Of a stretch of DNA of 57,376 nt, positions 1 to 57,376 are shown piece after piece (within the stretch, counting starts at the first letter, position 1; every line of letters starts with the position of its first letter). The notes under the pieces are model-generated. The model was not told the origin of the DNA and made no database searches. It saw nothing but the letters and a program-made list of their open reading frames with translations. Made by a program: the position numbers and the translations under genes. The DNA is from a virus (Duplodnaviria; Caudoviricetes), in IMG/VR virus record IMGVR_UViG_3300023197_000044, positions 1-57,376 of that record; one strand, written 5' to 3'.

Positions 1-10
1 CCCCACAGTC

Positions 11-45
11 AAAACCCGCCACCCCTGGGGGACGAGGGATGGCGG
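11..45 (-). terminator. Probable intrinsic terminator downstream of tRNA-Phe
   Basis: Minus strand CCGCCATCCCT...AGGGGTGGCGG stem followed by GTTTT. Confidence 0.55.
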
Positions 46-53
46 AGAGAAGG

Positions 54-126
54 TGGCCAGGGGCAGATTCGAACTGCCGACACACGGCTTTTCAGGCCGT
101 TGCTCTACCACCTGAGCTACCTGGCC
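54..126 (-). tRNA. tRNA-Phe(GAA), intact copy at the left junction
   Basis: Acceptor GGCCAGG/CCTGGCC, D arm GCTC..GAGC, anticodon loop CTGAAAA, T loop TTCGAAT. Confidence 0.96.
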
Positions 127-127
127 C
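77..127 (+). repeat. att core, left copy (51 bp; 5' two-thirds of tRNA-Phe)
   Basis: CCGACACACGGCTTTTCAGGCCGTTGCTCTACCACCTGAGCTACCTGGCCC is identical to 57270-57320. Confidence 0.97.
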
Positions 128-186
128 TGTACGTTTGTGGGCGTTCAGGCCCGATTCTGTGAAGAAGATCGACCCTGATTTTGCCC

Positions 187-208
187 ATGGGCAAATAATG
201 GTAAAAAC
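187..208 (+). repeat. Putative integrase arm-type site (ATGGGCAAATAATGGTAAAAAC)
   Basis: Identical 22-mer at 57137-57158 and a variant at 57064; all lie just inside the att cores. Confidence 0.7.
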
Positions 209-375
209 GGCTTTCCAAAACGGCCCTCAGCGCCGTCTAAGCGGGGTACCCCCGAATTTGCCTTTTTACCAGCCATGGGCCTCTGTCGGGCTCGATTTCC
301 CATCTATTACGCTCTCTGGAATTTGCCGACGTGGGATCTGTTTCCCAAGTCGGGTCTCGTTTTTTCTAATTTCCT

Positions 376-1605
376 CTAAGGTTCAGTTGCCGCACCCGGC
401 TTCGCCCCTGCACCGTGCCGCGAGTCGAAGAACCCGAATCCCTCGACCTTCTCAGCGAACTTCCGGTAGCGATCTCCCATGTTGCGGTCGAGCGCCCCAG
501 GCGACACGTGCATGTACCGCTCCGTCACCGTAAGGGAGGAGTGTCCCATAACGTGCTTGATCGTCACTGCGTCGTAGCCCAACATCGCAAGCCACGACGC
601 GAAGGTGTGCCGGGTGGCTCCGTACAGGTCCATGTCGTCGTCCACGCCCTTGGCGTCTTCGATGTAGGACTTCACGTTGCGGGACAGGGTGCGGGTGCAG
701 AACGTCTCGCTCCGTGAGCCGGAGAACAGGTAGTCCGGGTCTCGCTTGCCCTCCATCGCGTCGGCAGCGACCTTTTCAGCCATCGCGCACATGGGCACCT
801 CGCGCCCGCGTCCCTTGTTACCGTCGAGAACGGGGGCCTTCACCCTACCCATTTCAAAGTTGATGTCCCCAACCTTGAGCTTCTGGATCTCCGAGGGGCG
901 CATTCCGGTTGCGGTCCCAAATTTGAGGATTGGCAAGATCCAGATGATTTCGTTCTCCTGGAGGCCGCTACGGCTCCCGTTCTCAACCCTCGCCTCGTAG
1001 TCCTCCCGGATCTCCTTTACCAGGGCGGCCCACTCGCTCGGCTCCAGGTACGAGGCCGTCTTGTCGCGCACCCTCGGCTTGCTTAGGGCCGACATTGGAT
1101 TGTCCGACTCCAGGATTAGGTCCTCCTCTTCCATCCACGCAAAGGCGGCGTGCAGGCGTGAGTACAGCGACTTCCGGTACGAGTCACTAAGCTCCTGGCG
1201 GTACACGTAGCCCTTCACGTCGTCCTCAGTGATACCGCCCGCCATTGGGCTCTCCTCTACGTAGTCGGACTGGAACTCCCGGAGCGTCACCCGAATGGTG
1301 CGCCTCGTGTTGTCGGTGATCCCTTCCCGTTCGATGTACCTGTCCAGGGCCTCGTCGAACGACACGCTCTCTCGCTTCTCCTTCGGTTCCCAGGGGTCGT
1401 AGGCGCCCCGCATGTAGGGGTCATGGTACTCCTGGTAGAATGTGCCCGCAACAGAGGCAGGGACCTCATCTACGGGGTTCTCCAGGTCCTCCTCAATCAC
1501 AACTCCCAGGTAGACCTTCTTTTGTGACGGGCTCCGGTGCGGGTCGTAAAAGTAGGCGTACAGAGACCCGTTGCTTCGCTGGCGCAACTTCGGCGATCTC
1601 GGCAT
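376..1605 (-). CDS. int: Tyrosine recombinase / phage integrase
   Basis: TGMRPSEI (catalytic R), TRHTFAS, MGHSS and TERYMH (catalytic Y); adjacent to att. Start taken at ATG 1605. Confidence 0.95.
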   Translation of the reverse strand: MPRSPKLRQRSNGSLYAYFYDPHRSPSQKKVYLGVVIEEDLENPVDEVPASVAGTFYQEYHDPYMRGAYDPWEPKEKRESVSFDEALDRYIEREGITDNTRRTIRVTLREFQSDYVEESPMAGGITEDDVKGYVYRQELSDSYRKSLYSRLHAAFAWMEEEDLILESDNPMSALSKPRVRDKTASYLEPSEWAALVKEIREDYEARVENGSRSGLQENEIIWILPILKFGTATGMRPSEIQKLKVGDINFEMGRVKAPVLDGNKGRGREVPMCAMAEKVAADAMEGKRDPDYLFSGSRSETFCTRTLSRNVKSYIEDAKGVDDDMDLYGATRHTFASWLAMLGYDAVTIKHVMGHSSLTVTERYMHVSPGALDRNMGDRYRKFAEKVEGFGFFDSRHGAGAKPGAATEP

Positions 1606-1628
1606 GGGGAGGAGGATAGGGGGCAAAT

Positions 1629-1660
1629 AAAAAAGGGCGACCGCCGTTAAGCAGCCGCCC
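1629..1660 (-). terminator. Intrinsic terminator between the replication operon and integrase
   Basis: Minus strand GGGCGGCTGC-TTAACG-GCGGTCGCCC followed by TTTTTT. Confidence 0.8.
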
Positions 1661-1689
1661 TGTGAATGAAGAATCCTTGTGCTCGGTTC

Positions 1690-2181
1690 CTATGAGATCC
1701 CGAGCACATGATCCCGAATCGTGTTCGCCAAAAGCAGTTCGGCGTCGGTGAACTCGCACCCGTCCTCCTGTATCTTCTGAGTGAGTAAGTTATTTGCAGC
1801 GACCAGAAGATCACTCTCGTCGTCCGGGTCGATGTCGAACATCCGTGCGGCTCTCTGCTTCTGCCGGTCCCGAATCCAACGCTTCACGAAGCGCAGTTCT
1901 CTCTTCTTTGCCGTTAGGGCCTTGACTGCTTGTCTTCTCCACTTGTGGTACTTTTCAGGGGGAAGGCGGTTGCCCTCGTCGTCTGTCTTGTTCGGCTCAG
2001 AGAGTTGGTACTGGATCGCCTCAATATCGTCCTGGAGTGTAGCCTTTCGCTCTCTCGCCTCTTCTATAGTTGAGGGCGGGTCGAACTTTATGTCATCCTG
2101 CTCGGTCGCATCTGCCTCCTTTTCGGCGGTCATAGCTGAGGTGACTGGTTGATTGGGCTGTCTTTTGGTGGAGTGCATCAT
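1690..2181 (-). CDS. Hypothetical phage protein (true start probably ATG 2133)
   Basis: Acidic, coiled-coil-like ORF in the operon. Confidence 0.7.
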   Translation of the reverse strand: MMHSTKRQPNQPVTSAMTAEKEADATEQDDIKFDPPSTIEEARERKATLQDDIEAIQYQLSEPNKTDDEGNRLPPEKYHKWRRQAVKALTAKKRELRFVKRWIRDRQKQRAARMFDIDPDDESDLLVAANNLLTQKIQEDGCEFTDAELLLANTIRDHVLGIS

Positions 2182-2193
2182 ATATAATAGGAA

Positions 2194-2880
2194 TTAGAAT
2201 TTGCGAATGTGCTCGCCACGCTCACCGAGTTCGGCAAATTCCTCGACCTCTTCAAGCTCCTTGATCCTTCCGCCCACTTCTCGGGCCTTCTCCGCGATCT
2301 CGGCCTCTTCGGCGGGGCTATTAGCGCTCCCGTAACCATCCCGAAGCTGTTTGTATTGCTTACGAAGGCGAGCAAGCTCTTTCAGGGCGTCCCGGATCGC
2401 AGACTTATCCAAGCTCGTGCGAGTGAACTCCTCGGACACATCCTCCGGGCCGGTTCCGGGGGAGATGTCAACGCTTCGACGCCCACCATTTGACTGTCTG
2501 CGGAACCGAAAGTTGTCACCCTCGACACGCTCCTTGCCGAGTTCACGGAGGTAGACCATAAGGCGCTCCTTCATCTTGTCCCGGTTGCGCTGGAGGGCCT
2601 TGCGCCGGGACCGGAGGTTCTTCTTCATGTCCTTAATCGGTTGCTCACGGCCCTTCACGGCTTCGATCTCCTGCTCCAGTTCGGTCATTACCGCACCGTA
2701 GCCGTCAATCTTCTTCTCGACAGAGCCCTCAAGCGTCAGTAGCTTGTCGAGTGCCGCGTCGTGACGGGCGTCCAGTTCGTCGGTGACCTCGCCGTCGTTG
2801 TCGATGATCTCTTGCTCAACGGCGCGAAGCTCGTCGAGCACATCCTTCTGCGTTACCATAATTTCTGTGAGAGTAGACAT
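2194..2880 (-). CDS. Siphovirus Gp157-family protein
   Basis: Coiled coil KKIDGYGAVMTELEQEIEAVK...KERLMVYL..LGKERVEGDNFRF, typical of Sipho_Gp157. Confidence 0.8.
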   Translation of the reverse strand: MSTLTEIMVTQKDVLDELRAVEQEIIDNDGEVTDELDARHDAALDKLLTLEGSVEKKIDGYGAVMTELEQEIEAVKGREQPIKDMKKNLRSRRKALQRNRDKMKERLMVYLRELGKERVEGDNFRFRRQSNGGRRSVDISPGTGPEDVSEEFTRTSLDKSAIRDALKELARLRKQYKQLRDGYGSANSPAEEAEIAEKAREVGGRIKELEEVEEFAELGERGEHIRKF

Positions 2881-2934
2881 ACTGTTGGTTGTCTTCGTGT
2901 GAATAGAGTGACTGCCCGGTAGGGCAGGGTGGTG

Positions 2935-3465
2935 CTACACCATTGCCTCTTTCTCGGCTTCCGTATCGCGCTCCAGGGCATCCTCCTGGGTGAACTCCTC
3001 CGGGAAGCGCTCACGGAGCTTACGGTTGTTCGCCTGCATGATCTCCAGGAGGGAGGTGTCCAGGGCGTCGGCGAGGCGGGCGGCGTAGTAAAGGATGTCG
3101 CCAAGCTCCTCTTTCAAGTTCTCCTCATCCGGCTCCTCCCCCTCTGCGAGTACGGCACGGAAGCTCTCCATAACCTCGCCGCCCTCCGTTCCGAGCCCGA
3201 GTACGGCGTGCAGCATGTCCCAGGTCTCTTCGTCGAGTTCCCCCAGGATGTAATCCTCGCCCCCGGCACCGCGCAGCACCCTTGCATTGTCGTCTCCGTA
3301 GAAAAGGGCTCGCTTGTGCTCGTCGAGGCGACCGTCGAGAACCTGATCGGCCTTCGTTAGGTCCCTCACAAGCTCCTCACCACGCGAAAGGGCAGGATGG
3401 GGGTCAGTGGTCCAGGTGCGTCGTCCCTGTTTCTGGAAGTCCTGTGCGTCGCTTACGTTATCCAT
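2935..3465 (-). CDS. MazG-like nucleotide pyrophosphohydrolase
   Basis: GLGTEGGEV...EELGDILYY...ANNRKLRERFP motif. Confidence 0.88.
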   Translation of the reverse strand: MDNVSDAQDFQKQGRRTWTTDPHPALSRGEELVRDLTKADQVLDGRLDEHKRALFYGDDNARVLRGAGGEDYILGELDEETWDMLHAVLGLGTEGGEVMESFRAVLAEGEEPDEENLKEELGDILYYAARLADALDTSLLEIMQANNRKLRERFPEEFTQEDALERDTEAEKEAMV

Positions 3466-3471
3466 GGTTGT

Positions 3472-3912
3472 CTAATTTCTCCTTGTTTGAAGTGTAATGG
3501 CACGCTCGATTAGGTCCAGCGTGTGTTCTTTGAAGAGGTCGTCCGGCACTGTCCTGATGAGAACGAAGCCGTGCAGGGCCACCTCGTTGTATTTCTCAAC
3601 ATCCTTCATAAACCCGGAGCCCCGTGTGTGTCCGCCGCGTGTCCAGACGCCACCCTCTACCTCCACGGCTACCCTCTCGTCGGGCCATGCGTAGTCGATC
3701 CGCCACTTTCGCGTATCGTGGAACTGGTGCTCGGGCTCAGGGCAGGGAAGTCCGCGCCCCTGGAGCAGCCCGCAAAACTTCCGTCGACGGGCGCGTTTCT
3801 TCTTCTTTCGCGCTTCTCGCTTCGCAGCCTTCACCTGTTTCTCGGCGTCAGTATCTTTGCGCCTGCGGTTGCGCCGCTTCGCTTCACGTAGCTGCTCCTT
3901 GGGGGACTTCAT
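3472..3912 (-). CDS. PD-(D/E)xK endonuclease (Vsr/DUF559-like phage nuclease)
   Basis: EHQFHDTRKWRIDYAWPDERVAVEVEGGVW...DVEKYN; start taken at MKSPKE. Confidence 0.78.
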   Translation of the reverse strand: MKSPKEQLREAKRRNRRRKDTDAEKQVKAAKREARKKKKRARRRKFCGLLQGRGLPCPEPEHQFHDTRKWRIDYAWPDERVAVEVEGGVWTRGGHTRGSGFMKDVEKYNEVALHGFVLIRTVPDDLFKEHTLDLIERAITLQTRRN

Positions 3913-3916
3913 CTGC

Positions 3917-4600
3917 TTAGGCGGGATCGTTCTGTTGGTTGTCGTCACCAAACAAGGACCCGAATTGCGCCTCACGCTGCAACCGCTTATCCCGGTGCTC
4001 CACGTCTAAATCTTCGAGGCGATCACCGGCCCCGAGCCAACGAATGATCCTCCGTGCCGGGGCGAGCTTGCCCTGATCTACGACGAGGCGAAGCCCGAAG
4101 CCGAAGTCCCTTTCCTGGCACTTCGAGCGGAACTTGTCCCCGGAGATCCCGCCGATGATCCTCATGGATTCCAGGTCGTCGCCGTAGATGAGGACGTAGA
4201 TGTCGGCGCCGGGGATGCGGTTCGGGTCGTAGCGCATGTCCCATGTCGGATCTCCGATCCAGGAGGCGTTCAGCGTCACATCCCGATACACCGGGAAGGA
4301 GTTCTCGTCAAGCTCGCCGGTTGGCACCTCGACCTCGACGTGCTTGCCCTCGTTACCGCCCAGCTTGATCTCCCTGTCCGGATCGACGCCCAGGGCCTTG
4401 GCGAGGGCGTATTCGGCTGCGAAAGCCATTACGTGCCCGTCTGTGCCGTACTGGTGGTCGGCCTCAAGCTGCGTGTCACTGTAAATGCCGGACGCCTCTT
4501 TCGCCCCCCGCCTTGATGATCCGATCTGAATGATCTCTTCTTGCTCCTCTTCGTCGATGTGGACTGGAACCCAGGCCGAGTCTGTGTTGAGCTTTTTCAT
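3917..4600 (-). CDS. Hypothetical phage protein (possible nuclease fold)
   Basis: Start MKKLNTD overlaps the dNMP kinase stop (ATGA coupling). Confidence 0.65.
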   Translation of the reverse strand: MKKLNTDSAWVPVHIDEEEQEEIIQIGSSRRGAKEASGIYSDTQLEADHQYGTDGHVMAFAAEYALAKALGVDPDREIKLGGNEGKHVEVEVPTGELDENSFPVYRDVTLNASWIGDPTWDMRYDPNRIPGADIYVLIYGDDLESMRIIGGISGDKFRSKCQERDFGFGLRLVVDQGKLAPARRIIRWLGAGDRLEDLDVEHRDKRLQREAQFGSLFGDDNQQNDPA

Positions 4601-5244
4601 TGGGCCTTGCGCTTGAGTGAGATGTTTGCGAGAAGTGCGTCTGCCGTCGTTTCGAGGTCGTCCAGCGAGCCGTTGTTGTCGACGAACCATTCTGGGATCA
4701 CCGAGGCGATTGCGCCTTCGCTGGCATGGGCATCGGCCCCGTCCCAGGAGCAGCCGTCGCGCTGCACACGGATGATGCTGCCGCCGTGCCAGCGAACCGC
4801 CTTGACCTCGTTGGGGAACCGCACGTCGTCGATCATAGCGATCTTGCCCATGCTGCGGGCCTTGCGGGCCTTGTTGATCGTGAGGCCGAGCCAGATGTCC
4901 TCGCCGACGACCTCCCGGCCCCACTCGGTTCCGAGCGTTTGCATGAGGGACCGTGAGGTGATGCCCTCGACGGGGAAGGGGGCAAGCTCCTCCTCCTTCC
5001 GGCTACCGTCAATGAACTCGTCGACCGGCTCAACACCGGCTTCCATGAGTAGCTGCCCGACCATGCGCTTGATCGGTCCCGCGAAGCGCATACGGTGCGC
5101 CATGCTGGGGTTATTGAGGCAAGACTGAATCGCCCTGGCGAGACTGGACTTCCCCGAGCCCTTCGGCCCGATAATCCCGAGTAAGAGTGGCATTGCCTTC
5201 CCCGAATAGGGAGAGAGCTTTGCGCTGAGTCCTGTGCGTTCCAT
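4597..5244 (-). CDS. Deoxynucleoside monophosphate kinase
   Basis: P-loop GPKGSGKS, FAGPIK, RSLMQTLGTEWGR, IDDVRFPNE. Confidence 0.92.
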   Translation of the reverse strand: MERTGLSAKLSPYSGKAMPLLLGIIGPKGSGKSSLARAIQSCLNNPSMAHRMRFAGPIKRMVGQLLMEAGVEPVDEFIDGSRKEEELAPFPVEGITSRSLMQTLGTEWGREVVGEDIWLGLTINKARKARSMGKIAMIDDVRFPNEVKAVRWHGGSIIRVQRDGCSWDGADAHASEGAIASVIPEWFVDNNGSLDDLETTADALLANISLKRKAQ

Positions 5245-5303
5245 GGTGTCTGGTTGTCTACTGAAAAAGGTAGGGGCTGGTAGGCCCCCGTGAAATGAGT
5301 TGC

Positions 5304-6464
5304 CTATGCCACAGCAGCTTGAAGCTCCTCGTCCTGATCGAACTCCTCAAGCTCTTCACCGGGCTGGAGGTACATGAGGGCGACAGCGCCACGCACTTCC
5401 GGCGTCTCCCCCTCGATGCGAACCCTCGTGGGCTCCTCCTCAATCGGAATGAACATCGACATGGATCGGCCCTTCATCGGCTTCACCACCTCAAGCATCC
5501 GGTCGGCGCTGCACTTGAGGCGCATCCGACCCATTTCGACAGTCTCAACGGGCACTGTGTAGGACGCGGAACCTCCCTCGCCCTCCGTCGCGCTCACGGT
5601 GAGCTTGTCGCCGTCGAAGTCGAGGAATACGCTACTGAAATCCTCCGTGTACTCCTGGCAAATCCGTAGCCCGGTCTCGAAGTCGTCAGAGGGCATCTTG
5701 AACTCCTGGGTGTTCTTCCGGTCGGGCATGATCGCCGGGTAATTCGGGTACTTCTCGGCGACGAGGCGGGCGCAGACAGCGCCGACCTCTGACACGAAAC
5801 TCGCCTCGCGCTCCCCCAGGTACAGGTTCACCGCCTGGTCTCCGTCAAGGATCGTGCGGATCTGCTTGAGGGCCTGCGCCGGGACAATCGACTCCCCGGA
5901 GAAGTTTTCCGCATCGCCCGCCTCGCCCATCTCGACCTCGACGAGGGAGGTGGTGTTGCATCCCACACACCGGATGCTGCCAGGGGAGTGGCGGTCGCCA
6001 ATGTAGATCCCGGCGAAGCGCTGGTTAGGGGCGTTGTCGTCAACGGCGCTTTCTGCCTGCTTGAGGGCGTCGGACAACCCACCCTCGTCCTCCAGGAGCA
6101 CCGGGTCGGCCTCTTGCTCCGGGAAGTCGATGAAGTCCTCGCCGTCGAGGCACGTGTGCTGAACCTCAATCGGCCCGCTGATCTCCAGGCCGCGCCTGCC
6201 CACGTCGAGAGTGAGTTCGCCGTTTACGCGACGGATCGCGCCGAGCAAGGGGGTAGGGTCGAAGAGCATCCGAACCGGCTTTTGGGCCTCGCGGGACACC
6301 AGGGCAAGCGTGTGGCTCATCTGGTTAAAGGAGCGGAGCCAAACACCCTTCGGCCCCATCTCCATGCAGACCTTCTGGTACATGAGGCCCATGCCCCGAT
6401 TCATCGTCCCGTCCTTGACGAAGGACAGCCGCTCATAGAATGTCTTTGCGTCAATCTTAATCAT
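5304..6464 (-). CDS. dnaN: DNA polymerase III beta sliding clamp homologue
   Basis: ~386 aa; DGEDFIDFP, ARLVAEKYPNYPAIMP and a C-terminal ALM motif; start refined to ATG 6464 using the shared leader motif. Confidence 0.85.
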   Translation of the reverse strand: MIKIDAKTFYERLSFVKDGTMNRGMGLMYQKVCMEMGPKGVWLRSFNQMSHTLALVSREAQKPVRMLFDPTPLLGAIRRVNGELTLDVGRRGLEISGPIEVQHTCLDGEDFIDFPEQEADPVLLEDEGGLSDALKQAESAVDDNAPNQRFAGIYIGDRHSPGSIRCVGCNTTSLVEVEMGEAGDAENFSGESIVPAQALKQIRTILDGDQAVNLYLGEREASFVSEVGAVCARLVAEKYPNYPAIMPDRKNTQEFKMPSDDFETGLRICQEYTEDFSSVFLDFDGDKLTVSATEGEGGSASYTVPVETVEMGRMRLKCSADRMLEVVKPMKGRSMSMFIPIEEEPTRVRIEGETPEVRGAVALMYLQPGEELEEFDQDEELQAAVA

Positions 6465-6516
6465 GTTGTGGTTGTCTTTTGAGTGGGGGGGTGTGGCGAG
6501 GTAACGCCACCGAAAT

Positions 6517-6822
6517 CTATCGAAGCTCCCGAGTGACCTCTTCCCAGGCTTGCGCATACATCGCCTCGTTCTCCAGCCTATGCTCGTGCAGCCCCCGGTG
6601 ATGGGCGACTGTCGAGTGATCCATGTCCAGGGCGCCCGCTACGTCTTGCAGGGTGTGCCCGACGTATCGGGTCGTCCACACCATAGCGATAGCGCGGGCC
6701 TGAACGGCTCGCCAGTGGCGGGTTTTTGCCAGGGCTGCGCGGTAGGGGATGCTAAAGGCCCGAGCGGAGGTGAGAAGCGTTTCCTCAACCGCCTCCGTGG
6801 GATCTTTCATCTTACGTGTCAT
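6517..6822 (-). CDS. Stand-alone DnaA domain IV-like HTH protein
   Basis: ARAIAMVWTTRYVGHTLQDVAGALDMDHSTVAH resembles the DnaA C-terminal RQIAMYL...SL..IG..FG.RDHTTV.H signature. Confidence 0.75.
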   Translation of the reverse strand: MTRKMKDPTEAVEETLLTSARAFSIPYRAALAKTRHWRAVQARAIAMVWTTRYVGHTLQDVAGALDMDHSTVAHHRGLHEHRLENEAMYAQAWEEVTRELR

Positions 6823-7502
6823 GCTCTTAGTAGTCCTTTGCTGAAAAGATTGTGGTTGTCTTCGTGCCCTCGCCAACGGCGGAAGTCCTCGTTGTCCACG
6901 ACAAGAACAGCGTCGTGGTAACGAGCGCCGTCTACCTCACCCTCCTGGATTGCCAGTCCAAGGTCAGAGCGCTCCCCCTTCGACCCCACAACTGACCCGA
7001 TGGGGCGGAAGGCGGGGCAGGGATGTAGACCCTGCGTGTACGCCTGGGTGCCGGTGAAAATGCGCTTTTGGTAGACCGGGCGCCCCATCCGAAGCGCACG
7101 CCGCACATCGTTCACCAAGAACTCCGTGTAGACGTTACCGTCTATCGAGCCGCGCTGCTGATTGAGCAGGAGTTCCATGTTCTCTTCGCGGACGGGAACG
7201 ATATCCCACCCCGCTGCCTGCCCTCTCGCGGTACTTGCGGTCTCCTTCCCAAGCTGGGCTCGCTCGACGCCTATTCGGATCGTGGTCGTGTAGGTCCGTG
7301 CCATGTTGACCTCGTAGCTCAGGTCCTCTACTGGCACAACCGGCATCCAGCCTTCGAACGCCTCATTCCACACAACACGGTCGCCCTCAGATGACAGGGG
7401 GCCGGTGCGGATTGCATCCTCGACCGTACCCACGGTGGAGGACTTAATGTGGGCGGCATCACCCACCCCAATGAGTCGAAGATCCTTTGGAGGGCGTATC
7501 AT
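6819..7502 (-). CDS. Hypothetical phage protein
   Basis: ORF translationally coupled to both neighbours. Confidence 0.7.
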   Translation of the reverse strand: MIRPPKDLRLIGVGDAAHIKSSTVGTVEDAIRTGPLSSEGDRVVWNEAFEGWMPVVPVEDLSYEVNMARTYTTTIRIGVERAQLGKETASTARGQAAGWDIVPVREENMELLLNQQRGSIDGNVYTEFLVNDVRRALRMGRPVYQKRIFTGTQAYTQGLHPCPAFRPIGSVVGSKGERSDLGLAIQEGEVDGARYHDAVLVVDNEDFRRWRGHEDNHNLFSKGLLRA

Positions 7503-9145
7503 CTGCGCACCTCCCGGCTCACAGTCCGCCGAGCGGACTTGAACCGGCCCTCAAGCTCGCGCTCCCGCATTGGGGGCTCGCACTTCTCATTAACGTCTTT
7601 CAGTTTGCGCCATGCCTTGCGCTCGCCGTGCTCCCGGAGGAGTTGGCATCCTGCCATAAACAGGAGCTTCGAGCGCCCACGGTGGAGCTTGTCGCCTTTG
7701 TCCCACCAGACGACACCCTCTGCGCAGCCCTCCATGGCGCGGTTCATTACGCCGCTCTGTTTTGGTTTGCCCGAGGCTTTCTTCGCCTCGCCAAAGGAGG
7801 GGATGGTAGCCTTGCGCGTCGTGTCCATCGCTCCGACCATTGCCTCGACGAGGCTCGGTACTGCGGCTATCGACATCGGCTGAACGTGCCCAATATCGTA
7901 AAGCGAGTGCGTCTTTGACTCGTTGAGGACGTGCTGGAGCGTCATGTTCTCCGCTGAGAACTCCTTCGCGTCCCAGGCGGTCACGTGGTACCCGTTCGCC
8001 CGGACACTCCCGATCAGGCGAATGTTCTGCCTGGGATCACACGTCGAGAGGTCAACGTCCTCATCGGCTACCGCTTCGCAGAAGCGCCTAAGTATGCGTT
8101 CCGCCTCTGCGGAGTTGGCAAAGACGGGGGCGCCCGCCATTCCACTCGGAATGCGGATATGGAACCCCTTCTTGCCTGAGAAGGACACGTGGACCTTCTC
8201 CAGAGGGGCGCCGAGGTTGCCCAGCCGATCAACGATCCGTCGTGCGACCTCCCACGCCTCCCAAAGGTCTTCTCTGTCGATGTCGAACGTGATCCAGGGC
8301 ACCGCCTGGGCTTTGTTCGCAAGGCCCTCTTCGCCCTGTCTCCAGGCTCCTATTGTCGTGAAGCGAACGCCGTTCGCTCCGGTGCTTGCCACTTGACGGG
8401 ACCAGCCGAAGATGTTGCCGTAGTTGCCCCGTCCGTACTTCGACAGGCTCGTGACGACCTCGCCCTCAGTAAAAACAGTGGGATTGTCGGCTACGAATGC
8501 CTCGCCGATCACGTCAACCACGTTCGTAAGGCCCTCGCCAGCGCCGTAGACTTCTTCGTCCGGCGCTGCCCCGGAGTGAAGGAGACGAGCCCCGGTGTAG
8601 CGACACTGCGGAAGCTCCTCCGCAGCCCCGGCGAGGAACGTCCCCTCGAAGCTCCACACGTAGCCGAAGCATCGGTTGCCGTGCGGGTGCTCTACGCGCC
8701 GTAGCCAGCCGTCGTCTTCCAGGCGACCTACGGCCTTGCGCATCCGGTCATAAAAGCGGTCGAAGGTGTCCCCGTCCCCGTCCTGATGAAACCAGCGCTG
8801 CCACAGGTCCCGCGCAATGCGCTCAATGGAGAGGATGAATGTACCCTTCGGCTTGGTGTACTCCCCGAAGCCCTGGAATTTCACCACGCGCTCGGACGTG
8901 TCCCGGACTTTCTCCTCGAACAAGAGGCGGGCGAGTACAGCGCACTCGATCCGGGCACCCATGTGAGTGAAGAGCCCAATCTTCTCTGCGACCACCTCTG
9001 GCAGGGCCAAAAACGCCGAGGGGTTGTTGCCTGTCTTGTCGTATCCTCTTTGCTGTAGCTTCTTAAATGTATCCTTGTCAATCGGCGCACTTGCCTCCAG
9101 ATAGGAGGGGAACCCGCCTTCCTGCGTTGCCTGCTTAGTAGTCAT
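7499..9145 (-). CDS. Replication protein with archaeo-eukaryotic primase (AEP/prim-pol) domain and PriCT-like C-terminus
   Basis: ITFDID (DxD), SFSGKKGFHIRI (SGxKGxH), IRL and a C-terminal NEKCEPPMRERELE. Confidence 0.85.
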   Translation of the reverse strand: MTTKQATQEGGFPSYLEASAPIDKDTFKKLQQRGYDKTGNNPSAFLALPEVVAEKIGLFTHMGARIECAVLARLLFEEKVRDTSERVVKFQGFGEYTKPKGTFILSIERIARDLWQRWFHQDGDGDTFDRFYDRMRKAVGRLEDDGWLRRVEHPHGNRCFGYVWSFEGTFLAGAAEELPQCRYTGARLLHSGAAPDEEVYGAGEGLTNVVDVIGEAFVADNPTVFTEGEVVTSLSKYGRGNYGNIFGWSRQVASTGANGVRFTTIGAWRQGEEGLANKAQAVPWITFDIDREDLWEAWEVARRIVDRLGNLGAPLEKVHVSFSGKKGFHIRIPSGMAGAPVFANSAEAERILRRFCEAVADEDVDLSTCDPRQNIRLIGSVRANGYHVTAWDAKEFSAENMTLQHVLNESKTHSLYDIGHVQPMSIAAVPSLVEAMVGAMDTTRKATIPSFGEAKKASGKPKQSGVMNRAMEGCAEGVVWWDKGDKLHRGRSKLLFMAGCQLLREHGERKAWRKLKDVNEKCEPPMRERELEGRFKSARRTVSREVRR

Positions 9146-9210
9146 GCACAAATGCCAGATCCCCACCGCCCCGCCTGGTAGGGCAGGGAAGCGGGTCCGG
9201 GCGGATATGA

Positions 9211-9456
9211 TTACTTGCCAGTGTCGGTGCCTGCGTCCTCTTCGTCAGGAAACAGGGCTCCCTCTTCGGCGGGTACCTCATCGGCGGTATCCCCCTCAGA
9301 AGGGGCGTCGTCTGTGGACGCCTCAAGGCCGCGCTCGTACGCCTCGTCGATCTTGTCCTCGACGTAGGCGACCGTCTTGGATACATTGAAGAGCCGCGAC
9401 TTCACGGCCCGCTCAATGTGATGTGTTTGCGGGTGTGGACACTTGCGTTCACTCAT
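9211..9456 (-). CDS. Small acidic hypothetical protein
   Basis: Preceded by the shared hairpin (9490-9507) and TAAGACAACC motif. Confidence 0.65.
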   Translation of the reverse strand: MSERKCPHPQTHHIERAVKSRLFNVSKTVAYVEDKIDEAYERGLEASTDDAPSEGDTADEVPAEEGALFPDEEDAGTDTGK

Positions 9457-9508
9457 TGGCTTGGGTTGTCTTAGTGAGGGAATTATGGGCTGGGGGAGTA
9501 GCCCCAGG

Positions 9509-11359
9509 TTACGCTTCCGCCTTCTCTCTACGGAGGAGCGCCTTCTTCGCGTCGATCAGGGCACTTGCTTCCCCCTTGCTGATGTTCGAGGGGTAGTCGA
9601 CGCCCAGGCGGTCGAGGAAACCCTTCTGACCGCTCGTTGCCTGCCCGGAGTGCCACCGAGCCGTGTGCTTCATGATTTTCCTGATGTCGCCGTGCTCGTC
9701 CGTGATGCGCTTGTCGATCTTTCCAATCGCATCTTCGAGGCTGCCATAGGTCACGTCGGGGTTGTAGGTCGCCCCCTTGATCTTCTTTCGGGAACCGTCC
9801 TGCTCGACGTACTGCGTTGGGTAGTGGAACGACACTTCCCAATCCCCGAGCATGTCCTGCTCGACGCGGACATCAAATTGCCGGTCAGCCGGGACACTTA
9901 GCTGGTAAACACCCTGCCCCATGTCCATCCATCGGTACTCGCTGACATCCTTGATGTCGTCGCTGGGGTTCGCCACGTCGAAGACGGTGATCTCGTCGGC
10001 CTCGACCTCCATCTCTTCGATGCTCGCGGCGTCCCTGATCTCCTCCTCTTTAAACGGGTTCTCCTCGACGATCTCCTCGACTTTCGGCACTACGTCCTGC
10101 ACCATGCGGGCCGGGGTCTCGTTGTCGAGCGAGGTGGAGTCGAAGTCCGACGACATGCCGAACAGGTCCGGCGCACGAACGATGTCGTGGTCCCCGATCA
10201 GGTCTGCGAAGTCGATCAGCGTCATGTACGGCTTATCCGACTCCTCAATTGCCTGGAGCCGTTCCGGCTTCGTGTCCAGGTTCCCAATCGAGGGCGGCAT
10301 TGTGCGCGTGCCTCGACCGAGCATCTGGATGTAGAGCGGGGTCGACTGCGTGGGGCGGGCCATCAAGATTGACTGCGTGCCGGGGGCGTCGAAGCCCTCG
10401 GTCAGCACCATACAGTTCGTGACGACCTGAATCGTGCCGTCCTTGTACTGCTCAATGATCTTGTCGCGCTCGCCCTTCGGCGTCTTGCCATCGACTGCGA
10501 CCGCCGCAACGCCACTCTCACGGAACTGCTCTGCGAGGTCATGGGCGTGGGCTACGTCGACGCAAAATGCAATCGACGAATCCCCGCAGTATTGGCGCCA
10601 TCCCTCGACGATCACCTGATTCCTTTCCGGCGTGTTTGTCGCGTTGGAAAGCTCACCGACCGCAAAGTCCCCAGCCCGACTCGTCACCTCGTCAATGTGC
10701 TGGTTCGTGTTGACCTGGAGGGCGCGAACGTCGGCGAGGTAGCCGTTTTCGATGCCCCACTGTAGGTCGTAGTTAGACGCGATCTGCCCGTAGAAGTAGT
10801 TCAGGGCGATCCCGTCGTTGCGATTCGGCGTTGCCGTCACCCCCACGCTAAGGCGCGGCTGGTCGTTGGGCAACAGGTCGTCGTATGCGTCGTCGGTGCC
10901 GAGGCCGAGAGGGGAGAGGATGTTGTCGTAGGTGCCACCGGGCTTGACGTGGTGGGCTTCGTCAGTCACCACAATTCCGATCTGGCGGTGCTTCATTAGC
11001 CGGTTGAGGCGGCTCCGGGTCCGCCCGAGCGTCTGCCTGCTCGTGACAATGATGTCGGCGGTCGGATCGGCGCTGTACTCGGCCTTCTCCAGGTCAACCC
11101 GAAGGCTGGGGCATACCCACTGGAGGGAGTCTTGCGCCTGATAGGCAAGCTCGGTCGTGTGAACGACCACGACCATTCCGTACCGAACAAGCTCCGGGAA
11201 GAAGGCAGGGAGGTGGGCGAACGTGATCGTCTTACCCAGCCCCGTCGCCTGTGAGACGAGTTGGCGGTTCACACCGCTGTCATACCCCCTACGGATGCTC
11301 TCCAGCGTCTCTCGCTGGTAGTCCCGCAGGACTATATCTGGATTCGTGGTTACTTGCAT
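9509..11359 (-). CDS. Superfamily 2 DExH helicase (IRC3/RadD-like)
   Basis: LRDYQ, ATGLGKT, DEAHH, TATP, TEGFD, QMLGRGTR motifs. Confidence 0.95.
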   Translation of the reverse strand: MQVTTNPDIVLRDYQRETLESIRRGYDSGVNRQLVSQATGLGKTITFAHLPAFFPELVRYGMVVVVHTTELAYQAQDSLQWVCPSLRVDLEKAEYSADPTADIIVTSRQTLGRTRSRLNRLMKHRQIGIVVTDEAHHVKPGGTYDNILSPLGLGTDDAYDDLLPNDQPRLSVGVTATPNRNDGIALNYFYGQIASNYDLQWGIENGYLADVRALQVNTNQHIDEVTSRAGDFAVGELSNATNTPERNQVIVEGWRQYCGDSSIAFCVDVAHAHDLAEQFRESGVAAVAVDGKTPKGERDKIIEQYKDGTIQVVTNCMVLTEGFDAPGTQSILMARPTQSTPLYIQMLGRGTRTMPPSIGNLDTKPERLQAIEESDKPYMTLIDFADLIGDHDIVRAPDLFGMSSDFDSTSLDNETPARMVQDVVPKVEEIVEENPFKEEEIRDAASIEEMEVEADEITVFDVANPSDDIKDVSEYRWMDMGQGVYQLSVPADRQFDVRVEQDMLGDWEVSFHYPTQYVEQDGSRKKIKGATYNPDVTYGSLEDAIGKIDKRITDEHGDIRKIMKHTARWHSGQATSGQKGFLDRLGVDYPSNISKGEASALIDAKKALLRREKAEA

Positions 11360-11429
11360 GGGCGCATGGTTGTCTTATTCGCCTTTCAGTGAAGCGCCGG
11401 GTAAGGCGCTGTACCCCTTACAGTTGCGG

Positions 11430-11526
11430 TGGAAAGGGCGGGACTCGAACCCGCATTAGCCGTTTCGGAGGCTGCTTTCTCCAGCCGATCTTCGAGCCTT
11501 CACAATAGGCGACCTCCGACCTCTCC
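11430..11526 (-). ncRNA. Atypical tRNA-like element (expanded D region, non-canonical anticodon arm)
   Basis: Acceptor GGAGAGG/CCTTTCC, T arm GCGGG-TTCGAGT-CCCGC, extra hairpins between them. Confidence 0.6.
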
Positions 11527-11597
11527 AGGTGCCCCTCTTTTCATCCACGTGGGGGCTTACGTGCCCAGGAATTTGCGCCCCTGGTCGGCGCGTAAAA

Positions 11598-11668
11598 TGC
11601 AGTCGGGAAGGGACTCGAACCCCTCGGCCTCCGTCTTCGCGGTGTTCTGCCTCTGAACTACCGACCGC
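11598..11668 (-). ncRNA. Degenerate tRNA with shortened anticodon arm
   Basis: Acceptor GCGGTCG/CGACTGC, D arm GTTC-AGAGGCA-GAAC, T loop TTCGAGT; anticodon arm reduced to CCG-CGAAGA-CGG. Confidence 0.65.
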
Positions 11669-11716
11669 CCACAGGGGCAGGGATTCGGCCCTGCTCTTGT
11701 GAGGCTAACTTGGCGC

Positions 11717-12349
11717 TTAGAACGGGAAGCCGTCGTCGGCCTGCTCGGCGGGGGCGCCGTCTCCCGCCGGGGCGCCGTCCCCCTCGTATTCCGGGAATCC
11801 GTTCTCCTCGGCAGGTGCCTCGGCCTGTCCTGGCGTCAAGTTCGGGACCTCCGACTTGTTTTTCGGTTCGCTGTAGCCGACGATCTCCGCGCTGATGCGG
11901 CCCTTGCCGCCGCCGTCGACGTGCTCCCGGTAGTCCTCCTCCTCTACGTCGTTCTTCCAGCCGCGCTCGGTCTCAATCGAGTATTCGTGACGAACCTCGA
12001 CACCGAAGCGCATGGGCGTCTCACGGACGAACTGCTCGGCGAACTCGTCCCACGAGCTAACGTCCTGCGACCACTCGTAGCCATCCGGCAACTCGTGGGT
12101 GCGGGTGTTCGAGCACATGGAGAACAGCCGGTCCTCGCCGATTCCGTACTCGGTGCCCATCGTGAGGTATTCCGTCATTTCCAGGCGGCAATCCGGGCCG
12201 TTGTCAATGACGAGCGTGGCGACGAGCATGTCGTTGCCGTTCTTGCTCACGTCGGCCTTCATGTTCTTGATGCTGACATCCTGGTGCCCCTCACTCGGTA
12301 CGCTGGAGGAGCCAAATTCGGATGCGTCGTTCATGTCGGGAAAATTCAT
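11717..12349 (-). CDS. Putative ssDNA-binding protein (DUF669-like)
   Basis: Beta-rich N-terminus with SKNGNDML; acidic tail ending DDGFPF; near the Sak4-like ATPase. Confidence 0.72.
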   Translation of the reverse strand: MNFPDMNDASEFGSSSVPSEGHQDVSIKNMKADVSKNGNDMLVATLVIDNGPDCRLEMTEYLTMGTEYGIGEDRLFSMCSNTRTHELPDGYEWSQDVSSWDEFAEQFVRETPMRFGVEVRHEYSIETERGWKNDVEEEDYREHVDGGGKGRISAEIVGYSEPKNKSEVPNLTPGQAEAPAEENGFPEYEGDGAPAGDGAPAEQADDGFPF

Positions 12350-12418
12350 GGTTGTGGTTGTCTTTCGGTTGATAGATTATGAACGCCTCGTGCGGGCGGA
12401 AACCCGCTTAGGATGATC

Positions 12419-12835
12419 CTAATTGGCGAGGCGGGCTTTCATGCTGGCTCTTCGGTTCTTCAAGATGGAGAACCAGTCTTCTTCGTCGATCTGGGCATCA
12501 CCGAGCCAGTATTCCCACTTCTCGTCGTCAACCTCGATCATCAAGTTGTCCGGTGAGAAGTCAAGCTCGATAGTGCGCACCAGGAGCGGTTCCCATCCCG
12601 GTGTGTGGAGCCACCTACCGAACGTGGCGCCAGGGGAGGACTTTAGGGTCGAAACCCATCCGTCCCCGCAAAGCCCGCATTGAAACGTCTTCTGCTCGCG
12701 GGTCTCGACGCCGTTGCTCTTTTCGTTCATGCCTTGCATCACCCGCAGGGCCTTTGCTCCGCAGCACTTGCATCGTGCGTCGGAGGTAGCGGAAAACGGA
12801 TTGGAGGGGGAGCTATTCATCGTCACCCCCGCCAT
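12419..12835 (-). CDS. Hypothetical zinc-finger protein
   Basis: CKCC...CGLC. Confidence 0.6.
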   Translation of the reverse strand: MAGVTMNSSPSNPFSATSDARCKCCGAKALRVMQGMNEKSNGVETREQKTFQCGLCGDGWVSTLKSSPGATFGRWLHTPGWEPLLVRTIELDFSPDNLMIEVDDEKWEYWLGDAQIDEEDWFSILKNRRASMKARLAN

Positions 12836-13751
12836 TTAGGCGATTCCCGAGTTCCTGAATCCGGGCCTTTACGCCCTCCAGTGTGTCGGGTACGTGGCGC
12901 TTCGCTTCAAGGCCCTTGTTCTCGTAGTGCTTATATGCGGCCTTGAGGCGCTTGAGCGCCTGTCGCATCGGTCGTGCGTCCTTCTCGACCGGCTGAGGCT
13001 CCGTGACCGTGCTAAACTTTGGGTCGTAGATCAACCGTCCGTGGTTGACGCCCTTCGTCACCGCCCCGACGCGCTTCTGCCCCAGGGCAGGGCGGCTAAT
13101 CCAGATGATGCTTTCGGCGAGGTACGGCCCGGTCTTCCAGAGGTCGATCACTTTCTCGCCCGTTTTCGAGTCGTCAATGTACTCGTCCTTGATTCGGGAG
13201 CACATCACGACGTTGTGCTGCTTGCGTATCTCGCCAATCCAGCCGTCGAGAATCGGGTAAAGCTGCCCATACATCATCGGCGGGATCGGGTCGTCGCCGC
13301 GCTTCATTTGGTAGTTAAAGCTCGCGGCGGCAATGCCCAACAGGTCCGAGGCTGAGTCGATAACGACCGTCCCCCGCTCTGCGTCGGCAAGGACCGACAC
13401 TGCCTGATTCATCTTCTTGTCGACGCCGAACCAGGGTGCGAACCAAATGTCTTCGGCGTCCCCATCGGCCTTCGGCTCCAGTGCAAGGTGCCGGATGTCC
13501 TTCTCCGGGAACGACTTGACGAGGGTTGCGACCTCATGACCGGCTTCGGTGCCAATCACGTGGAGTGGGCCAGGGGCGGTAGCCGCGAAGTGGGTCTTGC
13601 CGCTTCCCTCTGGCCCAATCGCAATCACCACCTCGTTCGGGTGCTCAACCGGCTCAAAGAGCGCGTTGTACCTGGAACTCTGACCCGGCGCCGCGTCAGC
13701 CTCGGGCGGTTCGGGCTGGGACATAACATCCTCTGCTGTTGATGTGCTCAT
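12813..13751 (-). CDS. AAA_24 / Sak4-like ATPase (recombination)
   Basis: Walker A GPEGSGKT, Walker B VVIDS; start refined to ATG 13751 by the leader motif. Confidence 0.8.
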   Translation of the reverse strand: MSTSTAEDVMSQPEPPEADAAPGQSSRYNALFEPVEHPNEVVIAIGPEGSGKTHFAATAPGPLHVIGTEAGHEVATLVKSFPEKDIRHLALEPKADGDAEDIWFAPWFGVDKKMNQAVSVLADAERGTVVIDSASDLLGIAAASFNYQMKRGDDPIPPMMYGQLYPILDGWIGEIRKQHNVVMCSRIKDEYIDDSKTGEKVIDLWKTGPYLAESIIWISRPALGQKRVGAVTKGVNHGRLIYDPKFSTVTEPQPVEKDARPMRQALKRLKAAYKHYENKGLEAKRHVPDTLEGVKARIQELGNRLNGGGDDE

Positions 13752-13806
13752 GGTTGTCCTCCGTGATTTGGGAGTGGGGCAGGGGTAACTGCCCACGGGC
13801 TGCGGA

Positions 13807-14079
13807 TTATTGGAGAAGGATCTGCTCAAGTTCGGCAAGCTCCTTCGTGAGCGCTTCCCTCGCAATCTTCGCGTTACTGATTGCCGCCTGGACCTTACCC
13901 GGCAAGTTGTTGGGTAAATCCCTGTCGTAGGGCGAGCTATTGGCGAACTTGTTGACCTCTGCGATCTCCTCAATTGCGTCGTCGAGGCGACCGATCAGGG
14001 CTCGGTAAAGCCCGAGTCGGTAGTTGGCTCCCTGCCGCATGAAGTCTTCGGCGCTATTAGCTTTGACCGTGGTAGCCAT
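13807..14079 (-). CDS. Hypothetical protein
   Basis: Preceded by hairpin 14118-14133 and a motif variant. Confidence 0.7.
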   Translation of the reverse strand: MATTVKANSAEDFMRQGANYRLGLYRALIGRLDDAIEEIAEVNKFANSSPYDRDLPNNLPGKVQAAISNAKIAREALTKELAELEQILLQ

Positions 14080-14146
14080 GGGATTGGTGTCTTTTGGTGT
14101 GAAGGAGTTGGGTACTCGCGCCGGGTAGGGCGCTTGCGCTTATCCG

Positions 14147-14220
14147 TGCCCCCGGCAGGAGTCGAACCTACGGCACGCGGCTTAGGAAGCCACCGCTCTG
14201 TCCGTCTGAGCTACAGGGGC
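14147..14220 (-). tRNA. tRNA-Arg(CCT), phage-encoded
   Basis: Cloverleaf with anticodon arm GTGGC-TTCCTAA-GCCGC and T loop TTCGACT. Confidence 0.93.
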
Positions 14221-14230
14221 GAATCTCCTC

Positions 14231-14539
14231 CTACTCGCTGGGTAGGTTTTCGCTTGCGTAGATACGGCGGCGCTCTTGAATGCCCAGGTTTTTCAGGCGG
14301 TAGGTGCGCTCGGTGGAGAAGCCCAGGGCTCGGGCCATGCGGAGGAGGGTGCCGATGCGCTCGTGACCGTCGGCCTTCATGGCGGCGTAACAGGCGTTCC
14401 GATGGATGCCTTTGCCACGGTCGGGGTCGGGGTTGTCGCATCGACGTGCGACAGCACAGGGGTTGAGATCGCGCCGCTCCATCTCCTCAGAGACGAGCGT
14501 GCGCAGTTGGGGCGCAGTCAGGTTCATGGGGACGTGCAT
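14231..14539 (-). CDS. Small putative HTH regulator (first gene of the replication operon)
   Basis: XRE-like pattern LRTLVSEEMERRDLNPCAVARR...IGTLLRMARALG. Confidence 0.55.
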   Translation of the reverse strand: MHVPMNLTAPQLRTLVSEEMERRDLNPCAVARRCDNPDPDRGKGIHRNACYAAMKADGHERIGTLLRMARALGFSTERTYRLKNLGIQERRRIYASENLPSE

Positions 14540-14578
14540 GGTTGTTTCGATGTAAGCGGGCGGTAACCCGCGAATGAA

Positions 14579-14615
14579 CTACAATTAATGTAGAGCCTAT
14601 CGTTAGCACAAGCAA
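14579..14615 (-). promoter_or_regulatory. Sigma70-like promoter with an overlapping inverted repeat
   Basis: Minus strand TTGCTT (14615-14610), 17 nt, TACATT (14592-14587); inverted repeat CTACA-ATTAA-TGTAG at 14579-14593. Confidence 0.65.
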
Positions 14616-14823
14616 GGGCATTATCTTAATTCACTCTGCCCCTTTGGGTCTTCATGACCCCTTCGAGTACGTCCTAAACGTGACCCCGCTCAGAGCCCCA
14701 ATAGGAGCTTTCCGATAGGTGTGGTAGAGCAGGGATATATAGTACATAGTACAGTGTATCAGTGAGTGGGTCGTGGGCGGGGGCGTGATCGTGTGTGGGT
14801 GCACACACGCGGGGCGTGTGTGC

Positions 14824-15102
14824 CTATGGGCCTGTGTACGTGGGCGTGATTGCCCGTGCTTGCATGGGCTCGGCCCGCAACTCGTGCTCGACACGTGCCT
14901 GGAACAGAACCTCCAGTCGCTTGAAGAGCTTCGTTGACACGCTCCACCAGGGGTGGCTATTGCATGTCGGCTGTTCAGCCTCCCAGGTGACTTCGTTGCT
15001 GGAGTAGCTGTAAGTTCGCCGGTACACCCTGCCCCCCATGCTCATTTTTGAGCGCTGGGAGGGGGCATTGATCTCGGTAATCTTGGGGTTTTCTTCTGGC
15101 AT
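14824..15102 (-). CDS. Hypothetical protein
   Basis: ORF co-oriented with the early genes. Confidence 0.5.
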   Translation of the reverse strand: MPEENPKITEINAPSQRSKMSMGGRVYRRTYSYSSNEVTWEAEQPTCNSHPWWSVSTKLFKRLEVLFQARVEHELRAEPMQARAITPTYTGP

Positions 15103-15182
15103 GGGCTGAGTCTGTTATCATGTCCGAGGGCTTACGAGGCTGGCCCAGGTGGGGCGATCTCCCCGCCCCCGAGCCAGGGTAC

Positions 15183-15446
15183 CTAATCGAACGCAATCGT
15201 CTTACCGGCGAACGTCAGGCGCTCTACGGTGTCGGCGGTGATCGTGCGGAATCCGCCCTTCTGCACGTCCCACACGAGCTTCATACCACGCTCTTCCGGG
15301 CTCCAGTTGGGAGGCTGGTCGTTGGGGTGCGTGCGAGCGTTCATTTCACGAGTCTCGCCGTCTTTCTTGGTGAAGGTGATGCCGAAGAACTTGCCTTCGG
15401 TGCCGTTGATTGCGTCGAGTACGCGCTGCGACTTCGTGTTAGTCAT
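15183..15446 (-). CDS. Small SH3/Sm-like beta-barrel protein (WYL_2/DUF2693-like)
   Basis: FFGITFTKKDGETREMNA...LVWDVQKGGFRTI pattern; start ATG 15446 follows the hairpin and motif. Confidence 0.72.
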   Translation of the reverse strand: MTNTKSQRVLDAINGTEGKFFGITFTKKDGETREMNARTHPNDQPPNWSPEERGMKLVWDVQKGGFRTITADTVERLTFAGKTIAFD

Positions 15447-15586
15447 GGTTGATCTTTTGTGGAATGGTTGTGGAGTAGGGGCCGGTAAGCCCCATCGGAA
15501 AGCAAGGCCGAAGGCCCTGCGTAGACCCCAGGGGCGGGCTTGAACCGCTCCCATCGGAAAGCTCCCGATCTATCCATTTGGGGTGC

Positions 15587-15910
15587 TTAGTTGGCGCGAG
15601 AGATCACAATGATGCCCTTGAATTTCTCGGCGTAGTAGGAGCGCCATTCGCCCCCGATCTCGGCCCGGAATACTGCCAGATTACTCTCCAGGTCGCCTCG
15701 GTTCATAGCGCTCATGTAGACCATTTCCCACAGTGCCCGGTCCTTGTCCGCCAGGGTGGGGGAGTGGGCGTCGAGTGTCCGCATGACGGGGCCGGTAGCG
15801 TACACCGGCATGTCGTAGATGCGGGTAAGGTCGATGCTGGGGTCATTGGGCTCCAGCTTGACGATCTGGTGCCCTTGATAGGTGTCCGGGGTTGCGGTCT
15901 GTGTCGGCAT
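15587..15910 (-). CDS. Hypothetical protein
   Basis: AAAACAACCATG at start. Confidence 0.7.
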   Translation of the reverse strand: MPTQTATPDTYQGHQIVKLEPNDPSIDLTRIYDMPVYATGPVMRTLDAHSPTLADKDRALWEMVYMSAMNRGDLESNLAVFRAEIGGEWRSYYAEKFKGIIVISRAN

Positions 15911-16097
15911 GGTTGTTTTGCTGTATGAGTGCGTAGTTGGCGGTGTCGTGAAGCGCCCGGTTGATCCTGTTCCTGCACTGCGAGAGGTCCACAGTATCTC
16001 CCTGCTCCTCTCCGTGTTCGTACAGGGCCTCCAGGGCCTCGTGTAGGCTCAGGATTGCCTGCTCAAGGTGGTCCATGTTGCTGCCCCCGGTAAGGGG

Positions 16098-16463
16098 TTA
16101 GGTGAGTGATTCGTTGAGTTCTTCGTCCCTCGTCATGCGCTCGAAGAGGCGCGGGTGAATCTTGCGAGCGGCTTTCTCTGGGATCTCGGCCCCCAGGCAT
16201 TCACGGGCGGCCCCGCACCAACTCACGCCGCTGTTGTCGTGGAAGAACGTCGCGCCGTAGCCTTCGAACTGCCCGTAGCACGGATAGCCTTGGGCGGGGT
16301 GCCGGAAGGCGGCCTCGGGCTGTTTGTTGACGCCGTATTCCGGCGTGTTGTATCCAAACATACCGTAGTTCGTCACGGCTGCGAATACGTTCAGGGAGTC
16401 CGTTTCCTCCTCGTGGTCGATGAAGAATACCCACTCTCGCGGGGTGTCTTTCGCATCTGGCAT
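16098..16463 (-). CDS. Hypothetical protein
   Basis: AAAGACAACCATG at start. Confidence 0.75.
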   Translation of the reverse strand: MPDAKDTPREWVFFIDHEEETDSLNVFAAVTNYGMFGYNTPEYGVNKQPEAAFRHPAQGYPCYGQFEGYGATFFHDNSGVSWCGAARECLGAEIPEKAARKIHPRLFERMTRDEELNESLT

Positions 16464-16499
16464 GGTTGTCTTTCCTGTTGAGTGAGTGTTGAATGATTG

Positions 16500-16784
16500 T
16501 TAGCTGCCCGGTTCGTAGGGCGCCAGGCAGACGAGCGCATACCACCCGGTCACTTTCTTGATGTCCGATTCTACCCAGGCAGAGGCGCCTTCAATCCGGC
16601 GTATGTAGCCGGTGCGCTTCCGTGTTCGAGTCGCCTTGTGGGGGATCTCCACCACGTCGCCCACGCTCACGTCGGGCGGTTCCGGCTGTGGAATCGGCTC
16701 GGGCCATTCGGGCTCGGGCGCCGGTTCAGGTTCCGCCTCGGGGGCCGGGTCCTTTGCTGTAGGGTTTCCGAAGATGTCGGGCAT
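16500..16784 (-). CDS. Hypothetical protein (Pro/Glu-rich N-terminus, possible SH3/KOW-like C-terminus)
   Basis: GACAACCATG at start with hairpin 16813-16828. Confidence 0.7.
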   Translation of the reverse strand: MPDIFGNPTAKDPAPEAEPEPAPEPEWPEPIPQPEPPDVSVGDVVEIPHKATRTRKRTGYIRRIEGASAWVESDIKKVTGWYALVCLAPYEPGS

Positions 16785-16804
16785 GGTTGTCGGGGGATTT
16801 AGGG

Positions 16805-17041
16805 TTAGCGACGCGCCCGGTAGAGCGCTTCGTCTTTGGCTTCTTCGACTGCGTGATCGGCAAGGGCCTCCTCTTCGTCCACGAATACCTCTTCGGGCAT
16901 GGGGAGCCCTTCGGACTCGGACTTGATAGATTCAAAGCCAACTGAGTAGCTTCGGTGATCGGGGGCGTCGGACACGACGGTCGCTTCGACCGTGTAGTGC
17001 GTTTCGTCCTCGCCAGCGATGTAGAGGAAAGAGACGTGCAT
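16805..17041 (-). CDS. Small acidic hypothetical protein
   Basis: AGACAACCATG at start with hairpin 17068-17081. Confidence 0.72.
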   Translation of the reverse strand: MHVSFLYIAGEDETHYTVEATVVSDAPDHRSYSVGFESIKSESEGLPMPEEVFVDEEEALADHAVEEAKDEALYRARR

Positions 17042-17134
17042 GGTTGTCTGGTATTGCAGGAAACGATGCCCCGGTAAGGGCGCGAATTGAACCCTGCCCC
17101 GGATTTGAACCAGGGAGGAGGCTCCATGCCAGGG

Positions 17135-17569
17135 TTAGGCGGGGACCTTTTCGGTCTCCATTGCGAGCGTGCCGTTCGGGCGGAACCGGACCTTACCGTA
17201 TCCCGGCGTCCACGTCTCTGCCCGCTCGTACGGCGTGCCGCTTTCCCACGAGCCGTTGATGTACCACGCATAATCCTTCTGCGTAATTCGGGCGTGGGGG
17301 CTGTACTTGTTGATTCGATTCTTCGTCGTGACCGTCTGCCAGCCGCCCGTTCGGATCTCGGAGGAGCCGTTCGGGTGTAGGATCACGACGCACGTGTTGT
17401 GGAGCTTGATGCCGAACGAGCTGCCACGCTTGACGAGGCGCGTATTATTTTCCAGCCGTACGCCTTCGTACTTGCCGGACTGGTAGCAGATGCGCTCTTC
17501 GTACTCGGCCTTCGCCTCTTCGTACGTGGTGCCACGATACTCGCCGTTGATGGGGTTCTTGGAAGCCAT
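17135..17569 (-). CDS. Hypothetical phage protein
   Basis: AAAGACAACCATG at start with hairpin 17593-17608. Confidence 0.75.
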   Translation of the reverse strand: MASKNPINGEYRGTTYEEAKAEYEERICYQSGKYEGVRLENNTRLVKRGSSFGIKLHNTCVVILHPNGSSEIRTGGWQTVTTKNRINKYSPHARITQKDYAWYINGSWESGTPYERAETWTPGYGKVRFRPNGTLAMETEKVPA

Positions 17570-17679
17570 GGTTGTCTTTCTGTCTGAATTGGGCGCCCGG
17601 TAAGGCGCTTTTGCGGATTCGAGCCCCGCCCGGTAACGATCCGGGCCGATGCTCCATGCCGGGGCTTATCAGTGTAGGG

Positions 17680-18234
17680 TTAGCGGCACAGGTCCGCTAT
17701 CGCTTCGCGGGCTTGCTTGACTGCGTGGTGAACCAAATCGGAAGCGTAGCCGCCCCCTTGGCAAAACTCTTCGTACGAGTTGTAAATGCAGCCGCCCAAC
17801 CTATCGGAGCCCAGGACGGCGCCGCTTGCCTTGTGGATCACTTCGACGACAGCGACGAAGATTTGCGCGTCGTCACTGAGACCGACGTAGGAGCGGATAA
17901 TTTCCGCCATTTCGCGCCGGTCCTCGTTGATCCACTCGATCACTTGCTCTTCGCCGTACTCGTCAACCTCTCGCTGCCCGTAGCGCTGAGATTCGCGGAT
18001 CACGAGCCCGCCACCGTCCCGGATGAATGCCTTCGTGAGGAGCCAGGATAGGTCAAGGTGCCGCTCAGTCTTCGCCGTGAAGCGCACGATGAACCGATCC
18101 GTTTCGATCTCCCGCATTACCTCTGATTCGTCGAGGTGGTTGTAGTAGGCCGTCTCCATGTCGTTGTCGATTCGAATGTTGTGATCCCTCGCAATGCAGA
18201 CGAGCGGGGACTGAATTTCGGCTGTGCTTTCCAT
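17680..18234 (-). CDS. Hypothetical phage protein
   Basis: AGACAACCATG at start with hairpin 18259-18272. Confidence 0.75.
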   Translation of the reverse strand: MESTAEIQSPLVCIARDHNIRIDNDMETAYYNHLDESEVMREIETDRFIVRFTAKTERHLDLSWLLTKAFIRDGGGLVIRESQRYGQREVDEYGEEQVIEWINEDRREMAEIIRSYVGLSDDAQIFVAVVEVIHKASGAVLGSDRLGGCIYNSYEEFCQGGGYASDLVHHAVKQAREAIADLCR

Positions 18235-18298
18235 GGTTGTCTGTGTCGGTTAGTGAGTGCCCCGGTAAGGGCGGATCGGTGCGGTCGGGGATTTCGGC

Positions 18299-18769
18299 CT
18301 ACCCTTCCAGGTAGAGGAACGATTCCACTTCGCTGATGTCGTCGCGGACGGCGAACACGTCGCCGCTTCGCTCCATGAAGAATACTTCGGTCCCGAATCC
18401 TTCGTCTTCGACCTTGAAGCCCATGAGCACATCGTCCCAGGCGTCCCAATAGTGCTCGTTAATCTCCTCGGTGGGCTGATTCCAGTCCGTGCAAGGCCCT
18501 TCCAGGAGGATGTCGCGGTCTTCGTCGGGCAGTGCGTACTTCTCGGCGAACTGCTGGGGGACGTAGCGCCCTGCCGCCCCGTTCACCGTACAGTAGAGCA
18601 CGTCTTCGGTGGGTCGGAGCTTGGGGATGTGATCCATGTCGACCTCCTCGTGGAAGTGCATGAACGCCTTCCACAGTGTCTCCGTCACTTCACCCTGTGG
18701 GGGCGTCGGGTCGTGCCCCAATTGGATGCAGTAGTTCTCGAAACGGTGCCAAATTCTGCTGTAGTTCAT
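18299..18769 (-). CDS. Acidic hypothetical phage protein
   Basis: GAAGACAACC upstream with hairpin 18797-18810. Confidence 0.75.
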   Translation of the reverse strand: MNYSRIWHRFENYCIQLGHDPTPPQGEVTETLWKAFMHFHEEVDMDHIPKLRPTEDVLYCTVNGAAGRYVPQQFAEKYALPDEDRDILLEGPCTDWNQPTEEINEHYWDAWDDVLMGFKVEDEGFGTEVFFMERSGDVFAVRDDISEVESFLYLEG

Positions 18770-18876
18770 GGCGGTTGGTTGTCTTCGTTGAGATGTGCCC
18801 CGGTAAGGGCTCGGATGTTGGCGCCGGGTAGGGAGTCGAACCCTACCACGTGCCCGGTGTCGGCGCGTCGTGCGGT

Positions 18877-19464
18877 TTACAGTGCGTGCTCGTCGAATAC
18901 GTGGACGGTCTCGAATGCCACGTCGCAGAATCGCATGTCCCCGCTGATCCGCACGTCACGAGCGAACGCCTCGTAGTCGAAGTAATACCGGAGATTTTCC
19001 GGCATGTCGTTCAGCAATCCTGCGGATTCGACGTATTCCATTGCCCAATACTCGGCGCTCTTGAAAGTGCCCCGGTAAGCCCGTGCGAATCCATCTTCCC
19101 ATTCTTCGGGATCGTAGCCGATGTCTTCGGCTATCTCGACGAATTTCTCTGCCGACGACGAATCATCCGTGTAGCTCAGGAGCTCGACGTAGCAGAGCAT
19201 AGCGCGGAGCCCGTCACGGCCCGGATACTCGGAATACAGTGCCCGTGGGAAGCCTTCGAAGTCGTGGACTGCCCATTCTTCAACGGGTCCCGTCATTCCG
19301 TCGAGCAAGTCCCGATCCCACTCGTCCAACAGGCACGAGATAGCATTCATCAACTCGTCAACGTCCTCGTATTCGGGAAGGTAGAGCCAACGGCCTCGGA
19401 GGTGTCCGGCATTGTATGCTGCAAGATCGGCGACGTAGATTTTCGGCGTCGTGTGGTGTCGCAT
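18877..19464 (-). CDS. ardA: Antirestriction protein ArdA
   Basis: PKIYVADLAAYNAGHLRGRWL, EEWAVHDFE and YYFDYEAFARD; start refined to ATG 19464. Confidence 0.93.
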   Translation of the reverse strand: MRHHTTPKIYVADLAAYNAGHLRGRWLYLPEYEDVDELMNAISCLLDEWDRDLLDGMTGPVEEWAVHDFEGFPRALYSEYPGRDGLRAMLCYVELLSYTDDSSSAEKFVEIAEDIGYDPEEWEDGFARAYRGTFKSAEYWAMEYVESAGLLNDMPENLRYYFDYEAFARDVRISGDMRFCDVAFETVHVFDEHAL

Positions 19465-19553
19465 GGTTGTCTTCGCTCTCGTGTTAGAATGAGCCCCGGT
19501 AAGGGCGTGAGTGTTGGCGTAGGGGGCGGGGAACCGCCCCGTGCCCGTCCAGG

Positions 19554-19886
19554 CTACGCGGCGCCGTAGTGCTCGTCTTCGTATGCTCGGAATCGCTTGC
19601 GCACCGGCTCGACTGAATCCGGTTCGATGCGTCGGAGTCCGCCCTTCGCGGCCCACGATTCTACCTCATCACACGAGCCCCAAGAATCGGCGGGAATGTA
19701 GTTGAACATGAAGGCCCAAAGCGCCGGAATGCCTTTGACGTTGTTGCTGTCCGCATTGCGGAACGTGCGGCTCAGGTCGTTCTTGAGTGCCGACGTGAGG
19801 AATCCACCCGGCATTTCGCCGTCGATTACGTAATCCTCCAGGGATTCGAGCGTGTAGAACGGGATAACAGGCTTGTTCGATAGCAT
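19554..19886 (-). CDS. Hypothetical phage protein
   Basis: PGGFLTSALKNDL...PADSWGS; hairpin 19916-19931 upstream. Confidence 0.72.
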   Translation of the reverse strand: MLSNKPVIPFYTLESLEDYVIDGEMPGGFLTSALKNDLSRTFRNADSNNVKGIPALWAFMFNYIPADSWGSCDEVESWAAKGGLRRIEPDSVEPVRKRFRAYEDEHYGAA

Positions 19887-19934
19887 GGTTTTTCGATTCG
19901 ATTCGTGGGGGGAAGGGCGCCGGTAAGCGCCTCG

Positions 19935-20018
19935 TTAGATGCTCAGGGATGCGCGGAGAAAGTGCCCGATGTCCGTGTACCCTGCTGCCTCTGCGTAGCT
20001 GTCCAGATCGTCTTTCAT
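19935..20018 (-). CDS. 27-aa peptide MKDDLDSYAEAAGYTDIGHFLRASLSI (not in the ORF track)
   Basis: Has both the hairpin (20042-20055) and AAAACAACCATG; read by hand. Confidence 0.55.
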   Translation of the reverse strand: MKDDLDSYAEAAGYTDIGHFLRASLSI

Positions 20019-20085
20019 GGTTGTTTTCGGTCGGTTGTGGTGCGCCGGTAAGCGCTTCGTTGAGTTGGTGTCAGCATGGTTAGGC

Positions 20086-20328
20086 TTATATCATCTGCCC
20101 AAGGTGCGACCTTTTCAGGGGGACATTAACGTGCCCCTCAATTACAGCAAGGGCATGGGCGGTATCCTCAACATCCTCCAGTTGAAGGGTGTCCCTGTAT
20201 TCGTGTGCTTCGGAGAAACGGCATACACCTTTGACTGCGGCTCGCTCGGGATCTTGCGCCGTTATTTTGGTGGATTGTATGCCGTTTTGGAACGGCGTCT
20301 CAGAATGTACGATCACAGTGTATTTCAT
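20086..20328 (-). CDS. Hypothetical protein
   Basis: Co-oriented ORF; partial motif ACACCATG. Confidence 0.6.
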   Translation of the reverse strand: MKYTVIVHSETPFQNGIQSTKITAQDPERAAVKGVCRFSEAHEYRDTLQLEDVEDTAHALAVIEGHVNVPLKRSHLGQMI

Positions 20329-20402
20329 GGTGTTAGATTGGATGAATGAGGAAGCTCTAAAGTCTTAATGCCTTGCTTATATCGGGGTTCGGCTCTGTCT
20401 GA

Positions 20403-20744
20403 TTAGCGGTAAATTGCTTGCTTGCCCCATCGGGCGAATTTGTCGGCGTCTACGGCGTTCTTCCATCTCGTGTACGGTTCCGGCGCTTCTCCGCGCTTTG
20501 TGTATTTCCGGTACTGTATCATTCCGTCACGGACCCGGATTTCAGCCTTGCGCCCCGTCCACCAATCGGACGGGTCGAAGATGCCGATGATAGCGCCCAG
20601 TCCTTTCATGCGCTTAAAGTGCGTGTTCTGGTAGTGCGCCACGGTCGTGGTGCCGAAATTTGGCCCGAATCCCATCCGTGCGCTCCAGGATAGGAGGCTG
20701 CGCAGTTCGTCGTTGTCGTTCGTGTCCGGTGGAAGCGTTGGCAT
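20403..20744 (-). CDS. Hypothetical protein
   Basis: AAAGACAACCATG defines the start at 20744; hairpin 20764-20775. Confidence 0.7.
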   Translation of the reverse strand: MPTLPPDTNDNDELRSLLSWSARMGFGPNFGTTTVAHYQNTHFKRMKGLGAIIGIFDPSDWWTGRKAEIRVRDGMIQYRKYTKRGEAPEPYTRWKNAVDADKFARWGKQAIYR

Positions 20745-20796
20745 GGTTGTCTTTAGGTTAGGTGCGTGGTAACGCGGTTCGGTGCCCCTACTCGTG

Positions 20797-21408
20797 TTAG
20801 CAGTTGTTCGCAATCAGGGCGTGAAGTGCCGATTTTTTCAGCATCTCGGCGTGCTCGTCGTCGTTGATCTGATTCGATGGGCTCCAGTATTCCATTACTT
20901 CCAGATCGTCGCCGATCTGTAGGAAAAAATCCCGGTAGGGCGGTCGGTCGTTGTGCCGGTTGTTTGCCCACAGGTGCATCCATCCGTCACGCCCGAATTT
21001 CAGTTCGGTGTGGAAGTGCTCAATGTCTTCGATGTCGAACGTGGACACAATCGTCGTCGAACCGTCGATGTCGAACGGTTCACTGGCATTGCCAAGACGG
21101 ATGAAAAACTGCCCCTGCCCCTCCGCTTCGCGGGCTTCGTCCTCGGCAATCTGTAGCTCGTCGAGCACACCAAAATCGGCGAGATAATTCCACGCCGCCT
21201 GTTCGTGCCCCGCAATGACTGCGACGGTGCGGAAATACGACGATTCGAACAGATACATCGTCGACGATCCGTAGGAGTCCGCCACGAGGCTCGTAAGCGT
21301 GTCGTCGCCTTCGATAACCGGCACATCCTCCGCTCGGCGTTCGTGCTTGTGCGGCATACTGTGCGCCGTTACAGTGATTCGCGGGCAGTTCTGCGTTGTG
21401 TCTTCCAT
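20797..21408 (-). CDS. Acidic hypothetical phage protein
   Basis: AAAAGACAACCATG at start. Confidence 0.75.
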   Translation of the reverse strand: MEDTTQNCPRITVTAHSMPHKHERRAEDVPVIEGDDTLTSLVADSYGSSTMYLFESSYFRTVAVIAGHEQAAWNYLADFGVLDELQIAEDEAREAEGQGQFFIRLGNASEPFDIDGSTTIVSTFDIEDIEHFHTELKFGRDGWMHLWANNRHNDRPPYRDFFLQIGDDLEVMEYWSPSNQINDDEHAEMLKKSALHALIANNC

Positions 21409-22265
21409 GGTTGTCTTTTGTTGATAAGTAGGGGAATGCGCCTTCGGTGCGATAGCACGTTCGGCGCCGTGCTTAGGTACTTATTCAGCGTCCAAAATCG
21501 TGGACACTGTATCGTTGGAACGGGCGGAACTGCCCCGCCTCCGTTACATCCGGCTAAAGCCGGTTCGCGGTTGTCTATTCCGTTCCAAATCCACTGAGGG
21601 TAACGCTGGGGTGAACCGCCTTTGGTGCCCGTAGAGGGCGGTTGGGGCGGTCAATTTTCCACAGATTCAGCGCTCTGTCTTCTTTCACGATTCCTGTATT
21701 TTCACGGCCCAGGAGTCGGCCCGGCACAATCCGGCGCCTACATGTTCGGCACCGGCACGCGCCCCACTTGACAGAGTGATATAAGGGGCGGTTATGTGCG
21801 CTTCTATGTGTAGGGAAGGGCTTGCGACGGCAGAGCATTAGGGGTGTCCCCCATCCAGGTCCACGAACACGCCATTTCTGACGCTTCCATTAGGAGTGGA
21901 TTATGCTTCGCAGTCCCTACACGCAATATGTAAAGAACAGGTGAGTCAAGGTGCGCTTCAGCGTACAGGTACAGGGATCGCATCCACTGTGCCCGCTTCA
22001 GAGTGCGGACCTTGCGCATGTGCTGCCACACGTTCACCGTGGGATGAGCCTTGTTCTCCGCTTCAACGTACCCACTAAAGAGCGTTCACCGTTGCGGCAC
22101 GGAGACTTGTGCCCACGTACAGCGCTTGTTCTCGGCGCCGCACATGCCCCGCCTATGGTCGGGCGGAATCACACTACAATTTCAAGGAACGGTAAGGTGC
22201 TTGACTTGGGGGCACCGGGCGGGATTGAACCGCCCGACAGTGCGCCAGCGTGCCCGGTCGCGTTC

Positions 22266-22400
22266 CTACCTATTCTTCCGTTCGCTATTCTGTAGCGCGA
22301 CTGAAATTCCGCCCAGGAGCATGTCAATTCCCAGCGTGGTGCCGAACAACAGGGCCGGAATGAGAATGAGGTGCGCGAGAATCTGACCAGCGAAGATCAT
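22266..22400 (-). CDS. 44-aa hydrophobic membrane peptide (not in the ORF track)
   Basis: MIFAGQILAHLILIPALLFGTTLGIDMLLGGISVALQNSERKNR; preceded by hairpin 22434-22451 and TAAGACAACC. Confidence 0.6.
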   Translation of the reverse strand: MIFAGQILAHLILIPALLFGTTLGIDMLLGGISVALQNSERKNR

Positions 22401-22704
22401 AACAAATCGGTTGTCTTATTTGTGGATGAATGTCGAGCCCGGTAAGGCCCGTTTCCGTTTCCCGTTTCCGTTGCCCCCTTTCCCCTTTCCTCGCAAGCTT
22501 ACACGGGGGGGAGGGGGGGGCGGTTGTGGTAGTTGGGTGAAGCCGTGGTATGTGAATATGTTCACACACATGCCGTTTATGGGGGCTGGAGTGCGGAAAA
22601 ATCATAAAGGGGGCGGGGGAGGGTTACTTGGCTTGCCCCGCTCTCAGACCAGCTCAATATATCACAGATCACCCCCCTATTAGCCCCCTCCATGACCCAT
22701 TGTT

Positions 22705-22730
22705 TGTACGTATATACGTACAGGTATAAT
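22705..22730 (+). promoter_or_regulatory. Perfect 18-bp palindrome next to a TATAAT box in the divergent early/late region
   Basis: TGTACGTATATACGTACA (22705-22722), then GG and TATAAT (22725-22730). Confidence 0.6.
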
Positions 22731-22884
22731 TAACTGCGACCCACACCGCAAAACCGATTGCCGCATTATGAAATTACCTGTACCATGATGGTACGCTGAC
22801 GCCGGAAGGCACAGCCTCTCAGAGGCCCTTTACTCTCTTACCGGAAATTAGAGGGTCTGAACACGCACATACACAAAGACAACC

Positions 22885-23451
22885 ATGCACAACTCAAACG
22901 AAGGCATCCTCGACGATCTGCGGGGCGCACGGTACAGTTATTTGGCGTGCCCCTACACTCACGACAGCCCCGCCGTTGAGGAGCACAGGGCGACGGCAGC
23001 TACCCGTCTTGCGACGTGGCTCACCGAGCGATATGTGACTGTATTCAGCCCGCTCACGCAGTCGAAGGAGATGGTAGAGCAGGGAGCCAGGGACGGTATC
23101 TCGCTCCCGACCGAATACGACTTCTGGCAGAAGCATGACCGGGCGTTCGTATCGCTCTCCTCGGCGCTCGTGATTCTGGCACTGGAGGGATGGGCGCAGT
23201 CCACGGGAGTCACTGACGAGATCCACACGGCCCTCGACAATTCCCTGCCCGTCTTCTTGGCGATCCCGCACCCACCGGAAAGCGGTGACGAACGGTACTC
23301 GATCAAGCGGGCTCCCTACAGCATCGACGGCAACCGGAACGAGGTTGACGTTGAGGGTCACGTCTACACGGAGCCCTTCGAGTACGCGGCAGAGGAGGTT
23401 GCGGAGGACGCGATCACCCTCAAGTCACTCGGCTTCGACCCGATCCCGTAG
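22885..23451 (+). CDS. DUF1937-family protein (nucleoside deoxyribosyltransferase-like fold)
   Basis: YLACPYTH, VFSPLTQS, FW..HD, LEGWAQSTGVTDEI. Confidence 0.8.
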   Translation: MHNSNEGILDDLRGARYSYLACPYTHDSPAVEEHRATAATRLATWLTERYVTVFSPLTQSKEMVEQGARDGISLPTEYDFWQKHDRAFVSLSSALVILALEGWAQSTGVTDEIHTALDNSLPVFLAIPHPPESGDERYSIKRAPYSIDGNRNEVDVEGHVYTEPFEYAAEEVAEDAITLKSLGFDPIP

Positions 23452-23472
23452 CCCCGCACAACTCCCTGCCCG

Positions 23473-23670
23473 ATGGCAAACAAGAGAGCCTGTCGCAACT
23501 GCCGATTCAGTGAACAAACCTACTACCCCTGCGAGGCCCTGCCCAAGTGCGGGCACCCCGAGGAGCCGAAGGGGAAGGTCCGCAAGGACCACTTCTGCCT
23601 GAAGTGGCGCGAGCGAGACGAGGAAGAGACCGCACCCCGAGACGAATTTGATAACCCCTACGATGGCTAA
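23473..23670 (+). CDS. Small Cys-rich protein
   Basis: CRNC...C...C...C pattern. Confidence 0.6.
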   Translation: MANKRACRNCRFSEQTYYPCEALPKCGHPEEPKGKVRKDHFCLKWRERDEEETAPRDEFDNPYDG

Positions 23671-24250
23671 CCGATCAATACCACACGAGACCGTTCTGCG
23701 GGGCTTCGTGATGTACCTGGAGTACATGAGCTTCGCGGAAATCTCGCGCTACGACGACATGCCCCACGAGGATACGCTTTCCCGCTGGGCAAAGGAGGGA
23801 GAGGGGACCGAGGGCTACCCATGGCACAAGATCCGCGAAATGACTGCCTCACGGCGAGCCATGGTGTCCTACCACCGGGAGATAGGGGAGAGGGCGCAGA
23901 AGCCGTGGGAGGAGAAGGTCGACGAGATGGCACAGGACCTCCTCGACGCCCGCGATACCGTCATGCAGGCTATCGAGGACGGCACGCACAAGGAGGTGAA
24001 GATCAAGGACCTCATCGACATCATCAAAGCCGAATCCCTGATCCACGGGAAGGCGACGCAGCGCACCGAGGAGATGGCAGACATGACGCAGATGCTCGCC
24101 ACTATCGTTGCGAACCGCGTCCGCCAGAACCTCCAGGACCAGAACCTCGCCGACCGCATCTTGGATCTCATTGCCCAGGACTTCGAGGCTGCACGCGCCT
24201 CTGGTGGCGACCTCAGCGACATCAACCAGATAGGTCCCAGCGGACAATGA
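23663..24250 (+). CDS. Putative terminase small subunit (N-terminal HTH)
   Basis: MSFAEISRYDDMPHEDTLSRWAKEG HTH followed by a helical region; upstream of the large terminase. Confidence 0.55.
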   Translation: MANRSIPHETVLRGFVMYLEYMSFAEISRYDDMPHEDTLSRWAKEGEGTEGYPWHKIREMTASRRAMVSYHREIGERAQKPWEEKVDEMAQDLLDARDTVMQAIEDGTHKEVKIKDLIDIIKAESLIHGKATQRTEEMADMTQMLATIVANRVRQNLQDQNLADRILDLIAQDFEAARASGGDLSDINQIGPSGQ

Positions 24251-24426
24251 TTTCAGAAGGAGACACCGTTATCGTTTCGAGCGGCCCGCCGCACTATCGC
24301 GGCAAAACCGGAGTCGTCTCTAAGGTCCTCTCGAAGCGGAACAGGTACGATTTCATGGTGGAACTCGACTCGAAGCACTACGGGCTTGCCTTCCACGACT
24401 CCGAACTCGCATCCCTGCCCCATTAA
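24247..24426 (+). CDS. 59-aa KOW-motif protein
   Basis: MISEGDTVIVSSGPPHYRGKTGVVSKV fits the KOW consensus; ATGA-coupled to the upstream gene. Confidence 0.7.
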   Translation: MISEGDTVIVSSGPPHYRGKTGVVSKVLSKRNRYDFMVELDSKHYGLAFHDSELASLPH

Positions 24427-24469
24427 CAGCCCGCAGTGGCGCTTACCGGCGTTCAGGGCAAAGACAACC

Positions 24470-24655
24470 ATGCTGATAGACCACTTCTCTCCGATCCGGC
24501 GCACTACCCACCGCACGCCCCCGAAATACCGGCGCATTGCGGTCAAGCTGGCGAAGGGCTACCCGCTTGCCGAGGTAGGCTACCTGTTTGGCGTTTCAGG
24601 CGCCGCAGTGCAGAAGTGGGTAGAGGATGATAAGCGGTACAACCCCAACTCATAA
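24470..24655 (+). CDS. Small HTH protein
   Basis: GYPLAEVGYLFGVSGAAVQKWV; hairpin and AAAGACAACCATG at start. Confidence 0.75.
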   Translation: MLIDHFSPIRRTTHRTPPKYRRIAVKLAKGYPLAEVGYLFGVSGAAVQKWVEDDKRYNPNS

Positions 24656-24683
24656 CTGAGGGCTTACCGGCCCCAAGACAACC

Positions 24684-25358
24684 ATGCAAAACGCACTATT
24701 CGTACCCATCACACCGTCCATTTTGACGGATATTCGGGTCCCCGAGGACCGGGCAAAGAAGTCCTCGACGCCGATCTCGCAGACAATGGGGCAGTACGGC
24801 GTGTGCGGCCCCACCGAACAGGCGCACTTTCTCGGACAGATCCTCGTTGAGAGCGCCAATCTGCGCTACACAGAAGAGGTTTGGGGGCCTACAGCGGCCC
24901 AGCGGCGCTACGACACCCGCACCGACCTCGGAAACACCCCTGAGCGGGACGGAGACGGGCGGAAATACTCTGGTCGAGGCATCATTCAGGTCACCGGGAA
25001 GGACAACTATCGGCGATTCCAGGAGCACCTGCGGAATCACCACGGAATGACCTACGATCTCGTGGACGACCCCTCGCCGGTCGCCGAGGCGCCCCTGAAT
25101 TGCATGTGTGCGGGCTGGTATTGGGCCTCTCACGGCATTAGCGAGGTCGCAGCGAAGGGCGTGGAGCTTCGGTGGGCTCGCCGAGTGACCGAGATCATCA
25201 ATGGCGGGCACAACCACCTGAAAGAGCGGAGCCAGATCACCATGCGGGCCTACGAGGTGCTACTGGAGGGCCTAAAGCGGAAGCACGACGAGAAAGTCAC
25301 CGTGTTCTCGCCCGAGACGGCTTCGACCAGGATAGAAGTGCCGCACGTACCCCTCTAA
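24684..25358 (+). CDS. Endolysin, glycoside hydrolase family 19
   Basis: AHFLGQILVES, YSGRGIIQVTGKDNY, AGWYW, INGGHN. Confidence 0.93.
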   Translation: MQNALFVPITPSILTDIRVPEDRAKKSSTPISQTMGQYGVCGPTEQAHFLGQILVESANLRYTEEVWGPTAAQRRYDTRTDLGNTPERDGDGRKYSGRGIIQVTGKDNYRRFQEHLRNHHGMTYDLVDDPSPVAEAPLNCMCAGWYWASHGISEVAAKGVELRWARRVTEIINGGHNHLKERSQITMRAYEVLLEGLKRKHDEKVTVFSPETASTRIEVPHVPL

Positions 25359-25392
25359 TCGGCCCTTACTGGGGCCTCAACCTCAAGACACC

Positions 25393-27225
25393 ATGCGCAG
25401 ACGGAATAGCGGGCAAAAAGACCCCATAACGGACGCTTTCAAGCAGGGATTAGGCACCGACAGCCGCCCGGACTACAAAAACCCTGCTTCCCCGAGCTTC
25501 TTCGGCCCCCTGGACATGCCCTGGGGCCACGGCAAGATGCCCCGCGAGTATCCGCGTGATGGCGCCCCTCTATGGGCTCGATTCGCCTGGAACGGGCTCG
25601 ATGGCTACCGAAACCCGAAGAATGAGCAGGGGGTCGTCAAGCCGACCGAGTGCGCACAGAAGCGGAAGGACTTCTTCGCCTCTGAAGGCGTCCACGTCGA
25701 CCCTGAGCCCGGCATCCTCGGAGACTACGCCGAGGTGGGGGCGGTCGGGGCGAAGGGCTCAGGCAAGTCATTCACGTTCGGCATGGCGTCGAACGCCCGA
25801 GTGCAGAAGTACCCCGGCTTCAAGATGGCGATTGTCGCCAACTCGTACGATCAGGCTTGGGGCTCCGGGGCCGAGAAGCTGGCGAAGGTCGCCCGCGCTA
25901 TGGGAATCGAGTTCCAGGTGCGCGGCGAAATGATGATCGACGACTTCAAGCACCGCAACGTCTACTACTTCCCGAAATTCAACTCGAAGGTCTGCATCCT
26001 CTCCTTCGACAACATCGACCTGATCGAGGGGACGGAGTGGGATGGCTTCTGGTTCGAGGAGATCCAGGACTGCGACATCGCAGACATCCAGACCGCCGTG
26101 TCCCGTGCCCGTCGAGGCGTCTGCCCGCCGTTCTTCTACTACGCCGGGATGCCCGACGACAAGAACCACCCTATGTACGACTACTTCGAGGAGCGGGGCA
26201 TCCCCGTCTACGAGCCGCCCTTCGAGGAGAACCAGCACAACGTCGAGCCCACCTACAAGGCCCAACTGAAGCGGACCTACCGGGGCACCGACGTAGATCG
26301 CTACCTCGACGGCAAGCGTGTCGCCCTGTTCAAGCAGGAGGTGGTACCGGACATGCGCTGGGGAATGCACGTCGAGGGGCGCCACGAGTCCGTCAACGCC
26401 CGCGCTGCGACACTCACAGAGCGCCTATGCACCTACGACCCGTACCGCAAGTTCATCCTGGGCATTGACTTCAACGTCGCCCCGATGTGCATGTCCGTAT
26501 GGCAGATCAAGGAGTGGGACTTCGCCCAGCACACCGCCGAGGACCGGCGCGTGAAGCCTGTGCTCTGCCAAGTCGACGAGTACGAGCTATGGAATGCCAC
26601 CACGAAGATTATGATGGAGGATTTCCTGAACGACTACGAGGATCACCCCGGAGGAGGGATGATCGTCGGTGACGCCACCGGAAACCGTCGTGACACGAGG
26701 AGCCCATCGGAAACCGACTGGACGATCATCAAGAAGGCCCTTGCACCCCTCTATAGCTTCGGCGTCGTGCCGGGGCTCGTCAAGAAACGGAAGCAGGGAC
26801 AGAACAAGGGCGGCGGACGGCGCGGAAGCGGCGGGATCACGTACTCGAACCCGAATAGGAGGGAGACGATCAACCTCCTCAACAACTTTATGATCGACGG
26901 CGACGGGGACCCGCGCATCCTCTTCCTGCCCGACAGCAATTTTGAGTCCGGGGGCGCGGCCTCGTCAGTCGGGAACGCCGAATACGACATGACCTCGAAG
27001 GTCGACGACTCCAACGACAAGTCCGACGACCGCTCCCTGCCCCGGACGCACTTCTTCGATGGTGTGCGCTACGTGGTCTACTTCGTCAACGGGCGCCTCA
27101 TCCACCCCGACAAGGACGAGGTGAGGGGCAACATGGGCGGGGCCGAGGTAGAGACGAAGAATACCTTCCGTGGAGAACCGGACAAGGCCGACCACCTCAA
27201 GGCGTACCTGAACAAGCGCACATAG
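25393..27225 (+). CDS. terL: Terminase large subunit
   Basis: Walker A GAKGSGKS, Walker B FWFEE, nuclease GIDFN, GDATG and HFFDGVRY. Confidence 0.9.
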   Translation: MRRRNSGQKDPITDAFKQGLGTDSRPDYKNPASPSFFGPLDMPWGHGKMPREYPRDGAPLWARFAWNGLDGYRNPKNEQGVVKPTECAQKRKDFFASEGVHVDPEPGILGDYAEVGAVGAKGSGKSFTFGMASNARVQKYPGFKMAIVANSYDQAWGSGAEKLAKVARAMGIEFQVRGEMMIDDFKHRNVYYFPKFNSKVCILSFDNIDLIEGTEWDGFWFEEIQDCDIADIQTAVSRARRGVCPPFFYYAGMPDDKNHPMYDYFEERGIPVYEPPFEENQHNVEPTYKAQLKRTYRGTDVDRYLDGKRVALFKQEVVPDMRWGMHVEGRHESVNARAATLTERLCTYDPYRKFILGIDFNVAPMCMSVWQIKEWDFAQHTAEDRRVKPVLCQVDEYELWNATTKIMMEDFLNDYEDHPGGGMIVGDATGNRRDTRSPSETDWTIIKKALAPLYSFGVVPGLVKKRKQGQNKGGGRRGSGGITYSNPNRRETINLLNNFMIDGDGDPRILFLPDSNFESGGAASSVGNAEYDMTSKVDDSNDKSDDRSLPRTHFFDGVRYVVYFVNGRLIHPDKDEVRGNMGGAEVETKNTFRGEPDKADHLKAYLNKRT

Positions 27226-27243
27226 AGGGGGGTAGGGGGCTCC

Positions 27244-27435
27244 TCAATCGGAGACGACTACAAGGAATATGGCGAGGAGCGTGAGGCCGATAGCCTGGAG
27301 GGCGTACCCCGCTGCGATTCCGGCGGCGATTATTAGCGCGAAGGCGGCGATGCCGATTCCCTTCCAGGGCATATCCGGGCTTGGAATGACTTCGCGGTCG
27401 GTGATCTCCTGCCTGTTCTGATTGAAGTTAGACAT
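27244..27435 (-). CDS. Small membrane protein
   Basis: Two hydrophobic segments; TAGACAACCACCATG leader. Confidence 0.65.
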   Translation of the reverse strand: MSNFNQNRQEITDREVIPSPDMPWKGIGIAAFALIIAAGIAAGYALQAIGLTLLAIFLVVVSD

Positions 27436-27735
27436 GGTGGTTGTCTATGCTGAATAAGGAGCTTTGAGCGCACGATAACGCCCATCAGGATTATATGTAT
27501 CAGACTTGCCAATAGCGAGTCTGGAAACGCACTGGGGGGCAGGGGGGGGCGATAAAATGGGAGGGATGCCCGTCCCCGCAAGATGCCGTTAAAACTACCT
27601 TGATGATGGAGTCTCCTATGTCCTTTCAGGCTCACGTTGAGTAGCTTGCACGAGTTGTTAATTGGGCCTTATTGGCTGCGGCTAACATCCTCTCCCAAAA
27701 AGCTACTCTTTGCATAAAGCGCACAGTCGCCCTCC

Positions 27736-29034
27736 ATGTCCATTCTCTCTTACTTTGAGGACGTTCCGTGCGGGATCAATGATGGGTCAGCGAAAGCATC
27801 TTTGAGAGAAAAAATTTCCGGCCTACAGGAGAATCTAATCAGAATACCATCCGGTAATCCTGACGATGTAGTTGATACTTTCCTGGATAGCTATAAGGAG
27901 TTGAGGAATAATGGCTATACTGTGTCTCCCAACTCTGCTTTTGCTTGCCTGTTTGACCTATTGGTTAGTGCCAAATACGCTGAAAGACTGGTATCTGACG
28001 ACGGGTGGACCTACTGCGCGGGACATGATATTAATGAAGGACCCTCACTTTATTTTCCATACATGAAGACATGTCCAAGATGTAGTGTGAGTAAGGGAAT
28101 AAAGCCAAAGATTGATTCGAATAAACCTACGTCAGGTAGTATAGGAGATATAAGTGAGAATAGTAACTATCAGATTTTCAGACATATACTATCTCACATA
28201 TCTCCAGATGTAAAAATGGGGAAGGATAAAAGAACGCGGTCAGATGTTGACGTAGTTATATATAATAATGATCGGTTGATTTTGGGCGAAACTAAATCAT
28301 CTCCACTTGTCCTGTACCCACTGGAGATACAGCTTGGGAGACAGCTTACAGAAGTTAAGGAGGGCGAATCTGTGGGGAAGACAGACCATACCCCTGCCAC
28401 TAAGGATGTTATGGATAATGATATTTATATGTTTATACCACATCGTGCAGAGCGTATTCCGTTAGGTGATGCGAGTGGTGACGATTGGCCTTATGAAGGT
28501 ATTAATGAATATATAGATGAACCTTCGAATATAAGATTTCTAATTGATGCTTGGAATGAGCTTTACGATGTGTACAAGTCTAACCCTCGTGGTGATGAGG
28601 ATCTGAAAAGATATATTTTATGTGGTAACGGGTCCAGTTTGGATGATGCCAGTACATCAATAGACGATTCAAAAAACAAACCTGGCATGGACCGAACAGA
28701 TGACATTAAAAAGGGAACATACCAGTCACTAAAATATGGCACATACTTCAAGGAGAAGTCAGAAAACCGAAAAATAAGTGCAGTTATAGCAACAAATATG
28801 TTCCCATTAAGGACTTATAAAAGGTATTTAGCGGAAATGGTGAGGGTGGTCTGGACGAAAGAAAAATATTCCCAAAATGTAAATATAGATTTAGACAACT
28901 ATGACCTAAAAGCATTTAAAAAAGATGATCTTTTCTATTTATATGATGCTATAATTGGCCTAAGCGAATCTATATACATGGACGAGGGTATTAAGTCCCT
29001 AATTAGTATTGATGAGTACATGTCACAAGAATAA
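27736..29034 (+). CDS. Putative type II restriction endonuclease (PD-(D/E)xK with Zn-binding Cys)
   Basis: DVDVVIY...GETKSS, CPRC; AT-rich; directly upstream of a methyltransferase. Confidence 0.72.
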   Translation: MSILSYFEDVPCGINDGSAKASLREKISGLQENLIRIPSGNPDDVVDTFLDSYKELRNNGYTVSPNSAFACLFDLLVSAKYAERLVSDDGWTYCAGHDINEGPSLYFPYMKTCPRCSVSKGIKPKIDSNKPTSGSIGDISENSNYQIFRHILSHISPDVKMGKDKRTRSDVDVVIYNNDRLILGETKSSPLVLYPLEIQLGRQLTEVKEGESVGKTDHTPATKDVMDNDIYMFIPHRAERIPLGDASGDDWPYEGINEYIDEPSNIRFLIDAWNELYDVYKSNPRGDEDLKRYILCGNGSSLDDASTSIDDSKNKPGMDRTDDIKKGTYQSLKYGTYFKEKSENRKISAVIATNMFPLRTYKRYLAEMVRVVWTKEKYSQNVNIDLDNYDLKAFKKDDLFYLYDAIIGLSESIYMDEGIKSLISIDEYMSQE

Positions 29035-29035
29035 T

Positions 29036-30922
29036 ATGAAAAACAGTATGGAGGTGCTTCTTAAACTTCGCCACAACATCGACCTTGAGGGAGATGTGAC
29101 CCTGGCGGAAATGGAGATTGAGAGCCTAATTCAGGGTGATGCTCGCCCAGTCAAGGACTTTAGTGATCTCACGATTGCAAGTGACTGTGCCTCTCAGCTT
29201 AACGGCCCTGGTAGACCTGATGAGTTTGTTCGTGATAGTGGGGTGCTGGGCTACGTAGCGACAGTTACGGGTGAAGAGTTAGCAGCACTTATCGAGCGGT
29301 CTTCATTCGTACAGAATATCTACTTCACACTTCCGGTAGGCTCTGATGAGCAGTCCTTCCTGAACTCGTTAAGGGATCGGGTCGGCCCCGTAGTCCATGA
29401 CGTGCAGGGGCCGGAGAGCGTGGTGGTGAATGCGGTACCGCACTATGCCCTCATAGAACTATCGGACCCGGTTGCTCGGCGGGCCAATCATCGGCGAGGG
29501 GTAAGGAGAAAACTCAATGCTCTCCTTGAGGCCCTTCTTGGTCGCTCCGGTGATGACCTGCTTCGGCTTACCGAAAAGGCTATTGCAGCCAAAAATACGA
29601 CATCTCACCTTACTCACGACATCCACTACTACAAGGCAAAGTTTTTTCCGCGATTGGCTCGGGCAGCTCTCAACGTCAGTGCTGCGCGTCATGGTAGGGG
29701 CAGTCAGCGGGTTGTCGACAACTTCGTTGGGAGCGGTACGACATTGGTTGAGGCATCCTTGCTTGGCATGCCCAGTGTAGGTATCGACATTGATCCTCTC
29801 TCCGTTCTCATATCAAGGACGAAAATTGAGGTGTTAAGCCGATCTCCAGACTTGGTAGCAAATCAGGCTGATAGCGTTCTTGGGATTCTGGACTCACTCG
29901 ATTCGGGCCAAGCCAGTTTATTTAGTGACAATGGAGTATCGCAATCAGATTACGCCATGTCGTTCCCCTCATGGCTTATGAAAAATAGCAATATGAATGA
30001 GGAGAAAGCAGAGGAGCTGATACATCAAATCAATATCGTAAGGAGGTCTCTCGATCAAGCAGGATTGGGAGATGATCCGATGTTGAGGACTATTATGTCC
30101 GACGCGATTGACAGAAAGATCAAGCTGCGGTTTTTAGGGACTGGAGTTGGAAGATTCTCTCTTAGATTCACAAAGGCGAGTATTCCCACCAGATTTTCTC
30201 GCTCACTGAGAAAGTACGTAAGGGTGTCAGAGGCTATTGACTGGCTCAAAGATACGCTCGGAATTACTTTTGCCGATGCTGAGGTATTTCACGATGACAC
30301 CCGCGACCTTCGGGGTGACTACGGGAAATTCGATGTCCTCCTCACATCCCCACCGTATCTGCCCGCTGCAAGTGGGCGAGAGAGTTATTCAAAAGCGAGG
30401 GCAGCATCGTTGATAGCTCTCGGAATGGAAGATGCGGAGAGCGTCAACGACTTGATAGATGGGGCTGTTGGAGCAATGGGTGACAGTGACATAGACCAAG
30501 ACTCTCTCACCGAGGATCAGCGAGACCTTGTGGAGTGGCTTGAAAATGATGAACTTAGGCAGATTAAAGCAGCACCAACGGCTCGCTACTTCCAGGACAT
30601 GAGGAAGACATTTAATGAGATGAGAGGGTTGGTAAAAGGGGGTGGGACTGCTATAATGGTAAGTGGAAAACAGAGCACATTCTACGAGTTTGAGTCGCGT
30701 GAAAAGCTGTATGTTGTGGAGTCAGCGGAACTGCTGTCCGATGAGGCAAAGATGAGTGGTTTCGAGGTTGAAAAACTACAAGATGTTAAGCTGCAAAAAT
30801 CTAATAGTAACGCAAGGCCAAGGTCATTGGATGATTACTATGAAACACTTATATACTTGAAGAATCCACAGCCCACGGGACTTAGAGCAGAGACAGAAGA
30901 AGGCAAGTATGCGTCGGCTTGA
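29036..30922 (+). CDS. DNA amino-methyltransferase (probably N4-cytosine)
   Basis: HYYKAKF, motif I DNFVGSGTT, GIDIDP, motif IV TSPPY. Confidence 0.9.
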   Translation: MKNSMEVLLKLRHNIDLEGDVTLAEMEIESLIQGDARPVKDFSDLTIASDCASQLNGPGRPDEFVRDSGVLGYVATVTGEELAALIERSSFVQNIYFTLPVGSDEQSFLNSLRDRVGPVVHDVQGPESVVVNAVPHYALIELSDPVARRANHRRGVRRKLNALLEALLGRSGDDLLRLTEKAIAAKNTTSHLTHDIHYYKAKFFPRLARAALNVSAARHGRGSQRVVDNFVGSGTTLVEASLLGMPSVGIDIDPLSVLISRTKIEVLSRSPDLVANQADSVLGILDSLDSGQASLFSDNGVSQSDYAMSFPSWLMKNSNMNEEKAEELIHQINIVRRSLDQAGLGDDPMLRTIMSDAIDRKIKLRFLGTGVGRFSLRFTKASIPTRFSRSLRKYVRVSEAIDWLKDTLGITFADAEVFHDDTRDLRGDYGKFDVLLTSPPYLPAASGRESYSKARAASLIALGMEDAESVNDLIDGAVGAMGDSDIDQDSLTEDQRDLVEWLENDELRQIKAAPTARYFQDMRKTFNEMRGLVKGGGTAIMVSGKQSTFYEFESREKLYVVESAELLSDEAKMSGFEVEKLQDVKLQKSNSNARPRSLDDYYETLIYLKNPQPTGLRAETEEGKYASA

Positions 30923-31066
30923 GGTAATGAATTAGAGGTGCGCCTCTCCTGATTCGTTAACAAGTAGAAGGGGGGTAGATAGCTCCGGAGGCTTGAAAGG
31001 AGACTGGCCCGATGGCGGGTGTGGGGCTCTTTATCCTCTTTCCCAATAAGATCGACCAGATTACAG

Positions 31067-31705
31067 GTGAATTACCTCCGACACGTTCTTGCAGCCTCAT
31101 TTTTACTCTTTCTCGCTGCCCCTGCCCCCGCACAGGTAGAGCCAGGGCAGACCTTCGCCGGAAAGGTTGTAGAGGTCACAGATGGGGACACGTACGACGT
31201 GCGCCGCTCAGATGGGCAGACGCTGACGGTCCGGCTCCACGGGATAGATGCGCCCGAAAGCGCACAGTCCTATGGCACGCAGGCGACGAGGGCAGCCCGA
31301 CGCTACGTAGGAGGGAAGCGGGTTCGCGTCTCAGTTGAGGACATAGGCCGGTACGGGCGTACCGTAGCCACTATCAGGGTGCAAGGCGGAGACTTGGGAG
31401 AGATGCTGATCCGTGACGGCCTTGCATGGTACTACGAAGATTACGCTCCCGGTGCAACTGACTATGCTCGACTGGAGCGACAGGCCCGCAACGCGAACCG
31501 TGGTTTGTGGTCCCAGCCCTCACCTACGCCTCCGTGGGAGTGGAGGAGTAGGAGTTCTGAGGAACCGGAAAAAGACCGTAACTGCTCCGACTTTGATACT
31601 CAACCGGAGGCCCAGGCTTTCTTTGAGAGGCACCAGCCGGGTGATCCTCACAATTTAGATGGTGACGGAAATGGCGAGGCGTGTGAGGGTCTACCTGGAG
31701 GTTGA
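31067..31705 (+). CDS. Secreted thermonuclease (SNase) with a C-terminal Excalibur Ca-binding domain
   Basis: Signal peptide, [27 protein letters not shown]; NCSDF...[15 protein letters not shown]. Confidence 0.9.
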
Positions 31706-31840
31706 CGAGACCCCGAGCGGATTTCGTAGTGGGGCCGAGAGGTGTTTTTGAAAATGCGGGGGGAGGCGCGTTATAGTTACGTTAGTGTCAGCGGGGACAT
31801 GCTCATGAAGGTATAAGTTCAATTCTCGACTTAGCAGATC

Positions 31841-34120
31841 ATGATTCGCGTCTGCAAGAAGATAAAGCGTGTCGGTCGTTTTGTCGATTTTAGCTCACAG
31901 GGAGAGGACTTTAGGGAACTGACCCTTATATACGGCGAAAATGGTAGTGGCAAAACAACCTTAGCACGTCTCTTCCGCTCACTTGGCACAGGGGATACGA
32001 ATATACTTCAAGCTCTGCATACGTTTGGGAAGAGCGACCCTGCGCGAGTAAAAATAAGTACTGATCAGGGAAATGCAGTATTAAGTAATTGGGCGTGGAG
32101 TAGTACTATAGATGGAATAAAGATATACGATTCAACGTTTATATATGATAATGTATTTGCAGGTGATGTTGTTGAGAATAGGCATAAGACAAATATGTAC
32201 CGTTTAGTAGTCGGCGAAAAGGGGGTTGAGTTGAGTAGACAAGAGGAGGAATTAAAAAAGACAGTTAAGTCGTTAAAAGACAAGTTAGATAGTATAGGTT
32301 TAAAAATTAAAAATAAAATAGAAAGTGACTTAGATATAGACGATTATGTAGAAATTGAGAAAGATGGAAAAATAGATAATAGAATAGAAAACAAGAAAAG
32401 CGAACTAGAAAGGGCTAAAAGTATAAAAAATATATTGACCAAGGATGGGCTTAAAAGTATTGATGGGGTGGATATAAGCACGGACTTGCTGGAGGATGTT
32501 CTGGAAGAGTCAATTGATGATGTATCAAGGAGGGCGAGGGAGAAAGTACAGGATCACTTGGATGAGCATCTGGGGAGTGGGGCAGAGCGATGGGTAGAGA
32601 GAGGTTACAAGTATTCGGGGGAGGAGGGGGATGAGTGCCCGTACTGCGGGCAGGATACCACAGGCGTGGATTTAGTTGAAGCGTATGATGACTATTTTAG
32701 TGATGAATATGATGAGCTAAAAAAGAAGATTTCGAGACGAAAAGACGAGGTGGTAGATAAGCTAGGAGCCCAAAAACTCGGAAAGATAAGGGAAACATTG
32801 AATGTAAACAATGAGAGATTTAATTTTTGGAGTGATCACATTGAAGGGGATTTACCTAATCTAGGATTTGATGAGGTCGAGCAGGTATGGAAAAATACTA
32901 GAGAGGAGGTAATAAATAACATAGAAAGAAAGGACAAAAATGTACTTGAGAGTATATCAATAAGTGAAGAGCTAAAAAGTGCACTGGAGGAATTTAAGAG
33001 AATAAAAAATAGAATAGAAAAATACAACGATAAAATAGATAAGTTAAACAGCAAAATAGAAAGCGCTAAAGAGGATACGGAAAAGGGTGATAGGCGGAGC
33101 ATAAGAAGGGAGTTAGACAAGCTAAAGGATGTTAAGAATAGACACAAGGAGCACATCAATGCCTTATGTGCAACTTATAAAAAAGTAGATAATGAGATTG
33201 AGAGGGCTAAGAGTGAAAGGGAGGAGGCAAGAAAAAAGTCAGATAAGCACACAAAAAGGGTATTTGAAGAATATGAAAAAGATATAAACAATCTTTTGGA
33301 TAAATTTGGTGCCAATTTTGGCGTATCAGATATAAGAGCCTCAAGAAGAGGTAAGAGGGTTAGCTCTAAATATGACATCGAAGTAGGGGGAGAATATGTC
33401 GGACTTGAAGGGTCTGGGGTGGAAGAGGGGGATCCTGAGTTTAGGACAGCCCTTAGTATTGGTGACAGGAATACCCTTGCTTTTACACTATTTTGCGTTA
33501 AAATGAGAAACTTATCTCTTGATGATAAAATTGTTATTATTGATGATCCCGTAACAAGCCTGGATATACACAGGGAAGAAAATGCAGCACGAGAAATTAT
33601 AAAGATAGCAAACGAGGCACAACAGGCTATTGTCTTATCACACAATCCCCACTTTTTAAATGTTATACGTAACCATAGAAAAAATGGTCTCAACAACCAG
33701 CTTCTTAAGGTTAACATGAAAGGTGAGCAAAGTGTCGTAAGGGAGTGGGATATAAATGAAGACCTAAGAAATGCATTCAGAAGAGACGTTAATAAGATTA
33801 AATCGTTTGTTCATAATGGGCAAGGTGAAGAAATGTCTGTATTAAGGTCTATAAGGCCCATGCTTGAAACATATATTCAAGTTGTGTACCAGGGTGAGGT
33901 GAACCCCAATGATACTATTGGTAGCTATATTGACGATATAAAGGGTGCAAGTGGTAATGATCCTCTCACCAAGTTACAGGGCGTAGTAGATGAGCTTGAG
34001 GATATCAAGGATTTCACAGATCCCTACATGCACGGAAGCGCCTCTCCGCGCCCAAAACCACCGCAACACAATCTTGTCGAGAGCTATGCCAGCAGAGCAC
34101 TCGACATAATCGCACCGTAG
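31841..34120 (+). CDS. AAA_13 / RloC-like SMC-type ATPase with zinc hook and probable C-terminal HEPN domain
   Basis: GENGSGKT, coiled coil, CPYCGQ, LSIGDR, IDDPVTSLD, LSHN; C-terminal RPMLETY...PYMHG; AT-rich. Confidence 0.82.
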   Translation: MIRVCKKIKRVGRFVDFSSQGEDFRELTLIYGENGSGKTTLARLFRSLGTGDTNILQALHTFGKSDPARVKISTDQGNAVLSNWAWSSTIDGIKIYDSTFIYDNVFAGDVVENRHKTNMYRLVVGEKGVELSRQEEELKKTVKSLKDKLDSIGLKIKNKIESDLDIDDYVEIEKDGKIDNRIENKKSELERAKSIKNILTKDGLKSIDGVDISTDLLEDVLEESIDDVSRRAREKVQDHLDEHLGSGAERWVERGYKYSGEEGDECPYCGQDTTGVDLVEAYDDYFSDEYDELKKKISRRKDEVVDKLGAQKLGKIRETLNVNNERFNFWSDHIEGDLPNLGFDEVEQVWKNTREEVINNIERKDKNVLESISISEELKSALEEFKRIKNRIEKYNDKIDKLNSKIESAKEDTEKGDRRSIRRELDKLKDVKNRHKEHINALCATYKKVDNEIERAKSEREEARKKSDKHTKRVFEEYEKDINNLLDKFGANFGVSDIRASRRGKRVSSKYDIEVGGEYVGLEGSGVEEGDPEFRTALSIGDRNTLAFTLFCVKMRNLSLDDKIVIIDDPVTSLDIHREENAAREIIKIANEAQQAIVLSHNPHFLNVIRNHRKNGLNNQLLKVNMKGEQSVVREWDINEDLRNAFRRDVNKIKSFVHNGQGEEMSVLRSIRPMLETYIQVVYQGEVNPNDTIGSYIDDIKGASGNDPLTKLQGVVDELEDIKDFTDPYMHGSASPRPKPPQHNLVESYASRALDIIAP

Positions 34121-34223
34121 AAGAAGTTATCTCTTCTCGGTTTGTTATTCCTCGCCAAATAGCCTCCTTCAATTTGGGTTTTCCTACGAGGGTGAAGGTG
34201 GCCTACGCGAAGTACAAGGGACT

Positions 34224-35057
34224 TTAGAGATCAATAGGAATGAACTGTCCCTGCTCATTCTTCGGTGCATGGGAGGGCGAGGCCGTGCCGTACTTATCCC
34301 GCGCCGACTTGGCGAGTCGCATCCCCTCGGTCCTAAGCTCAGTCTTCTCCGAGGGAGTAAGCAGGGCGAAGTGGTTCTGATAGCGCGTGGCTTGCCACCG
34401 GGCTATTCGCCACGAGGACTGCGTGCTGAACCCGACCTTGAGATGAATAGAGGCGATCACCTCTGCCAGATCGAAGTCGAGATCGAAGGACTTGCTAAAG
34501 CCAGAGGACACCCTGCCCGACCCGATCTTGCCGCCGCCGACCATGGTAGCCGCAGCGGACATGCCGCGCTCACCGAACTTCTCGATCACCGGCTTCACGA
34601 CCAGATCCTCCATAAGGCGCCCGGTGAAGGAGAGGGTGACATTGCCCGAGGGCAGTCCCGCAATCGAGCGAAGACGGGAGTAGCCACCCGGCACGTAAAC
34701 CCACGGATTGCCGCTCTTAGAACGCCAGGAGCTTACCCCACTGCTTGACTGCGATGCCTGAGATTGAACCCTGCCCATCATGCTCTCATAGCGGCTTGAA
34801 CGGGTGCGTGAGGCGTCCCCGTGCCTGAACATCGGAAAGCTCCGCGAGCCGGTCGAATAGGACTTCTGGCGCACCGGGCCGGTGCCGTCCGGGTTGCCCG
34901 GAAACTTGCCCGAGGACACCCGGCTTATGATCTTTTCCTGAGCGCTCTCAGCAAGCTCTTTCGCCATAACGTCCACCACTTTTTTCGGGATGAACTGCTC
35001 GGCCTGGAGGCTCGAAGAGACCTGTATCGAGTCCGGTTTGAAGAGATTGAAGCTCAT
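34224..35057 (-). CDS. Putative virion morphogenesis / tail completion protein
   Basis: TLSFTGRLMEDL resembles the L..TG.L..S motif of Mu G-like proteins; basic; follows the portal. Confidence 0.5.
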   Translation of the reverse strand: MSFNLFKPDSIQVSSSLQAEQFIPKKVVDVMAKELAESAQEKIISRVSSGKFPGNPDGTGPVRQKSYSTGSRSFPMFRHGDASRTRSSRYESMMGRVQSQASQSSSGVSSWRSKSGNPWVYVPGGYSRLRSIAGLPSGNVTLSFTGRLMEDLVVKPVIEKFGERGMSAAATMVGGGKIGSGRVSSGFSKSFDLDFDLAEVIASIHLKVGFSTQSSWRIARWQATRYQNHFALLTPSEKTELRTEGMRLAKSARDKYGTASPSHAPKNEQGQFIPIDL

Positions 35058-35239
35058 AGGGAGTCCTAAACTATCTTGTTTGCACCGCGCTATCTGTGGG
35101 GCTGTATTCTCGTTCTGCGGGACGTAGAATGCCGGTAGTGTCTACCCCCTTGATTGCAGAGATCGCCAGCAACGGCGCGGGCGCAAGCGCGAGCGCAGGA
35201 TTTTATCCTCAAGAGTCGTGTTTACACCCCACCCGAAGC

Positions 35240-36637
35240 CTATTCAGGCTCCTCGGCTGGCGAGGTTTGCCCAGGCTCGGTCGAGTCCTTGTCCGAGGGG
35301 GATGGCTCCTCTTTATCCGCCGCTGTCTCCTGGGTCTTCGTGCGGGCCTCAGCGAGGTCTTCCTGAGTAAGCACCTCGTCAGTGTCCTTCGGCATCGGGA
35401 TGCCCAACTCGTCGTAGGCGTGCTGGCGTGGGACCTCCATGCCCATGCCCAGGGCCTTCTCAAACAGGTCGGCCTTTTTGGACTTCTCCTCGGGGTTCGG
35501 CACCACGATGTAGACCCGTGGCACATCCATGATCGGGAAGTCCGGCGCGATGTTCGTCTTGCACAGGAAGTGGACGGTCGGGTGAAGTGCCTCCTCCGTC
35601 ATGCCTGCAATCGCTTTAACGATCTCGTAGCGGATCGAGTCGAGCATGATGCCCTCCCCGTAGGACCCGTTCTCCGAGCGCCCGGAGGAGCCGATCTGAC
35701 CGACGATAGCCTTCGAGACTTGCTGGTCGGCGACTTGAACCACGTCCTCGTAGGTTTTGACCTGTCCCATGTCCGGCATGATGAACTCGAACTCGTTCGA
35801 CGAGGGCAGGATTGCCCACGCGGCGCGTCCAAGCTGCTTGAGGAACTTGCGCATCTCCGTCCGATCCTCCTCCGCGCTCCAGGCGTCGTAGTAGCCGACC
35901 CGAATGGGCTCTCCGTAGGTCTCGTTAAATTCGTTCCACCACTTCGCATTGAAGTGTTTTGCGCAGTACCAGAACAGGCATGTGCGGCCCACGCCCGCCA
36001 GATCCCAAAACCCGTCGCGCTCTGCGTCAGAGATTTTGGTAAGCGAGCCAGCGGGCAGGGAGGAGAGCGGCGTGCCTTCCGGGGTGTCGCGGTCCAGGAT
36101 GCGGAGATTGCCGTAGTCCTCTTCGTCGTGACGCATCTCCATCTCGTAGCGAGTCGGCGGCACGAGGTCGAGCCCTTCGAGGAGCGTGATGCCGTCCTCG
36201 CCGCCCTGAACCCGGTAGTTATTTTCGTAGAGGCGGACGCCCGTGAAATGAACCTTTGCCATCGAGCGGATCGCTTGCCGCGTCTTGAGGGCGGGGTTTT
36301 GGAGCACCGTTTCGATCATCTCAGCCGCTTCGAGGGCCTGCGGGGACCGCGAGGCGGCAGGTGAGACGCGCAGGGGGTAGTCCGAGAGCGCCATGCCCAG
36401 CTTGTTCACCTCGCCGCGAAGGTGCGGGTCGGTGGCGATCATCTTCATGTAGGACTCCTGGAGGAGCCCGATGCTGCCCTTGTTCGCTTGGCGCACAGCC
36501 CGAGAAATGAACTCCGGGGTTAGCTCTTCGGGAATGACTCCGAGCCGGTCCTGTCCCTGGGGCGCGAGCATACCGCCGCCAGAGGACCAGCCCATGTAGT
36601 CGCCCACTTTCTTTTGCAGCGATCCGACAATGGACAT
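35240..36637 (-). CDS. Portal protein (Mu gp29 / DUF935 family)
   Basis: WNEFNETYGEPIRVGYY, VSKAIVGQ, YDELGIPMP; start refined to ATG 36637 by the leader motif. Confidence 0.9.
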   Translation of the reverse strand: MSIVGSLQKKVGDYMGWSSGGGMLAPQGQDRLGVIPEELTPEFISRAVRQANKGSIGLLQESYMKMIATDPHLRGEVNKLGMALSDYPLRVSPAASRSPQALEAAEMIETVLQNPALKTRQAIRSMAKVHFTGVRLYENNYRVQGGEDGITLLEGLDLVPPTRYEMEMRHDEEDYGNLRILDRDTPEGTPLSSLPAGSLTKISDAERDGFWDLAGVGRTCLFWYCAKHFNAKWWNEFNETYGEPIRVGYYDAWSAEEDRTEMRKFLKQLGRAAWAILPSSNEFEFIMPDMGQVKTYEDVVQVADQQVSKAIVGQIGSSGRSENGSYGEGIMLDSIRYEIVKAIAGMTEEALHPTVHFLCKTNIAPDFPIMDVPRVYIVVPNPEEKSKKADLFEKALGMGMEVPRQHAYDELGIPMPKDTDEVLTQEDLAEARTKTQETAADKEEPSPSDKDSTEPGQTSPAEEPE

Positions 36638-37099
36638 GGGGTAGGTTGTCTTCGGTGAATGGGAGGCAGGGCCGGTAAGCCCCGGAATAGCGTACTCCCA
36701 AGGTACGACATGGGGCAGGGATCGCAAGCGGTTGGGCGAGGGCGGGCACAGAGCACGCACTCACGTATGCACAGGTGCGCCCCTCGCGCATGCATGTACG
36801 ACTGCACGCAGGCACGCCCCTACGCATGGGCGCCCCCACGTCCCACTCACCATACGCTGTCCTGCCATCCCTGTCCCCTGCTCTCTTTCGCACCTATCGG
36901 AAAGCCCCCCTCCAAGGCGCCTTCGTGTGCGCGTGCGTCCGTGGAAGGCTCCCCACCCAGCGGGGGACCCTCACTCAGGGGCCACTTTTCTTCACAGTCG
37001 GGGGCCTGTATCCGCTATCGCAATCGGGCGCGGAAGGGTACATTGGGTTGAAGTTGAAAGCAAGGATTCGCGGCACCCTCTTTACACCGCACTCAGCGA

Positions 37100-37648
37100 A
37101 TGGCAGGCAAGGCGCTCACATACAGCGAGCCGAACGAGTTACGGGACCGAATGCCGGACTCGGACCTCGTTGAGCTTACGACTGAGGGCAGCGAGGCGCC
37201 GTCTGACATTGAGGCGTTCCTGGATGCTGCGATTGAGGCGGCGAACGGAACCGCCACGGACCCCACGGACGACGAGGAGAAGGTAGGACGGCTGATTCGT
37301 CAAGCCCTGGTCCATGGGGAGGGTCGAGTCAATAGCCGCGTAGGGGCCGCCTATGACCTCCCTGCGCTCGGCCCGGATGGCACGCCGCCCCCAGAGATTC
37401 AGGATGCGGTGCTCGTCTTGGCAGAGGAGAAGATCCGTGACCGGCGCCCCAGGCGTAGCCGAATGAACAACGACGTTGCGGACATCACGCGACGCGCCGA
37501 CGAGATTCGGAGGTGGTTAAAGGCAGTCTCCAACGGCAACGCAATCATCGCACGTCTCAACGAGACCAGCACCGAGGAGACCGAGAAGAGCGGGGCCGAC
37601 ACCGGCATTGCCTCTCGCGGTAACCGCTCATTTTCCCACGGCTGGTAA
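37100..37648 (+). CDS. Mu gp36-like head-tail adaptor (DUF1320)
   Basis: YSEPNELRDRMPDSDLVELT, VNSRVGAAYDLP, RWLKAVSNG. Confidence 0.82.
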   Translation: MAGKALTYSEPNELRDRMPDSDLVELTTEGSEAPSDIEAFLDAAIEAANGTATDPTDDEEKVGRLIRQALVHGEGRVNSRVGAAYDLPALGPDGTPPPEIQDAVLVLAEEKIRDRRPRRSRMNNDVADITRRADEIRRWLKAVSNGNAIIARLNETSTEETEKSGADTGIASRGNRSFSHGW

Positions 37649-37677
37649 CCCCATCGGAAAGCACCCCATCGGAAAGC
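37648..37677 (+). repeat. Tandem 15-bp repeat ACCCCATCGGAAAGC x2
   Basis: Direct observation; related copies occur at 14707, 15490, 15550, 34850 and 36891. Confidence 0.85.
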
Positions 37678-37694
37678 ACAAGTAAGTTAGCGAG

Positions 37695-38231
37695 ATGGAC
37701 CACGTAACCGCCATTGAGACCCACATCCGGGACGTGCTCGACACGAAGATGTCGGCGCTTTTCCCTGGTGACTCAAAGCCGCCCATCATTGGGCTGTACG
37801 GCGGGGAGTTCGGGACCGACGACATTATCGGCACCCTCGACGACATGGTATCTCGCGGAACGCACGTCCTGGTGTCCTACATGGGCGGGAACGAGGTGGA
37901 CCACAACAACACCGGGTCGTACCAGGAGGGCGGTTCAAATTTCAGCATTTACGTAGCAGGGCGCAATCTCCGCGACGAAGCAGAGCAGCGCCGAGACATC
38001 TATCCCGTGATCCAGGCGTCCCGGATCATCACCCGTATGACCGACGACGTGGTACTGAGCGGGAGCATGGGGGCGGCGTCTTGGGAAGTGAAGCTCTCGA
38101 ACATCTGGCCTGGAGAGGATTCCGTGGTTGCCAGCGTACCGGGCGTGGCTTGCCTGATGCTTGAGGTGTCTTGCTCGGTGAAGGTCCTATGGGACCTCCC
38201 GGACGATTTCTCCGACCCGCAACTAACCTAA
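37695..38231 (+). CDS. Mu gp37-like tail terminator/neck protein
   Basis: LYGGEF...VLVSYMGG...VAGRNLR; follows the gp36-like gene. Confidence 0.7.
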   Translation: MDHVTAIETHIRDVLDTKMSALFPGDSKPPIIGLYGGEFGTDDIIGTLDDMVSRGTHVLVSYMGGNEVDHNNTGSYQEGGSNFSIYVAGRNLRDEAEQRRDIYPVIQASRIITRMTDDVVLSGSMGAASWEVKLSNIWPGEDSVVASVPGVACLMLEVSCSVKVLWDLPDDFSDPQLT

Positions 38232-38235
38232 CGAT

Positions 38236-39615
38236 ATGTCTAATTTACTGGACGCTCTTTACTCTAACGCATGGGCGATCACGGACGGGAAGATCCGTGA
38301 CATCGAAGCCATGCTCCAGCGCCACTCCGCTGGCGTCTCCCTGCCCGACCACAAGATTCAGGAGATCGTCGATCAGAATGACACCGCCTCTTTCGAAGGG
38401 CTGTCGGACTTCGACCAGATCACGAGCGGGGGCTACCTCCGCAAGGGCGACACCGCCTACGTGCCCATTCACGGGACGATTGTGAGCCGTGCGGGCTTCA
38501 TTGCGAAGGCGAGTGGGGCCGTGAGCCCGCAGGCCGTACAGGAGCGCCTGCGTAGCGCAGCCGCCGACGAAGAGGTGGAGCGCATTGTGCTCGACATCGA
38601 CAGCCCCGGTGGCACTGTCGCCGGGACGATCCCGACCGCCAACACCGTGGCGAGGGTCGCCGAGGACAAGGAGGTGGTCGCAGTTGGCGAGAACATGATC
38701 GCCAGCGCAGCCTACTGGATCGGCTCGCACGCCGACCGGCTGATCGTGGGAGAAGGCGCCCAGGTGGGCTCCATCGGCGTGATCGCCGTCCACCGGGACC
38801 ACACCGGCAAGCTGGAAGAGGAGGGCATCGAATCCACAATTGTACGAGTGCAGGGTGATAAGGCCCTTGGGCACCCCGAGGAGGCGTTTTCCGACGAAGC
38901 CCGCGAGGTGTGGGAGGAGCGCCTGAAAGGGTACTATGACCTGTTTACAGAAGCGGTTGCGAGGTCGATGGGTATTCCCGAAGATGACCTTCGCAGCGAG
39001 ATCGGTTCTCGCTCTTACATGGGCAGAGACGCCGTAGAAGCCGGACTCGCGGACCAGATTGGCTCCCTTGCTGCCGTGCTTCGTTCGAGCAATACTTACG
39101 AACCCAAAGACAACCAATTTACCATGAGTGACGCCAACGAAGAGAGCGCCGAGAAATCGGTACAGGATCGTATTGAGGCCCTTGAGGCACGGCTGGAAGC
39201 GGAAGAGCAGCGGGCAGAGCAGGCAGAGGCGCAGGCAGAGAAAGCCGCGCAGCTTGCCGAGCAGCAGTCCGAAGCGCTCGCCGAGCAGCGACGCGATTCC
39301 GTCCGCCAGGAGGCGACTTCCCTGGTTGACGACGAGATCATCGGCAAGGGCAAGGCGAAGCAGTCGCAGCGCGACAGCCTCCTCGCCGAATGCACCGACG
39401 AGGGCGGCAATTACGACTCGTCCCGCATTAGCCTCGTCCGCACGATGTACCAAGGCATCGCCGAAGGCAGTGCTGTTCCGGTCAACGGAGCGGGCATCTC
39501 CGACGAAGCTAATCGAAGCGACGAGGACGCGGCCTCCGATGTTGAGGACTATGACATCCGGCAGGACCTCGTAAGCAACCTTCCCAGCCGACACCGGCAG
39601 ACGGTGGCGCGGTAA
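38236..39615 (+). CDS. Head maturation protease, S49 family, with a C-terminal scaffold region
   Basis: LDIDSPGG, ASAAYWIGS, GSIGV, AGLAD. Confidence 0.93.
   Translation: MSNLLDALYSNAWAITDGKIRDIEAMLQRHSAGVSLPDHKIQEIVDQNDTASFEGLSDFDQITSGGYLRKGDTAYVPIHGTIVSRAGFIAKASGAVSPQAVQERLRSAAADEEVERIVLDIDSPGGTVAGTIPTANTVARVAEDKEVVAVGENMIASAAYWIGSHADRLIVGEGAQVGSIGVIAVHRDHTGKLEEEGIESTIVRVQGDKALGHPEEAFSDEAREVWEERLKGYYDLFTEAVARSMGIPEDDLRSEIGSRSYMGRDAVEAGLADQIGSLAAVLRSSNTYEPKDNQFTMSDANEESAEKSVQDRIEALEARLEAEEQRAEQAEAQAEKAAQLAEQQSEALAEQRRDSVRQEATSLVDDEIIGKGKAKQSQRDSLLAECTDEGGNYDSSRISLVRTMYQGIAEGSAVPVNGAGISDEANRSDEDAASDVEDYDIRQDLVSNLPSRHRQTVAR
39124..39615 (+). CDS. Predicted nested in-frame scaffolding protein
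   Basis: Internal AAAGACAACCAATTTACCATG leader; acidic coiled coil MSDANEE... Confidence 0.65.
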   Translation: MSDANEESAEKSVQDRIEALEARLEAEEQRAEQAEAQAEKAAQLAEQQSEALAEQRRDSVRQEATSLVDDEIIGKGKAKQSQRDSLLAECTDEGGNYDSSRISLVRTMYQGIAEGSAVPVNGAGISDEANRSDEDAASDVEDYDIRQDLVSNLPSRHRQTVAR

Positions 39616-39685
39616 GGCGCGGGGCTGGAAGGCCCCTTCACGCACGAAATTCTTTCACACGAAAACTGGCATATAGCCAAACACC

Positions 39686-40147
39686 ATGACTACTGATCTT
39701 GGAGGTCGCGTGGCGCCGAAACTCAGCCGCCCGACCGGATTCTACACGACGCACGACGTTAAGCTCGGGGAGGCCGTGAAGGTAGGGACCCTCGCGCTCA
39801 TTCAGGGCGGTGAGCTTGTCGATGCCGACCCGACCGCCGTTGGAAATGGCGGGACCCCCGTGGTCGTTGATCGCGGCGAGCACACGATCCCGGAGGACGG
39901 GGAGACGCAGTTGGACAACCGCAACGGAACGGACGGCGAGCCCGTCCGCGCCCGAGTGGTGAACGGAGAGGTCTTCCTGTTCAACACCGACACCGCCGTC
40001 ACGACCGCCGACGAGGGCACCGATGTCTACATGCTGGACAACGATACCGTCCAGAAGGCGCAGCCCACAGGCGAGCCCCGCGTTGGGCACATCGTGCGCG
40101 TCGAGGACACGAACCTGGCCTTTGTCAAGGTCGACGGCCTCTCGTAA
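39686..40147 (+). CDS. Head decoration/cement-like protein
   Basis: Lies between the protease and capsid genes; beta-rich. Confidence 0.6.
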   Translation: MTTDLGGRVAPKLSRPTGFYTTHDVKLGEAVKVGTLALIQGGELVDADPTAVGNGGTPVVVDRGEHTIPEDGETQLDNRNGTDGEPVRARVVNGEVFLFNTDTAVTTADEGTDVYMLDNDTVQKAQPTGEPRVGHIVRVEDTNLAFVKVDGLS

Positions 40148-40239
40148 GGCCCCTTCACCACACTCACTCATTACCGGCGCCTGGGGCCTAGCGCTCCAGG
40201 GGCTTACCGGCCCCGGCGCCACAGACCACACAAACAACC

Positions 40240-41187
40240 ATGGATGTCAACCGCCAGAATCTTGAGCGCATCCGAGAGAACTTTTCTCGGCTGTTCTTCG
40301 AGGTTCTTCAGTCGAATCAGAATCAGGGACGAGAGTTCGTCGAGAAGCTGGGCCGCATCGTGCCGTCTAGCGCCTCGAAGGAGACGTATCAGTGGATGGT
40401 CCGCACCGGCGGCCTCCGTAAGTTCGAGGGCGAGCGTGTCCTGAACCGCTTCAAGTCCTACGACCTCACGATTGAGGCCGACGAGTACGAGGACAGCCTG
40501 GAGGTCGACCTTCGGGACATCGAGCGGGATCGCCTCGGGATGCACGCCCCCGGAATCGCCTCGATGGCTGAGAGCGTCTTCTGGCACTACGCCGTGCTGT
40601 TCACCGACCTCCTGGAGGGCGGGTTCAGCGTCACGGCCTACGACGGCGCCAACTTCTTCGGCACCGATCACCCGTGCCACGACGACAAAGACGTGTTCTC
40701 GAACACCTCCGACCTGGAGCTTAGTGTCGAGGCGTTCCGTGCGATGAAGCTCGCGCCCACGAAGATCCTCGACCGCAACGGTCGCCGGATGGGCGTGAAG
40801 TACGACACGCTGTTCGTCCCGACCGAGCTTGAGGAGAAGGCCACCTCGCTCAACAACGACGAGTACCTTCTGAAGGACCAGTCGGACCCGTCGCTGGGCT
40901 CCTACAAGAACCCGGTGCGCGGTCAGTTCGACGAGATCGTCGAGCTTGAGTACACGTCGCCTTCCGCGTCCACCAAGTATTGGGCAGCGGACTCGCGGCT
41001 CGTGGAGACCGTTCCTCCGATGCTGCTCCAGCAGGTCAAGACCCCGGACTACTCGGCGGTCACGAACCCGCAGGACTTCCAGGTCTGGAACAGCCGGAAG
41101 GTCTACCACGGCACGCACTGCGAGCACGGCGCCGGGTACGGGCTCCCGCACGCAATCTTCGGCGGCACGGGCACGGTTACGCCCTAA
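40240..41187 (+). CDS. Major capsid protein (Mu-like gpT family)
   Basis: VPSSASKETYQWM...FEGER...YEDSLEV..RDIERDRLG, YDGANFFGTDHP, GAGYGLP. Confidence 0.92.
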   Translation: MDVNRQNLERIRENFSRLFFEVLQSNQNQGREFVEKLGRIVPSSASKETYQWMVRTGGLRKFEGERVLNRFKSYDLTIEADEYEDSLEVDLRDIERDRLGMHAPGIASMAESVFWHYAVLFTDLLEGGFSVTAYDGANFFGTDHPCHDDKDVFSNTSDLELSVEAFRAMKLAPTKILDRNGRRMGVKYDTLFVPTELEEKATSLNNDEYLLKDQSDPSLGSYKNPVRGQFDEIVELEYTSPSASTKYWAADSRLVETVPPMLLQQVKTPDYSAVTNPQDFQVWNSRKVYHGTHCEHGAGYGLPHAIFGGTGTVTP

Positions 41188-41294
41188 GCTGAAGGTGGGT
41201 AGTGCCTAAGCAGAACTCCGGGGGTGGGGTGTTTCCTCCTTTCCGCCCTGCCCCCGGCCCCTTTTGGGGTTCACACTGAAACCGATGCGCAAAG

Positions 41295-41762
41295 ATGGAT
41301 CTGACCGGACTTGAGGCAAGCATACAGAAGGTCGAGGAGCGGCGAGGTGTTGTCGTGGTCCGACCGAGCGGGTCCGGCAAGGATTACCGGCATGGGGGTA
41401 TCATGCGCGACACAGAGGTCCAAATAGACCCCATCGAGACGCCGGAAGACGAGAATGGAGAGACGAGACAGGTTGGTGGCTTGATTGAGCTTGAAACCAA
41501 CCTGATGCAGACGGAGGCAACTACCTCCTTGCGCCTGATGAAGGAGATTACATCGGGTCGTGTTGACATCATCCTAATACCGAACGAGGTCGCGGCAACG
41601 ACGCTAACGGCGTCCGGCGCTGAGGCCGCAGGGGACCTAAAGTTCCCTGGGCGTCACCTGAAAGTAGGTGCCCGAATCAAGTATGACGGGAGCGAAGGAC
41701 ATTTGCCCGCCAGCATGGGGTTTCGCGCCCCGAAGAGTGACCTCGAATCGTTTACCCTCTAA
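41295..41762 (+). CDS. Tail tube-like protein, divergent paralogue 1
   Basis: EASIQKVEERRGVVV, GIMRDT and MQT align with the next two genes. Confidence 0.55.
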   Translation: MDLTGLEASIQKVEERRGVVVVRPSGSGKDYRHGGIMRDTEVQIDPIETPEDENGETRQVGGLIELETNLMQTEATTSLRLMKEITSGRVDIILIPNEVAATTLTASGAEAAGDLKFPGRHLKVGARIKYDGSEGHLPASMGFRAPKSDLESFTL

Positions 41763-41801
41763 CCGAGGCGCTTACCGGCGCCGTAGACCACACAGACAAC
41801 C

Positions 41802-42347
41802 ATGGCTACCAATGCAACGCTCGATGCCTTTGAAGAGCGGATCGACAACATCAAGCAGCGTCGGGGCGTCGTCGTGTTTGCTCAGGCGAGCGACTATATC
41901 GACTGGAGCGACGGCACCACAACCAGCCTCGCCCTGAACACTGCCGGGATCATCAAGGACACCAATGTCCAGGGAGAGCCCAACCAGTTCGGCCCCGACA
42001 ACCAGGGCCGCACGTTCACCAAAGGCTTCGATATCACGGCACAGTTCGCTGCGATGCAGACCGGGGCACAGGAACTCCAGAACCTCCCGGCCCTCGCCGA
42101 GCCCACGGGCAACGGTCTCTACATCGCTTTCGTGGATAACCCGTTCCCGATTGCCGACCAGACGGCGGGCATTATGATGTCGGACATCGACGTGCTCGAC
42201 AAGGTGGAACTCCTGAACGCATCGGTCAACCCGTCCTTCTCCCTCGACTTTAGCCGAGAGGAGTCCGAGATCGGCAACGAGATCAACGGCTATGTGTCGG
42301 TCGACGAGTTGGAGAAGATGTACATTGAGCCGATTCTGATGGGCTAA
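41802..42347 (+). CDS. Tail tube-like protein, paralogue 2
   Basis: Position before the chaperone and tape measure; near-identical to 42406-43158. Confidence 0.62.
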   Translation: MATNATLDAFEERIDNIKQRRGVVVFAQASDYIDWSDGTTTSLALNTAGIIKDTNVQGEPNQFGPDNQGRTFTKGFDITAQFAAMQTGAQELQNLPALAEPTGNGLYIAFVDNPFPIADQTAGIMMSDIDVLDKVELLNASVNPSFSLDFSREESEIGNEINGYVSVDELEKMYIEPILMG

Positions 42348-42405
42348 TTCGATAGGGGCCTTACCGGGCTCCTCTCTCCTTCACCTCTAAGACCACAAGA
42401 CAACC

Positions 42406-43158
42406 ATGAGCAACGCAAAGCTATCCGCCTTCGAAGAGCGGATCGAGAATATCAAGCAGCGTCGGGGCGTTCTGCTGTTCGCGGATGCGAGCACGTATAT
42501 CACCCAGCGCGAGGAGATTACTGCCGTTGACGACGGAACGAACACCGTGGACGTTGCGGCGGACCTGAGCGGGCTTTCTGTCGGGGTCGGGGTGCCGATC
42601 ATCGACGCACCTACGGACCCGAATACGGGCACGTACACGCTCACAGACGCCACCTACGACGGCACCACGTACACCACACTTACTTTCGACGAGGCGCTTG
42701 GAGGCGCCACCGTAGAGGGCTACGTTGTTGATCCGCGCTTCGCCCTCAACACCGCTGGGATCGTCAAGGACACCAACATTGGCGGCGAGCCCAATCAGTT
42801 TGGGCCGGACAACCAGGGCCGAACCTTTACCAAGGGGTTCGACATCACCGGGCAGTTTGCCATGATGCAAACTGGAGCCCCGGAGCTTCAAAACCTTCCC
42901 GCGCTTGCGGAGCCTGCCGGAAACGGGCTCTACGTCGCCTTCGTCGACAACCCCTTTCCCGTGGCAGACCAGGGTGCCGGGGTTCAGTTCACGGACATCG
43001 CCTTGCAGGACAAGGTAGAGCTTCTGAACGCCGCCGTGAACCCGACCTTTGCGCTAGATTTCAGTCGGGAAGAGTCCGACATCTCCAGCGAGATCACGGG
43101 CTACGTTTCCGTCTCGGAGCTTGAAAAGATGTACTCCGCGCCCATTCTCATGGGCTAA
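42406..43158 (+). CDS. Tail tube-like protein, paralogue 3 with ~70-aa insertion
   Basis: Shares NIKQRRGV and GEPNQFGPDNQGRTFTKGFDIT...PILMG with paralogue 2. Confidence 0.62.
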   Translation: MSNAKLSAFEERIENIKQRRGVLLFADASTYITQREEITAVDDGTNTVDVAADLSGLSVGVGVPIIDAPTDPNTGTYTLTDATYDGTTYTTLTFDEALGGATVEGYVVDPRFALNTAGIVKDTNIGGEPNQFGPDNQGRTFTKGFDITGQFAMMQTGAPELQNLPALAEPAGNGLYVAFVDNPFPVADQGAGVQFTDIALQDKVELLNAAVNPTFALDFSREESDISSEITGYVSVSELEKMYSAPILMG

Positions 43159-43185
43159 TTCACACACACATAGACCCAGCGAGAT

Positions 43186-43662
43186 ATGCCAGTCAAGGAA
43201 TTTTCTGGCAACGCAACGGTCGAGATTAGGGATGGGCAGGGCACGACGCTTTCGTCGCACGCCCTGCCCTTTTCTGATGGGAGGATCGCTGCGAAGCCAA
43301 AGCGACCAGGCGGACTCCCTTTCAGGGAGCTTGTCGACGGGCGGCGCAAGGAGCGCCGTGCGGACGGCTTCTATCGAGACGTGGAGTTGGATTGGGCAGA
43401 GCTATCCATTGATGCACACGCGGTCCTCGTGGGCCTGATTGATGCCCTGCACCTCCGCGCAGACGCCGACGAGGTGTACTTTTGCCCGGAGAACCCGGTG
43501 CCTACCGGGGCCTGGGACGACGACTTCATTTGGAGGGTCGTGCCCGCAATCAGCGGGGGCGACATCGACCTGATTTATGAGGACCGGGTGCGGGCTCGCG
43601 GCGCATCCCTTACCCTGAAAGCACATGACGCAATAACCACCCTACCGGGTTGGTTCGAGTAG
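43186..43662 (+). CDS. Hypothetical tail-module protein
   Basis: Position within the tail operon. Confidence 0.6.
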   Translation: MPVKEFSGNATVEIRDGQGTTLSSHALPFSDGRIAAKPKRPGGLPFRELVDGRRKERRADGFYRDVELDWAELSIDAHAVLVGLIDALHLRADADEVYFCPENPVPTGAWDDDFIWRVVPAISGGDIDLIYEDRVRARGASLTLKAHDAITTLPGWFE

Positions 43663-43685
43663 CTTTTCACCCAAGGAGGACAACC

Positions 43686-44054
43686 ATGAGTTCATACCGA
43701 CGACCGAAGTACGATGAGCAGGGCAAAACCTTCACGCTCGTCAAGACATCTCAGCACAATCGCGCCAAGCTCCGGGAGTACATGGACGAGCGCAACGACA
43801 GGATGTTGGAGCGGGAGGAGGCCCTGGAAGAGCAGGCAAACGGCAACCTGGACGTGAAGCTGCCGGACCCGATCAACCAGTACGAGATGTATTGGGACTG
43901 GTTCGTGATGCTCACCGATGGCCCGCACGACGAGATCGACCGAGAGCACTTCGATGAAAAGCTCGGCGAGAAGGTACTGTCGGATTTCGTGCCGCAAGCC
44001 ACAAGGACTCTGCTCGTGCAGCAAGGACTTTTGCCGCCTCTGACAGCGATGTAA
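43686..44054 (+). CDS. Tail assembly chaperone (G), probably extended by a -1 frameshift to 44254 (GT)
   Basis: Directly upstream of the tape measure; the -1 frame is open 43958-44254. Confidence 0.7.
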   Translation: MSSYRRPKYDEQGKTFTLVKTSQHNRAKLREYMDERNDRMLEREEALEEQANGNLDVKLPDPINQYEMYWDWFVMLTDGPHDEIDREHFDEKLGEKVLSDFVPQATRTLLVQQGLLPPLTAM

Positions 44055-44253
44055 GCGACGACCTCCAGGAGCCCTCCTGGAGCGGGCACTTGAAGGACAT
44101 TATTGGCGAGCCCATGCGGTTCGTCACCTTGAGGCTTGCTGACTACGACCCCGCTCGCGCCGCAGAGATCGAGCGGGACTGCACTATCACTGAGATCGCC
44201 GAAGCTGCCATGGTGAAGCAGCACGACAATGACACCGAGGTTGAGTTAGACTA

Positions 44254-47200
44254 ATGGATAAAGATGCGGGACGAGAAGTAAGCATTCACTTAACGCTTGG
44301 TGACAGCGACTTCGCCGACCAGTTCAACAAGGTTATCGGGGGCCTCACCGACCAGTTGAACCAGTCTGGCAAGCAGTTCGCCTCGCACATGGCGTCGGCG
44401 GAAAAGTCTATCCGCCAATCCACTGAGGCCCTGTCAGACACGATCTCCGATGAGCCGGGTCGACAGGCCCGCTCTAAGGGGCCGAGTGCTGGGCCTGGGC
44501 GTGGGGTCAAGAACGCCGAGGGCTCCATGGCTCGCGCCAACAAGCTGATGCAGCAGATGGAGAAGCGGTCCATCGACGCCAGCGAGGGAGCTATGCGAAT
44601 GGGCACCGAATACGAGGAGGTCCAGAAGGTCGTGAATGACCTCGTGACCGCGACGGAGAAGTTGAAGGACGGGTCTCGCGTCACGCACGACTTGAAGGCG
44701 CAGAACCGGCTCCGCAAGCAGGCCGGGAAGACGATCAACCAACTCACCAAGAAGATCAAGGAGCTTGCCCGCACGGAGCAGATCAGCCGTGAGCAAGCCG
44801 AGCGAATGCTGGGGGACCTACGGGACGGAGCGGCCCGCTACTCCGACGAGCGCATCAAGGCAGAGAAGGCGATCCAGTCTGTCCAGCGCAAAAGCATGAC
44901 GGAGTTCCGTCGCCAAATGAAAAGCCGGATCGCCCTCGTCGACGCCCTGCCCGAGAAGCATGATCGCATCCGGGACCAGTTAGAGGCCGAGCGCAAGACG
45001 CTCGTGCAGAAGGTCGAGGCGAACGAGGACAACATTCAGGCTATCGAGCGCCTTGCCGAGGTGAAGAAGACGATTGGCAAGCTCGACAAGCAAGAGCAGA
45101 AGCGTAGACAGGCCCAGGCGAAGCTACGCCAGGAACGCGAGACCCAAAAGGCTGCGGGCTCGGAGATGGCGTTCGGGGTCAACATGAAGCAGCAGAAGAA
45201 GCGGGTTAAGCAGGAGCTTGATGAGATGAGGCAGATCATTGCAAGCAGGAACCCCTTCGAAGCCCTCAAGGACTCCTTCGGGGCCGGGGACAGCTTGAAG
45301 AAGCAGAAGGGGGAGCTTGAGGAGATATTCCGGCTCATGGACAAGGAGGGCGAAGAGGCCGCGAAGGGTCTAAAGCAGGCCCAGCAGCAAAAGCTCGCCA
45401 TGCTTGACGAGGAGATTGACCGCCTCATTCAGCGAGACCAGATCGGCGAGGCGACCGAGCAGGAGCAGATCAGGCTCAACGAGCTTGAGGAGCAGCGCCT
45501 TCGTACCCTGAAAAACATCGAAAACACCGAGGAACAGATTAAGCGAGAGAAGGCGGGGCAGACCGCTCGGCAGCAGGGGCAGGGCGCGGGCCGGAAGGCG
45601 GTTCGTCGCAGGATGCGCCAGGACGGCTCCTTTGCTCAGTACAACGCCTCTCTACAGATGTCGCGTCTTGTCCAGGACGCTCCCTTCGGGCTAATGGGCA
45701 TGATGAACAACATTGACATGGCGGTCGACTCCATGCAGAAGCTCCGCAAGCAGACGGAGAGCACCGGGCAGGCGATGAAGAAGCTGTTCTTCGGCAGCAC
45801 TGCCTCGACGATGCTGTGGATCAACGCCCTCACGGCGGCGACACTCATCCTTTCGAGGCACGTCGACATCGCGGGCCGATTCGAGCAGCAGTGGGAGGAC
45901 ACGAAGGCGGCAATCTTCGGCGCGGGAGACGCGATGGAAAACCTCAAGGAGCAGATTGACGAGGCTACGAAGTCGAACCTCGTAATCATGGACAACATCT
46001 CTGCGGAGAAGGCGAAGGGTACCCTGGAGGACGTGACTCAGAAGCTCCACGACTTGCGCATGGAGCGCCGTGAGTACGTGAAGGGGCCGGAGGTGCTTGG
46101 CGGGCCGAACATTCCGGGGACGGAGACCTGGGGTGTAGGCGGGATCAAGCAATACCTCTTCCCGGACGAGGATATGCAGGAGTTCAATGAGCAGATCAGC
46201 GAGATGGAGCAGTATGAGGAGCAGTTAGGCGAGTTTGTCGCCGAGGGCTTCGGGATGAAAGAGGCGTACGAGAGGTCCGCCGAGTTCGGTGTTCTCACTG
46301 TGAAGGAGCACGCCAAAGTGCTCGACGAGATTCAGAGTCACCAGTCCGAGATGGCAGACATCATGCTGCGCGGGCGAGACGGGGAAGAGGCGATCCCCTA
46401 CAAGAAAGACAAGATCCGGGCGCGGTACGAGGAGGAGACCCGTGAGATCGAGGCCCTGATGCAGAAGAGGGCGAAGCAGTTGCGGGCTGCGCGGGACGCC
46501 AATGCCGAGGAGGAGGCGAAGAGACTACAGAAAAATCTACTGCTGCTCACGGACAAGCTCGGTGGCCTGCCCGCTGCACGTGAGCGTGAGCTTGCCAATG
46601 TCGGCGAGGACGGGTCCGGTGACGACGACCCGGCTGATGGGCTCCGTGAACTGATCGACATGCGCCACGAGGTAAAGCGGCGCGAGATCGAGATTTCGGA
46701 GGAGGGCCTGGAGGAGAAGAAGCAAATCATCGACCACGAGTTGAAGGTCCAGAAGGTCGCCCTTGACAGGCGCTTAGAGGACTTCGAGGGTACAGTTACA
46801 CAGGAGGCCGAGTTTGCCGAGTTGATCGCAGAGCGCAAGGCCCAGGCCGAGGAGCAGGCCGAGAGGGACAAGACGGACGCCGTAGAGGAGCACGCCCGGA
46901 AGCGTCGGCAAATCCGCATGGAGAATGCCCAGGTCGAACTCGACCTCCAGAAGAAGCGCCTATCCCTGCAAGACGACACCAACCGGACTGCCATTGAGCG
47001 CTCCCGGCTCCAGATGAAGAGCAAGGTGCTCTCGATGAACGAGAAGATCGCCAAGGCTGAGGACGAGGGCTACACCGAACGCGCCGAGAATTTGCGTAAG
47101 ATCCGGGATCTACAGTCTCGCGTCCACGACCAGCGCGTTGCCGACATCCGGGCTCAGACTCAGGAGCGGGCGCGTCAGATGGAAGAGGAGATCAATTCGA

Positions 47201-48171
47201 TGGTCGACGGAGCCGAGCGCTATAGTCAGCGCATTGCCACCTTCCAGACCGGGATGTACCGGGGCGCCATTCAGGGCGAGGTGGAGCGCATCCAGATGGG
47301 ACGGGAGGAGGCGATCCGCTCTGCCAGGGACGAGTTCGGAAGCCGCATGTCGGAGATTGACGAAATGGAGAAGCAGGCCGAGGACACCTACGCGAACGAG
47401 CAGAAGTTCTACCAGCAGCGGCTCGCCCTCTACGAGTGGTTTCGAGAAGAGAAGGAGGCGATCAGGGAGGACTACGACGACCAGGAGGAGCAGGCAATCA
47501 AGGAGAGCCAGAGGGCATTTGCCAGCATGGTAGGTGGGCAACTGTCCAGCCGTCTCAGCGATGTGTCCAGTGGGCTGAATGATCTCCAGCGCGTGTTCGT
47601 CGCCAATCGCAAGAAGCACCTGATGGAGCAGGGCGTCGCGGAGGAGGAGGCCGCAGCGAGGGCCGAGGAGGCCGGTCGCAGGCGCTTCGCTATCAAGAAG
47701 AAAATCGCCATTGCAGAGGCGACGGTGAACACCTTCAATGCCGCGATGAACGCCTACAATCAGGCGTCGCAGTTTGGCGGGCTCGCTGGCGGGATCGCAG
47801 CCTTCACGACCGCACTCACATTCGGCTTCGCCCAGGTGGCTAAAATTCGGGCTATGGGAATCGAGAGTGCGGGCAAAAGCGGTGGTGGGGTCGACGCTTC
47901 GGGGTTAGGTTCCGGTACGGATGCAACGGGGTCCCAGGTGACAGATCCGAATAGCTCGTTCGCTCCGAGCGGCGCCGGAATGTCCACCAGCGGGAAGAGG
48001 CAGTCTGCTCAACAGGATAGCGTCGAAGGGCAGATCAAGGGGCTCCGGGGCGACATGGAGCGCCACACGGCGGCGATAGAGAATATGAAGCCCGAGGCTA
48101 CGATGAGCGACGATACCGCCATCGAGGCTGGGGAGAAATACTCCGACCACAAAAGCGAAGACACATACTAA
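44254..48171 (+). CDS. Tail tape measure protein
   Basis: 1305 aa, helical; LVQDAPFGLMGMMNNI and KKIAIAEATVNTF..A motifs. Confidence 0.92.
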   Translation: MDKDAGREVSIHLTLGDSDFADQFNKVIGGLTDQLNQSGKQFASHMASAEKSIRQSTEALSDTISDEPGRQARSKGPSAGPGRGVKNAEGSMARANKLMQQMEKRSIDASEGAMRMGTEYEEVQKVVNDLVTATEKLKDGSRVTHDLKAQNRLRKQAGKTINQLTKKIKELARTEQISREQAERMLGDLRDGAARYSDERIKAEKAIQSVQRKSMTEFRRQMKSRIALVDALPEKHDRIRDQLEAERKTLVQKVEANEDNIQAIERLAEVKKTIGKLDKQEQKRRQAQAKLRQERETQKAAGSEMAFGVNMKQQKKRVKQELDEMRQIIASRNPFEALKDSFGAGDSLKKQKGELEEIFRLMDKEGEEAAKGLKQAQQQKLAMLDEEIDRLIQRDQIGEATEQEQIRLNELEEQRLRTLKNIENTEEQIKREKAGQTARQQGQGAGRKAVRRRMRQDGSFAQYNASLQMSRLVQDAPFGLMGMMNNIDMAVDSMQKLRKQTESTGQAMKKLFFGSTASTMLWINALTAATLILSRHVDIAGRFEQQWEDTKAAIFGAGDAMENLKEQIDEATKSNLVIMDNISAEKAKGTLEDVTQKLHDLRMERREYVKGPEVLGGPNIPGTETWGVGGIKQYLFPDEDMQEFNEQISEMEQYEEQLGEFVAEGFGMKEAYERSAEFGVLTVKEHAKVLDEIQSHQSEMADIMLRGRDGEEAIPYKKDKIRARYEEETREIEALMQKRAKQLRAARDANAEEEAKRLQKNLLLLTDKLGGLPAARERELANVGEDGSGDDDPADGLRELIDMRHEVKRREIEISEEGLEEKKQIIDHELKVQKVALDRRLEDFEGTVTQEAEFAELIAERKAQAEEQAERDKTDAVEEHARKRRQIRMENAQVELDLQKKRLSLQDDTNRTAIERSRLQMKSKVLSMNEKIAKAEDEGYTERAENLRKIRDLQSRVHDQRVADIRAQTQERARQMEEEINSMVDGAERYSQRIATFQTGMYRGAIQGEVERIQMGREEAIRSARDEFGSRMSEIDEMEKQAEDTYANEQKFYQQRLALYEWFREEKEAIREDYDDQEEQAIKESQRAFASMVGGQLSSRLSDVSSGLNDLQRVFVANRKKHLMEQGVAEEEAAARAEEAGRRRFAIKKKIAIAEATVNTFNAAMNAYNQASQFGGLAGGIAAFTTALTFGFAQVAKIRAMGIESAGKSGGGVDASGLGSGTDATGSQVTDPNSSFAPSGAGMSTSGKRQSAQQDSVEGQIKGLRGDMERHTAAIENMKPEATMSDDTAIEAGEKYSDHKSEDTY

Positions 48172-51100
48172 TGGACGTATTCGTTAAGACGTATCGGATT
48201 GAAGGCGGCAATATCCAGGGTGGTAAGTCCATCCAGGAGGTGCCCCTTCTAGAGGTCTCCGAGTTTGGCGAGGTGAAGAAGTACCTCGAAGAGGAGGCTA
48301 CGGAGTTCCGCATGGACTCAATCAGCCTCAAGACGGAGTTTCTGCCGAAGAGCTTCTTCGCCGACTACACGCCCCAGACGCCCTACCTCGTCGAGGTACA
48401 GGTCGGGTCGGGGTGGGATGCCTCGGACAGCCGGTGCATCTTCTACGGCCCCATCAAGAAGAAGTCCATCAAGTACAACGAGCGCACTGGCGTCACCTCG
48501 TTCGAGGTCTCGTCTTGGGAGCGCTCTGTTAAGCAGGCCGGTAGCGTCGTCGCCCGCGAGCGGATTCCCGTGAAGGTCGCCAAGCAGTATGTGAGTGACG
48601 GGAGCAACGTCGGCCCCTTGGCGCAGTGGCTCGGCTTTGGCCCCAAGGTTCGCGTAGCGGGCGAGGACCCGGACATCCCGGATATAATCGAGCGCGGGAT
48701 GATTCTCAAAACTAAAGCGAAGCTCGGGGACAACACGATCCCGTTCCATTTTCTCTGTAACACCACCCTGACGGAGCCTGAGACAGATGGTGTCACGGCG
48801 GGCGGTCAGACGATCTATCAGTTTCCGGTCCTAAGCGGAAGCAGTGGCCTTTTCCGGGGCGAAGGCTCGACGGAGGACAGGGCGTATTTCCCCTTGAAGC
48901 ATACCGGGCCGGTCAAAAGGCATAACAACTTGGGGCAGCATGTCGGTTGGAATGATAAGTGGTTGATGAGCGAGAAGAAGATCGCCCTGCCGCTTTCGTC
49001 TTTCGACTCCGATGTCACCGAGTTGGTGGGGGCAGAGGTTGAGATCACCGTCGACGAGAGCGTCTACGGTGCCGGGGTGAAGACGACGAAGACGAAGGTG
49101 ACTAACGCCTTCGTGGCGCCCCTAATTGACGGCCCGAAGGGGGCAATAGCCAACTTGGATACCAGCGGTCTTGAGCGGGGTGAGTACGGGATATTGGTTT
49201 TCGAGGACAAGGTGGGCGGTAGTGTGCAGCGAGGGACCTTCGAGGTTCCCACCAACTACAGCGGGGACCCGATTGGGCTTCCCGACATGATTGGGGCAAC
49301 CTGGACGTACAACAAGCTTCTCACCGTTGAGCCCGGTACGGACGGCACCCTGCTCTCTTCGGAAGCCTATGGTCGAGAGGGCGGGTCAATGCAGCCGTAC
49401 GGGGCAGTGCCCCTCGCCGAGGGGGTTGCGACTCGAACCCCGGCACTCGCCGACCTCCTGGATGGGAGCCCCGTCGTTAAAGGGACACCCGGTAGCCTGA
49501 GCAGGCGAATCCAGTTTGACGAGGACCTTATCAAGGCGCTCGGAGACATTCAGCGCTCCGCAGAAGCGCACATATCGTTTCAGGCCCGGTCGCGTGACCT
49601 GGAAGGGGGTGAGCGCAAGGACGTTACAGACGCAAACAATAATAAGATCGGGGAGGGCGCTCGGCGGGTGAAGATGGTCGTTGCCACAAGGGATTACCAG
49701 GCCCAACAGCCGACCCTTGACCTCCCGGACGCAATCGAGTGGAAAGGGGAGGCCCTGGGCGCGAAGCCCGACGTTGTGGTCGTAGAGGGGCCTAAGATCA
49801 TAAATGCAAGCTCCGATCGGGACAAAGCCGTGGGGTGGTTCCCGAAGGACGCCATCGACGACCCTGATAGGGCTGATGAGGGCGGCAATGAAGTCGTGAA
49901 GATTGAGGCCCCTCTTATCGAGGCTTCGGTCGAGGGCAATGGGCTCACTGTGCCGGAAAATATCTCCTCGGTGGCGGGGAGGGCAGAGCGCTACTACAAC
50001 TTCTACTCGCAGTATTTCCGCGAGAAGGAGGTCGTCGTTGATGGCGTGTTCGATCAGGTTGCCGGTGGCGCATACGAGGACCCCGTGATTGGCTCTACCG
50101 TGTCGGAGGACGAGTCGGTATTCGAGACCGGGGTAGTCACGAGCCAGTCGGTCGACTACGGGAAAGAGGAGACGACCCTAAACGTCTTAGTGGCGACGAG
50201 CTACGTTGCCCCCACCAATGCGGACCCGGTGGCGCTCCTACAGGCCCCAAGTGCGCTCCAATCCAACGACGGAGCAGTCCCCATCACTCTGGACGCCACC
50301 TCCTCCTACGACCCCAACGGAGACCCCATCTCCTTTAGGTGGCTCAAGAACGGGAGTGTGATTACCGGCGAGACCGGGCGCTACCTTGAGACCGATGCGC
50401 AGGACGGGGATCAGTACGAGGTCGAGGTGAAGGACCCGGAAGGGGCAATCGACGTGGACACAGTGACGATCAATGTCTCTACCGCAACCACGGGGTCAAG
50501 CGGGGGCGAACCGTACCTTTCCGTCCGCCTCGACGAGGGCTCTACAACAGACACCACAGAGGTCTATGATGTCGAGTCGCAGAAGAGGGGCGGCGACCTG
50601 AAAGTCGAATACAAGGTTCTCAGGGGCGACGAACTACTCAGCGAGGGGGAGATCGGGACAGGAGGGCCGGAAGCGTCCGGCTCGATTTCCGTAGACCGGA
50701 ATAATAGGTTCCTGAAGACTATCACGGTCAAGTCTTACGACCAGACGGACGGCACTGTCGCCAGGGCCGTGAGGACTGTTGCGCCTGCCTCTGAGGCGTC
50801 TACGGGGACAACACTGGGCAACTTCTTTACCGCCAACGGGGACGCAATAGAAGACGAGTGGGCTGGATTCTACGTTGATCGGGGGCGCAGGGAGGACGGC
50901 ACCGGGTCCGGCCTAATTTCGAGAGCGGTGGCATGGAACCCAACTACAGATCGCTTTGGAGTTGCCGACCTCGACGCCGCTAATGGTGGAGGGGCTGTTG
51001 AGTCGACTTTCGAGCAGTTCGCCCTGGCAAGTGCAGACGAGACAATAGATGGATCATGGAAATTTGGTGCTCAGACAGAATTTCGCGCTGAGGCGGATTT

Positions 51101-53252
51101 TCTCACGAACGGGGCGAAGTTCAACAATCACATCATTTACTCGCCCGACACCACGTACGACGTACTGAACATGCGGCGGTACGGGAAGGACTTCACCCTA
51201 CTCAACATGATGGCTCCCCCGCAGACTTCATGGGGCGGGGCAAGGGAGTGTACGCTTGCCCTCGTTAGGGGTGACGGTAACGAATACTTCATGGACCTCT
51301 ACAACATGGACTATGGGGACTCCGATCAGGGTAATTACTTGGATTATGGGAATGCCAGGATGGGGTTGAGGCTCCAGAAAAGGGGAACGGGGGTCTACAC
51401 TCCGTTCTTCTTTGAATACAGTGACGGCACGCGGGGCGAAGAGATCGAGGCGATGGTGATGTACCCCCAGCAGTCAACGAACAGCACCAACGATACCAAG
51501 ATCGAGGTAGTCAACGAATTTGAGGTTGGCGGTACCGCTGTAATTGGTGAGCATATTGGCAGCCCCTCCTACACGAGCGGGATTCTTGGGGCAGGGTGGA
51601 GGGTGGATAATACCCCAGCGGAGGGGTCGTTCTTCGAGGTCGACAACATGCGTGTGCGTAATGAATTTCGCACGCACATTTTCAAGAAGGACATCGTGAA
51701 GGCGAGCAACGGCTACTTGCTCATTACCGACTCTGCGAAGGTTGCCGAAGGGAAGGCGATGTTCCAGGACGGGCAAACCCTTGATGTGGAGTCTGGAGAG
51801 GGCAATGCCAGCTTCTCGGTCAATGACCTTCTCTGGGTAAAGACGCTCGACGACGCCGGATCAACTGTCTACGAAATCAAGCTCACTGTAACGGCTGTAG
51901 ATGCCTCCCCAGGCGATAAGGACATCTTGACGGTCAACGTGCAGTCAGCGGGTGACGTGTACGAGGGCGATACCCTCGTTCGCGTGTCGGGCGGCTACTT
52001 GCTCAATGACGCAAGCAGCCAGTATGCCCCCTTCATTGACGTGTATGACGGAGTGAGTACGTGGTCTGACTTCCGGCACCCTAACAAGCTAAAGGCTCGG
52101 TACGGCAACCTGGAGGGGGTCAGTCACCCGACCATGAACCCAAGTGGGTACGGGCTCTATAGCGAGAATACCTACCTCGAAGGGGAGTTCGTAGCCGGTA
52201 GTGGGACCACGCACATCAAGTCCAACGGGGACCTCTACCTTGCAGATGGAGACATCACCTACAATGGCATAACCCTTGAGGTTAGCGCCAAAATCACGGC
52301 CCTGAGTGGTGACATCGCAGGATGGAGCATCACCCACAACAGCCTGGATAAGAGCTTCACCAACACAACGCTCAACCTTGGCACCCTTCCGAGTGCCAGT
52401 GACTACGGGTTCCGCGCAGCCTCATCCAGCGGTCGAGAGGTGTTCATGCGTGTAGATGAGAGTGCAGATCAGGCGGAAATTGGCGCGTACAAGGACTCCG
52501 CGAACCACGTGGCTATAGGCGAGGACTTTTGGGGGATAATGAACGGGGTTGGTGTGCGGATTCGGTCTGCGGGTACGGATGTGCTACAGGCAGACGAGGA
52601 TGGGTTGAAGGTCGACGCGCTCTTCACTGACGAAATTTTCTCCAATGAGGCCACTATCAGTGAGAGATTGACAATTGGCTCAACTGGAGAGATTACCAAT
52701 GGGGCGGGAGACTACACAATAGACAGCGATGGGATCGCTTTGAACACCGGCTCCGGCATTCTTGCCAGGGCAATAACCTGGAACGAGAGTGGCACTGAGA
52801 TTGCCCGCATTGCCGCCGACAATGGGAGCTACGTTCAGAGCGTCTATGGGGATGCGAACTCCAGCTACTCAGGGCAAACACTCCAGGCCCGCTCCGCGAA
52901 GGGGTCGACGGGTTCGTATAGTTACTGCGAGATTGCGATTAGCTACCGCCCGACAGGAAGCGACAGTATCCAATTAAATACGTCGGACTCAGATGGAGTC
53001 TACACCAATGACTCGCCAAGGGTGGAGATCGGTACTGTTCTTGGCGGGAATACCGATGTGATGCTCCAGTTCTTGCCGAACGAGAAGGTAATGAAGTTCC
53101 CGAACTATCGCACTTCTCACTACCCCTGGAGCGCACTCAATCAGGGAGAGGCCGTGCTGTACGTCATGAAAAAGGGGGACGGAGACATCGACCTAATGTG
53201 GCGAGAGAAGACAGACGATGGCAGTACGTACCAGACGAATCTTGGCTCGTAA
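48171..53252 (+). CDS. Large tail tip / central fibre protein with a PKD-like domain
   Basis: 1693 aa, beta-rich; NADPVA...ITLDATSSYDPNGDPISFRW; GYGLYSENTYLEG. Confidence 0.82.
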   Translation: MDVFVKTYRIEGGNIQGGKSIQEVPLLEVSEFGEVKKYLEEEATEFRMDSISLKTEFLPKSFFADYTPQTPYLVEVQVGSGWDASDSRCIFYGPIKKKSIKYNERTGVTSFEVSSWERSVKQAGSVVARERIPVKVAKQYVSDGSNVGPLAQWLGFGPKVRVAGEDPDIPDIIERGMILKTKAKLGDNTIPFHFLCNTTLTEPETDGVTAGGQTIYQFPVLSGSSGLFRGEGSTEDRAYFPLKHTGPVKRHNNLGQHVGWNDKWLMSEKKIALPLSSFDSDVTELVGAEVEITVDESVYGAGVKTTKTKVTNAFVAPLIDGPKGAIANLDTSGLERGEYGILVFEDKVGGSVQRGTFEVPTNYSGDPIGLPDMIGATWTYNKLLTVEPGTDGTLLSSEAYGREGGSMQPYGAVPLAEGVATRTPALADLLDGSPVVKGTPGSLSRRIQFDEDLIKALGDIQRSAEAHISFQARSRDLEGGERKDVTDANNNKIGEGARRVKMVVATRDYQAQQPTLDLPDAIEWKGEALGAKPDVVVVEGPKIINASSDRDKAVGWFPKDAIDDPDRADEGGNEVVKIEAPLIEASVEGNGLTVPENISSVAGRAERYYNFYSQYFREKEVVVDGVFDQVAGGAYEDPVIGSTVSEDESVFETGVVTSQSVDYGKEETTLNVLVATSYVAPTNADPVALLQAPSALQSNDGAVPITLDATSSYDPNGDPISFRWLKNGSVITGETGRYLETDAQDGDQYEVEVKDPEGAIDVDTVTINVSTATTGSSGGEPYLSVRLDEGSTTDTTEVYDVESQKRGGDLKVEYKVLRGDELLSEGEIGTGGPEASGSISVDRNNRFLKTITVKSYDQTDGTVARAVRTVAPASEASTGTTLGNFFTANGDAIEDEWAGFYVDRGRREDGTGSGLISRAVAWNPTTDRFGVADLDAANGGGAVESTFEQFALASADETIDGSWKFGAQTEFRAEADFLTNGAKFNNHIIYSPDTTYDVLNMRRYGKDFTLLNMMAPPQTSWGGARECTLALVRGDGNEYFMDLYNMDYGDSDQGNYLDYGNARMGLRLQKRGTGVYTPFFFEYSDGTRGEEIEAMVMYPQQSTNSTNDTKIEVVNEFEVGGTAVIGEHIGSPSYTSGILGAGWRVDNTPAEGSFFEVDNMRVRNEFRTHIFKKDIVKASNGYLLITDSAKVAEGKAMFQDGQTLDVESGEGNASFSVNDLLWVKTLDDAGSTVYEIKLTVTAVDASPGDKDILTVNVQSAGDVYEGDTLVRVSGGYLLNDASSQYAPFIDVYDGVSTWSDFRHPNKLKARYGNLEGVSHPTMNPSGYGLYSENTYLEGEFVAGSGTTHIKSNGDLYLADGDITYNGITLEVSAKITALSGDIAGWSITHNSLDKSFTNTTLNLGTLPSASDYGFRAASSSGREVFMRVDESADQAEIGAYKDSANHVAIGEDFWGIMNGVGVRIRSAGTDVLQADEDGLKVDALFTDEIFSNEATISERLTIGSTGEITNGAGDYTIDSDGIALNTGSGILARAITWNESGTEIARIAADNGSYVQSVYGDANSSYSGQTLQARSAKGSTGSYSYCEIAISYRPTGSDSIQLNTSDSDGVYTNDSPRVEIGTVLGGNTDVMLQFLPNEKVMKFPNYRTSHYPWSALNQGEAVLYVMKKGDGDIDLMWREKTDDGSTYQTNLGS

Positions 53253-53355
53253 CGTGAGGCACACCCGGTTGACGGCTGGGCCTGAGCCCCTATATTGGAG
53301 TACACTCTTACTCACCGGCCCTTACCGGGGCTTATTGCAAACAAAGGAGGCAACC

Positions 53356-53832
53356 ATGACAGATCAGCCAGAAGCACACACGCAGTCACCACGAGCGCCC
53401 CAGGACGCGCCGGAAGGCGAGGCAGGGGAGCAGGGCAACCCGAGCAACCGGGAGCTTATCCAGCGCTTCAACACACTCCAGGCCGTGAAGCCGTGCTTCA
53501 CTGTGCCGAAGATCAAGTACGCAATGACGAAGAACATGACTCGCATTGAACAGGCCCTCAAGCCGTTCCATCGGGCTGACGAGGAGCTTCGGGGTGAGTT
53601 CGGTATCTCGGGTCAGGAGCCCCTTCGTACCAAGGATGGAGAGCCCCGCGAGGGCATCGACCAGGAGTTCTACGACCGCCGCCAGGGCCTCCTCGGAGAA
53701 GAGGGCGACCCCTACGACGAGTACAATGTCTCAGATCGGTTCCTCGACAAAGAGGAGGGGCGTATGCGTGACGGAAGCAGGGGGCTTCCTGAGGGCGCCA
53801 TTTCGCCTATCATGTGGCTCTTCTCCGAATAA
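53356..53832 (+). CDS. Hypothetical protein (possible tail-fibre-associated)
   Basis: Hairpin and GGAGGCAACCATG define the start. Confidence 0.68.
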   Translation: MTDQPEAHTQSPRAPQDAPEGEAGEQGNPSNRELIQRFNTLQAVKPCFTVPKIKYAMTKNMTRIEQALKPFHRADEELRGEFGISGQEPLRTKDGEPREGIDQEFYDRRQGLLGEEGDPYDEYNVSDRFLDKEEGRMRDGSRGLPEGAISPIMWLFSE

Positions 53833-53943
53833 TGAGCACAGGTGTAAGCGGAACCCCTGGCGAGGACGTGCCCGATTGGGTACCTTGGGAGTGTAGTTGA
53901 TTGAGGGGCTTACCGGCCCCCATAATCCCAAGACAACCATGAC

Positions 53944-54564
53944 ATGCACCCCCTCTTTTTTGCCCTCCTGGGCACGTCCTGCCTTTGGGTTTTCGGCTAT
54001 TGGATATCACGTAGCCCGAGCCTGGAGGTTACTCGTTTCTTGTCCCCCATCGTCTCTCTTGGGCAGCACGCCCAGGTGAAAGGCACACTTTCCTTTCTTG
54101 CAATCGAGACGGGTTTTATTGACTCCCTGCTCACTTTCATGCAGGGAGTTTTTGAGGTAAGGGCCGAGGCCGCGTTTGCCCTGGGGCTCGTACTCCTGTT
54201 CGACTTTGCCTCCGGGGTCTACGCCTCGTGGTGGCGCAAGTCCGACGAGCTTGGGCGCCCCGCAGCCTTCAATCAGTTCTTGTCGTCGAGGCGACTGCGG
54301 GACTCGATCATCAAGATCGGGGAGTACCTGTCTGTCCTAATCCTCTTCACGGTCGCCGCTAACGTGTGGGAGGTGGAGCTTGGGTGGGCGAAGCGCTGGA
54401 CCTACCTGATGATCTTTCTAACGGAGTTCTGGAGCACCCGAGAGAACTTCCAGGACGTTCCGATCCGGGGTGTCATGGACCAGATGCGGCAACTCATCAA
54501 CAAGGGCACGGCAAAGGACATCTCAGTCGACTCACAAGGCCCCGGTGCCAATGACGATGAATAA
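53944..54564 (+). CDS. Holin (Phage_holin_4_1-like)
   Basis: Several TM segments; LFDFASGV...SRRLRDSIIK...TEFWSTREN. Confidence 0.82.
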   Translation: MHPLFFALLGTSCLWVFGYWISRSPSLEVTRFLSPIVSLGQHAQVKGTLSFLAIETGFIDSLLTFMQGVFEVRAEAAFALGLVLLFDFASGVYASWWRKSDELGRPAAFNQFLSSRRLRDSIIKIGEYLSVLILFTVAANVWEVELGWAKRWTYLMIFLTEFWSTRENFQDVPIRGVMDQMRQLINKGTAKDISVDSQGPGANDDE

Positions 54565-55162
54565 CAACATGCCCACGCGATCCGACAGCGGGGTCTCCTT
54601 CTTTCTAATCCTCGTTGTCCTCGCCCTGCTTCTATCCCTGCTGGCCTGTTCATCTACGGGCACCGAGCACGTTCGCATCGACCAGACGGACCGGAGGGAT
54701 GCGGTGCAGACCGAGGCCCCGGACACGGTAACCGTTGAGCGAGTCCGCACAGACACGCTCTGGATGCCGGGAATGACGCTCACGGTACCCGAGACTGTGG
54801 AGGTAGCGCGGGAGGAGCCGACCGCCAGGGATACGACCGATGCCTTCCCCCTGAAAGAGGTCGCCGTAGACAGCGCACAGGTACGCCTATCGGGCCTCAC
54901 TGAGCGGCACATCCTCGCTGCGCCGTGCCTCGGGCAGCGCCTCATTGGACGCTCGGTGCAAGGGGAGATGGAGTTCTACGTCGAAGGCGATTGCGTGGCG
55001 AGGGACACGACCATAGAATGTACCTACGAAAAGGAGTCGTGGATAGAGCGCACGACTGATAAGCTCGCCCGCTGGTTCAGCCTCGTAGCCCTGGTTGGCT
55101 TCGGCATGTACCTCTTGTGGGGCACGCTGGAGACCGCCATACGGGCGGCGCTTCCCTGGTAG
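54557..55162 (+). CDS. Lipoprotein with a C-terminal TM helix; u-spanin-like
   Basis: Lipobox LLA-C, then a C-terminal WFSLVALVGFGMYLLW; directly after the holin. Confidence 0.68.
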   Translation: MNNNMPTRSDSGVSFFLILVVLALLLSLLACSSTGTEHVRIDQTDRRDAVQTEAPDTVTVERVRTDTLWMPGMTLTVPETVEVAREEPTARDTTDAFPLKEVAVDSAQVRLSGLTERHILAAPCLGQRLIGRSVQGEMEFYVEGDCVARDTTIECTYEKESWIERTTDKLARWFSLVALVGFGMYLLWGTLETAIRAALPW

Positions 55163-55226
55163 CGAGCACGCGACGAACTCACTCTACGGGTGCTTACCGG
55201 CGCCCTACAACAACCAATAGACAACC

Positions 55227-56594
55227 ATGGATATCAGCTATCAGGAATTGCGCAACCGAATGGCGAATCAGTACCGCAGAAAGATTCTGGAGGACGGTTG
55301 GGGCCGTCACCGGATCGCCGACGACGCCTCGGCGAAGTACGGTTTCGGGGTGTCCCGGAAGCAGGCCCGCAAGGTAATCAACCGGGTCCGGGAAGAGGCC
55401 GACGCCCCGCCCGAGGTTGGCGACGTGGTAGAGGTTCACACCCCGGAGTCCGATGTGGACTACGAGAACGGCGAGGCGAGCACCGTATCGGCCCGCCCCA
55501 TGACGATGGACGAGGCTATCGAGCACCTGGGCATCAACGAAGAGGACTGGAGGATCATCCGTCCGAAGGTGGGCACGTACGAGGGGCAGTGCAAGGTGGA
55601 TGTGGTGACCGGCTACGACGCCGAGGACGAACCGATCACCGAGCAGGAGCACCGCGTCAAGACGATGTATAAGTTCGAGTTCGCCCTGGAGCGGCGCCAC
55701 CCTGCCGAGACTGAGGCATTCGCCGACAAGCTCCTCGAACAGGTCGCCGACGAGGCCCCGATCTACCGAGCCAACATCCAGCAGCCGAAGACGGGGAACC
55801 TGATGCGGCTGCACATCCCGGATCTCCACGTGGGCAAGGAGGGGTACCAAGCTGACTGGTCTCCCGACTCGGTCCGTGAGCGCGTCTTTCGCGTCCTCGA
55901 CGAGTTCGTTGCCCTGGCAGAGCAACACGGAGTGGACCGGATCTCCTGGCCCCTGGGGCACGACATCCTCCAGGTAGACCGCACCTTCGAGCAGGGCAGG
56001 GCGGGAGGAGGGGGTACCCTCAGCACCACGTCCAGCGGCACGCCGGTCACCTCGGCAATGCCGTGGATCGAACAGTTCCTCCTTGGCTGCGACCTCGCAG
56101 AGCAGATCGCCCGTCGCCTATTGGAGGTAGCGCCCCTGGACATCAACGTCGTTCCCGGCAACCACTCCGAGCAGTCCGAGATTGCCATTGGGCGCGTGAT
56201 GATCGCGGAGTTCAGGAATAGCCCGGACGTGCGGGTCAACCTCGACTCCAGCCGAGACAAATACTACGAGTGGGGCGTCAATGGCTTCATGGACACGCAT
56301 GGAGACACCGTGAGCTTCAAGAAGCTCGCTATGGCATTCGCCACCTCCAACGGAGAGCTTTGGGGCAAGAGCAAGTGGCGAGAGGTCAACGTGGGGCACA
56401 AGCACGTCACCAAGAAGCGCCCGGTGGGTATCCGAAGCAATGAGACAGGCGGGTGCTGCGTTTACATCTCGCCCTCACTGAGCCCACAGGACGAGTGGCA
56501 CGCGAAGTACCACTACCACGGAATGCCGGGTGCCCAGGCGTTTATGTACCACAAGGAGCGCGGCCCCTTTGCCAACTACGAGCGGTTCTTTTAG
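55227..56594 (+). CDS. Calcineurin-like metallophosphoesterase with an N-terminal extension
   Basis: DLHVGK, GHDIL, PGNH, HGD, GHKH motifs. Confidence 0.85.
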   Translation: MDISYQELRNRMANQYRRKILEDGWGRHRIADDASAKYGFGVSRKQARKVINRVREEADAPPEVGDVVEVHTPESDVDYENGEASTVSARPMTMDEAIEHLGINEEDWRIIRPKVGTYEGQCKVDVVTGYDAEDEPITEQEHRVKTMYKFEFALERRHPAETEAFADKLLEQVADEAPIYRANIQQPKTGNLMRLHIPDLHVGKEGYQADWSPDSVRERVFRVLDEFVALAEQHGVDRISWPLGHDILQVDRTFEQGRAGGGGTLSTTSSGTPVTSAMPWIEQFLLGCDLAEQIARRLLEVAPLDINVVPGNHSEQSEIAIGRVMIAEFRNSPDVRVNLDSSRDKYYEWGVNGFMDTHGDTVSFKKLAMAFATSNGELWGKSKWREVNVGHKHVTKKRPVGIRSNETGGCCVYISPSLSPQDEWHAKYHYHGMPGAQAFMYHKERGPFANYERFF

Positions 56595-56664
56595 TGCGGA
56601 TTGTGGGCTTAACCACCTATTCACCGGAATCTTGGGGTTGTGGCACAGGTCAGGCTTGAGAAGA

Positions 56665-56718
56665 ACTTGCAACTACGACCCGGTGACTTGCAACTACACC
56701 CCGACCATGTTATATAAA
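56665..56718 (+). promoter_or_regulatory. Predicted promoter of sRNA-A with an overlapping direct repeat
   Basis: TTGCAA (56688-56693), 17 nt, TATATA (56711-56716) with extended TG; ACTTGCAACTAC at 56665 and 56686. Confidence 0.65.
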
Positions 56719-56720
56719 TA

Positions 56721-56814
56721 TGCCTGCTTAGGCAAAACAAAGGCGGTTTTAGCATGGTTGTCTTCCCGCCTGATAGTGCCCGCATCGCCCCAACGGTGTG
56801 GGCATTTTCTATTT
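56721..56814 (+). ncRNA. Predicted sRNA-A, antisense to the phage-wide AAGACAACCATG start motif
   Basis: Hairpins TGCCT-GCTT-AGGCA and AGGCGG-[TTTTAGCATGGTTGTCTTC]-CCGCCT; terminator TGCCCGCATCG-CCCCAA-CGGTGTGGGCA-TTTTCTATTT. Confidence 0.7.
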
Positions 56815-56833
56815 GTGTGCAGCCTAAGCAAGC

Positions 56834-56958
56834 AAAGAAAAGGGCCGCAGCCGATACCTTCCCTGGCTACGACCCGAGCGGTATAGGGCCGTTGGCGCCG
56901 GTAGGCACCCTCTCATTTCTCTTCGGCCCTCTGGTTGTCTTCGCCGTCTACTTGTCTG
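56834..56958 (-). ncRNA. Predicted sRNA-B carrying the sense motif and the YUACCG hairpin (decoy-like)
   Basis: Minus strand CGGC-[GAAGACAACCAGAGG]-GCCG and GGTGC-CTACCG-GCGCC; terminator GGGTCGTAGCC/GGCTGCGGCCC-TTTTCTTT; TATATT at 56968-56963. Confidence 0.58.
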
Positions 56959-57136
56959 CGACAATATAGAGGATCTTAAACCGCATTGTACTCCAGCGGC
57001 GCGAGTTCACGTGGTCCTCTTAGTCTTCGGTCGCAGGCGCCCGCGCACGAGAGAGCCCTGCTCATGGGCAATATGGGAAAAGCATCTCGCACCAACTCCG
57101 ACTCAGCGCCCACAGACCCGGGTTTTCGCGTTTCCT

Positions 57137-57158
57137 ATGGGCAAATAATGGTAAAAAC
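57137..57158 (+). repeat. Putative integrase arm-type site, right copy
   Basis: Identical to 187-208. Confidence 0.7.
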
Positions 57159-57183
57159 AGGTTCATTTTCCGGGACGATCAAT

Positions 57184-57220
57184 AAAAAAAGCCCGCCCCC
57201 GGCAATTCGGGATCGGGCTT
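57184..57220 (-). terminator. Intrinsic terminator just inside the right att
   Basis: Minus strand AAGCCCGATCCCG-AATTGC-CGGGGGCGGGC followed by TTTTTTT. Confidence 0.75.
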
Positions 57221-57269
57221 GAGCGTTTCTGTGGGCTGATTGGTGGTTCTGAGGGGCGCCAGTGCATAC

Positions 57270-57320
57270 CCGACACACGGCTTTTCAGGCCGTTGCTCTA
57301 CCACCTGAGCTACCTGGCCC
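57270..57320 (-). repeat. att core, right copy: truncated tRNA-Phe 5' fragment lacking the T arm and 3' acceptor strand
   Basis: Identical to 77-127; the sequence diverges at the start of the T arm. Confidence 0.97.
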
Positions 57321-57376
57321 CAGCTGATTGCAGATCAGCGGTGGTGGGCACGCGGCCCACGCGTATCGAATGTAGG

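What the first reader, a model, noticed from the sequence alone, without database searches (positions are those of the whole stretch)
56688..56814. Predicted small RNA that is the exact antisense of a start-codon motif shared by ~40 lytic genes: candidate global RNA repressor of the prophage
Seen: a self-contained plus-strand unit near attR with TTGCAA-17-TATATA, a 5' hairpin, a 6-bp stem holding a 19-nt loop UUUUAGCAUGGUUGUCUUC, and a terminator whose G-U pairs only work on this strand. The loop is the reverse complement of GAAGACAACCAUGC, the sequence at the start of most replication, early, head, tail and lysis genes. The motif is absent from the starts of the integrase, R-M, nuclease and RloC-like genes, which are the genes a lysogen should express. 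No CI-like repressor with an S24 peptidase domain is visible. Established: RNA-mediated immunity exists (P4 CI RNA, P1/P7 c4) but acts on one or a few targets. Inference: a single sRNA occludes the AUG of dozens of mRNAs and so maintains lysogeny or superinfection immunity by translational silencing. An activating or timing role is not excluded.
Basis: partly seen in the sequence, partly recalled or inferred. Interest (0 to 1): 0.96.

Follow-up and report, generated by a model that had tools for sequence, protein, structure and literature searches.

The report
Orphan antisense copy of start motif
A prophage from salt-lake bacteria marks about half its genes with one short sequence just before the start codon, and near its right end carries a single reversed copy displayed in an RNA hairpin loop before a terminator, which may be a small regulatory RNA but is not shown to be expressed.

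Summary
AGACAACC(0-11 nt)ATG is a real, phage-specific start-associated sequence: 27 hits against 1.19 expected, and 28 of 35 RGACAACC sites lie within 15 nt upstream of a predicted start on the coding strand. It is not host-wide.

The unit at 56719-56815 folds as described: a 5' hairpin, a 6-bp stem with a 19-nt loop complementary to the motif, and a plus-strand terminator. The minus-strand 44-codon ORF looks non-coding.

- The promoter is no better than chance.
- The strand asymmetry of folding is ordinary for this genome.
- No RNA data were available.
- No relatives could be fetched for covariation.

Start-associated sequences of unknown function are already known in Cluster K and EF actinophages. 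In Anaya, the single reversed copy also sits in a hairpin loop. But 5 of 14 sampled Cluster K phages lack that loop sequence, and the two of those five that were checked keep the motif at their gene starts.

Best reading, at about 0.4: a trans-acting antisense RNA element. A relic regulatory cassette and a protein-read motif remain live rivals.

The parts
56665..56697 (+). Two exact direct repeats ACTTGCAACTAC (56665-56676, 56686-56697), 21 bp apart. The second contains the -35-like TTGCAA. Possible regulator sites.
   Evidence: only these two exact copies in the window; the 2-mismatch hits elsewhere are at chance level.
56688..56716 (+). Promoter-like TTGCAA - 17 nt - TATATA (8 of 12 to the sigma-70 consensus).
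   Evidence: One search gives the coordinates and shows 24 equally good sites in the window, 6 of them in 8.8 kb of intergenic DNA. The sigma-70 scan did not call it. Weak evidence.
56721..56734 (+). 5' hairpin (5-bp stem, 4-nt loop).
   Evidence: MFE structure. One search also flags it as a weak minus-strand terminator-like site.
56741..56771 (+). 6-bp stem (AGGCGG / CCGCCU) enclosing the 19-nt loop 56747-56765, which is complementary to GAAGACAACCAUGC.
   Evidence: the only one of 51 motif sites with a flanking inverted repeat of 5 bp or more; loop unpaired probability 0.66 in the short RNA.
56753..56765 (-). Orphan copy of the start-associated sequence GAAGACAACCATG, in reverse orientation to the neighbouring plus-strand genes.
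   Evidence: 0 mismatches. (not upstream of any predicted gene). (similarity to gene-start copies is limited to 12-17 nt).
56775..56817 (+). Intrinsic terminator: 12-13-bp stem with 3 G-U pairs, then UUCUAUUUGUG.
   Evidence: -20.7 kcal/mol on the plus strand against -13.0 on the minus strand, which has no U tail.
56621..56755 (-). 44-codon ORF starting at the orphan motif's ATG; judged non-coding.
   Evidence: -0.31 per codon, GC3 0.52. (no homologue among proteins of 24-77 aa). (only a sub-threshold Pfam hit).
56703..56715 (+). Upstream stretch GACCAUGUUAUAU that pairs with part of the loop in read-through transcripts and masks it.
   Evidence: loop unpaired probability falls to 0.15 when the RNA starts at the upstream stop codon.
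56930..56942 (-). Second orphan motif copy GAAGACAACCAGA (no ATG), flanked by a 4-bp inverted repeat.
   Evidence: No plus-strand structure signal here (z about -0.5).
56894..56910 (-). Cassette-type hairpin (GGUGCC-UACC-GGCGCC) like those that precede motif copies at real genes.
   Evidence: 94% identical over 17 nt to the hairpin at 55188-55204; compared by eye with the listing.
57193..57205 (-). Minus-strand terminator-like hairpin plus T run. In the circular phage it lies just beyond attP from int. In the lysogen it faces the host tRNA-Phe promoter.
57270..57320 (.). attR core: a 51-nt exact repeat of 77-127 (5' half of tRNA-Phe). The prophage spans about 127-57270.
   Evidence: (family D7).
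2884..55229 (.). The target set: 33 predicted genes with RACAACC within 22 nt upstream of the start (23 on the minus strand, 10 on the plus strand), always on the coding strand. Most are preceded by a hairpin with a (C)UUACCG(G) loop.

Best explanation
The segment 56719-56817 is a non-coding, plus-strand, terminator-capped RNA element. It displays the complement of this prophage's start-associated sequence in a 19-nt G/U-rich loop.

When made as a ~95-nt RNA, from its own promoter or by processing of the upstream operon's 3' end, the loop is free. It can then pair with the C/A-rich AGACAACC(AUG) block at the translation start regions of about 33-40 phage mRNAs. That would occlude ribosome access.

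Shown: the anatomy, the complementarity, the non-coding status of the opposite-strand ORF, and the phage specificity of the motif.

Inferred: transcription of this strand as a discrete RNA, pairing in vivo, the sign of the effect (repression is the more likely), and the timing (lysogeny or a lytic switch).
For: - The motif is real and start-linked: 27 hits against 1.19 expected; 28 of 35 RGACAACC sites lie within 15 nt upstream of predicted starts on the coding strand.
- It is not host-wide. GACAACCATG occurs 2, 4, 2, 2 and 6 times in the five genomes with the closest tRNA-Phe (3.6-4.1 Mb), against 20 times in this 57-kb window. AGACAACCATG occurs at most 7 times per genome in 285 genomes of that order, similar to the reversed-pattern control.
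- Structure: plus-strand fold -40.7 kcal/mol, z = -4.17. The GC-corrected plus-strand MFE ranks 6th of 4774 windows, the 4th locus.
- Terminator on the plus strand only.
- Only this one of 51 motif sites is framed by a perfect 6-bp inverted repeat.
- Similarity to gene-start copies stops at the 12-17-nt motif, so it is not a recent duplication of a gene start.
- The minus ORF is non-coding by codon usage and has no homologue.
- Duplex of -12 kcal/mol or stronger with 32 of 33 motif genes against 4 of 30 others.
- The loop is open in the short RNA (0.66) and masked in the read-through RNA (0.15).
- Diverged relatives in hypersaline-lake metagenome contigs align again exactly from the first loop base (56747), after 216 unaligned bases.
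- Analogy: in mycobacteriophage Anaya the single reversed start-associated sequence also lies in the loop of a 6-bp hairpin in a conserved non-coding gap.
Against: - The promoter match is 8 of 12. The scan did not call it, and equally good matches occur 24 times in the window.
- The plus/minus folding asymmetry of -11.1 kcal/mol is matched or exceeded by 8.4% of windows, because coding strands here are A/C-rich.
- A plus-strand terminator is expected at this spot anyway, as the end of the upstream operon.
- The minus strand of 56890-56945 carries a cassette-type hairpin and a second motif copy, as decayed gene-start cassettes would.
- The relative's conservation (loop, spacer, hairpin) fits a minus-strand cassette equally well.
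- Late genes carry the motif too, so an RNA made from the late operon would hit its own operon.
- In Cluster K, 5 of 14 sampled phages have no anti-motif in the homologous loop. All 5 genomes checked, 2 of them from that group of five, carry 15-20 forward motif copies with the same GGGATAGGAGCCC core. So there is no covariation, and the loop is dispensable in that system.
- No Rfam family matches.
Confidence: 0.4

Rival explanations
1. Relic cassette. The phage's intergenic regions are built from a repeated cassette: hairpin with a UUACCG loop, then an A/C-rich leader, then AGACAACC, then ATG. The two reversed copies near attR are leftovers of one or two lost or shuffled minus-strand genes that happen to lie beside the operon terminator. 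They have no function of their own.
For: - The cassette architecture recurs at more than 20 starts (repeat families D2, D3, D9, D14, D16, D18).
- Inverted cassettes with real genes exist inside the plus-strand arm: 27244-27435 and the portal gene 35240-36637.
- A cassette-type hairpin and a second, ATG-less motif copy lie on the minus strand at 56894-56942.
- Two further AGACAACC orphans exist, at 21568 and 6853.
- The promoter is at chance level.
Against: - The hairpin next to this copy is not the cassette type. Its loop is UUGGGG, it has two A-C mismatches on the minus strand, and it has a U tract on the plus strand.
- The exact 13-mer and a perfect 6-bp frame are unique among 51 sites.
- No flanking homology to any gene start survives, yet the motif is intact.
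- A diverged relative keeps the loop while the flank is unalignable.
Confidence: 0.25
2. The motif is read by a protein or by the ribosome, not by an RNA. It could be a translational operator, as for T4 RegA. It could be a translational enhancer. Or it could be an asymmetric DNA site for a repressor that blocks elongation, as with the stoperators of mycobacteriophage L5. On this reading the reversed copies near attR are extra binding sites or decoys, for example to insulate the prophage end from minus-strand read-through from the host tRNA-Phe promoter.
For: - Strict coding-strand orientation in both arms, and absence from int and the defence-island genes.
- The authors of the Cluster K paper left open a protein or RNA reader (PMC3203893, passages read).
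- The host tRNA promoter faces into the prophage at attR, with a minus-strand terminator at 57205-57193.
- A borderline Sm-like WYL_2 protein is encoded at 15183-15554 (26.3 bits against a cut-off of 26.7).
- The Cluster K loop is dispensable.
Against: - No repressor, RegA-like or other nucleic-acid-binding regulator was recognised in the ORFs scanned.
- 20 of 33 copies abut ATG exactly, which argues against a purely DNA-level site.
- The motif is not complementary to the 16S 3' tail: -4.1 kcal/mol against -19.8 for a perfect Shine-Dalgarno sequence.
- This reading does not explain the hairpin framing or the adjacent terminator.
Confidence: 0.2
3. The segment is the leader and start of a translated 44-residue minus-strand protein (56755 to 56621).
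For: A perfect motif directly abuts an ATG that opens a 44-codon frame. A genuine 44-residue motif-bearing gene exists elsewhere in the phage, at 22266-22400.
Against: - Codon score is -0.31 per codon, against +0.17 for the genuine 44-residue gene and a minimum of +0.078 among the 33 motif genes. GC3 is 0.52 against 0.69 or more.
- No homologue (that search covers only proteins of 24-77 aa that share 5-residue words).
- The relative's alignment stops at 56747, three codons into the frame.
- The frame runs through the repeat and AT-rich promoter-like region.
Confidence: 0.05

Closest known systems
[quoted passage not shown]
   Same: - A short asymmetric motif, far better conserved than a ribosome-binding site, lies within a few bases of ATG at 10-19 genes.
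- It is phage-specific and absent from the host.
- It is paired with an upstream conserved inverted-repeat element.
[quoted passage not shown]
- The function was still called unknown in 2024 and 2025 (PMC11373665, PMC12699233; passages).
   Different: - The sequence is unrelated and lacks a Shine-Dalgarno core (the Cluster K motif contains AGGAG).
- Here it marks both the early and the structural arms (33 genes), whereas in Cluster K it is restricted to the non-structural half.
- 20 of 33 copies abut ATG with zero spacing.
- The host is a halophilic member of Bacteroidota, by inference.
- The upstream element here is a true hairpin with a conserved hexaloop.
GcvB-type multi-target sRNAs (recalled, not read here): a G/U-rich seed pairs with C/A-rich elements in or upstream of the ribosome-binding sites of many mRNAs
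   Same: A G/U-rich single-stranded seed (GGUUGUCUU) opposes C/A-rich sites at translation start regions. One RNA has dozens of potential targets.
   Different: GcvB is a chromosomal, Hfq-dependent regulon controller with degenerate targets. Here the targets share a near-identical 11-mer and all belong to one phage. Expression is unproven.
Phage antisense immunity RNAs: P1/P7 c4 and P4 CI
   Same: A small structured phage RNA whose loops are complementary to sites at ribosome-binding regions of lytic-pathway transcripts, and which contributes to immunity.
   Different: Those RNAs act on one or two sites in a single operon and are processed from a longer transcript. No sequence or Rfam similarity was found here.
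Stoperators of mycobacteriophage L5 and Cluster A (mentioned in PMC3203893, passage; details recalled)
   Same: Many copies of an asymmetric 13-bp site, oriented with transcription, spread through the early and late operons of a temperate phage. They silence the prophage globally.
   Different: Stoperators are DNA sites for a protein repressor and have no fixed register with ATG. No repressor was identified here.
T4 RegA translational repressor (recalled)
   Same: One factor occludes the AUG region of dozens of phage mRNAs.
   Different: RegA is a protein that acts on degenerate A/U-rich sites. No homologue was detected here.

Membership tests
Start-associated sequence (SAS) systems of phages (as defined in PMC3203893) | A short asymmetric motif repeated many times and far above chance | tested here: met
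   27 hits against 1.19 expected; 0 of 100 shuffles reach 27.
Start-associated sequence (SAS) systems of phages (as defined in PMC3203893) | Located within a few nucleotides upstream of start codons, in one orientation relative to the gene, with ATG preferred | tested here: met
   28 of 35 RGACAACC sites lie within 15 nt upstream of a predicted start on the same strand. 20 abut ATG directly.
Start-associated sequence (SAS) systems of phages (as defined in PMC3203893) | Absent or rare in host genomes | tested here: met
   2-6 copies per 3.6-4.1-Mb genome in the 5 genomes with the closest tRNA-Phe. At most 7 in 285 genomes of the order. The true host genome was not available.
Start-associated sequence (SAS) systems of phages (as defined in PMC3203893) | Contains the Shine-Dalgarno core and occupies the RBS position | tested here: not met
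   The motif has no GGAG core; only 2 variants read GGAGGACAACC. The duplex with the 16S 3' tail is -4.1 kcal/mol, against -19.8 for a perfect SD. So this is an analogue, not a member of the Cluster K motif family.
Start-associated sequence (SAS) systems of phages (as defined in PMC3203893) | An associated upstream conserved element (ESAS) | tested here: met
   A hairpin with a (C)TTACCG(G) loop lies 10-30 nt upstream of many copies (repeat families).
Trans-acting base-pairing sRNA | Own promoter or a defined processing site | tested here: inconclusive
   8 of 12 match, not called by the scan; 24 equal matches in the window. Tandem repeats unique to the locus overlap the -35-like hexamer.
Trans-acting base-pairing sRNA | Intrinsic terminator on the same strand | tested here: met
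Trans-acting base-pairing sRNA | Accessible seed complementary to target translation start regions | tested here: met
   Loop unpaired probability 0.66 in the short RNA. Duplex of -12 kcal/mol or stronger with 32 of 33 motif genes. The complementarity follows from the motif, so this is not independent evidence.
Trans-acting base-pairing sRNA | Detected transcript of defined size and strand | not testable with these tools
   No RNA run was listed for this sequence.
Trans-acting base-pairing sRNA | Conservation with covariation in relatives | tested here: inconclusive
   No relative could be fetched. Metagenome contigs show only that the loop realigns in a diverged relative.
P1 c4 / P4 CI immunity RNAs; any Rfam family | Sequence and structure match to a curated model | tested here: not met
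   Nothing at gathering score. Best sub-threshold hit is 19.7 bits against a cut-off of 50, to an unrelated family.

The most novel reading that the evidence does not exclude
This prophage has no protein repressor. Instead, one ~95-nt RNA is made from a regulated promoter just inside attR. It silences the whole lytic programme after transcription, by pairing with a start-codon tag that the phage has placed on about 35-40 of its own mRNAs. The same logic, an anti-tag hairpin, would be the missing reader of the start-associated sequences of Cluster K1 mycobacteriophages.
Probability: 0.12. Interest if true: 0.9.

Novelty: new variant of a known kind. Interest (0 to 1): 0.6.

Why it matters
Start-associated sequences have been known in actinophages since 2011 and still have no known reader or function (passages of PMC3203893, PMC11373665 and PMC12699233).

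This prophage shows the same design in an unrelated phylum, with a motif that cannot be explained as a Shine-Dalgarno sequence. It also offers a concrete candidate reader: a hairpin-displayed antisense copy.

The parallel placement of Anaya's orphan copy in a hairpin loop makes the idea testable in a genetically tractable phage for which RNA-seq already exists.

If the RNA works as proposed, it would be a phage-wide translational switch run by a single RNA. If it does not, the orphan copies still bear on how such regulatory cassettes spread.

Tried and rejected
**Relatives of this phage**
- Exact loop 19-mer in viral contigs: one chance hit in AT-rich coding DNA.
- Exonuclease and terminase proteins in viral contigs: none.
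- Exonuclease in metagenome contigs: none.
- Cassette pattern (hairpin loop, gap, motif) in viral, genome and metagenome contigs: 18, 25 and 35 single hits, none with motif enrichment.
- blastn of 53200-57300 against the phage records: no match.

**Host flank**
- The exact tRNA-Phe with two extra 3' bases found nothing in genome contigs.

**RNA evidence**
- No RNA holder was listed.
- Only contigs of DNA runs could be laid. Parts without cover there say nothing.

**Other ideas tested**
- Motif as host-wide start context: rejected. Two hits 7.4 kb apart in one genome proved to be ordinary GGAG-spacer starts.
- Motif shared with lytic Salinibacter phages: rejected, 14/5/14 hits against 13/3/13 for the control.
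- Motif as a promoter for a phage RNA polymerase: no polymerase was found among the early or large proteins scanned. A CACTNA element upstream was seen by eye only.
- Pairing of the motif with 16S rRNA: none at the 3' tail. The best site, near position 1048-1064, gives -16.3 kcal/mol, and 3% of shuffled motifs do as well. Treated as coincidence.
- Strand asymmetry of folding as evidence for the plus strand: rejected as uninformative.
- The central orphan at 21568: no structure signal on either strand.
- The second orphan at 56930-56942: no plus-strand structure signal.
- Loop/motif covariation across Cluster K: not found.

**Tools and sources not available**
- Supplementary files of the papers were not opened. 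Tables of SAS positions in the supplements of PMC3203893 and PMC12699233 may already list the reversed sites in more phages.

**Literature**
- No paper in searches or 95 was seen to propose an antisense RNA as the SAS reader. I read only listings and the passages cited, and the ZoeJ RNA-seq paper is not in the library.
Full report
**What the window is**

The window is a whole 'virus record' of 57,376 bases. It holds a prophage bounded by an exact 51-nt direct repeat, 77-127 and 57270-57320. That repeat is the 5' half of a tRNA-Phe gene.

- A tyrosine integrase lies at 376-1626 on the minus strand.
- The terminase is about 32% identical to terminases of lytic Salinibacter phages.
- DNA runs that hold parts of the sequence are labelled hypersaline-lake metagenomes.

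The host is therefore probably a halophilic relative of Salinibacter. This is an inference; the host genome itself was not available.

**The motif**

GAAGACAACCATG with up to two mismatches occurs 27 times, against 1.19 +/- 1.11 in shuffles. Exact counts are 20 for GACAACCATG and 17 for AGACAACCATG.

I built a heuristic gene map from codon usage trained on the longest ORFs. It is not a curated annotation.
- 33 of 63 predicted genes have RACAACC ending within 22 nt of the start. 23 are on the minus-strand early arm and 10 on the plus-strand arm.
- In 20 of them the motif abuts ATG directly. The conserved block runs from -8 to +3, with weaker A at -9 and -10 and C or G at +4.
- A few more genes have near-variants, such as AGACACC before the terminase gene.
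- 28 of 35 RGACAACC sites lie within 15 nt upstream of a predicted start on the same strand.

Most copies are preceded, 10-30 nt upstream, by a G+C-rich hairpin with a conserved (C)UUACCG(G) loop and an A/C-rich leader.

Genes without the motif include:
- the integrase and its neighbour 1690-2181;
- the low-G+C island 27736-34120, which holds a methyltransferase, an SNase-type nuclease and an AAA_13 ATPase;
- many tightly packed late genes.

**Is it simply how the host starts genes?**

No, as far as I could test.
- Five 3.6-4.1-Mb genomes with the closest tRNA-Phe hold 2, 4, 2, 2 and 6 copies of GACAACCATG.
- Across all 285 genomes of that order, 151 have any AGACAACCATG. The most in one genome is 7, the hits are scattered, and the reversed-pattern control gives similar numbers.
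- Their 16S rRNA ends in a normal CCUCC anti-Shine-Dalgarno sequence, to which the motif is not complementary.
- Three lytic Salinibacter phages show no enrichment.

**The candidate RNA**

On the plus strand, 56719-56815 folds to -40.7 kcal/mol (z = -4.17) into three elements:
1. a 5' hairpin;
2. a 6-bp stem with the 19-nt loop UUUUAGCAUGGUUGUCUUC;
3. a 12-13-bp hairpin followed by UUCUAUUUGUG.

The last hairpin is a terminator on this strand only: -20.7 kcal/mol with three G-U pairs. The minus strand gives -13.0 and has no U tract.

The reversed motif copy is the only one of 51 RACAACC sites framed by a perfect inverted repeat of 5 bp or more. Its similarity to the gene-start copies ends at the 12-17-nt motif, so it is not a recent copy of a particular gene start.

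The 44-codon minus-strand frame that begins at its ATG looks non-coding.
- It scores -0.31 per codon. The 33 motif genes score +0.21 +/- 0.05, with a minimum of +0.078.
- Its GC3 is 0.52, against 0.69-0.88.
- A genuine 44-residue motif gene at 22266-22400 scores +0.17.
- It has no homologue within the limits of the word-based search.

The loop can form duplexes of -12 kcal/mol or stronger with 32 of 33 motif genes, against 4 of 30 others. This follows from the complementarity and is not independent evidence.

**What weakens the sRNA reading**

- The promoter match is 8 of 12. The scan does not call it. Equally good matches occur 24 times in the window and 6 times in 8.8 kb of intergenic DNA.
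- The better folding of the plus strand is not special. 8.4% of 97-nt windows have at least as large an asymmetry, because coding strands are A/C-rich and their complements fold through G-U pairs. The GC-corrected plus-strand energy, however, ranks 6th of 4774 windows.
- A terminator is expected here anyway, after the exonuclease gene 55227-56594.
- In a transcript that reads through from that gene, the loop is predicted to be masked. Its unpaired probability is 0.15, through pairing with GACCAUGUUAUA at 56703-56715. In a 95-nt RNA that starts after the putative -10 it is open, at 0.66.
- The minus strand of 56890-56945 carries a cassette-type hairpin and a second, ATG-less motif copy. That is what decayed cassettes would look like.
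- No Rfam family matches.

**Comparative evidence**

None of the collections yielded a relative (see Tried and rejected). Contigs of four hypersaline-lake runs show diverged relatives.
- In three runs a contig aligns up to 56530 and again from exactly 56747, the first loop base.
- It then continues with a one-base insertion. By my own comparison of the printed letters, it is about 23 of 29 identical through the spacer and the 5' arm of the terminator.
- Two of the three substitutions in that arm would keep pairing on the plus strand. The 3' arm was not printed, so this is only a hint.
- The pattern fits either a conserved plus-strand RNA 3' half, or a conserved minus-strand cassette followed by different sequence.

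**Known parallels**

Pope et al. 2011 described 13-bp start-associated sequences and upstream extended elements in Cluster K mycobacteriophages (PMC3203893; passages).
- They are absent from the host and sit 3-7 bp from ATG.
- Cluster EF Microbacterium phages have an analogous pair of motifs (PMC7302621).
- Passages of a 2024 and a 2025 paper still call the role unknown.

I looked at Anaya's reversed site. It lies in a 385-nt gap between gp96 and gp97, in the loop of a 6-bp G+C hairpin.
- The region is conserved in 150 Cluster K records.
- Among 14 phages sampled across the identity range, 7 keep an 11-12 of 13 anti-motif there, 2 keep 9 of 13, and 5 have none, at 7 of 13 or fewer.
- The forward motif showed the same GGGATAGGAGCCC core in all 5 genomes checked, 15-20 forward hits each at up to 2 mismatches. 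Two of those genomes lack the anti-motif loop.
- The design therefore recurs, which is striking. There is no covariation, and the loop is dispensable there.

**Verdict**

The most likely single reading is a plus-strand antisense RNA element that can pair with the shared start motif. I put this at about 0.4.

The rivals are:
- a relic or shuffled regulatory cassette beside the operon terminator, about 0.25;
- a protein-read or ribosome-read motif whose reversed copies are extra sites, about 0.2;
- a real small ORF, about 0.05.

In kind, this is a new variant of known things: start-associated sequences, and multi-target base-pairing RNAs. The interest lies in offering a testable reader for a 15-year-old puzzle.

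Noticed in passing
window, upstream of many motif copies, e.g. 17590-17605, 18255-18270, 19492-19512, 24440-24455, 41767-41785, 53905-53920, 55188-55205: A G+C-rich hairpin with a conserved (C)TTACCG(G) loop lies 10-30 nt upstream of the start motif at more than 20 genes. It is an analogue of the 'extended SAS' of Cluster K phages. Its reader is unknown.
   Followed up: partly
window 11600-11666(-), 17040-17100, 17600-17640, 18826-18844, 22208-22260: tRNA-like T-arm and acceptor fragments (GGTTCGAnTCC-type) sit in several early intergenic regions. One reaches the Rfam tRNA gathering score exactly (29 bits). ARAGORN calls only tRNA-Phe and tRNA-Arg(CCT).
   Followed up: no
window 21409-22884: About 1.4 kb between the two divergent arms has no ORF with positive codon score, except a 44-residue hydrophobic protein at 22266-22400. 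It holds a perfect 16-bp palindrome GTACGTATATACGTAC (22706-21) just before a perfect TATAAT (22725-30), and another orphan motif copy at 21566-21578(-).
   Followed up: partly
window 27736-36637: A low-G+C island (0.38-0.52) holds a methyltransferase, an SNase nuclease and an AAA_13 ATPase. It separates the terminase from the portal gene. The portal gene lies on the opposite strand (35240-36637) with its own start motif.
   Followed up: partly
window 14737-14880 (+) and 43201-43320 (both strands): These are the most strongly folding 97-nt windows of the genome after correction for G+C. The first is antisense to early genes.
   Followed up: no
window 15183-15554 (-): A 123-residue early protein with a borderline match to WYL_2, an Sm-like SH3 barrel (26.3 bits, cut-off 26.7). 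It is a possible RNA-binding factor, and its gene lacks the start motif.
   Followed up: no
window 56752-56766 compared with L087 (16S rRNA of G259) near position 1048-1064: By my own count, the loop is identical at 13 of 15 positions to the universally conserved 16S stretch GCAUGGCUGUCGUC. The motif's best duplex with 16S lies there, at -16.3 kcal/mol; 3% of shuffled motifs do as well. Probably coincidence.
   Followed up: partly
L089 29866-29888 (Mycobacterium phage Anaya, record about 59865-59887) and homologues L090-L095: The single reversed start-associated sequence of K1 mycobacteriophages lies in the loop of a conserved 6-bp hairpin, inside a conserved and apparently structured non-coding region near the right genome end. 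SgtBeansprout and Nikao carry a stem change that gives a G-U pair on the plus strand.
   Followed up: partly
window 77-127 / 57270-57320; 181-213 / 57131-57163: The att core covers the 5' half of tRNA-Phe rather than the usual 3' end. A 33-nt repeat (88% identical, with a 22-nt exact core) lies in both prophage arms and is likely an integrase arm-type site.
   Followed up: no
window 18877-19464 (-): An ArdA antirestriction protein is encoded in the early arm, beside a prophage-borne methyltransferase island.
   Followed up: no

Follow-up and report, generated by a model that had tools for sequence, protein, structure and literature searches.

Two exact copies of the 12-bp sequence ACTTGCAACTAC lie upstream of a predicted small RNA in the non-coding right arm of a prophage, at 56665-56676 (+) and 56686-56697 (+) of the window, that is, the whole 57,376-bp stretch of DNA analysed here, which is a complete IMG/VR virus record. 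They are the only exact copies in that record, and their starts are 21 bp apart, which is two helical turns and places both on the same face of the DNA. An earlier, sequence-only reading had reported this repeat and its period, and both were confirmed. Our best explanation, put forward tentatively, is that the 12-mers are tandem same-face sites for one DNA-binding protein that would control the predicted sRNA promoter. Taken alone, the repeat would be one more candidate operator, and a handle for finding the sRNA regulator in a poorly studied group of halophile phages. Its weight comes from what lies downstream, a predicted, conserved small RNA with a loop antisense to the start signal of ∼20 genes.

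The prophage and its right arm

The window is a prophage integrated at tRNA-Phe. The tRNA-Phe gene (52-126) adjoins a tyrosine integrase gene (376-1626, minus strand; Pfam PF00589, E = 2.1e-21), and a 51-bp stretch of it (77-127) is present again at 57270-57320, these being the att cores. The core corresponds to the 5′ part of tRNA-Phe. The integrase end has the complete tRNA and the opposite end only a fragment of it, so the phage genome itself appears to include the 5′ half. All 10 terminase matches in the phage collection were to Salinibacter phages (30-33% identity), and near relatives of the right end were found in hypersaline-lake metagenome runs; both results point to a Salinibacter-like halophile as the probable host. 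The replication genes are in the left arm of the window. The last gene of the rightward operon encodes a 455-aa phosphoesterase/DNA-repair-exonuclease-like protein (55227-56594, plus strand; phrog_704, E = 1.2e-38), and between it and the right att core is a 675-bp stretch without a convincing gene, which holds the 12-mer repeat. Two exonuclease-like proteins with 85% and 82% identity to this one are encoded on contigs of 3.5 and 3.2 kb.

In the circular form, this arm joins the core, and excisionases and integrase arm domains are known to bind phased direct repeats. The 12-mers might on these grounds be arm-type integrase or excisionase sites of attP, an interpretation we hold to be highly improbable. 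They are ∼590 bp from the 51-bp core, and a better arm-site candidate flanks that core, a 24-nt direct repeat, C(C/T)ATGGGCAAATAATGGTAAAAAC, that bears no sequence likeness to the 12-mer. It is found on both arms beside the att core (185-208 and 57135-57158), with a weaker copy at 57063-57085, and integrase arm-type sites are probably located at this repeat. In one X1 contig the match extends to 57158 and continues with sequence like that of the window from 209 onward; this jump may simply reflect the left end of the prophage placed on the similar 24-nt repeat, and no conclusion is drawn from it. The same arm carries a strong minus-strand terminator ∼50 bp inside the right att core (57189-57220; 13-nt arms, then TTTTTTTA). 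In the circular form this terminator is downstream of int across attP; in the integrated state it would block transcription entering from the tRNA fragment.

Sequence and statistics of the 12-bp repeat

The likeness between the two copies extends to 18 nt at 89%, and 16 of the 21 columns of the period agree. The five mismatched columns are all within the 9-bp spacer, giving 12/12 identity within the 12-mers versus 4/9 in the spacer. A clean run of 12 columns among 21 with five differences has p = 0.037 if the phase is fixed and 0.072 if it is free. Each 12-mer also has an internal near-dyad, ACTTGCAACT, with four of five symmetric pairs around TTGCAA.

The window has four places (21029, 22448, 37648 and 56665) at which a sequence of at least 12 nt is exactly and directly repeated with a spacing of 12-40 bp, compared with a mean of 0.145 in 200 dinucleotide-preserving shuffles, 9.5% of which held at least one. 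With three other such repeats present, the 12-mer pair belongs to a class of local repeat of which this genome holds several. It is real and mildly beyond chance, statistically suggestive at most. Tandem Repeats Finder did not report it. The other three are a 13-nt direct repeat with copies 36 bp apart (21029-21077), a direct repeat of CCCGTTTCCGTT with a 13-bp period in a divergent intergenic region (22448-22472) and a 17-nt direct repeat with a 15-bp period (37648-37679).

No further copies of the 12-mer were found elsewhere in the phage when the whole record was searched. With up to two mismatches allowed, ACTTGCAACTAC had four matches, compared with 2.24 expected, a number reached by 20 of 100 shuffles. 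Nor is this an iteron or tandem array, with three or more regular copies beside a replication gene: there are two copies, and one degenerate copy 98 bp away. The degenerate copy, TTGCCAACTACGAGCGGT (56569-56586, plus strand), is in the last codons of the exonuclease-like gene and aligns to the distal copy together with its spacer, with a score of 21 that was reached by 1.7% of 1000 shuffles. It falls within the codons for the conserved C-terminus of the protein, where F448 and A449 are invariant.

The sequence-only reading had linked the 12-mers to AACTACA words at two other places. The word is indeed present at 14577 (+) and at 53892 (−), with nine copies in the window versus 2.55 expected, but the link is unsupported: the 7-mer is all that is shared, and neither place matches the 12-mer within two mismatches. 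The word at 14577 belongs to a palindrome, CTACAATTAATGTAG (14579-14593), and the place at 53892 has nine bases in common with the proximal copy. The palindrome is 40 bp upstream of a 102-aa ORF (14231-14539, minus strand) with a faint antidote/HTH-like hint (E = 0.095).

A metagenome scan for the motif pair returned 114 matching stretches, with a median GC of 0.41. By inspection, these were unit-length tandem arrays or AT-rich unrelated DNA, and they shared nothing with the window beyond the motif; thus, the scan points to neither a regulon nor a homologous locus. Many unrelated metagenome contigs have tandem arrays of the 11-mer ACTTGCAACTA and arrays of 20-22-bp period containing CTTGCAACTA, and these have no relation to the present locus (array-bearing loci include L009, L011, L013, L015, L020, L043 and L063).

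The predicted small RNA

The fold and the contigs of relatives define a predicted sRNA of ∼90 nt (56723-56812, plus strand) composed of three hairpins, at the 5′ end, in the middle and at the terminator. Folded from 56721, the plus strand forms the three hairpins at −40.7 kcal/mol (z = −4.76), and none of 200 shuffles folds as well. The minus strand of the same stretch reaches −29.1 kcal/mol (z = −1.28), and 22 of 200 shuffles are as good, the weaker fold being due to three G-U pairs in the terminator stem. The terminator itself (56775-56806, plus strand), a hairpin of 13 pairs, seven of them G-C, followed by TTTTCTATTTGT, is the best on this side of the window. In an Rfam search of the locus no family reached its gathering score, the best being RF02278 with 19.7 bits versus 50 (E = 0.26).

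The locus has two of the features by which a base-pairing sRNA gene is judged, namely a strand-specific stable fold with a terminator and U-tract, and conservation beyond that of its neighbours, and the unit appears to behave like a real plus-strand RNA gene. An sRNA-like unit had been proposed downstream of the repeat, and the strand-specific fold, the terminator and the conservation in relatives all strengthen that proposal. A 71-aa plus-strand ORF called in the source record (56754-56969) was rejected; it is without a relative and runs through the terminator.

Conservation in relatives and the origin of the repeat

Comparative data came from tables of metagenome contigs matched at 80% likeness, and the positions of differences given here are among those listed. 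X1 record 3 matches 56721-56808 with six differences and two gaps, behind 47 nt of unlike upstream sequence. X5 record 26 matches 56723-56767, which is the 5′ half of the sRNA up to the contig end, behind 183 unlike nucleotides; X5 record 27 matches 56765-56812, and a third X3 contig begins near 56721, as inferred from bin depths. In X3 record 10 and its X5 counterpart, the exonuclease-like gene has 28 differences and four gaps over 131 nt. Over 56747-56808, X3 record 10 has five differences and one gap in 62 nt, and since it differs less there than in the gene, the unit 56721-56812 is better conserved than the adjacent gene, with limits that coincide with those of the predicted transcript. 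The listed indels (56737, 56741, after 56746 and after 56764) are all in unpaired parts of the sRNA fold, and the substitution G56776A in relatives changes a G-U pair to an A-U pair.

The repeat does not always accompany the sRNA, as X1 record 3, X5 record 26 and the third X3 contig match from 56721-56723 only. In X3 record 10, the sequence from the gene end to 56747 could not be aligned, and its record coordinates imply that it is ∼69 nt shorter. The sole contig covering the repeat, X3 record 13 (56551-56749), has 28 differences and four gaps. Among the differences listed, nine are in the 31 nt of 56625-56655 and none is in 56656-56675, an interval that takes in the distal copy and the preceding 9 nt; the proximal copy is outside what the listed differences can judge. 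The repeat region thus seems to have been kept in one lineage, a conclusion drawn in part from the listed differences.

These observations bear on a different account, in which the repeat is a duplication relic without a dedicated factor. About 20 bp of the 3′ end of the exonuclease-like gene would have given rise to a downstream copy, which was itself duplicated; the proximal of the two would happen to supply the −35, or have been co-opted as one, and the distal copy would be idle or generic upstream DNA. The degenerate third copy in the gene suggests just such stepwise copying of the gene's end, and the three further short-range repeats in the window (12 bp or more), the lack of another site for the 12-mer in the phage, the failure to find a regulator, and the relatives that have the sRNA unit behind unlike upstream DNA, one with a shorter spacer, all agree with it. 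We hold this rival to be a close one, only slightly less likely than protein sites: zero changes in 12 columns versus five in nine would not be expected of a relic, nor would a spacing of exactly two turns, a near-dyad inside each copy, or the lack of any listed difference over the distal copy in X3 record 13 beside nine differences in 31 nt. A duplication origin would also be compatible with a present use of the 12-mers. If the repeat is a duplication scar only, it marks the end of the exonuclease-like gene as a recombination point.

Candidate promoter and its control

The proximal copy contains a −35-like hexamer, TTGCAA (56688-56693, plus strand), which agrees with TTGACA at four of six positions and is itself a 6-bp palindrome. 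It is followed, with a spacing of 17 bp by our reading, by the element TGtTATATA (56708-56716, plus strand), an extended −10 arrangement in which TG is at 56708-56709 and a −10-like TATATA at 56711-56716. Both elements were read by eye. They would start the RNA near 56723 and place the centres of the distal and proximal copies at about −54 and −33, respectively. The claim that the second copy lies over a −35 box is therefore upheld by reading, but a consensus scan gives no promoter: it found zero promoter-like sites in 56000-57376, the scan demanding a T at position 6 of the −10. Matches to a sigma-70-type consensus were not above those in shuffles anywhere in the window. Since the scanner omits the site and consensus matches are not enriched in the window, the TTGCAA-TGtTATATA promoter is plausible as a reading and is not a result. 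Sigma-54 and ECF-type promoter readings were also checked by eye and rejected, as their spacings misfit. The Bacteroidetes-type −7 box consensus, TANNTTTG, had 13 matches in the window versus 10.8 expected, none of them at the locus.

In the arrangement that we tentatively favour, one protein would bind both 12-mers and set the activity of the promoter TTGCAA-17 bp-TGtTATATA, which would drive the conserved plus-strand sRNA of ∼90 nt (56723-56812). The near-dyad in each 12-mer would suit one dimer per site, with the two dimers in cooperative contact. With the −35 lying under the proximal site, the protein would either occlude RNA polymerase, in the manner of the P2-type C repressors, or recruit it, as XylS/AraC or lambda CII would. 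We infer promoter firing, protein binding and the sign of control, and the sign (block or help) is not something that can be read from the sequence. The earlier suggestion that the repeat is an induction input, responding to DNA damage or osmotic stress, found no support.

The identity of 12/12 versus 4/9, the 21-bp phasing, the overlap with the −35, the near-dyads and the retention of the distal copy in X3 record 13 all support protein sites. So do the signs that the downstream unit is a genuine plus-strand RNA gene, the poor support for both overlapping reading frames, and the precedent of established regulators that bind such repeats over a promoter element. Against this stand the lack of another copy of the 12-mer and of a consensus promoter, the 9.5% shuffle rate and the silence of Tandem Repeats Finder, together with the decayed third copy, the unlike DNA upstream of the sRNA in relatives and the shorter spacer of X3 record 10. 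Three overlapping ORF lists (37, 51 and 25 entries) were scanned for a regulator gene and none was identified, the best weak hints being E = 0.095 for ORF 14231-14539 and E = 0.019 for ORF 24470-24655; a divergent repressor protein may nevertheless be encoded in the window.

Comparison with known direct-repeat sites

Set beside known direct-repeat promoter sites, the 12-mer pair appears as a new case. The C operators of P2 are made of non-palindromic 8-bp direct-repeat half-sites, 22 bp apart centre to centre. In P2 they span the −10, whereas those of P2 Hy dis span the −35; both half-sites are needed and binding is cooperative (PMC2995052). The 12-mers likewise form two direct repeats about two helical turns apart, within the two to three turns that would mark such an operator. 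The proximal copy holds a −35-like hexamer, here of a promoter read by eye and not reported by the consensus scan. Unlike the P2 sites, the repeat is 12 bp long and the putative product is an sRNA near attR, not an early lytic operon. A cognate small HTH C-like repressor was not recognised in the scanned ORF lists (37, 51 and 25 entries).

XylS/AraC-type sites have a 21-bp period, and the AraC I1-I2 sites offer a parallel. XylS binds two direct repeats at Pm, each taken by one protein unit, with the proximal repeat next to or over the −35, and the XylS half-site begins with TGCA (PMC5481539), which is shared with the 12-mer. The 12-mers, too, are two direct repeats of which the proximal one touches the −35-like hexamer. 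Unlike these sites, the 12-mer is without a bipartite A-box/B-box form, and no AraC-family regulator was found in the window. A third comparison is with lambda CII, for which TTGC-N6-TTGC straddles the −35 of PRE, PI and PaQ, the last of which makes an antisense RNA. CII binds direct repeats (PMC2995052), and the 12-mers share with its sites the presence of TTGC-containing direct repeats at the −35. Unlike the CII sites, the TTGC words at 56667 and 56688 are separated by N17, so that the spacing is 21 bp and not 10 bp.

The start signal of the phage and the loop of the predicted small RNA

The 9-mer AAGACAACC, with at most one mismatch, occurs 41 times in the window (22 exact) versus 10.4 expected, and none of 100 shuffles came near this number. 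Nearly every copy has the orientation of a real ORF and stands 0-8 nt upstream of its ATG, most often abutting it as AAGACAACCATG, and the motif is without a Shine-Dalgarno core; examples are at 16464-16472 (−), 22876-22884 (+), 24675-24683 (+) and 55218-55226 (+). AAGACAACC/AAGACAACCATG is thus a stereotyped start signal of this phage. Salinibacter phage M31CC-1 has similar A/C-rich, Shine-Dalgarno-less leaders, and no exact AAGACAACC was found in 50 kb.

The non-coding arm itself has two exact minus-strand copies of AAGACAACC (56756-56764 and 56933-56941). The second has no start codon within 8 nt and is in a region outside the coverage of the relatives. A second structured RNA around it was considered and rejected (z = 0.36 for the plus strand, 56813-57060, and −1.85 for the minus strand). 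The first, as a perfect AAGACAACCATG, leads a 44-aa minus-strand frame (56621-56755) that crosses the −10-like box and both 12-mers. The copies would then be read as a repeated Ser-Cys-Lys in a Cys-rich peptide, and the plus-strand RNA would be the antisense partner of its gene, in a type I toxin-antitoxin-like arrangement. The motif stands at offset 0 before the ATG, as at many real genes of the phage, and the plus-strand unit overlaps the start region, as is seen with antisense regulators of small toxic peptides. We nevertheless regard such a gene as very unlikely. The frame has a GC3 of 0.52 and a codon z of −0.13, compared with GC3 of 0.68-0.81 and z of 3.1-6.2 for all nine other motif-led small ORFs (27-121 aa); no homologue was found among 5.8 billion or 1.84 billion proteins; and the nine listed substitutions of X3 record 13 are spread over codon positions 1, 2 and 3 as 2, 4 and 3. 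Three contigs of relatives cease matching at codon 11-12, and the peptide, as read from its sequence, has no hydrophobic helix. The frame is probably not translated, and since this evidence speaks against a gene, the copy at 56756-56764 is better read through its plus-strand complement in the sRNA loop than as a gene start.

That complement, CATGGTTGTCTT (56753-56764, plus strand), is in the apical part of the middle hairpin and is exactly complementary to AAGACAACCATG. The sRNA loop, CAUGGUUGUCUU, is the exact antisense of AAGACAACCAUG and has a mean unpaired probability of 0.57. Uninterrupted pairing of 11-14 bases is possible between the 20-nt loop and 20 other places in the phage (22 sites in total when its own locus and the second arm copy are included), and 16 of these 20 places include the ATG of an ORF of at least 46 aa; shuffled loops have 0.145 such complementary places on average, with a maximum of two. 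The loop-to-start duplexes have a median of −19.9 kcal/mol, compared with −9.1 for random windows (loop-only energies). This complementarity is to be expected from the abundance of the start motif, and by itself it does not show that the RNA acts.

A further, speculative step, which we think unlikely to be correct as it stands, would make the 12-mer repeat the point of control for a translational switch, RNA-based and genome-wide, that acts on the start signal of the phage. This signal is on ∼20 genes, including replication-arm genes, the endolysin and the exonuclease-like gene. An sRNA made by the prophage would cover the AAGACAACCAUG start sites of phage genes and so would silence the lytic genes of the phage itself and those of superinfecting kin simultaneously. 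The protein that reads both 12-mers would decide when the sRNA block is set or lifted.

RNA-based phage immunity or antisense control is known from the c4 RNA of P1/P7, the CI RNA of P4 and the sar RNA of P22. These too are small prophage RNAs with loops that pair with short repeated targets at ribosome-binding regions. They have one or two targets, whereas here ∼20 gene starts share the putative target, as judged from sequence alone. If the predicted sRNA is made and pairs, it would represent a one-RNA, many-gene form of phage immunity.

The start signal itself resembles the Start-Associated Sequences of Cluster K mycobacteriophages: these are also a stereotyped short motif a few bases before many ATGs in one orientation, for which single opposite-orientation copies were noted and the choice between an RNA and a protein as binder was left open by the authors (PMC3203893). 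The likeness concerns AAGACAACC, not the 12-mer, and AAGACAACC differs from the Cluster K sequences in being without a Shine-Dalgarno core and in mostly abutting the ATG. Were the switch true, it would explain why phages have start-associated sequences, a question open since their first description (PMC3203893). Action of the sRNA would be a first function for such sequences, and the 12-mers would then be the input of the lysis-lysogeny state or of a host signal.

Other features of the window

A perfect 16-bp palindrome, GTACGTATATACGTAC (22706-22721), is directly before a TATAAT box (22725-22730). The first rightward gene (22885) lies ∼150 bp downstream, and the palindrome is a likely operator for the main switch. 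A low-GC island (27700-34100; GC 0.38-0.50 versus ∼0.60) separates the terminase and portal genes. Its ORFs include a DNA methyltransferase-like one (29009-30922) and one for an AAA_13 ATPase (31841-34120, E = 2.6e-48), and the island is probably an acquired defence or restriction-type cassette. Two long frames overlap at 35240-36760 (−) and 35096-36364 (+). The minus frame has a portal match (phrog_113, E = 1.2e-56) and is led by AAGACAACC at 36644-36652, which together assign the portal gene to the minus strand, although the structural block around it is otherwise rightward. The prophage also carries a tRNA-Arg(CCT) (14146-14220, minus strand), as well as a borderline tRNA-like element (11600-11666, minus strand) that scores 29.0 bits, exactly the Rfam threshold, and is not called by ARAGORN.

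What the first reader, a model, noticed from the sequence alone, without database searches (positions are those of the whole stretch)
56834..56968. Convergent second sRNA displaying the sense motif in a loop: candidate RNA sponge / anti-repressor
Seen: directly facing sRNA-A is a minus-strand unit with a -10-like TATATT, the hairpin CGGC-GAAGACAACCAGAGG-GCCG, the hairpin GGUGC-CUACCG-GCGCC and its own terminator (G-U pairs valid only on the minus strand). It carries both regulon elements, but in reversed order and with no adjacent AUG. Its loop GAAGACAACCA is an 11-nt perfect complement of the sRNA-A loop. Inference: a loop-loop decoy that titrates sRNA-A, or the hairpin-binding protein, making a two-RNA lysis/lysogeny toggle.
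Basis: partly seen in the sequence, partly recalled or inferred. Interest (0 to 1): 0.88.

Follow-up and report, generated by a model that had tools for sequence, protein, structure and literature searches.

The report
Orphan gene-leader elements in small RNA unit
Beside a prophage's attachment site lies a short non-coding unit on the minus strand that carries, without any gene, the two signals that precede almost every gene of this phage, so it may act as a decoy RNA, but no transcript or function has been shown.

Summary
On the minus strand, 56968-56826 carries a rare AT-rich -10-like hexamer, a perfect 11-nt copy of a phage-wide start-associated motif (GAAGACAACCA) and a hairpin of the phage's leader-hairpin family (17.7 bits, E 0.028, with a model built without it). 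It ends in an 11-bp terminator stem with two U·G pairs and a U-run. Only the minus strand folds better than shuffles. Every small ORF here scores as non-coding.

The 11-nt "complementarity" to sRNA-A follows automatically from both loci carrying the same motif in the same DNA orientation. That motif has 27 copies against 0.78 expected. A's loop matches real gene starts better (12-14 nt), and whole A:B duplex energy is not above shuffles. Folding puts B's motif in a free 5' tail, not in the proposed CGGC/GCCG loop. In the one metagenomic contig that covers B, similarity stops at 56956, so the promoter segment is not conserved.

No RNA data and no retrievable relatives exist. My best reading is a small leader-mimic RNA, possibly a decoy (about 0.35). 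The main rival is a terminator/insulator region with leftover leader pieces (about 0.27). The robust result is the covarying hairpin-plus-motif leader system itself, an analogue of the SAS/ESAS repeats of Cluster K mycobacteriophages.

The parts
56963..56968 (-). -10-like hexamer TATATT; predicted start of B about 56956
   Evidence: Sequence. It is one of 16 TATA[AT][AT] hexamers outside the low-GC island. There is no good -35 (best is aGTACA at 18 nt, 3 of 6), and it is not listed by the promoter scans.
56932..56942 (-). Orphan copy of the start-associated motif GAAGACAACCA, with no adjacent AUG
   Evidence: Exact 11-mer. Predicted unpaired, probability 0.83. The next AUG is 16 nt downstream, against 0-8 nt at 26 gene-linked copies.
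56885..56930 (-). Stem AGGGCCG/CGGCCCU enclosing the leader-family hairpin
   Evidence: Minimum-energy and centroid folds.
56894..56909 (-). Leader-family hairpin GGUGC-CUACCG-GCGCC (UACC loop closed by C-G)
   Evidence: Scores 17.7 bits, E 0.028, minus strand only, with model R1 built from 23 other hairpins. It has a U·G pair specific to the minus strand. It is 16 of 17 identical to the exonuclease-leader hairpin 55188-55204 in inverted orientation.
56826..56875 (-). Intrinsic-terminator-like hairpin (11 bp, two U·G pairs, 12-nt loop) plus U-run UUUUCUUUGCUUGCUU
   Evidence: Fold. Not listed by the simple scans because its loop exceeds 8 nt.
56665..56816 (+). Facing unit 'A': two 18-nt direct repeats, TTGCAA-17-TATATA, a 5' hairpin, a hairpin showing the antisense motif CAUGGUUGUCUUC in its loop, and a 13-bp terminator
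   Evidence: z -4.0, 0 of 200 shuffles; strongest terminator-like site in 37400-57376. The minus strand of the same stretch reaches only z -1.66.
56957..57064 (.). Variable segment between the A/B block and the attP arm sites
   Evidence: One contig of run X4 joins 56956 to 57065 after matching 56719-56956 with 15 differences (tables 5 and 8).
57137..57158 (+). Arm-type repeat ATGGGCAAATAATGGTAAAAAC, identical to 187-208; a degenerate copy lies at 57064-57083
   Evidence: 22 of 22 identity; sequence.
57189..57220 (-). Minus-strand terminator after the tRNA-Phe fragment; in the circular phage it lies downstream of int
   Evidence: (I4).
57268..57320 (-). 5' fragment of tRNA-Phe (att core copy); the intact tRNA-Phe is at 52-126
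   Evidence: tRNA model 28.4 bits, just under the gathering score of 29.

Best explanation
B is a small non-coding unit on the minus strand, about 120 nt long (roughly 56956 to 56834), in the attP-proximal arm of a tRNA-Phe-integrated prophage. It carries gene-less copies of the two RNA signals that precede nearly every gene of this phage. The first signal is a GC hairpin with a UACC loop closed by U·G or C-G. The second is the A/C-rich motif (A)AGACAACC, which normally abuts the AUG.

The most likely mode of action is leader mimicry. B would offer the same two elements as the roughly 30 to 40 phage mRNA leaders. It would therefore compete for whatever reads those elements. That could be the facing + strand RNA 'A', whose loop is antisense to motif plus AUG. 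It could also be a hairpin-binding factor or the initiating ribosome.

Shown: the elements, their family membership, their minus-strand (RNA-level) specificity, and the absence of coding signal. Inferred: that B is transcribed from its own promoter, that it ends at its terminator, and that it titrates anything.
For: **The leader system is real and acts in RNA**
- There are 30 exact AGACAACC copies. 26 lie 0-8 nt before the AUG of a scored gene, one lies 33 nt before, and 3 have no gene (21576, 56763, 56940).
- There are 24 hairpins with a YUACCG loop, all in the sense of the local genes, with 114 Watson-Crick pairs, 9 G·U and 0 A·C.
- Over 23 of them (B left out), 94.9% of cells are paired and 5 of 6 pairs show changes on both sides. 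The covariation score is 0.648 against 0.208 in shuffles (0 of 500) and at most 0.196 when the partners are slid.

**B belongs to that system, on the minus strand**
- The hairpin scores 17.7 bits, E 0.028, with no + strand hit there.
- The motif is a perfect 11-mer.
- Fold asymmetry favours the minus strand: z -1.9 against +0.63.
- The terminator stem has two U·G pairs that only work on the minus strand.

**B has the layout of a small gene**
- A rare TATATT lies 20 nt upstream of the 11-mer.
- The motif sits in a free 5' tail, followed by a structured body and then a terminator.

**B is not coding**
- Real genes score +0.55 +/- 0.23 per codon, with GC3 0.78.
- The 30-codon ORF scores -0.48, the 46-codon ORF -0.73 and the 71-codon + strand ORF -0.085.
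- The 71-aa ORF found only itself among 5.8 billion proteins.
- No gene is scored anywhere in 56595-57376.

**Analogue elsewhere**
- In mycobacteriophage Anaya the single opposite-orientation SAS sits in the loop of a 6-bp GC hairpin in a 385-nt gene-free gap.
- This shows that gene-less copies of start-associated repeats displayed in hairpins recur in an unrelated phage.
Against: - No transcript evidence of any kind is available.
- There is no -35, and neither promoter scan lists a site for B.
- B's elements are in the opposite order to real leaders (motif then hairpin, against hairpin then motif at 2-28 nt). A factor that reads both in register would not be mimicked.
- The 11-nt match to A is weaker than A's match to true gene starts (12-14 nt). 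The overall A:B duplex energy is not exceptional (90 of 300 shuffles as good).
- An unpaired motif is the norm, not a special display.
- In the one contig that covers B (run X4, 56719-56956) there are 15 differences in 238 nt (6.3%). That is at least as many as in six of the seven listed coding pieces of the same run (0.7-5.1%; the seventh, a more distant strain, differs by 17%). Similarity breaks at 56956, so the promoter segment is not shared. The positions of the 15 differences were not shown to me.
- The B hairpin is 16 of 17 identical to the exonuclease-leader hairpin, so it could be a recent duplicate with no function of its own.
Confidence: 0.35

Rival explanations
1. Terminator/insulator region with leftover leader pieces. 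In the circular phage, the late + operon (ending with the exonuclease gene) and the early minus operon (ending with int, then attP) converge here. A's and B's terminators only stop the two polymerase streams. On this reading B's motif and hairpin are remnants or recent duplicates of a gene leader with no function of their own.
For: The geometry fits: int at 376-1605(-), the att core, the terminator at 57220-57189(-), then B. A's terminator is the strongest terminator-like site in 37400-57376 and lies 180 nt after the exonuclease stop codon. The B hairpin is 16 of 17 identical to the neighbouring exonuclease-leader hairpin. B has no -35. Divergence in the X4 contig is not lower than in six of the seven listed coding pieces of that run.
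Against: A decaying remnant would not be expected to keep a perfect 11-mer, an intact hairpin that still scores E 0.028, and a rare -10 hexamer in register. The reversed order of motif and hairpin needs two half-lost leaders rather than one. The terminator at 57220-57189 already serves the minus-strand stream.
Confidence: 0.27
2. A sib-like retroregulator. In the non-integrated phage, B lies on the int transcript beyond attP, and its structures or leader elements control int mRNA fate. In the prophage it is separated from int.
For: B lies across the att core from int on the same strand. It has structured hairpins specific to the minus strand. The lambda sib parallel is recalled, not looked up.
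Against: A good terminator (57220-57189) lies between attP and B. B's stems are short (5-11 bp), unlike a long RNase III substrate. B has its own -10-like hexamer.
Confidence: 0.08
3. DNA-level protein sites. The asymmetric motif would be a binding site for a phage repressor, in the manner of the L5 'stoperators'. The two copies 177 bp apart near attP would then regulate A's promoter or local transcription, with no need for a B RNA.
For: There are 27 oriented copies whose orientation follows the direction of transcription. The two exact copies are in direct orientation. Pope et al. contrast SAS with stoperators in these terms (PMC3203893, section 15 read).
Against: The motif is locked to the AUG: 16 of 30 exact copies abut a gene's AUG directly and 10 more lie within 3-8 nt. 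Conservation decays away from the AUG (degenerate forms keep ...AACC-AUG). The partner hairpins show sense-strand G·U pairs and covariation, which means RNA.
Confidence: 0.08
4. mRNA for a short peptide: the 30-codon ORF 56916-56827, or a leader for the 44-codon ORF that starts at the motif-AUG at 56757.
For: ATGs exist. The copy at 56763 has the canonical AGACAACC-AUG.
Against: Codon log-odds are -0.48 (30 codons) and -0.68 (44 codons), against +0.55 for real genes and +0.34 for a control 44-codon gene at 22400. The 16-nt spacing lies outside the 0-8 nt range. The hairpin lies inside the 30-codon ORF, and terminator-like hairpins lie inside the 44-codon ORF.
Confidence: 0.06
5. Part of a + strand protein gene: the 71-aa ORF 56754-56969, which a gene caller did call on this contig.
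For: The ORF is open, and both motif copies fall in its frame (177 = 59 x 3). It is on record as a called protein, P0020.
Against: It has no homologue but itself. Its codon score is -0.085, below the 5th percentile of real 45-codon windows (0.17). It contains a 13-bp terminator hairpin and has no leader module. The structures in B favour the minus strand.
Confidence: 0.03

Closest known systems
[quoted passage not shown] 2011, PMC3203893, section 15 read; PMC12699233, passages read)
   Same: A short asymmetric repeat, specific to the phage, sits within a few nucleotides of many ATG starts in one orientation. An inverted-repeat element lies just upstream of about half of them. A few copies are not tied to a gene start, including a single copy in the opposite orientation. 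The function was still unverified in 2025. In Anaya the opposite-orientation copy lies in the loop of a GC hairpin in a gene-free gap.
   Different: The sequences are unrelated: GGGATAGGAGCCC, with a Shine-Dalgarno core, against A/C-rich AAGACAACC with none. SAS is limited to the non-structural half of the genome, while this motif occurs in both arms. ESAS is a 17-bp inverted repeat with a conserved sequence, while this system has a short stem of free sequence with a conserved UACC loop and clear covariation. The host is different, and no facing sense/antisense pair next to attP has been described there.
Prophage-encoded anti-sRNAs/sponges such as AgvB and AsxR of EHEC, and other sponges (SroC, 3'ETS-leuZ). 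Recalled; only a search listing was seen
   Same: The concept matches: a small RNA carrying a mimic of an mRNA target site, which titrates a regulator RNA.
   Different: Those sponges act on host Hfq-dependent sRNAs. Here the supposed partner (A) and all its targets would be phage-encoded. Nothing has been shown experimentally.
RNA-based immunity of P4 (CI RNA with seqA/seqB/seqC) and P1/P7 (c4 antisense RNA). Recalled, not looked up
   Same: A temperate-phage small RNA whose loop pairs with short repeated sequences on phage transcripts.
   Different: Those systems have two or three target sites in one operon and cause termination or block a single gene. Here the target-like motif sits at about 30 to 40 gene starts.
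L5 'stoperators' (mentioned in PMC3203893; details recalled)
   Same: Many oriented asymmetric sites spread through the genome.
   Different: Stoperators are DNA sites for the repressor and are not locked to the start codon. Here there is tight AUG coupling and an RNA-level partner hairpin.
Lambda sib retroregulation of int (recalled)
   Same: An element placed across attP from int on the same strand, and separated from it by integration.
   Different: No long RNase III-type stem is present, and a terminator intervenes.

Membership tests
This phage's leader-hairpin family (model R1) | GC stem of 4-7 bp closing a UACC loop through a U·G or C-G pair, on the sense strand | tested here: met
   17.7 bits, E 0.028, minus strand, with B excluded from the training set. 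It ranks third among hits outside the training set. It has one U·G pair in the stem.
This phage's leader-hairpin family (model R1) | Lies 2-28 nt upstream of the motif and AUG of a gene | tested here: not met
   19 of 24 canonical hairpins have the motif 2-24 nt downstream, and 3 more have a degenerate motif plus AUG. One lies inside a called ORF. B has its motif 22 nt upstream, and the next motif 130 nt downstream has no scored gene.
Start-associated motif of this phage | Sequence (A)AGACAACC in the sense orientation | tested here: met
   Perfect 11-mer.
Start-associated motif of this phage | AUG of a real gene within 0-8 nt | tested here: not met
   The next AUG is 16 nt away, and its ORF has a non-coding codon score.
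Independent small RNA gene | Promoter | tested here: inconclusive
   A rare TATATT is present, but there is no -35 and no hit in the promoter scans. The segment is not shared by the X4 contig.
Independent small RNA gene | Intrinsic terminator on its own strand | tested here: met
   11-bp stem with two U·G pairs plus a U-run in the minus-strand fold. It is missed by the simple scan because its loop is 12 nt.
Independent small RNA gene | A detectable transcript | not testable with these tools
   No RNA run holds the stretch.
RNA sponge / anti-sRNA | Complementarity to the active region of a partner sRNA | tested here: inconclusive
   There are 11 contiguous nt to A's loop. This is the generic motif, it is shorter than A's matches to real starts, and the whole-RNA duplex is not above shuffles.
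RNA sponge / anti-sRNA | Titration of the partner in vivo | not testable with these tools
   Needs experiments.
Any Rfam family | Hit at the gathering score | tested here: not met
   The only hits are tRNA matches in the window. In 56550-57376 the matches outside the tRNA fragment are chance-level (E 0.24 and 8.3).
Protein-coding gene (71-aa ORF on +; 30-, 44- and 46-codon ORFs on -) | Codon usage of the phage's genes, and homologues | tested here: not met
Cluster K SAS/ESAS | Consensus GGGATAGGAGCCC and 17-bp inverted repeats | tested here: not met
   The sequence and structure are different. This is an analogue, not a member.

The most novel reading that the evidence does not exclude
A and B form a two-RNA switch that acts on a whole phage genome at once. 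A would be a global antisense repressor whose loop pairs with the shared motif plus AUG of about 30 to 40 phage mRNAs and keeps stray transcripts untranslated in the lysogen. B would be a leader-mimic decoy that releases them. The single opposite-orientation SAS in a hairpin loop of Cluster K mycobacteriophages would be the same principle. That would give the SAS repeats, unexplained since 2011, a testable function.
Probability: 0.12. Interest if true: 0.9.

Novelty: new variant of a known kind. Interest (0 to 1): 0.52.

Why it matters
Phage-wide start-associated repeats have been known since 2011 in Cluster K mycobacteriophages, without a mechanism. This prophage is probably from a halophilic host that lacks Shine-Dalgarno-type leaders. 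It has an independent and cleaner version: a covarying RNA hairpin plus a motif locked to the AUG.

It also carries two gene-less copies of the motif in facing sRNA-like units beside attP. One shows the antisense of the motif and the other the sense. If these are RNAs that talk to the leaders, one small RNA pair could gate translation of a whole phage genome. If they are not, the locus is still a well-defined example of convergent terminators at a prophage end. Either way the leader system is a ready target for experiments on translation initiation without Shine-Dalgarno pairing.

Tried and rejected
**Search for relatives (nothing usable).**
- The exonuclease protein and an alignment of 13 homologues (A1) were run against genome contigs, viral contigs and metagenome contigs. 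No confirmed locus came back.
- The major capsid protein was run against viral contigs, with no locus.
- The hairpin-loop-plus-motif pattern in viral contigs gave 17 loci with one match each. By my own rough estimate that is no more than chance, and no locus had a second motif copy.
- The two-copy pattern at the A/B spacing gave 3 unrelated loci with 28-45% GC.
- The arm-site 20-mer gave 0 loci.
- blastn against phages matched only a tRNA-like stretch.
- tblastn gave distant hits only: exonuclease at most 30% identity, portal 27.6% to Salinibacter phages.
- Salinibacter phage M8CC-19 does not share the motif (0 and 2 copies on the two strands), although its leaders are also A/C-rich without Shine-Dalgarno sequences.

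**Protein homologues.** Homologues of the exonuclease exist in the protein collection (19 with E <= 0.001, down to 34% identity), but their contigs could not be fetched.

**Sequencing runs.** No RNA holder is listed. Contigs of four DNA runs (two studies) were laid. Cover over 56796-57233 is thin, and the table of differences was cut (341 rows not shown). Because of that, the 15 differences in the X4 contig could not be placed on the structures.

**Rfam.** Nothing was found for A or B.

**Ideas rejected.**
- The shared 'GA' flank of the two arm copies as a sign of co-selection. By my hand count, 5 of 28 gene-linked copies also have it, so it is not significant.
- 'Loop display' as something special. 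The motif is unpaired almost everywhere.
- The 13-nt inverted repeat 56721-56733 / 56822-56834 (I2) as part of either RNA. It lies beyond both terminators' U-runs, so it remains unexplained.

**Candidate trans-factor.** The only lead is an 87-aa WYL_2/Sm-like protein, which was not followed further.

**Supplementary files.** The supplements of the two papers were not seen. Figures S3 and S4 of PMC3203893 may bear on the opposite-orientation SAS sites.

Full report
**Setting.** The window is a 57.4-kb viral record, and the 'genome' held for it is the window itself. It is a prophage bounded by an intact tRNA-Phe (52-126, minus) and a copy of the first ~52 nt of that tRNA (57268-57320, minus). 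A tyrosine integrase lies at the left end (376-1605, minus). The portal, protease and capsid are Mu-like. The last + strand gene is an exonuclease (55227-56594). GC content is 58%.

A 22-nt repeat flanks the att core on both sides (187-208 and 57137-57158, 22 of 22 identical), as arm-type integrase sites would. The stretch 56595-57267 holds no ORF with the codon usage of the phage's genes. The finding lies in this non-coding arm.

**The phage-wide leader system.** The motif TGGTTGTCTTC (up to 1 mismatch) occurs 27 times against 0.78 expected (0 of 100 shuffles reach 27). Read in the sense of the genes it is (A)AGACAACC. Of 30 exact AGACAACC copies:
- 16 abut a gene's AUG directly.
- 10 lie 3-8 nt before it.
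- One lies 33 nt before.
- 3 have no gene: 21576, 56763 and 56940.

Upstream of most motif copies lies a GC hairpin with the loop YUACCG. There are 24 canonical copies, all in the sense of the local genes. 19 have the motif 2-24 nt downstream, and 3 have a degenerate motif plus AUG.

The stems differ in sequence but keep pairing. Over 23 hairpins (B left out), 94.9% of cells pair and 5 of 6 pairs show changes on both sides. The covariation score is 0.648 against 0.208 in shuffles (0 of 500) and at most 0.196 with slid partners. The loop-closing pair is U·G in 21 hairpins and C-G in 2. Stems hold 9 G·U and 0 A·C pairs. These points place the structure in the sense-strand RNA.

The motif is predicted unpaired nearly everywhere (median 0.80). 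Leaders of a Salinibacter phage, the nearest cultured relatives by portal protein (27.6% identity), are also A/C-rich without Shine-Dalgarno sequences, but they do not carry this motif. I read the system as a stereotyped translation-initiation leader. It is an analogue of the SAS/ESAS repeats of Cluster K mycobacteriophages, whose function is still open.

**Checking the observation.**
- The -10-like TATATT is one of only 16 TATA[AT][AT] hexamers outside the low-GC island.
- The hairpin at 56909-56894 is a significant hit to a model built without it (17.7 bits, E 0.028, minus strand only).
- The terminator stem (11 bp, two U·G pairs) with its U-run appears in the minus-strand fold.
- The minus strand of 56826-56962 folds better than shuffles (z -1.9) and the plus strand does not (z +0.63).
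- One detail differs. The proposed CGGC/GCCG hairpin is not predicted. Instead AGGGCCG pairs with CGGCCCU around the family hairpin, which leaves the motif in a free 5' tail.

**What weakens the sponge reading.**
- The 11-nt complementarity between A's loop and B is the same fact as the direct repeat of the motif on the + strand, so it is not independent evidence.
- A's loop (CAUGGUUGUCUUC) matches true gene starts over 12-14 nt.
- Full-length A:B duplex energy is matched or beaten by 90 of 300 shuffles.
- B has no -35 and is not listed by the promoter scans. The best site in that 20 kb, TTGACG-16-TATATT at 53269-53296, sits ahead of a normal leader.
- In the only contig that covers B (run X4), similarity runs from 56719 to 56956 with 15 differences (6.3%), then jumps to 57065. 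So the promoter segment is not shared. The block is no more conserved than six of the seven listed coding pieces of that run (0.7-5.1%). I could not see where the 15 differences fall.
- B's order of elements is the reverse of real leaders.
- Its hairpin is 16 of 17 identical to that of the neighbouring exonuclease leader, which fits a recent duplication.

**What supports a functional minus-strand RNA.** The hairpin family acts in RNA and on the sense strand. Of the 27 model hits at E <= 0.05, I checked the three non-training ones other than B and each lies ahead of a gene on its own strand. One training hairpin (14013) lies inside a called ORF. B has neither a gene nor an ORF around it. So B's copy implies that the minus strand is read here.

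A perfect motif, an intact hairpin, a rare -10 hexamer and a strand-specific terminator fall within 135 nt, in the right order for a small gene. That is hard to get from decay alone.

The facing unit A is well supported as a + strand structure: z -4.0, a 13-bp terminator with G·U pairs, and the strongest terminator-like site in 37400-57376. The same terminator could equally serve the late operon.

**Geometry.** In the circular phage the minus-strand early operon ends with int, crosses attP, and meets the terminator at 57220-57189 and then B. The + strand late operon ends with the exonuclease gene and then A. The simplest rival is therefore a pair of convergent terminators with leftover leader pieces. 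A sib-like role for B is also conceivable. A DNA-site ('stoperator'-like) reading is disfavoured by the tight coupling to the AUG and by the RNA-level hairpins.

**Cross-system lead.** Pope et al. report a single opposite-orientation SAS in four Cluster K1 phages. In Anaya I located it in the 385-nt gap between gp96 and gp97. On the transcribed strand it forms the loop of a 6-bp GC hairpin, GCGCGG-CCUCCUAUCC-CCGCGC. This is the layout of unit A here. It bears on A rather than on B, and it is only a sequence observation.

**Verdict.**
- Observation: confirmed.
- Interpretation: partly supported.
- Best reading (0.35): a small leader-mimic RNA that may act as a decoy.
- Main rival (0.27): a terminator/insulator region with remnants.
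- The specific A:B sponge and lysis/lysogeny toggle: about 0.12.
- Novelty: a new variant of known kinds (start-associated repeats; phage sponge and antisense RNAs).

Noticed in passing
L022 39871-39883 (Mycobacterium phage Anaya, record 59870-59882): The single opposite-orientation SAS lies in a 385-nt gene-free gap. On the transcribed strand it is the 10-nt loop of a 6-bp GC hairpin (GCGCGG...CCGCGC). This is the same layout as unit A of this window.
   Followed up: partly
window 21420-22260 (minus sense): About 850 nt has no ORF with coding statistics. It holds a third orphan motif copy at 21576 with no AUG, followed directly by GC hairpins. This may be another non-coding RNA or an origin region.
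   Followed up: partly
window 56665-56703: Two 18-nt direct repeats (ACTTGCAACTACGACCCG and ACTTGCAACTACACCCCG), 21 nt apart, overlap the -35 of unit A. They look like operator sites.
   Followed up: no
window 56721-56733 and 56822-56834: A 13-nt inverted repeat (12 of 13 complementary) brackets unit A and lies beyond both terminators' U-runs. It forms in the folds of either strand. Unexplained.
   Followed up: partly
window 187-208, 57137-57158, 57064-57083, 178-193: These look like arm-type repeats flanking the att core, plus a 16-bp palindrome TTTGCCCATGGGCAAA at the left arm. The att core is the 5' part of tRNA-Phe, so the intact tRNA has phage DNA upstream of it.
   Followed up: partly
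window 22707-22722: A perfect 16-bp palindrome GTACGTATATACGTAC lies in the divergent region between the minus and plus gene arrays. It is probably the main operator of the switch.
   Followed up: no
window 27736-34120: A low-GC island without leader modules encodes a DNA methylase, an SNase-like nuclease and an AAA_13 ATPase. It is probably an acquired defence cassette.
   Followed up: partly
window 15183-15446 (-): An 87-aa protein has a WYL_2 Sm-like domain (27.3 bits, cut-off 26.7). It is a candidate nucleic-acid binder for the leader hairpins.
   Followed up: no
window 14146-14220 and 11600-11666 (-): The phage carries a tRNA-Arg(CCU), and a second weak tRNA-like hit lies exactly at the gathering score.
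   Followed up: no
window 18877-19464 (-): An ArdA antirestriction protein lies in the early arm.
   Followed up: no
L018 4098-4288, L019 1597-1791: Two unrelated IMG/VR contigs (44-45% GC) have arrays of TGGTTGTCTT alternating with a second 10-11-nt repeat at a period of about 37 nt. They look like iterons and share the motif only by coincidence.
   Followed up: no
L021 (Salinibacter phage M8CC-19): Many gene starts are preceded by a recurrent CTAATCATAAC-like element in A/C-rich leaders. This is another phage-specific upstream repeat.
   Followed up: no
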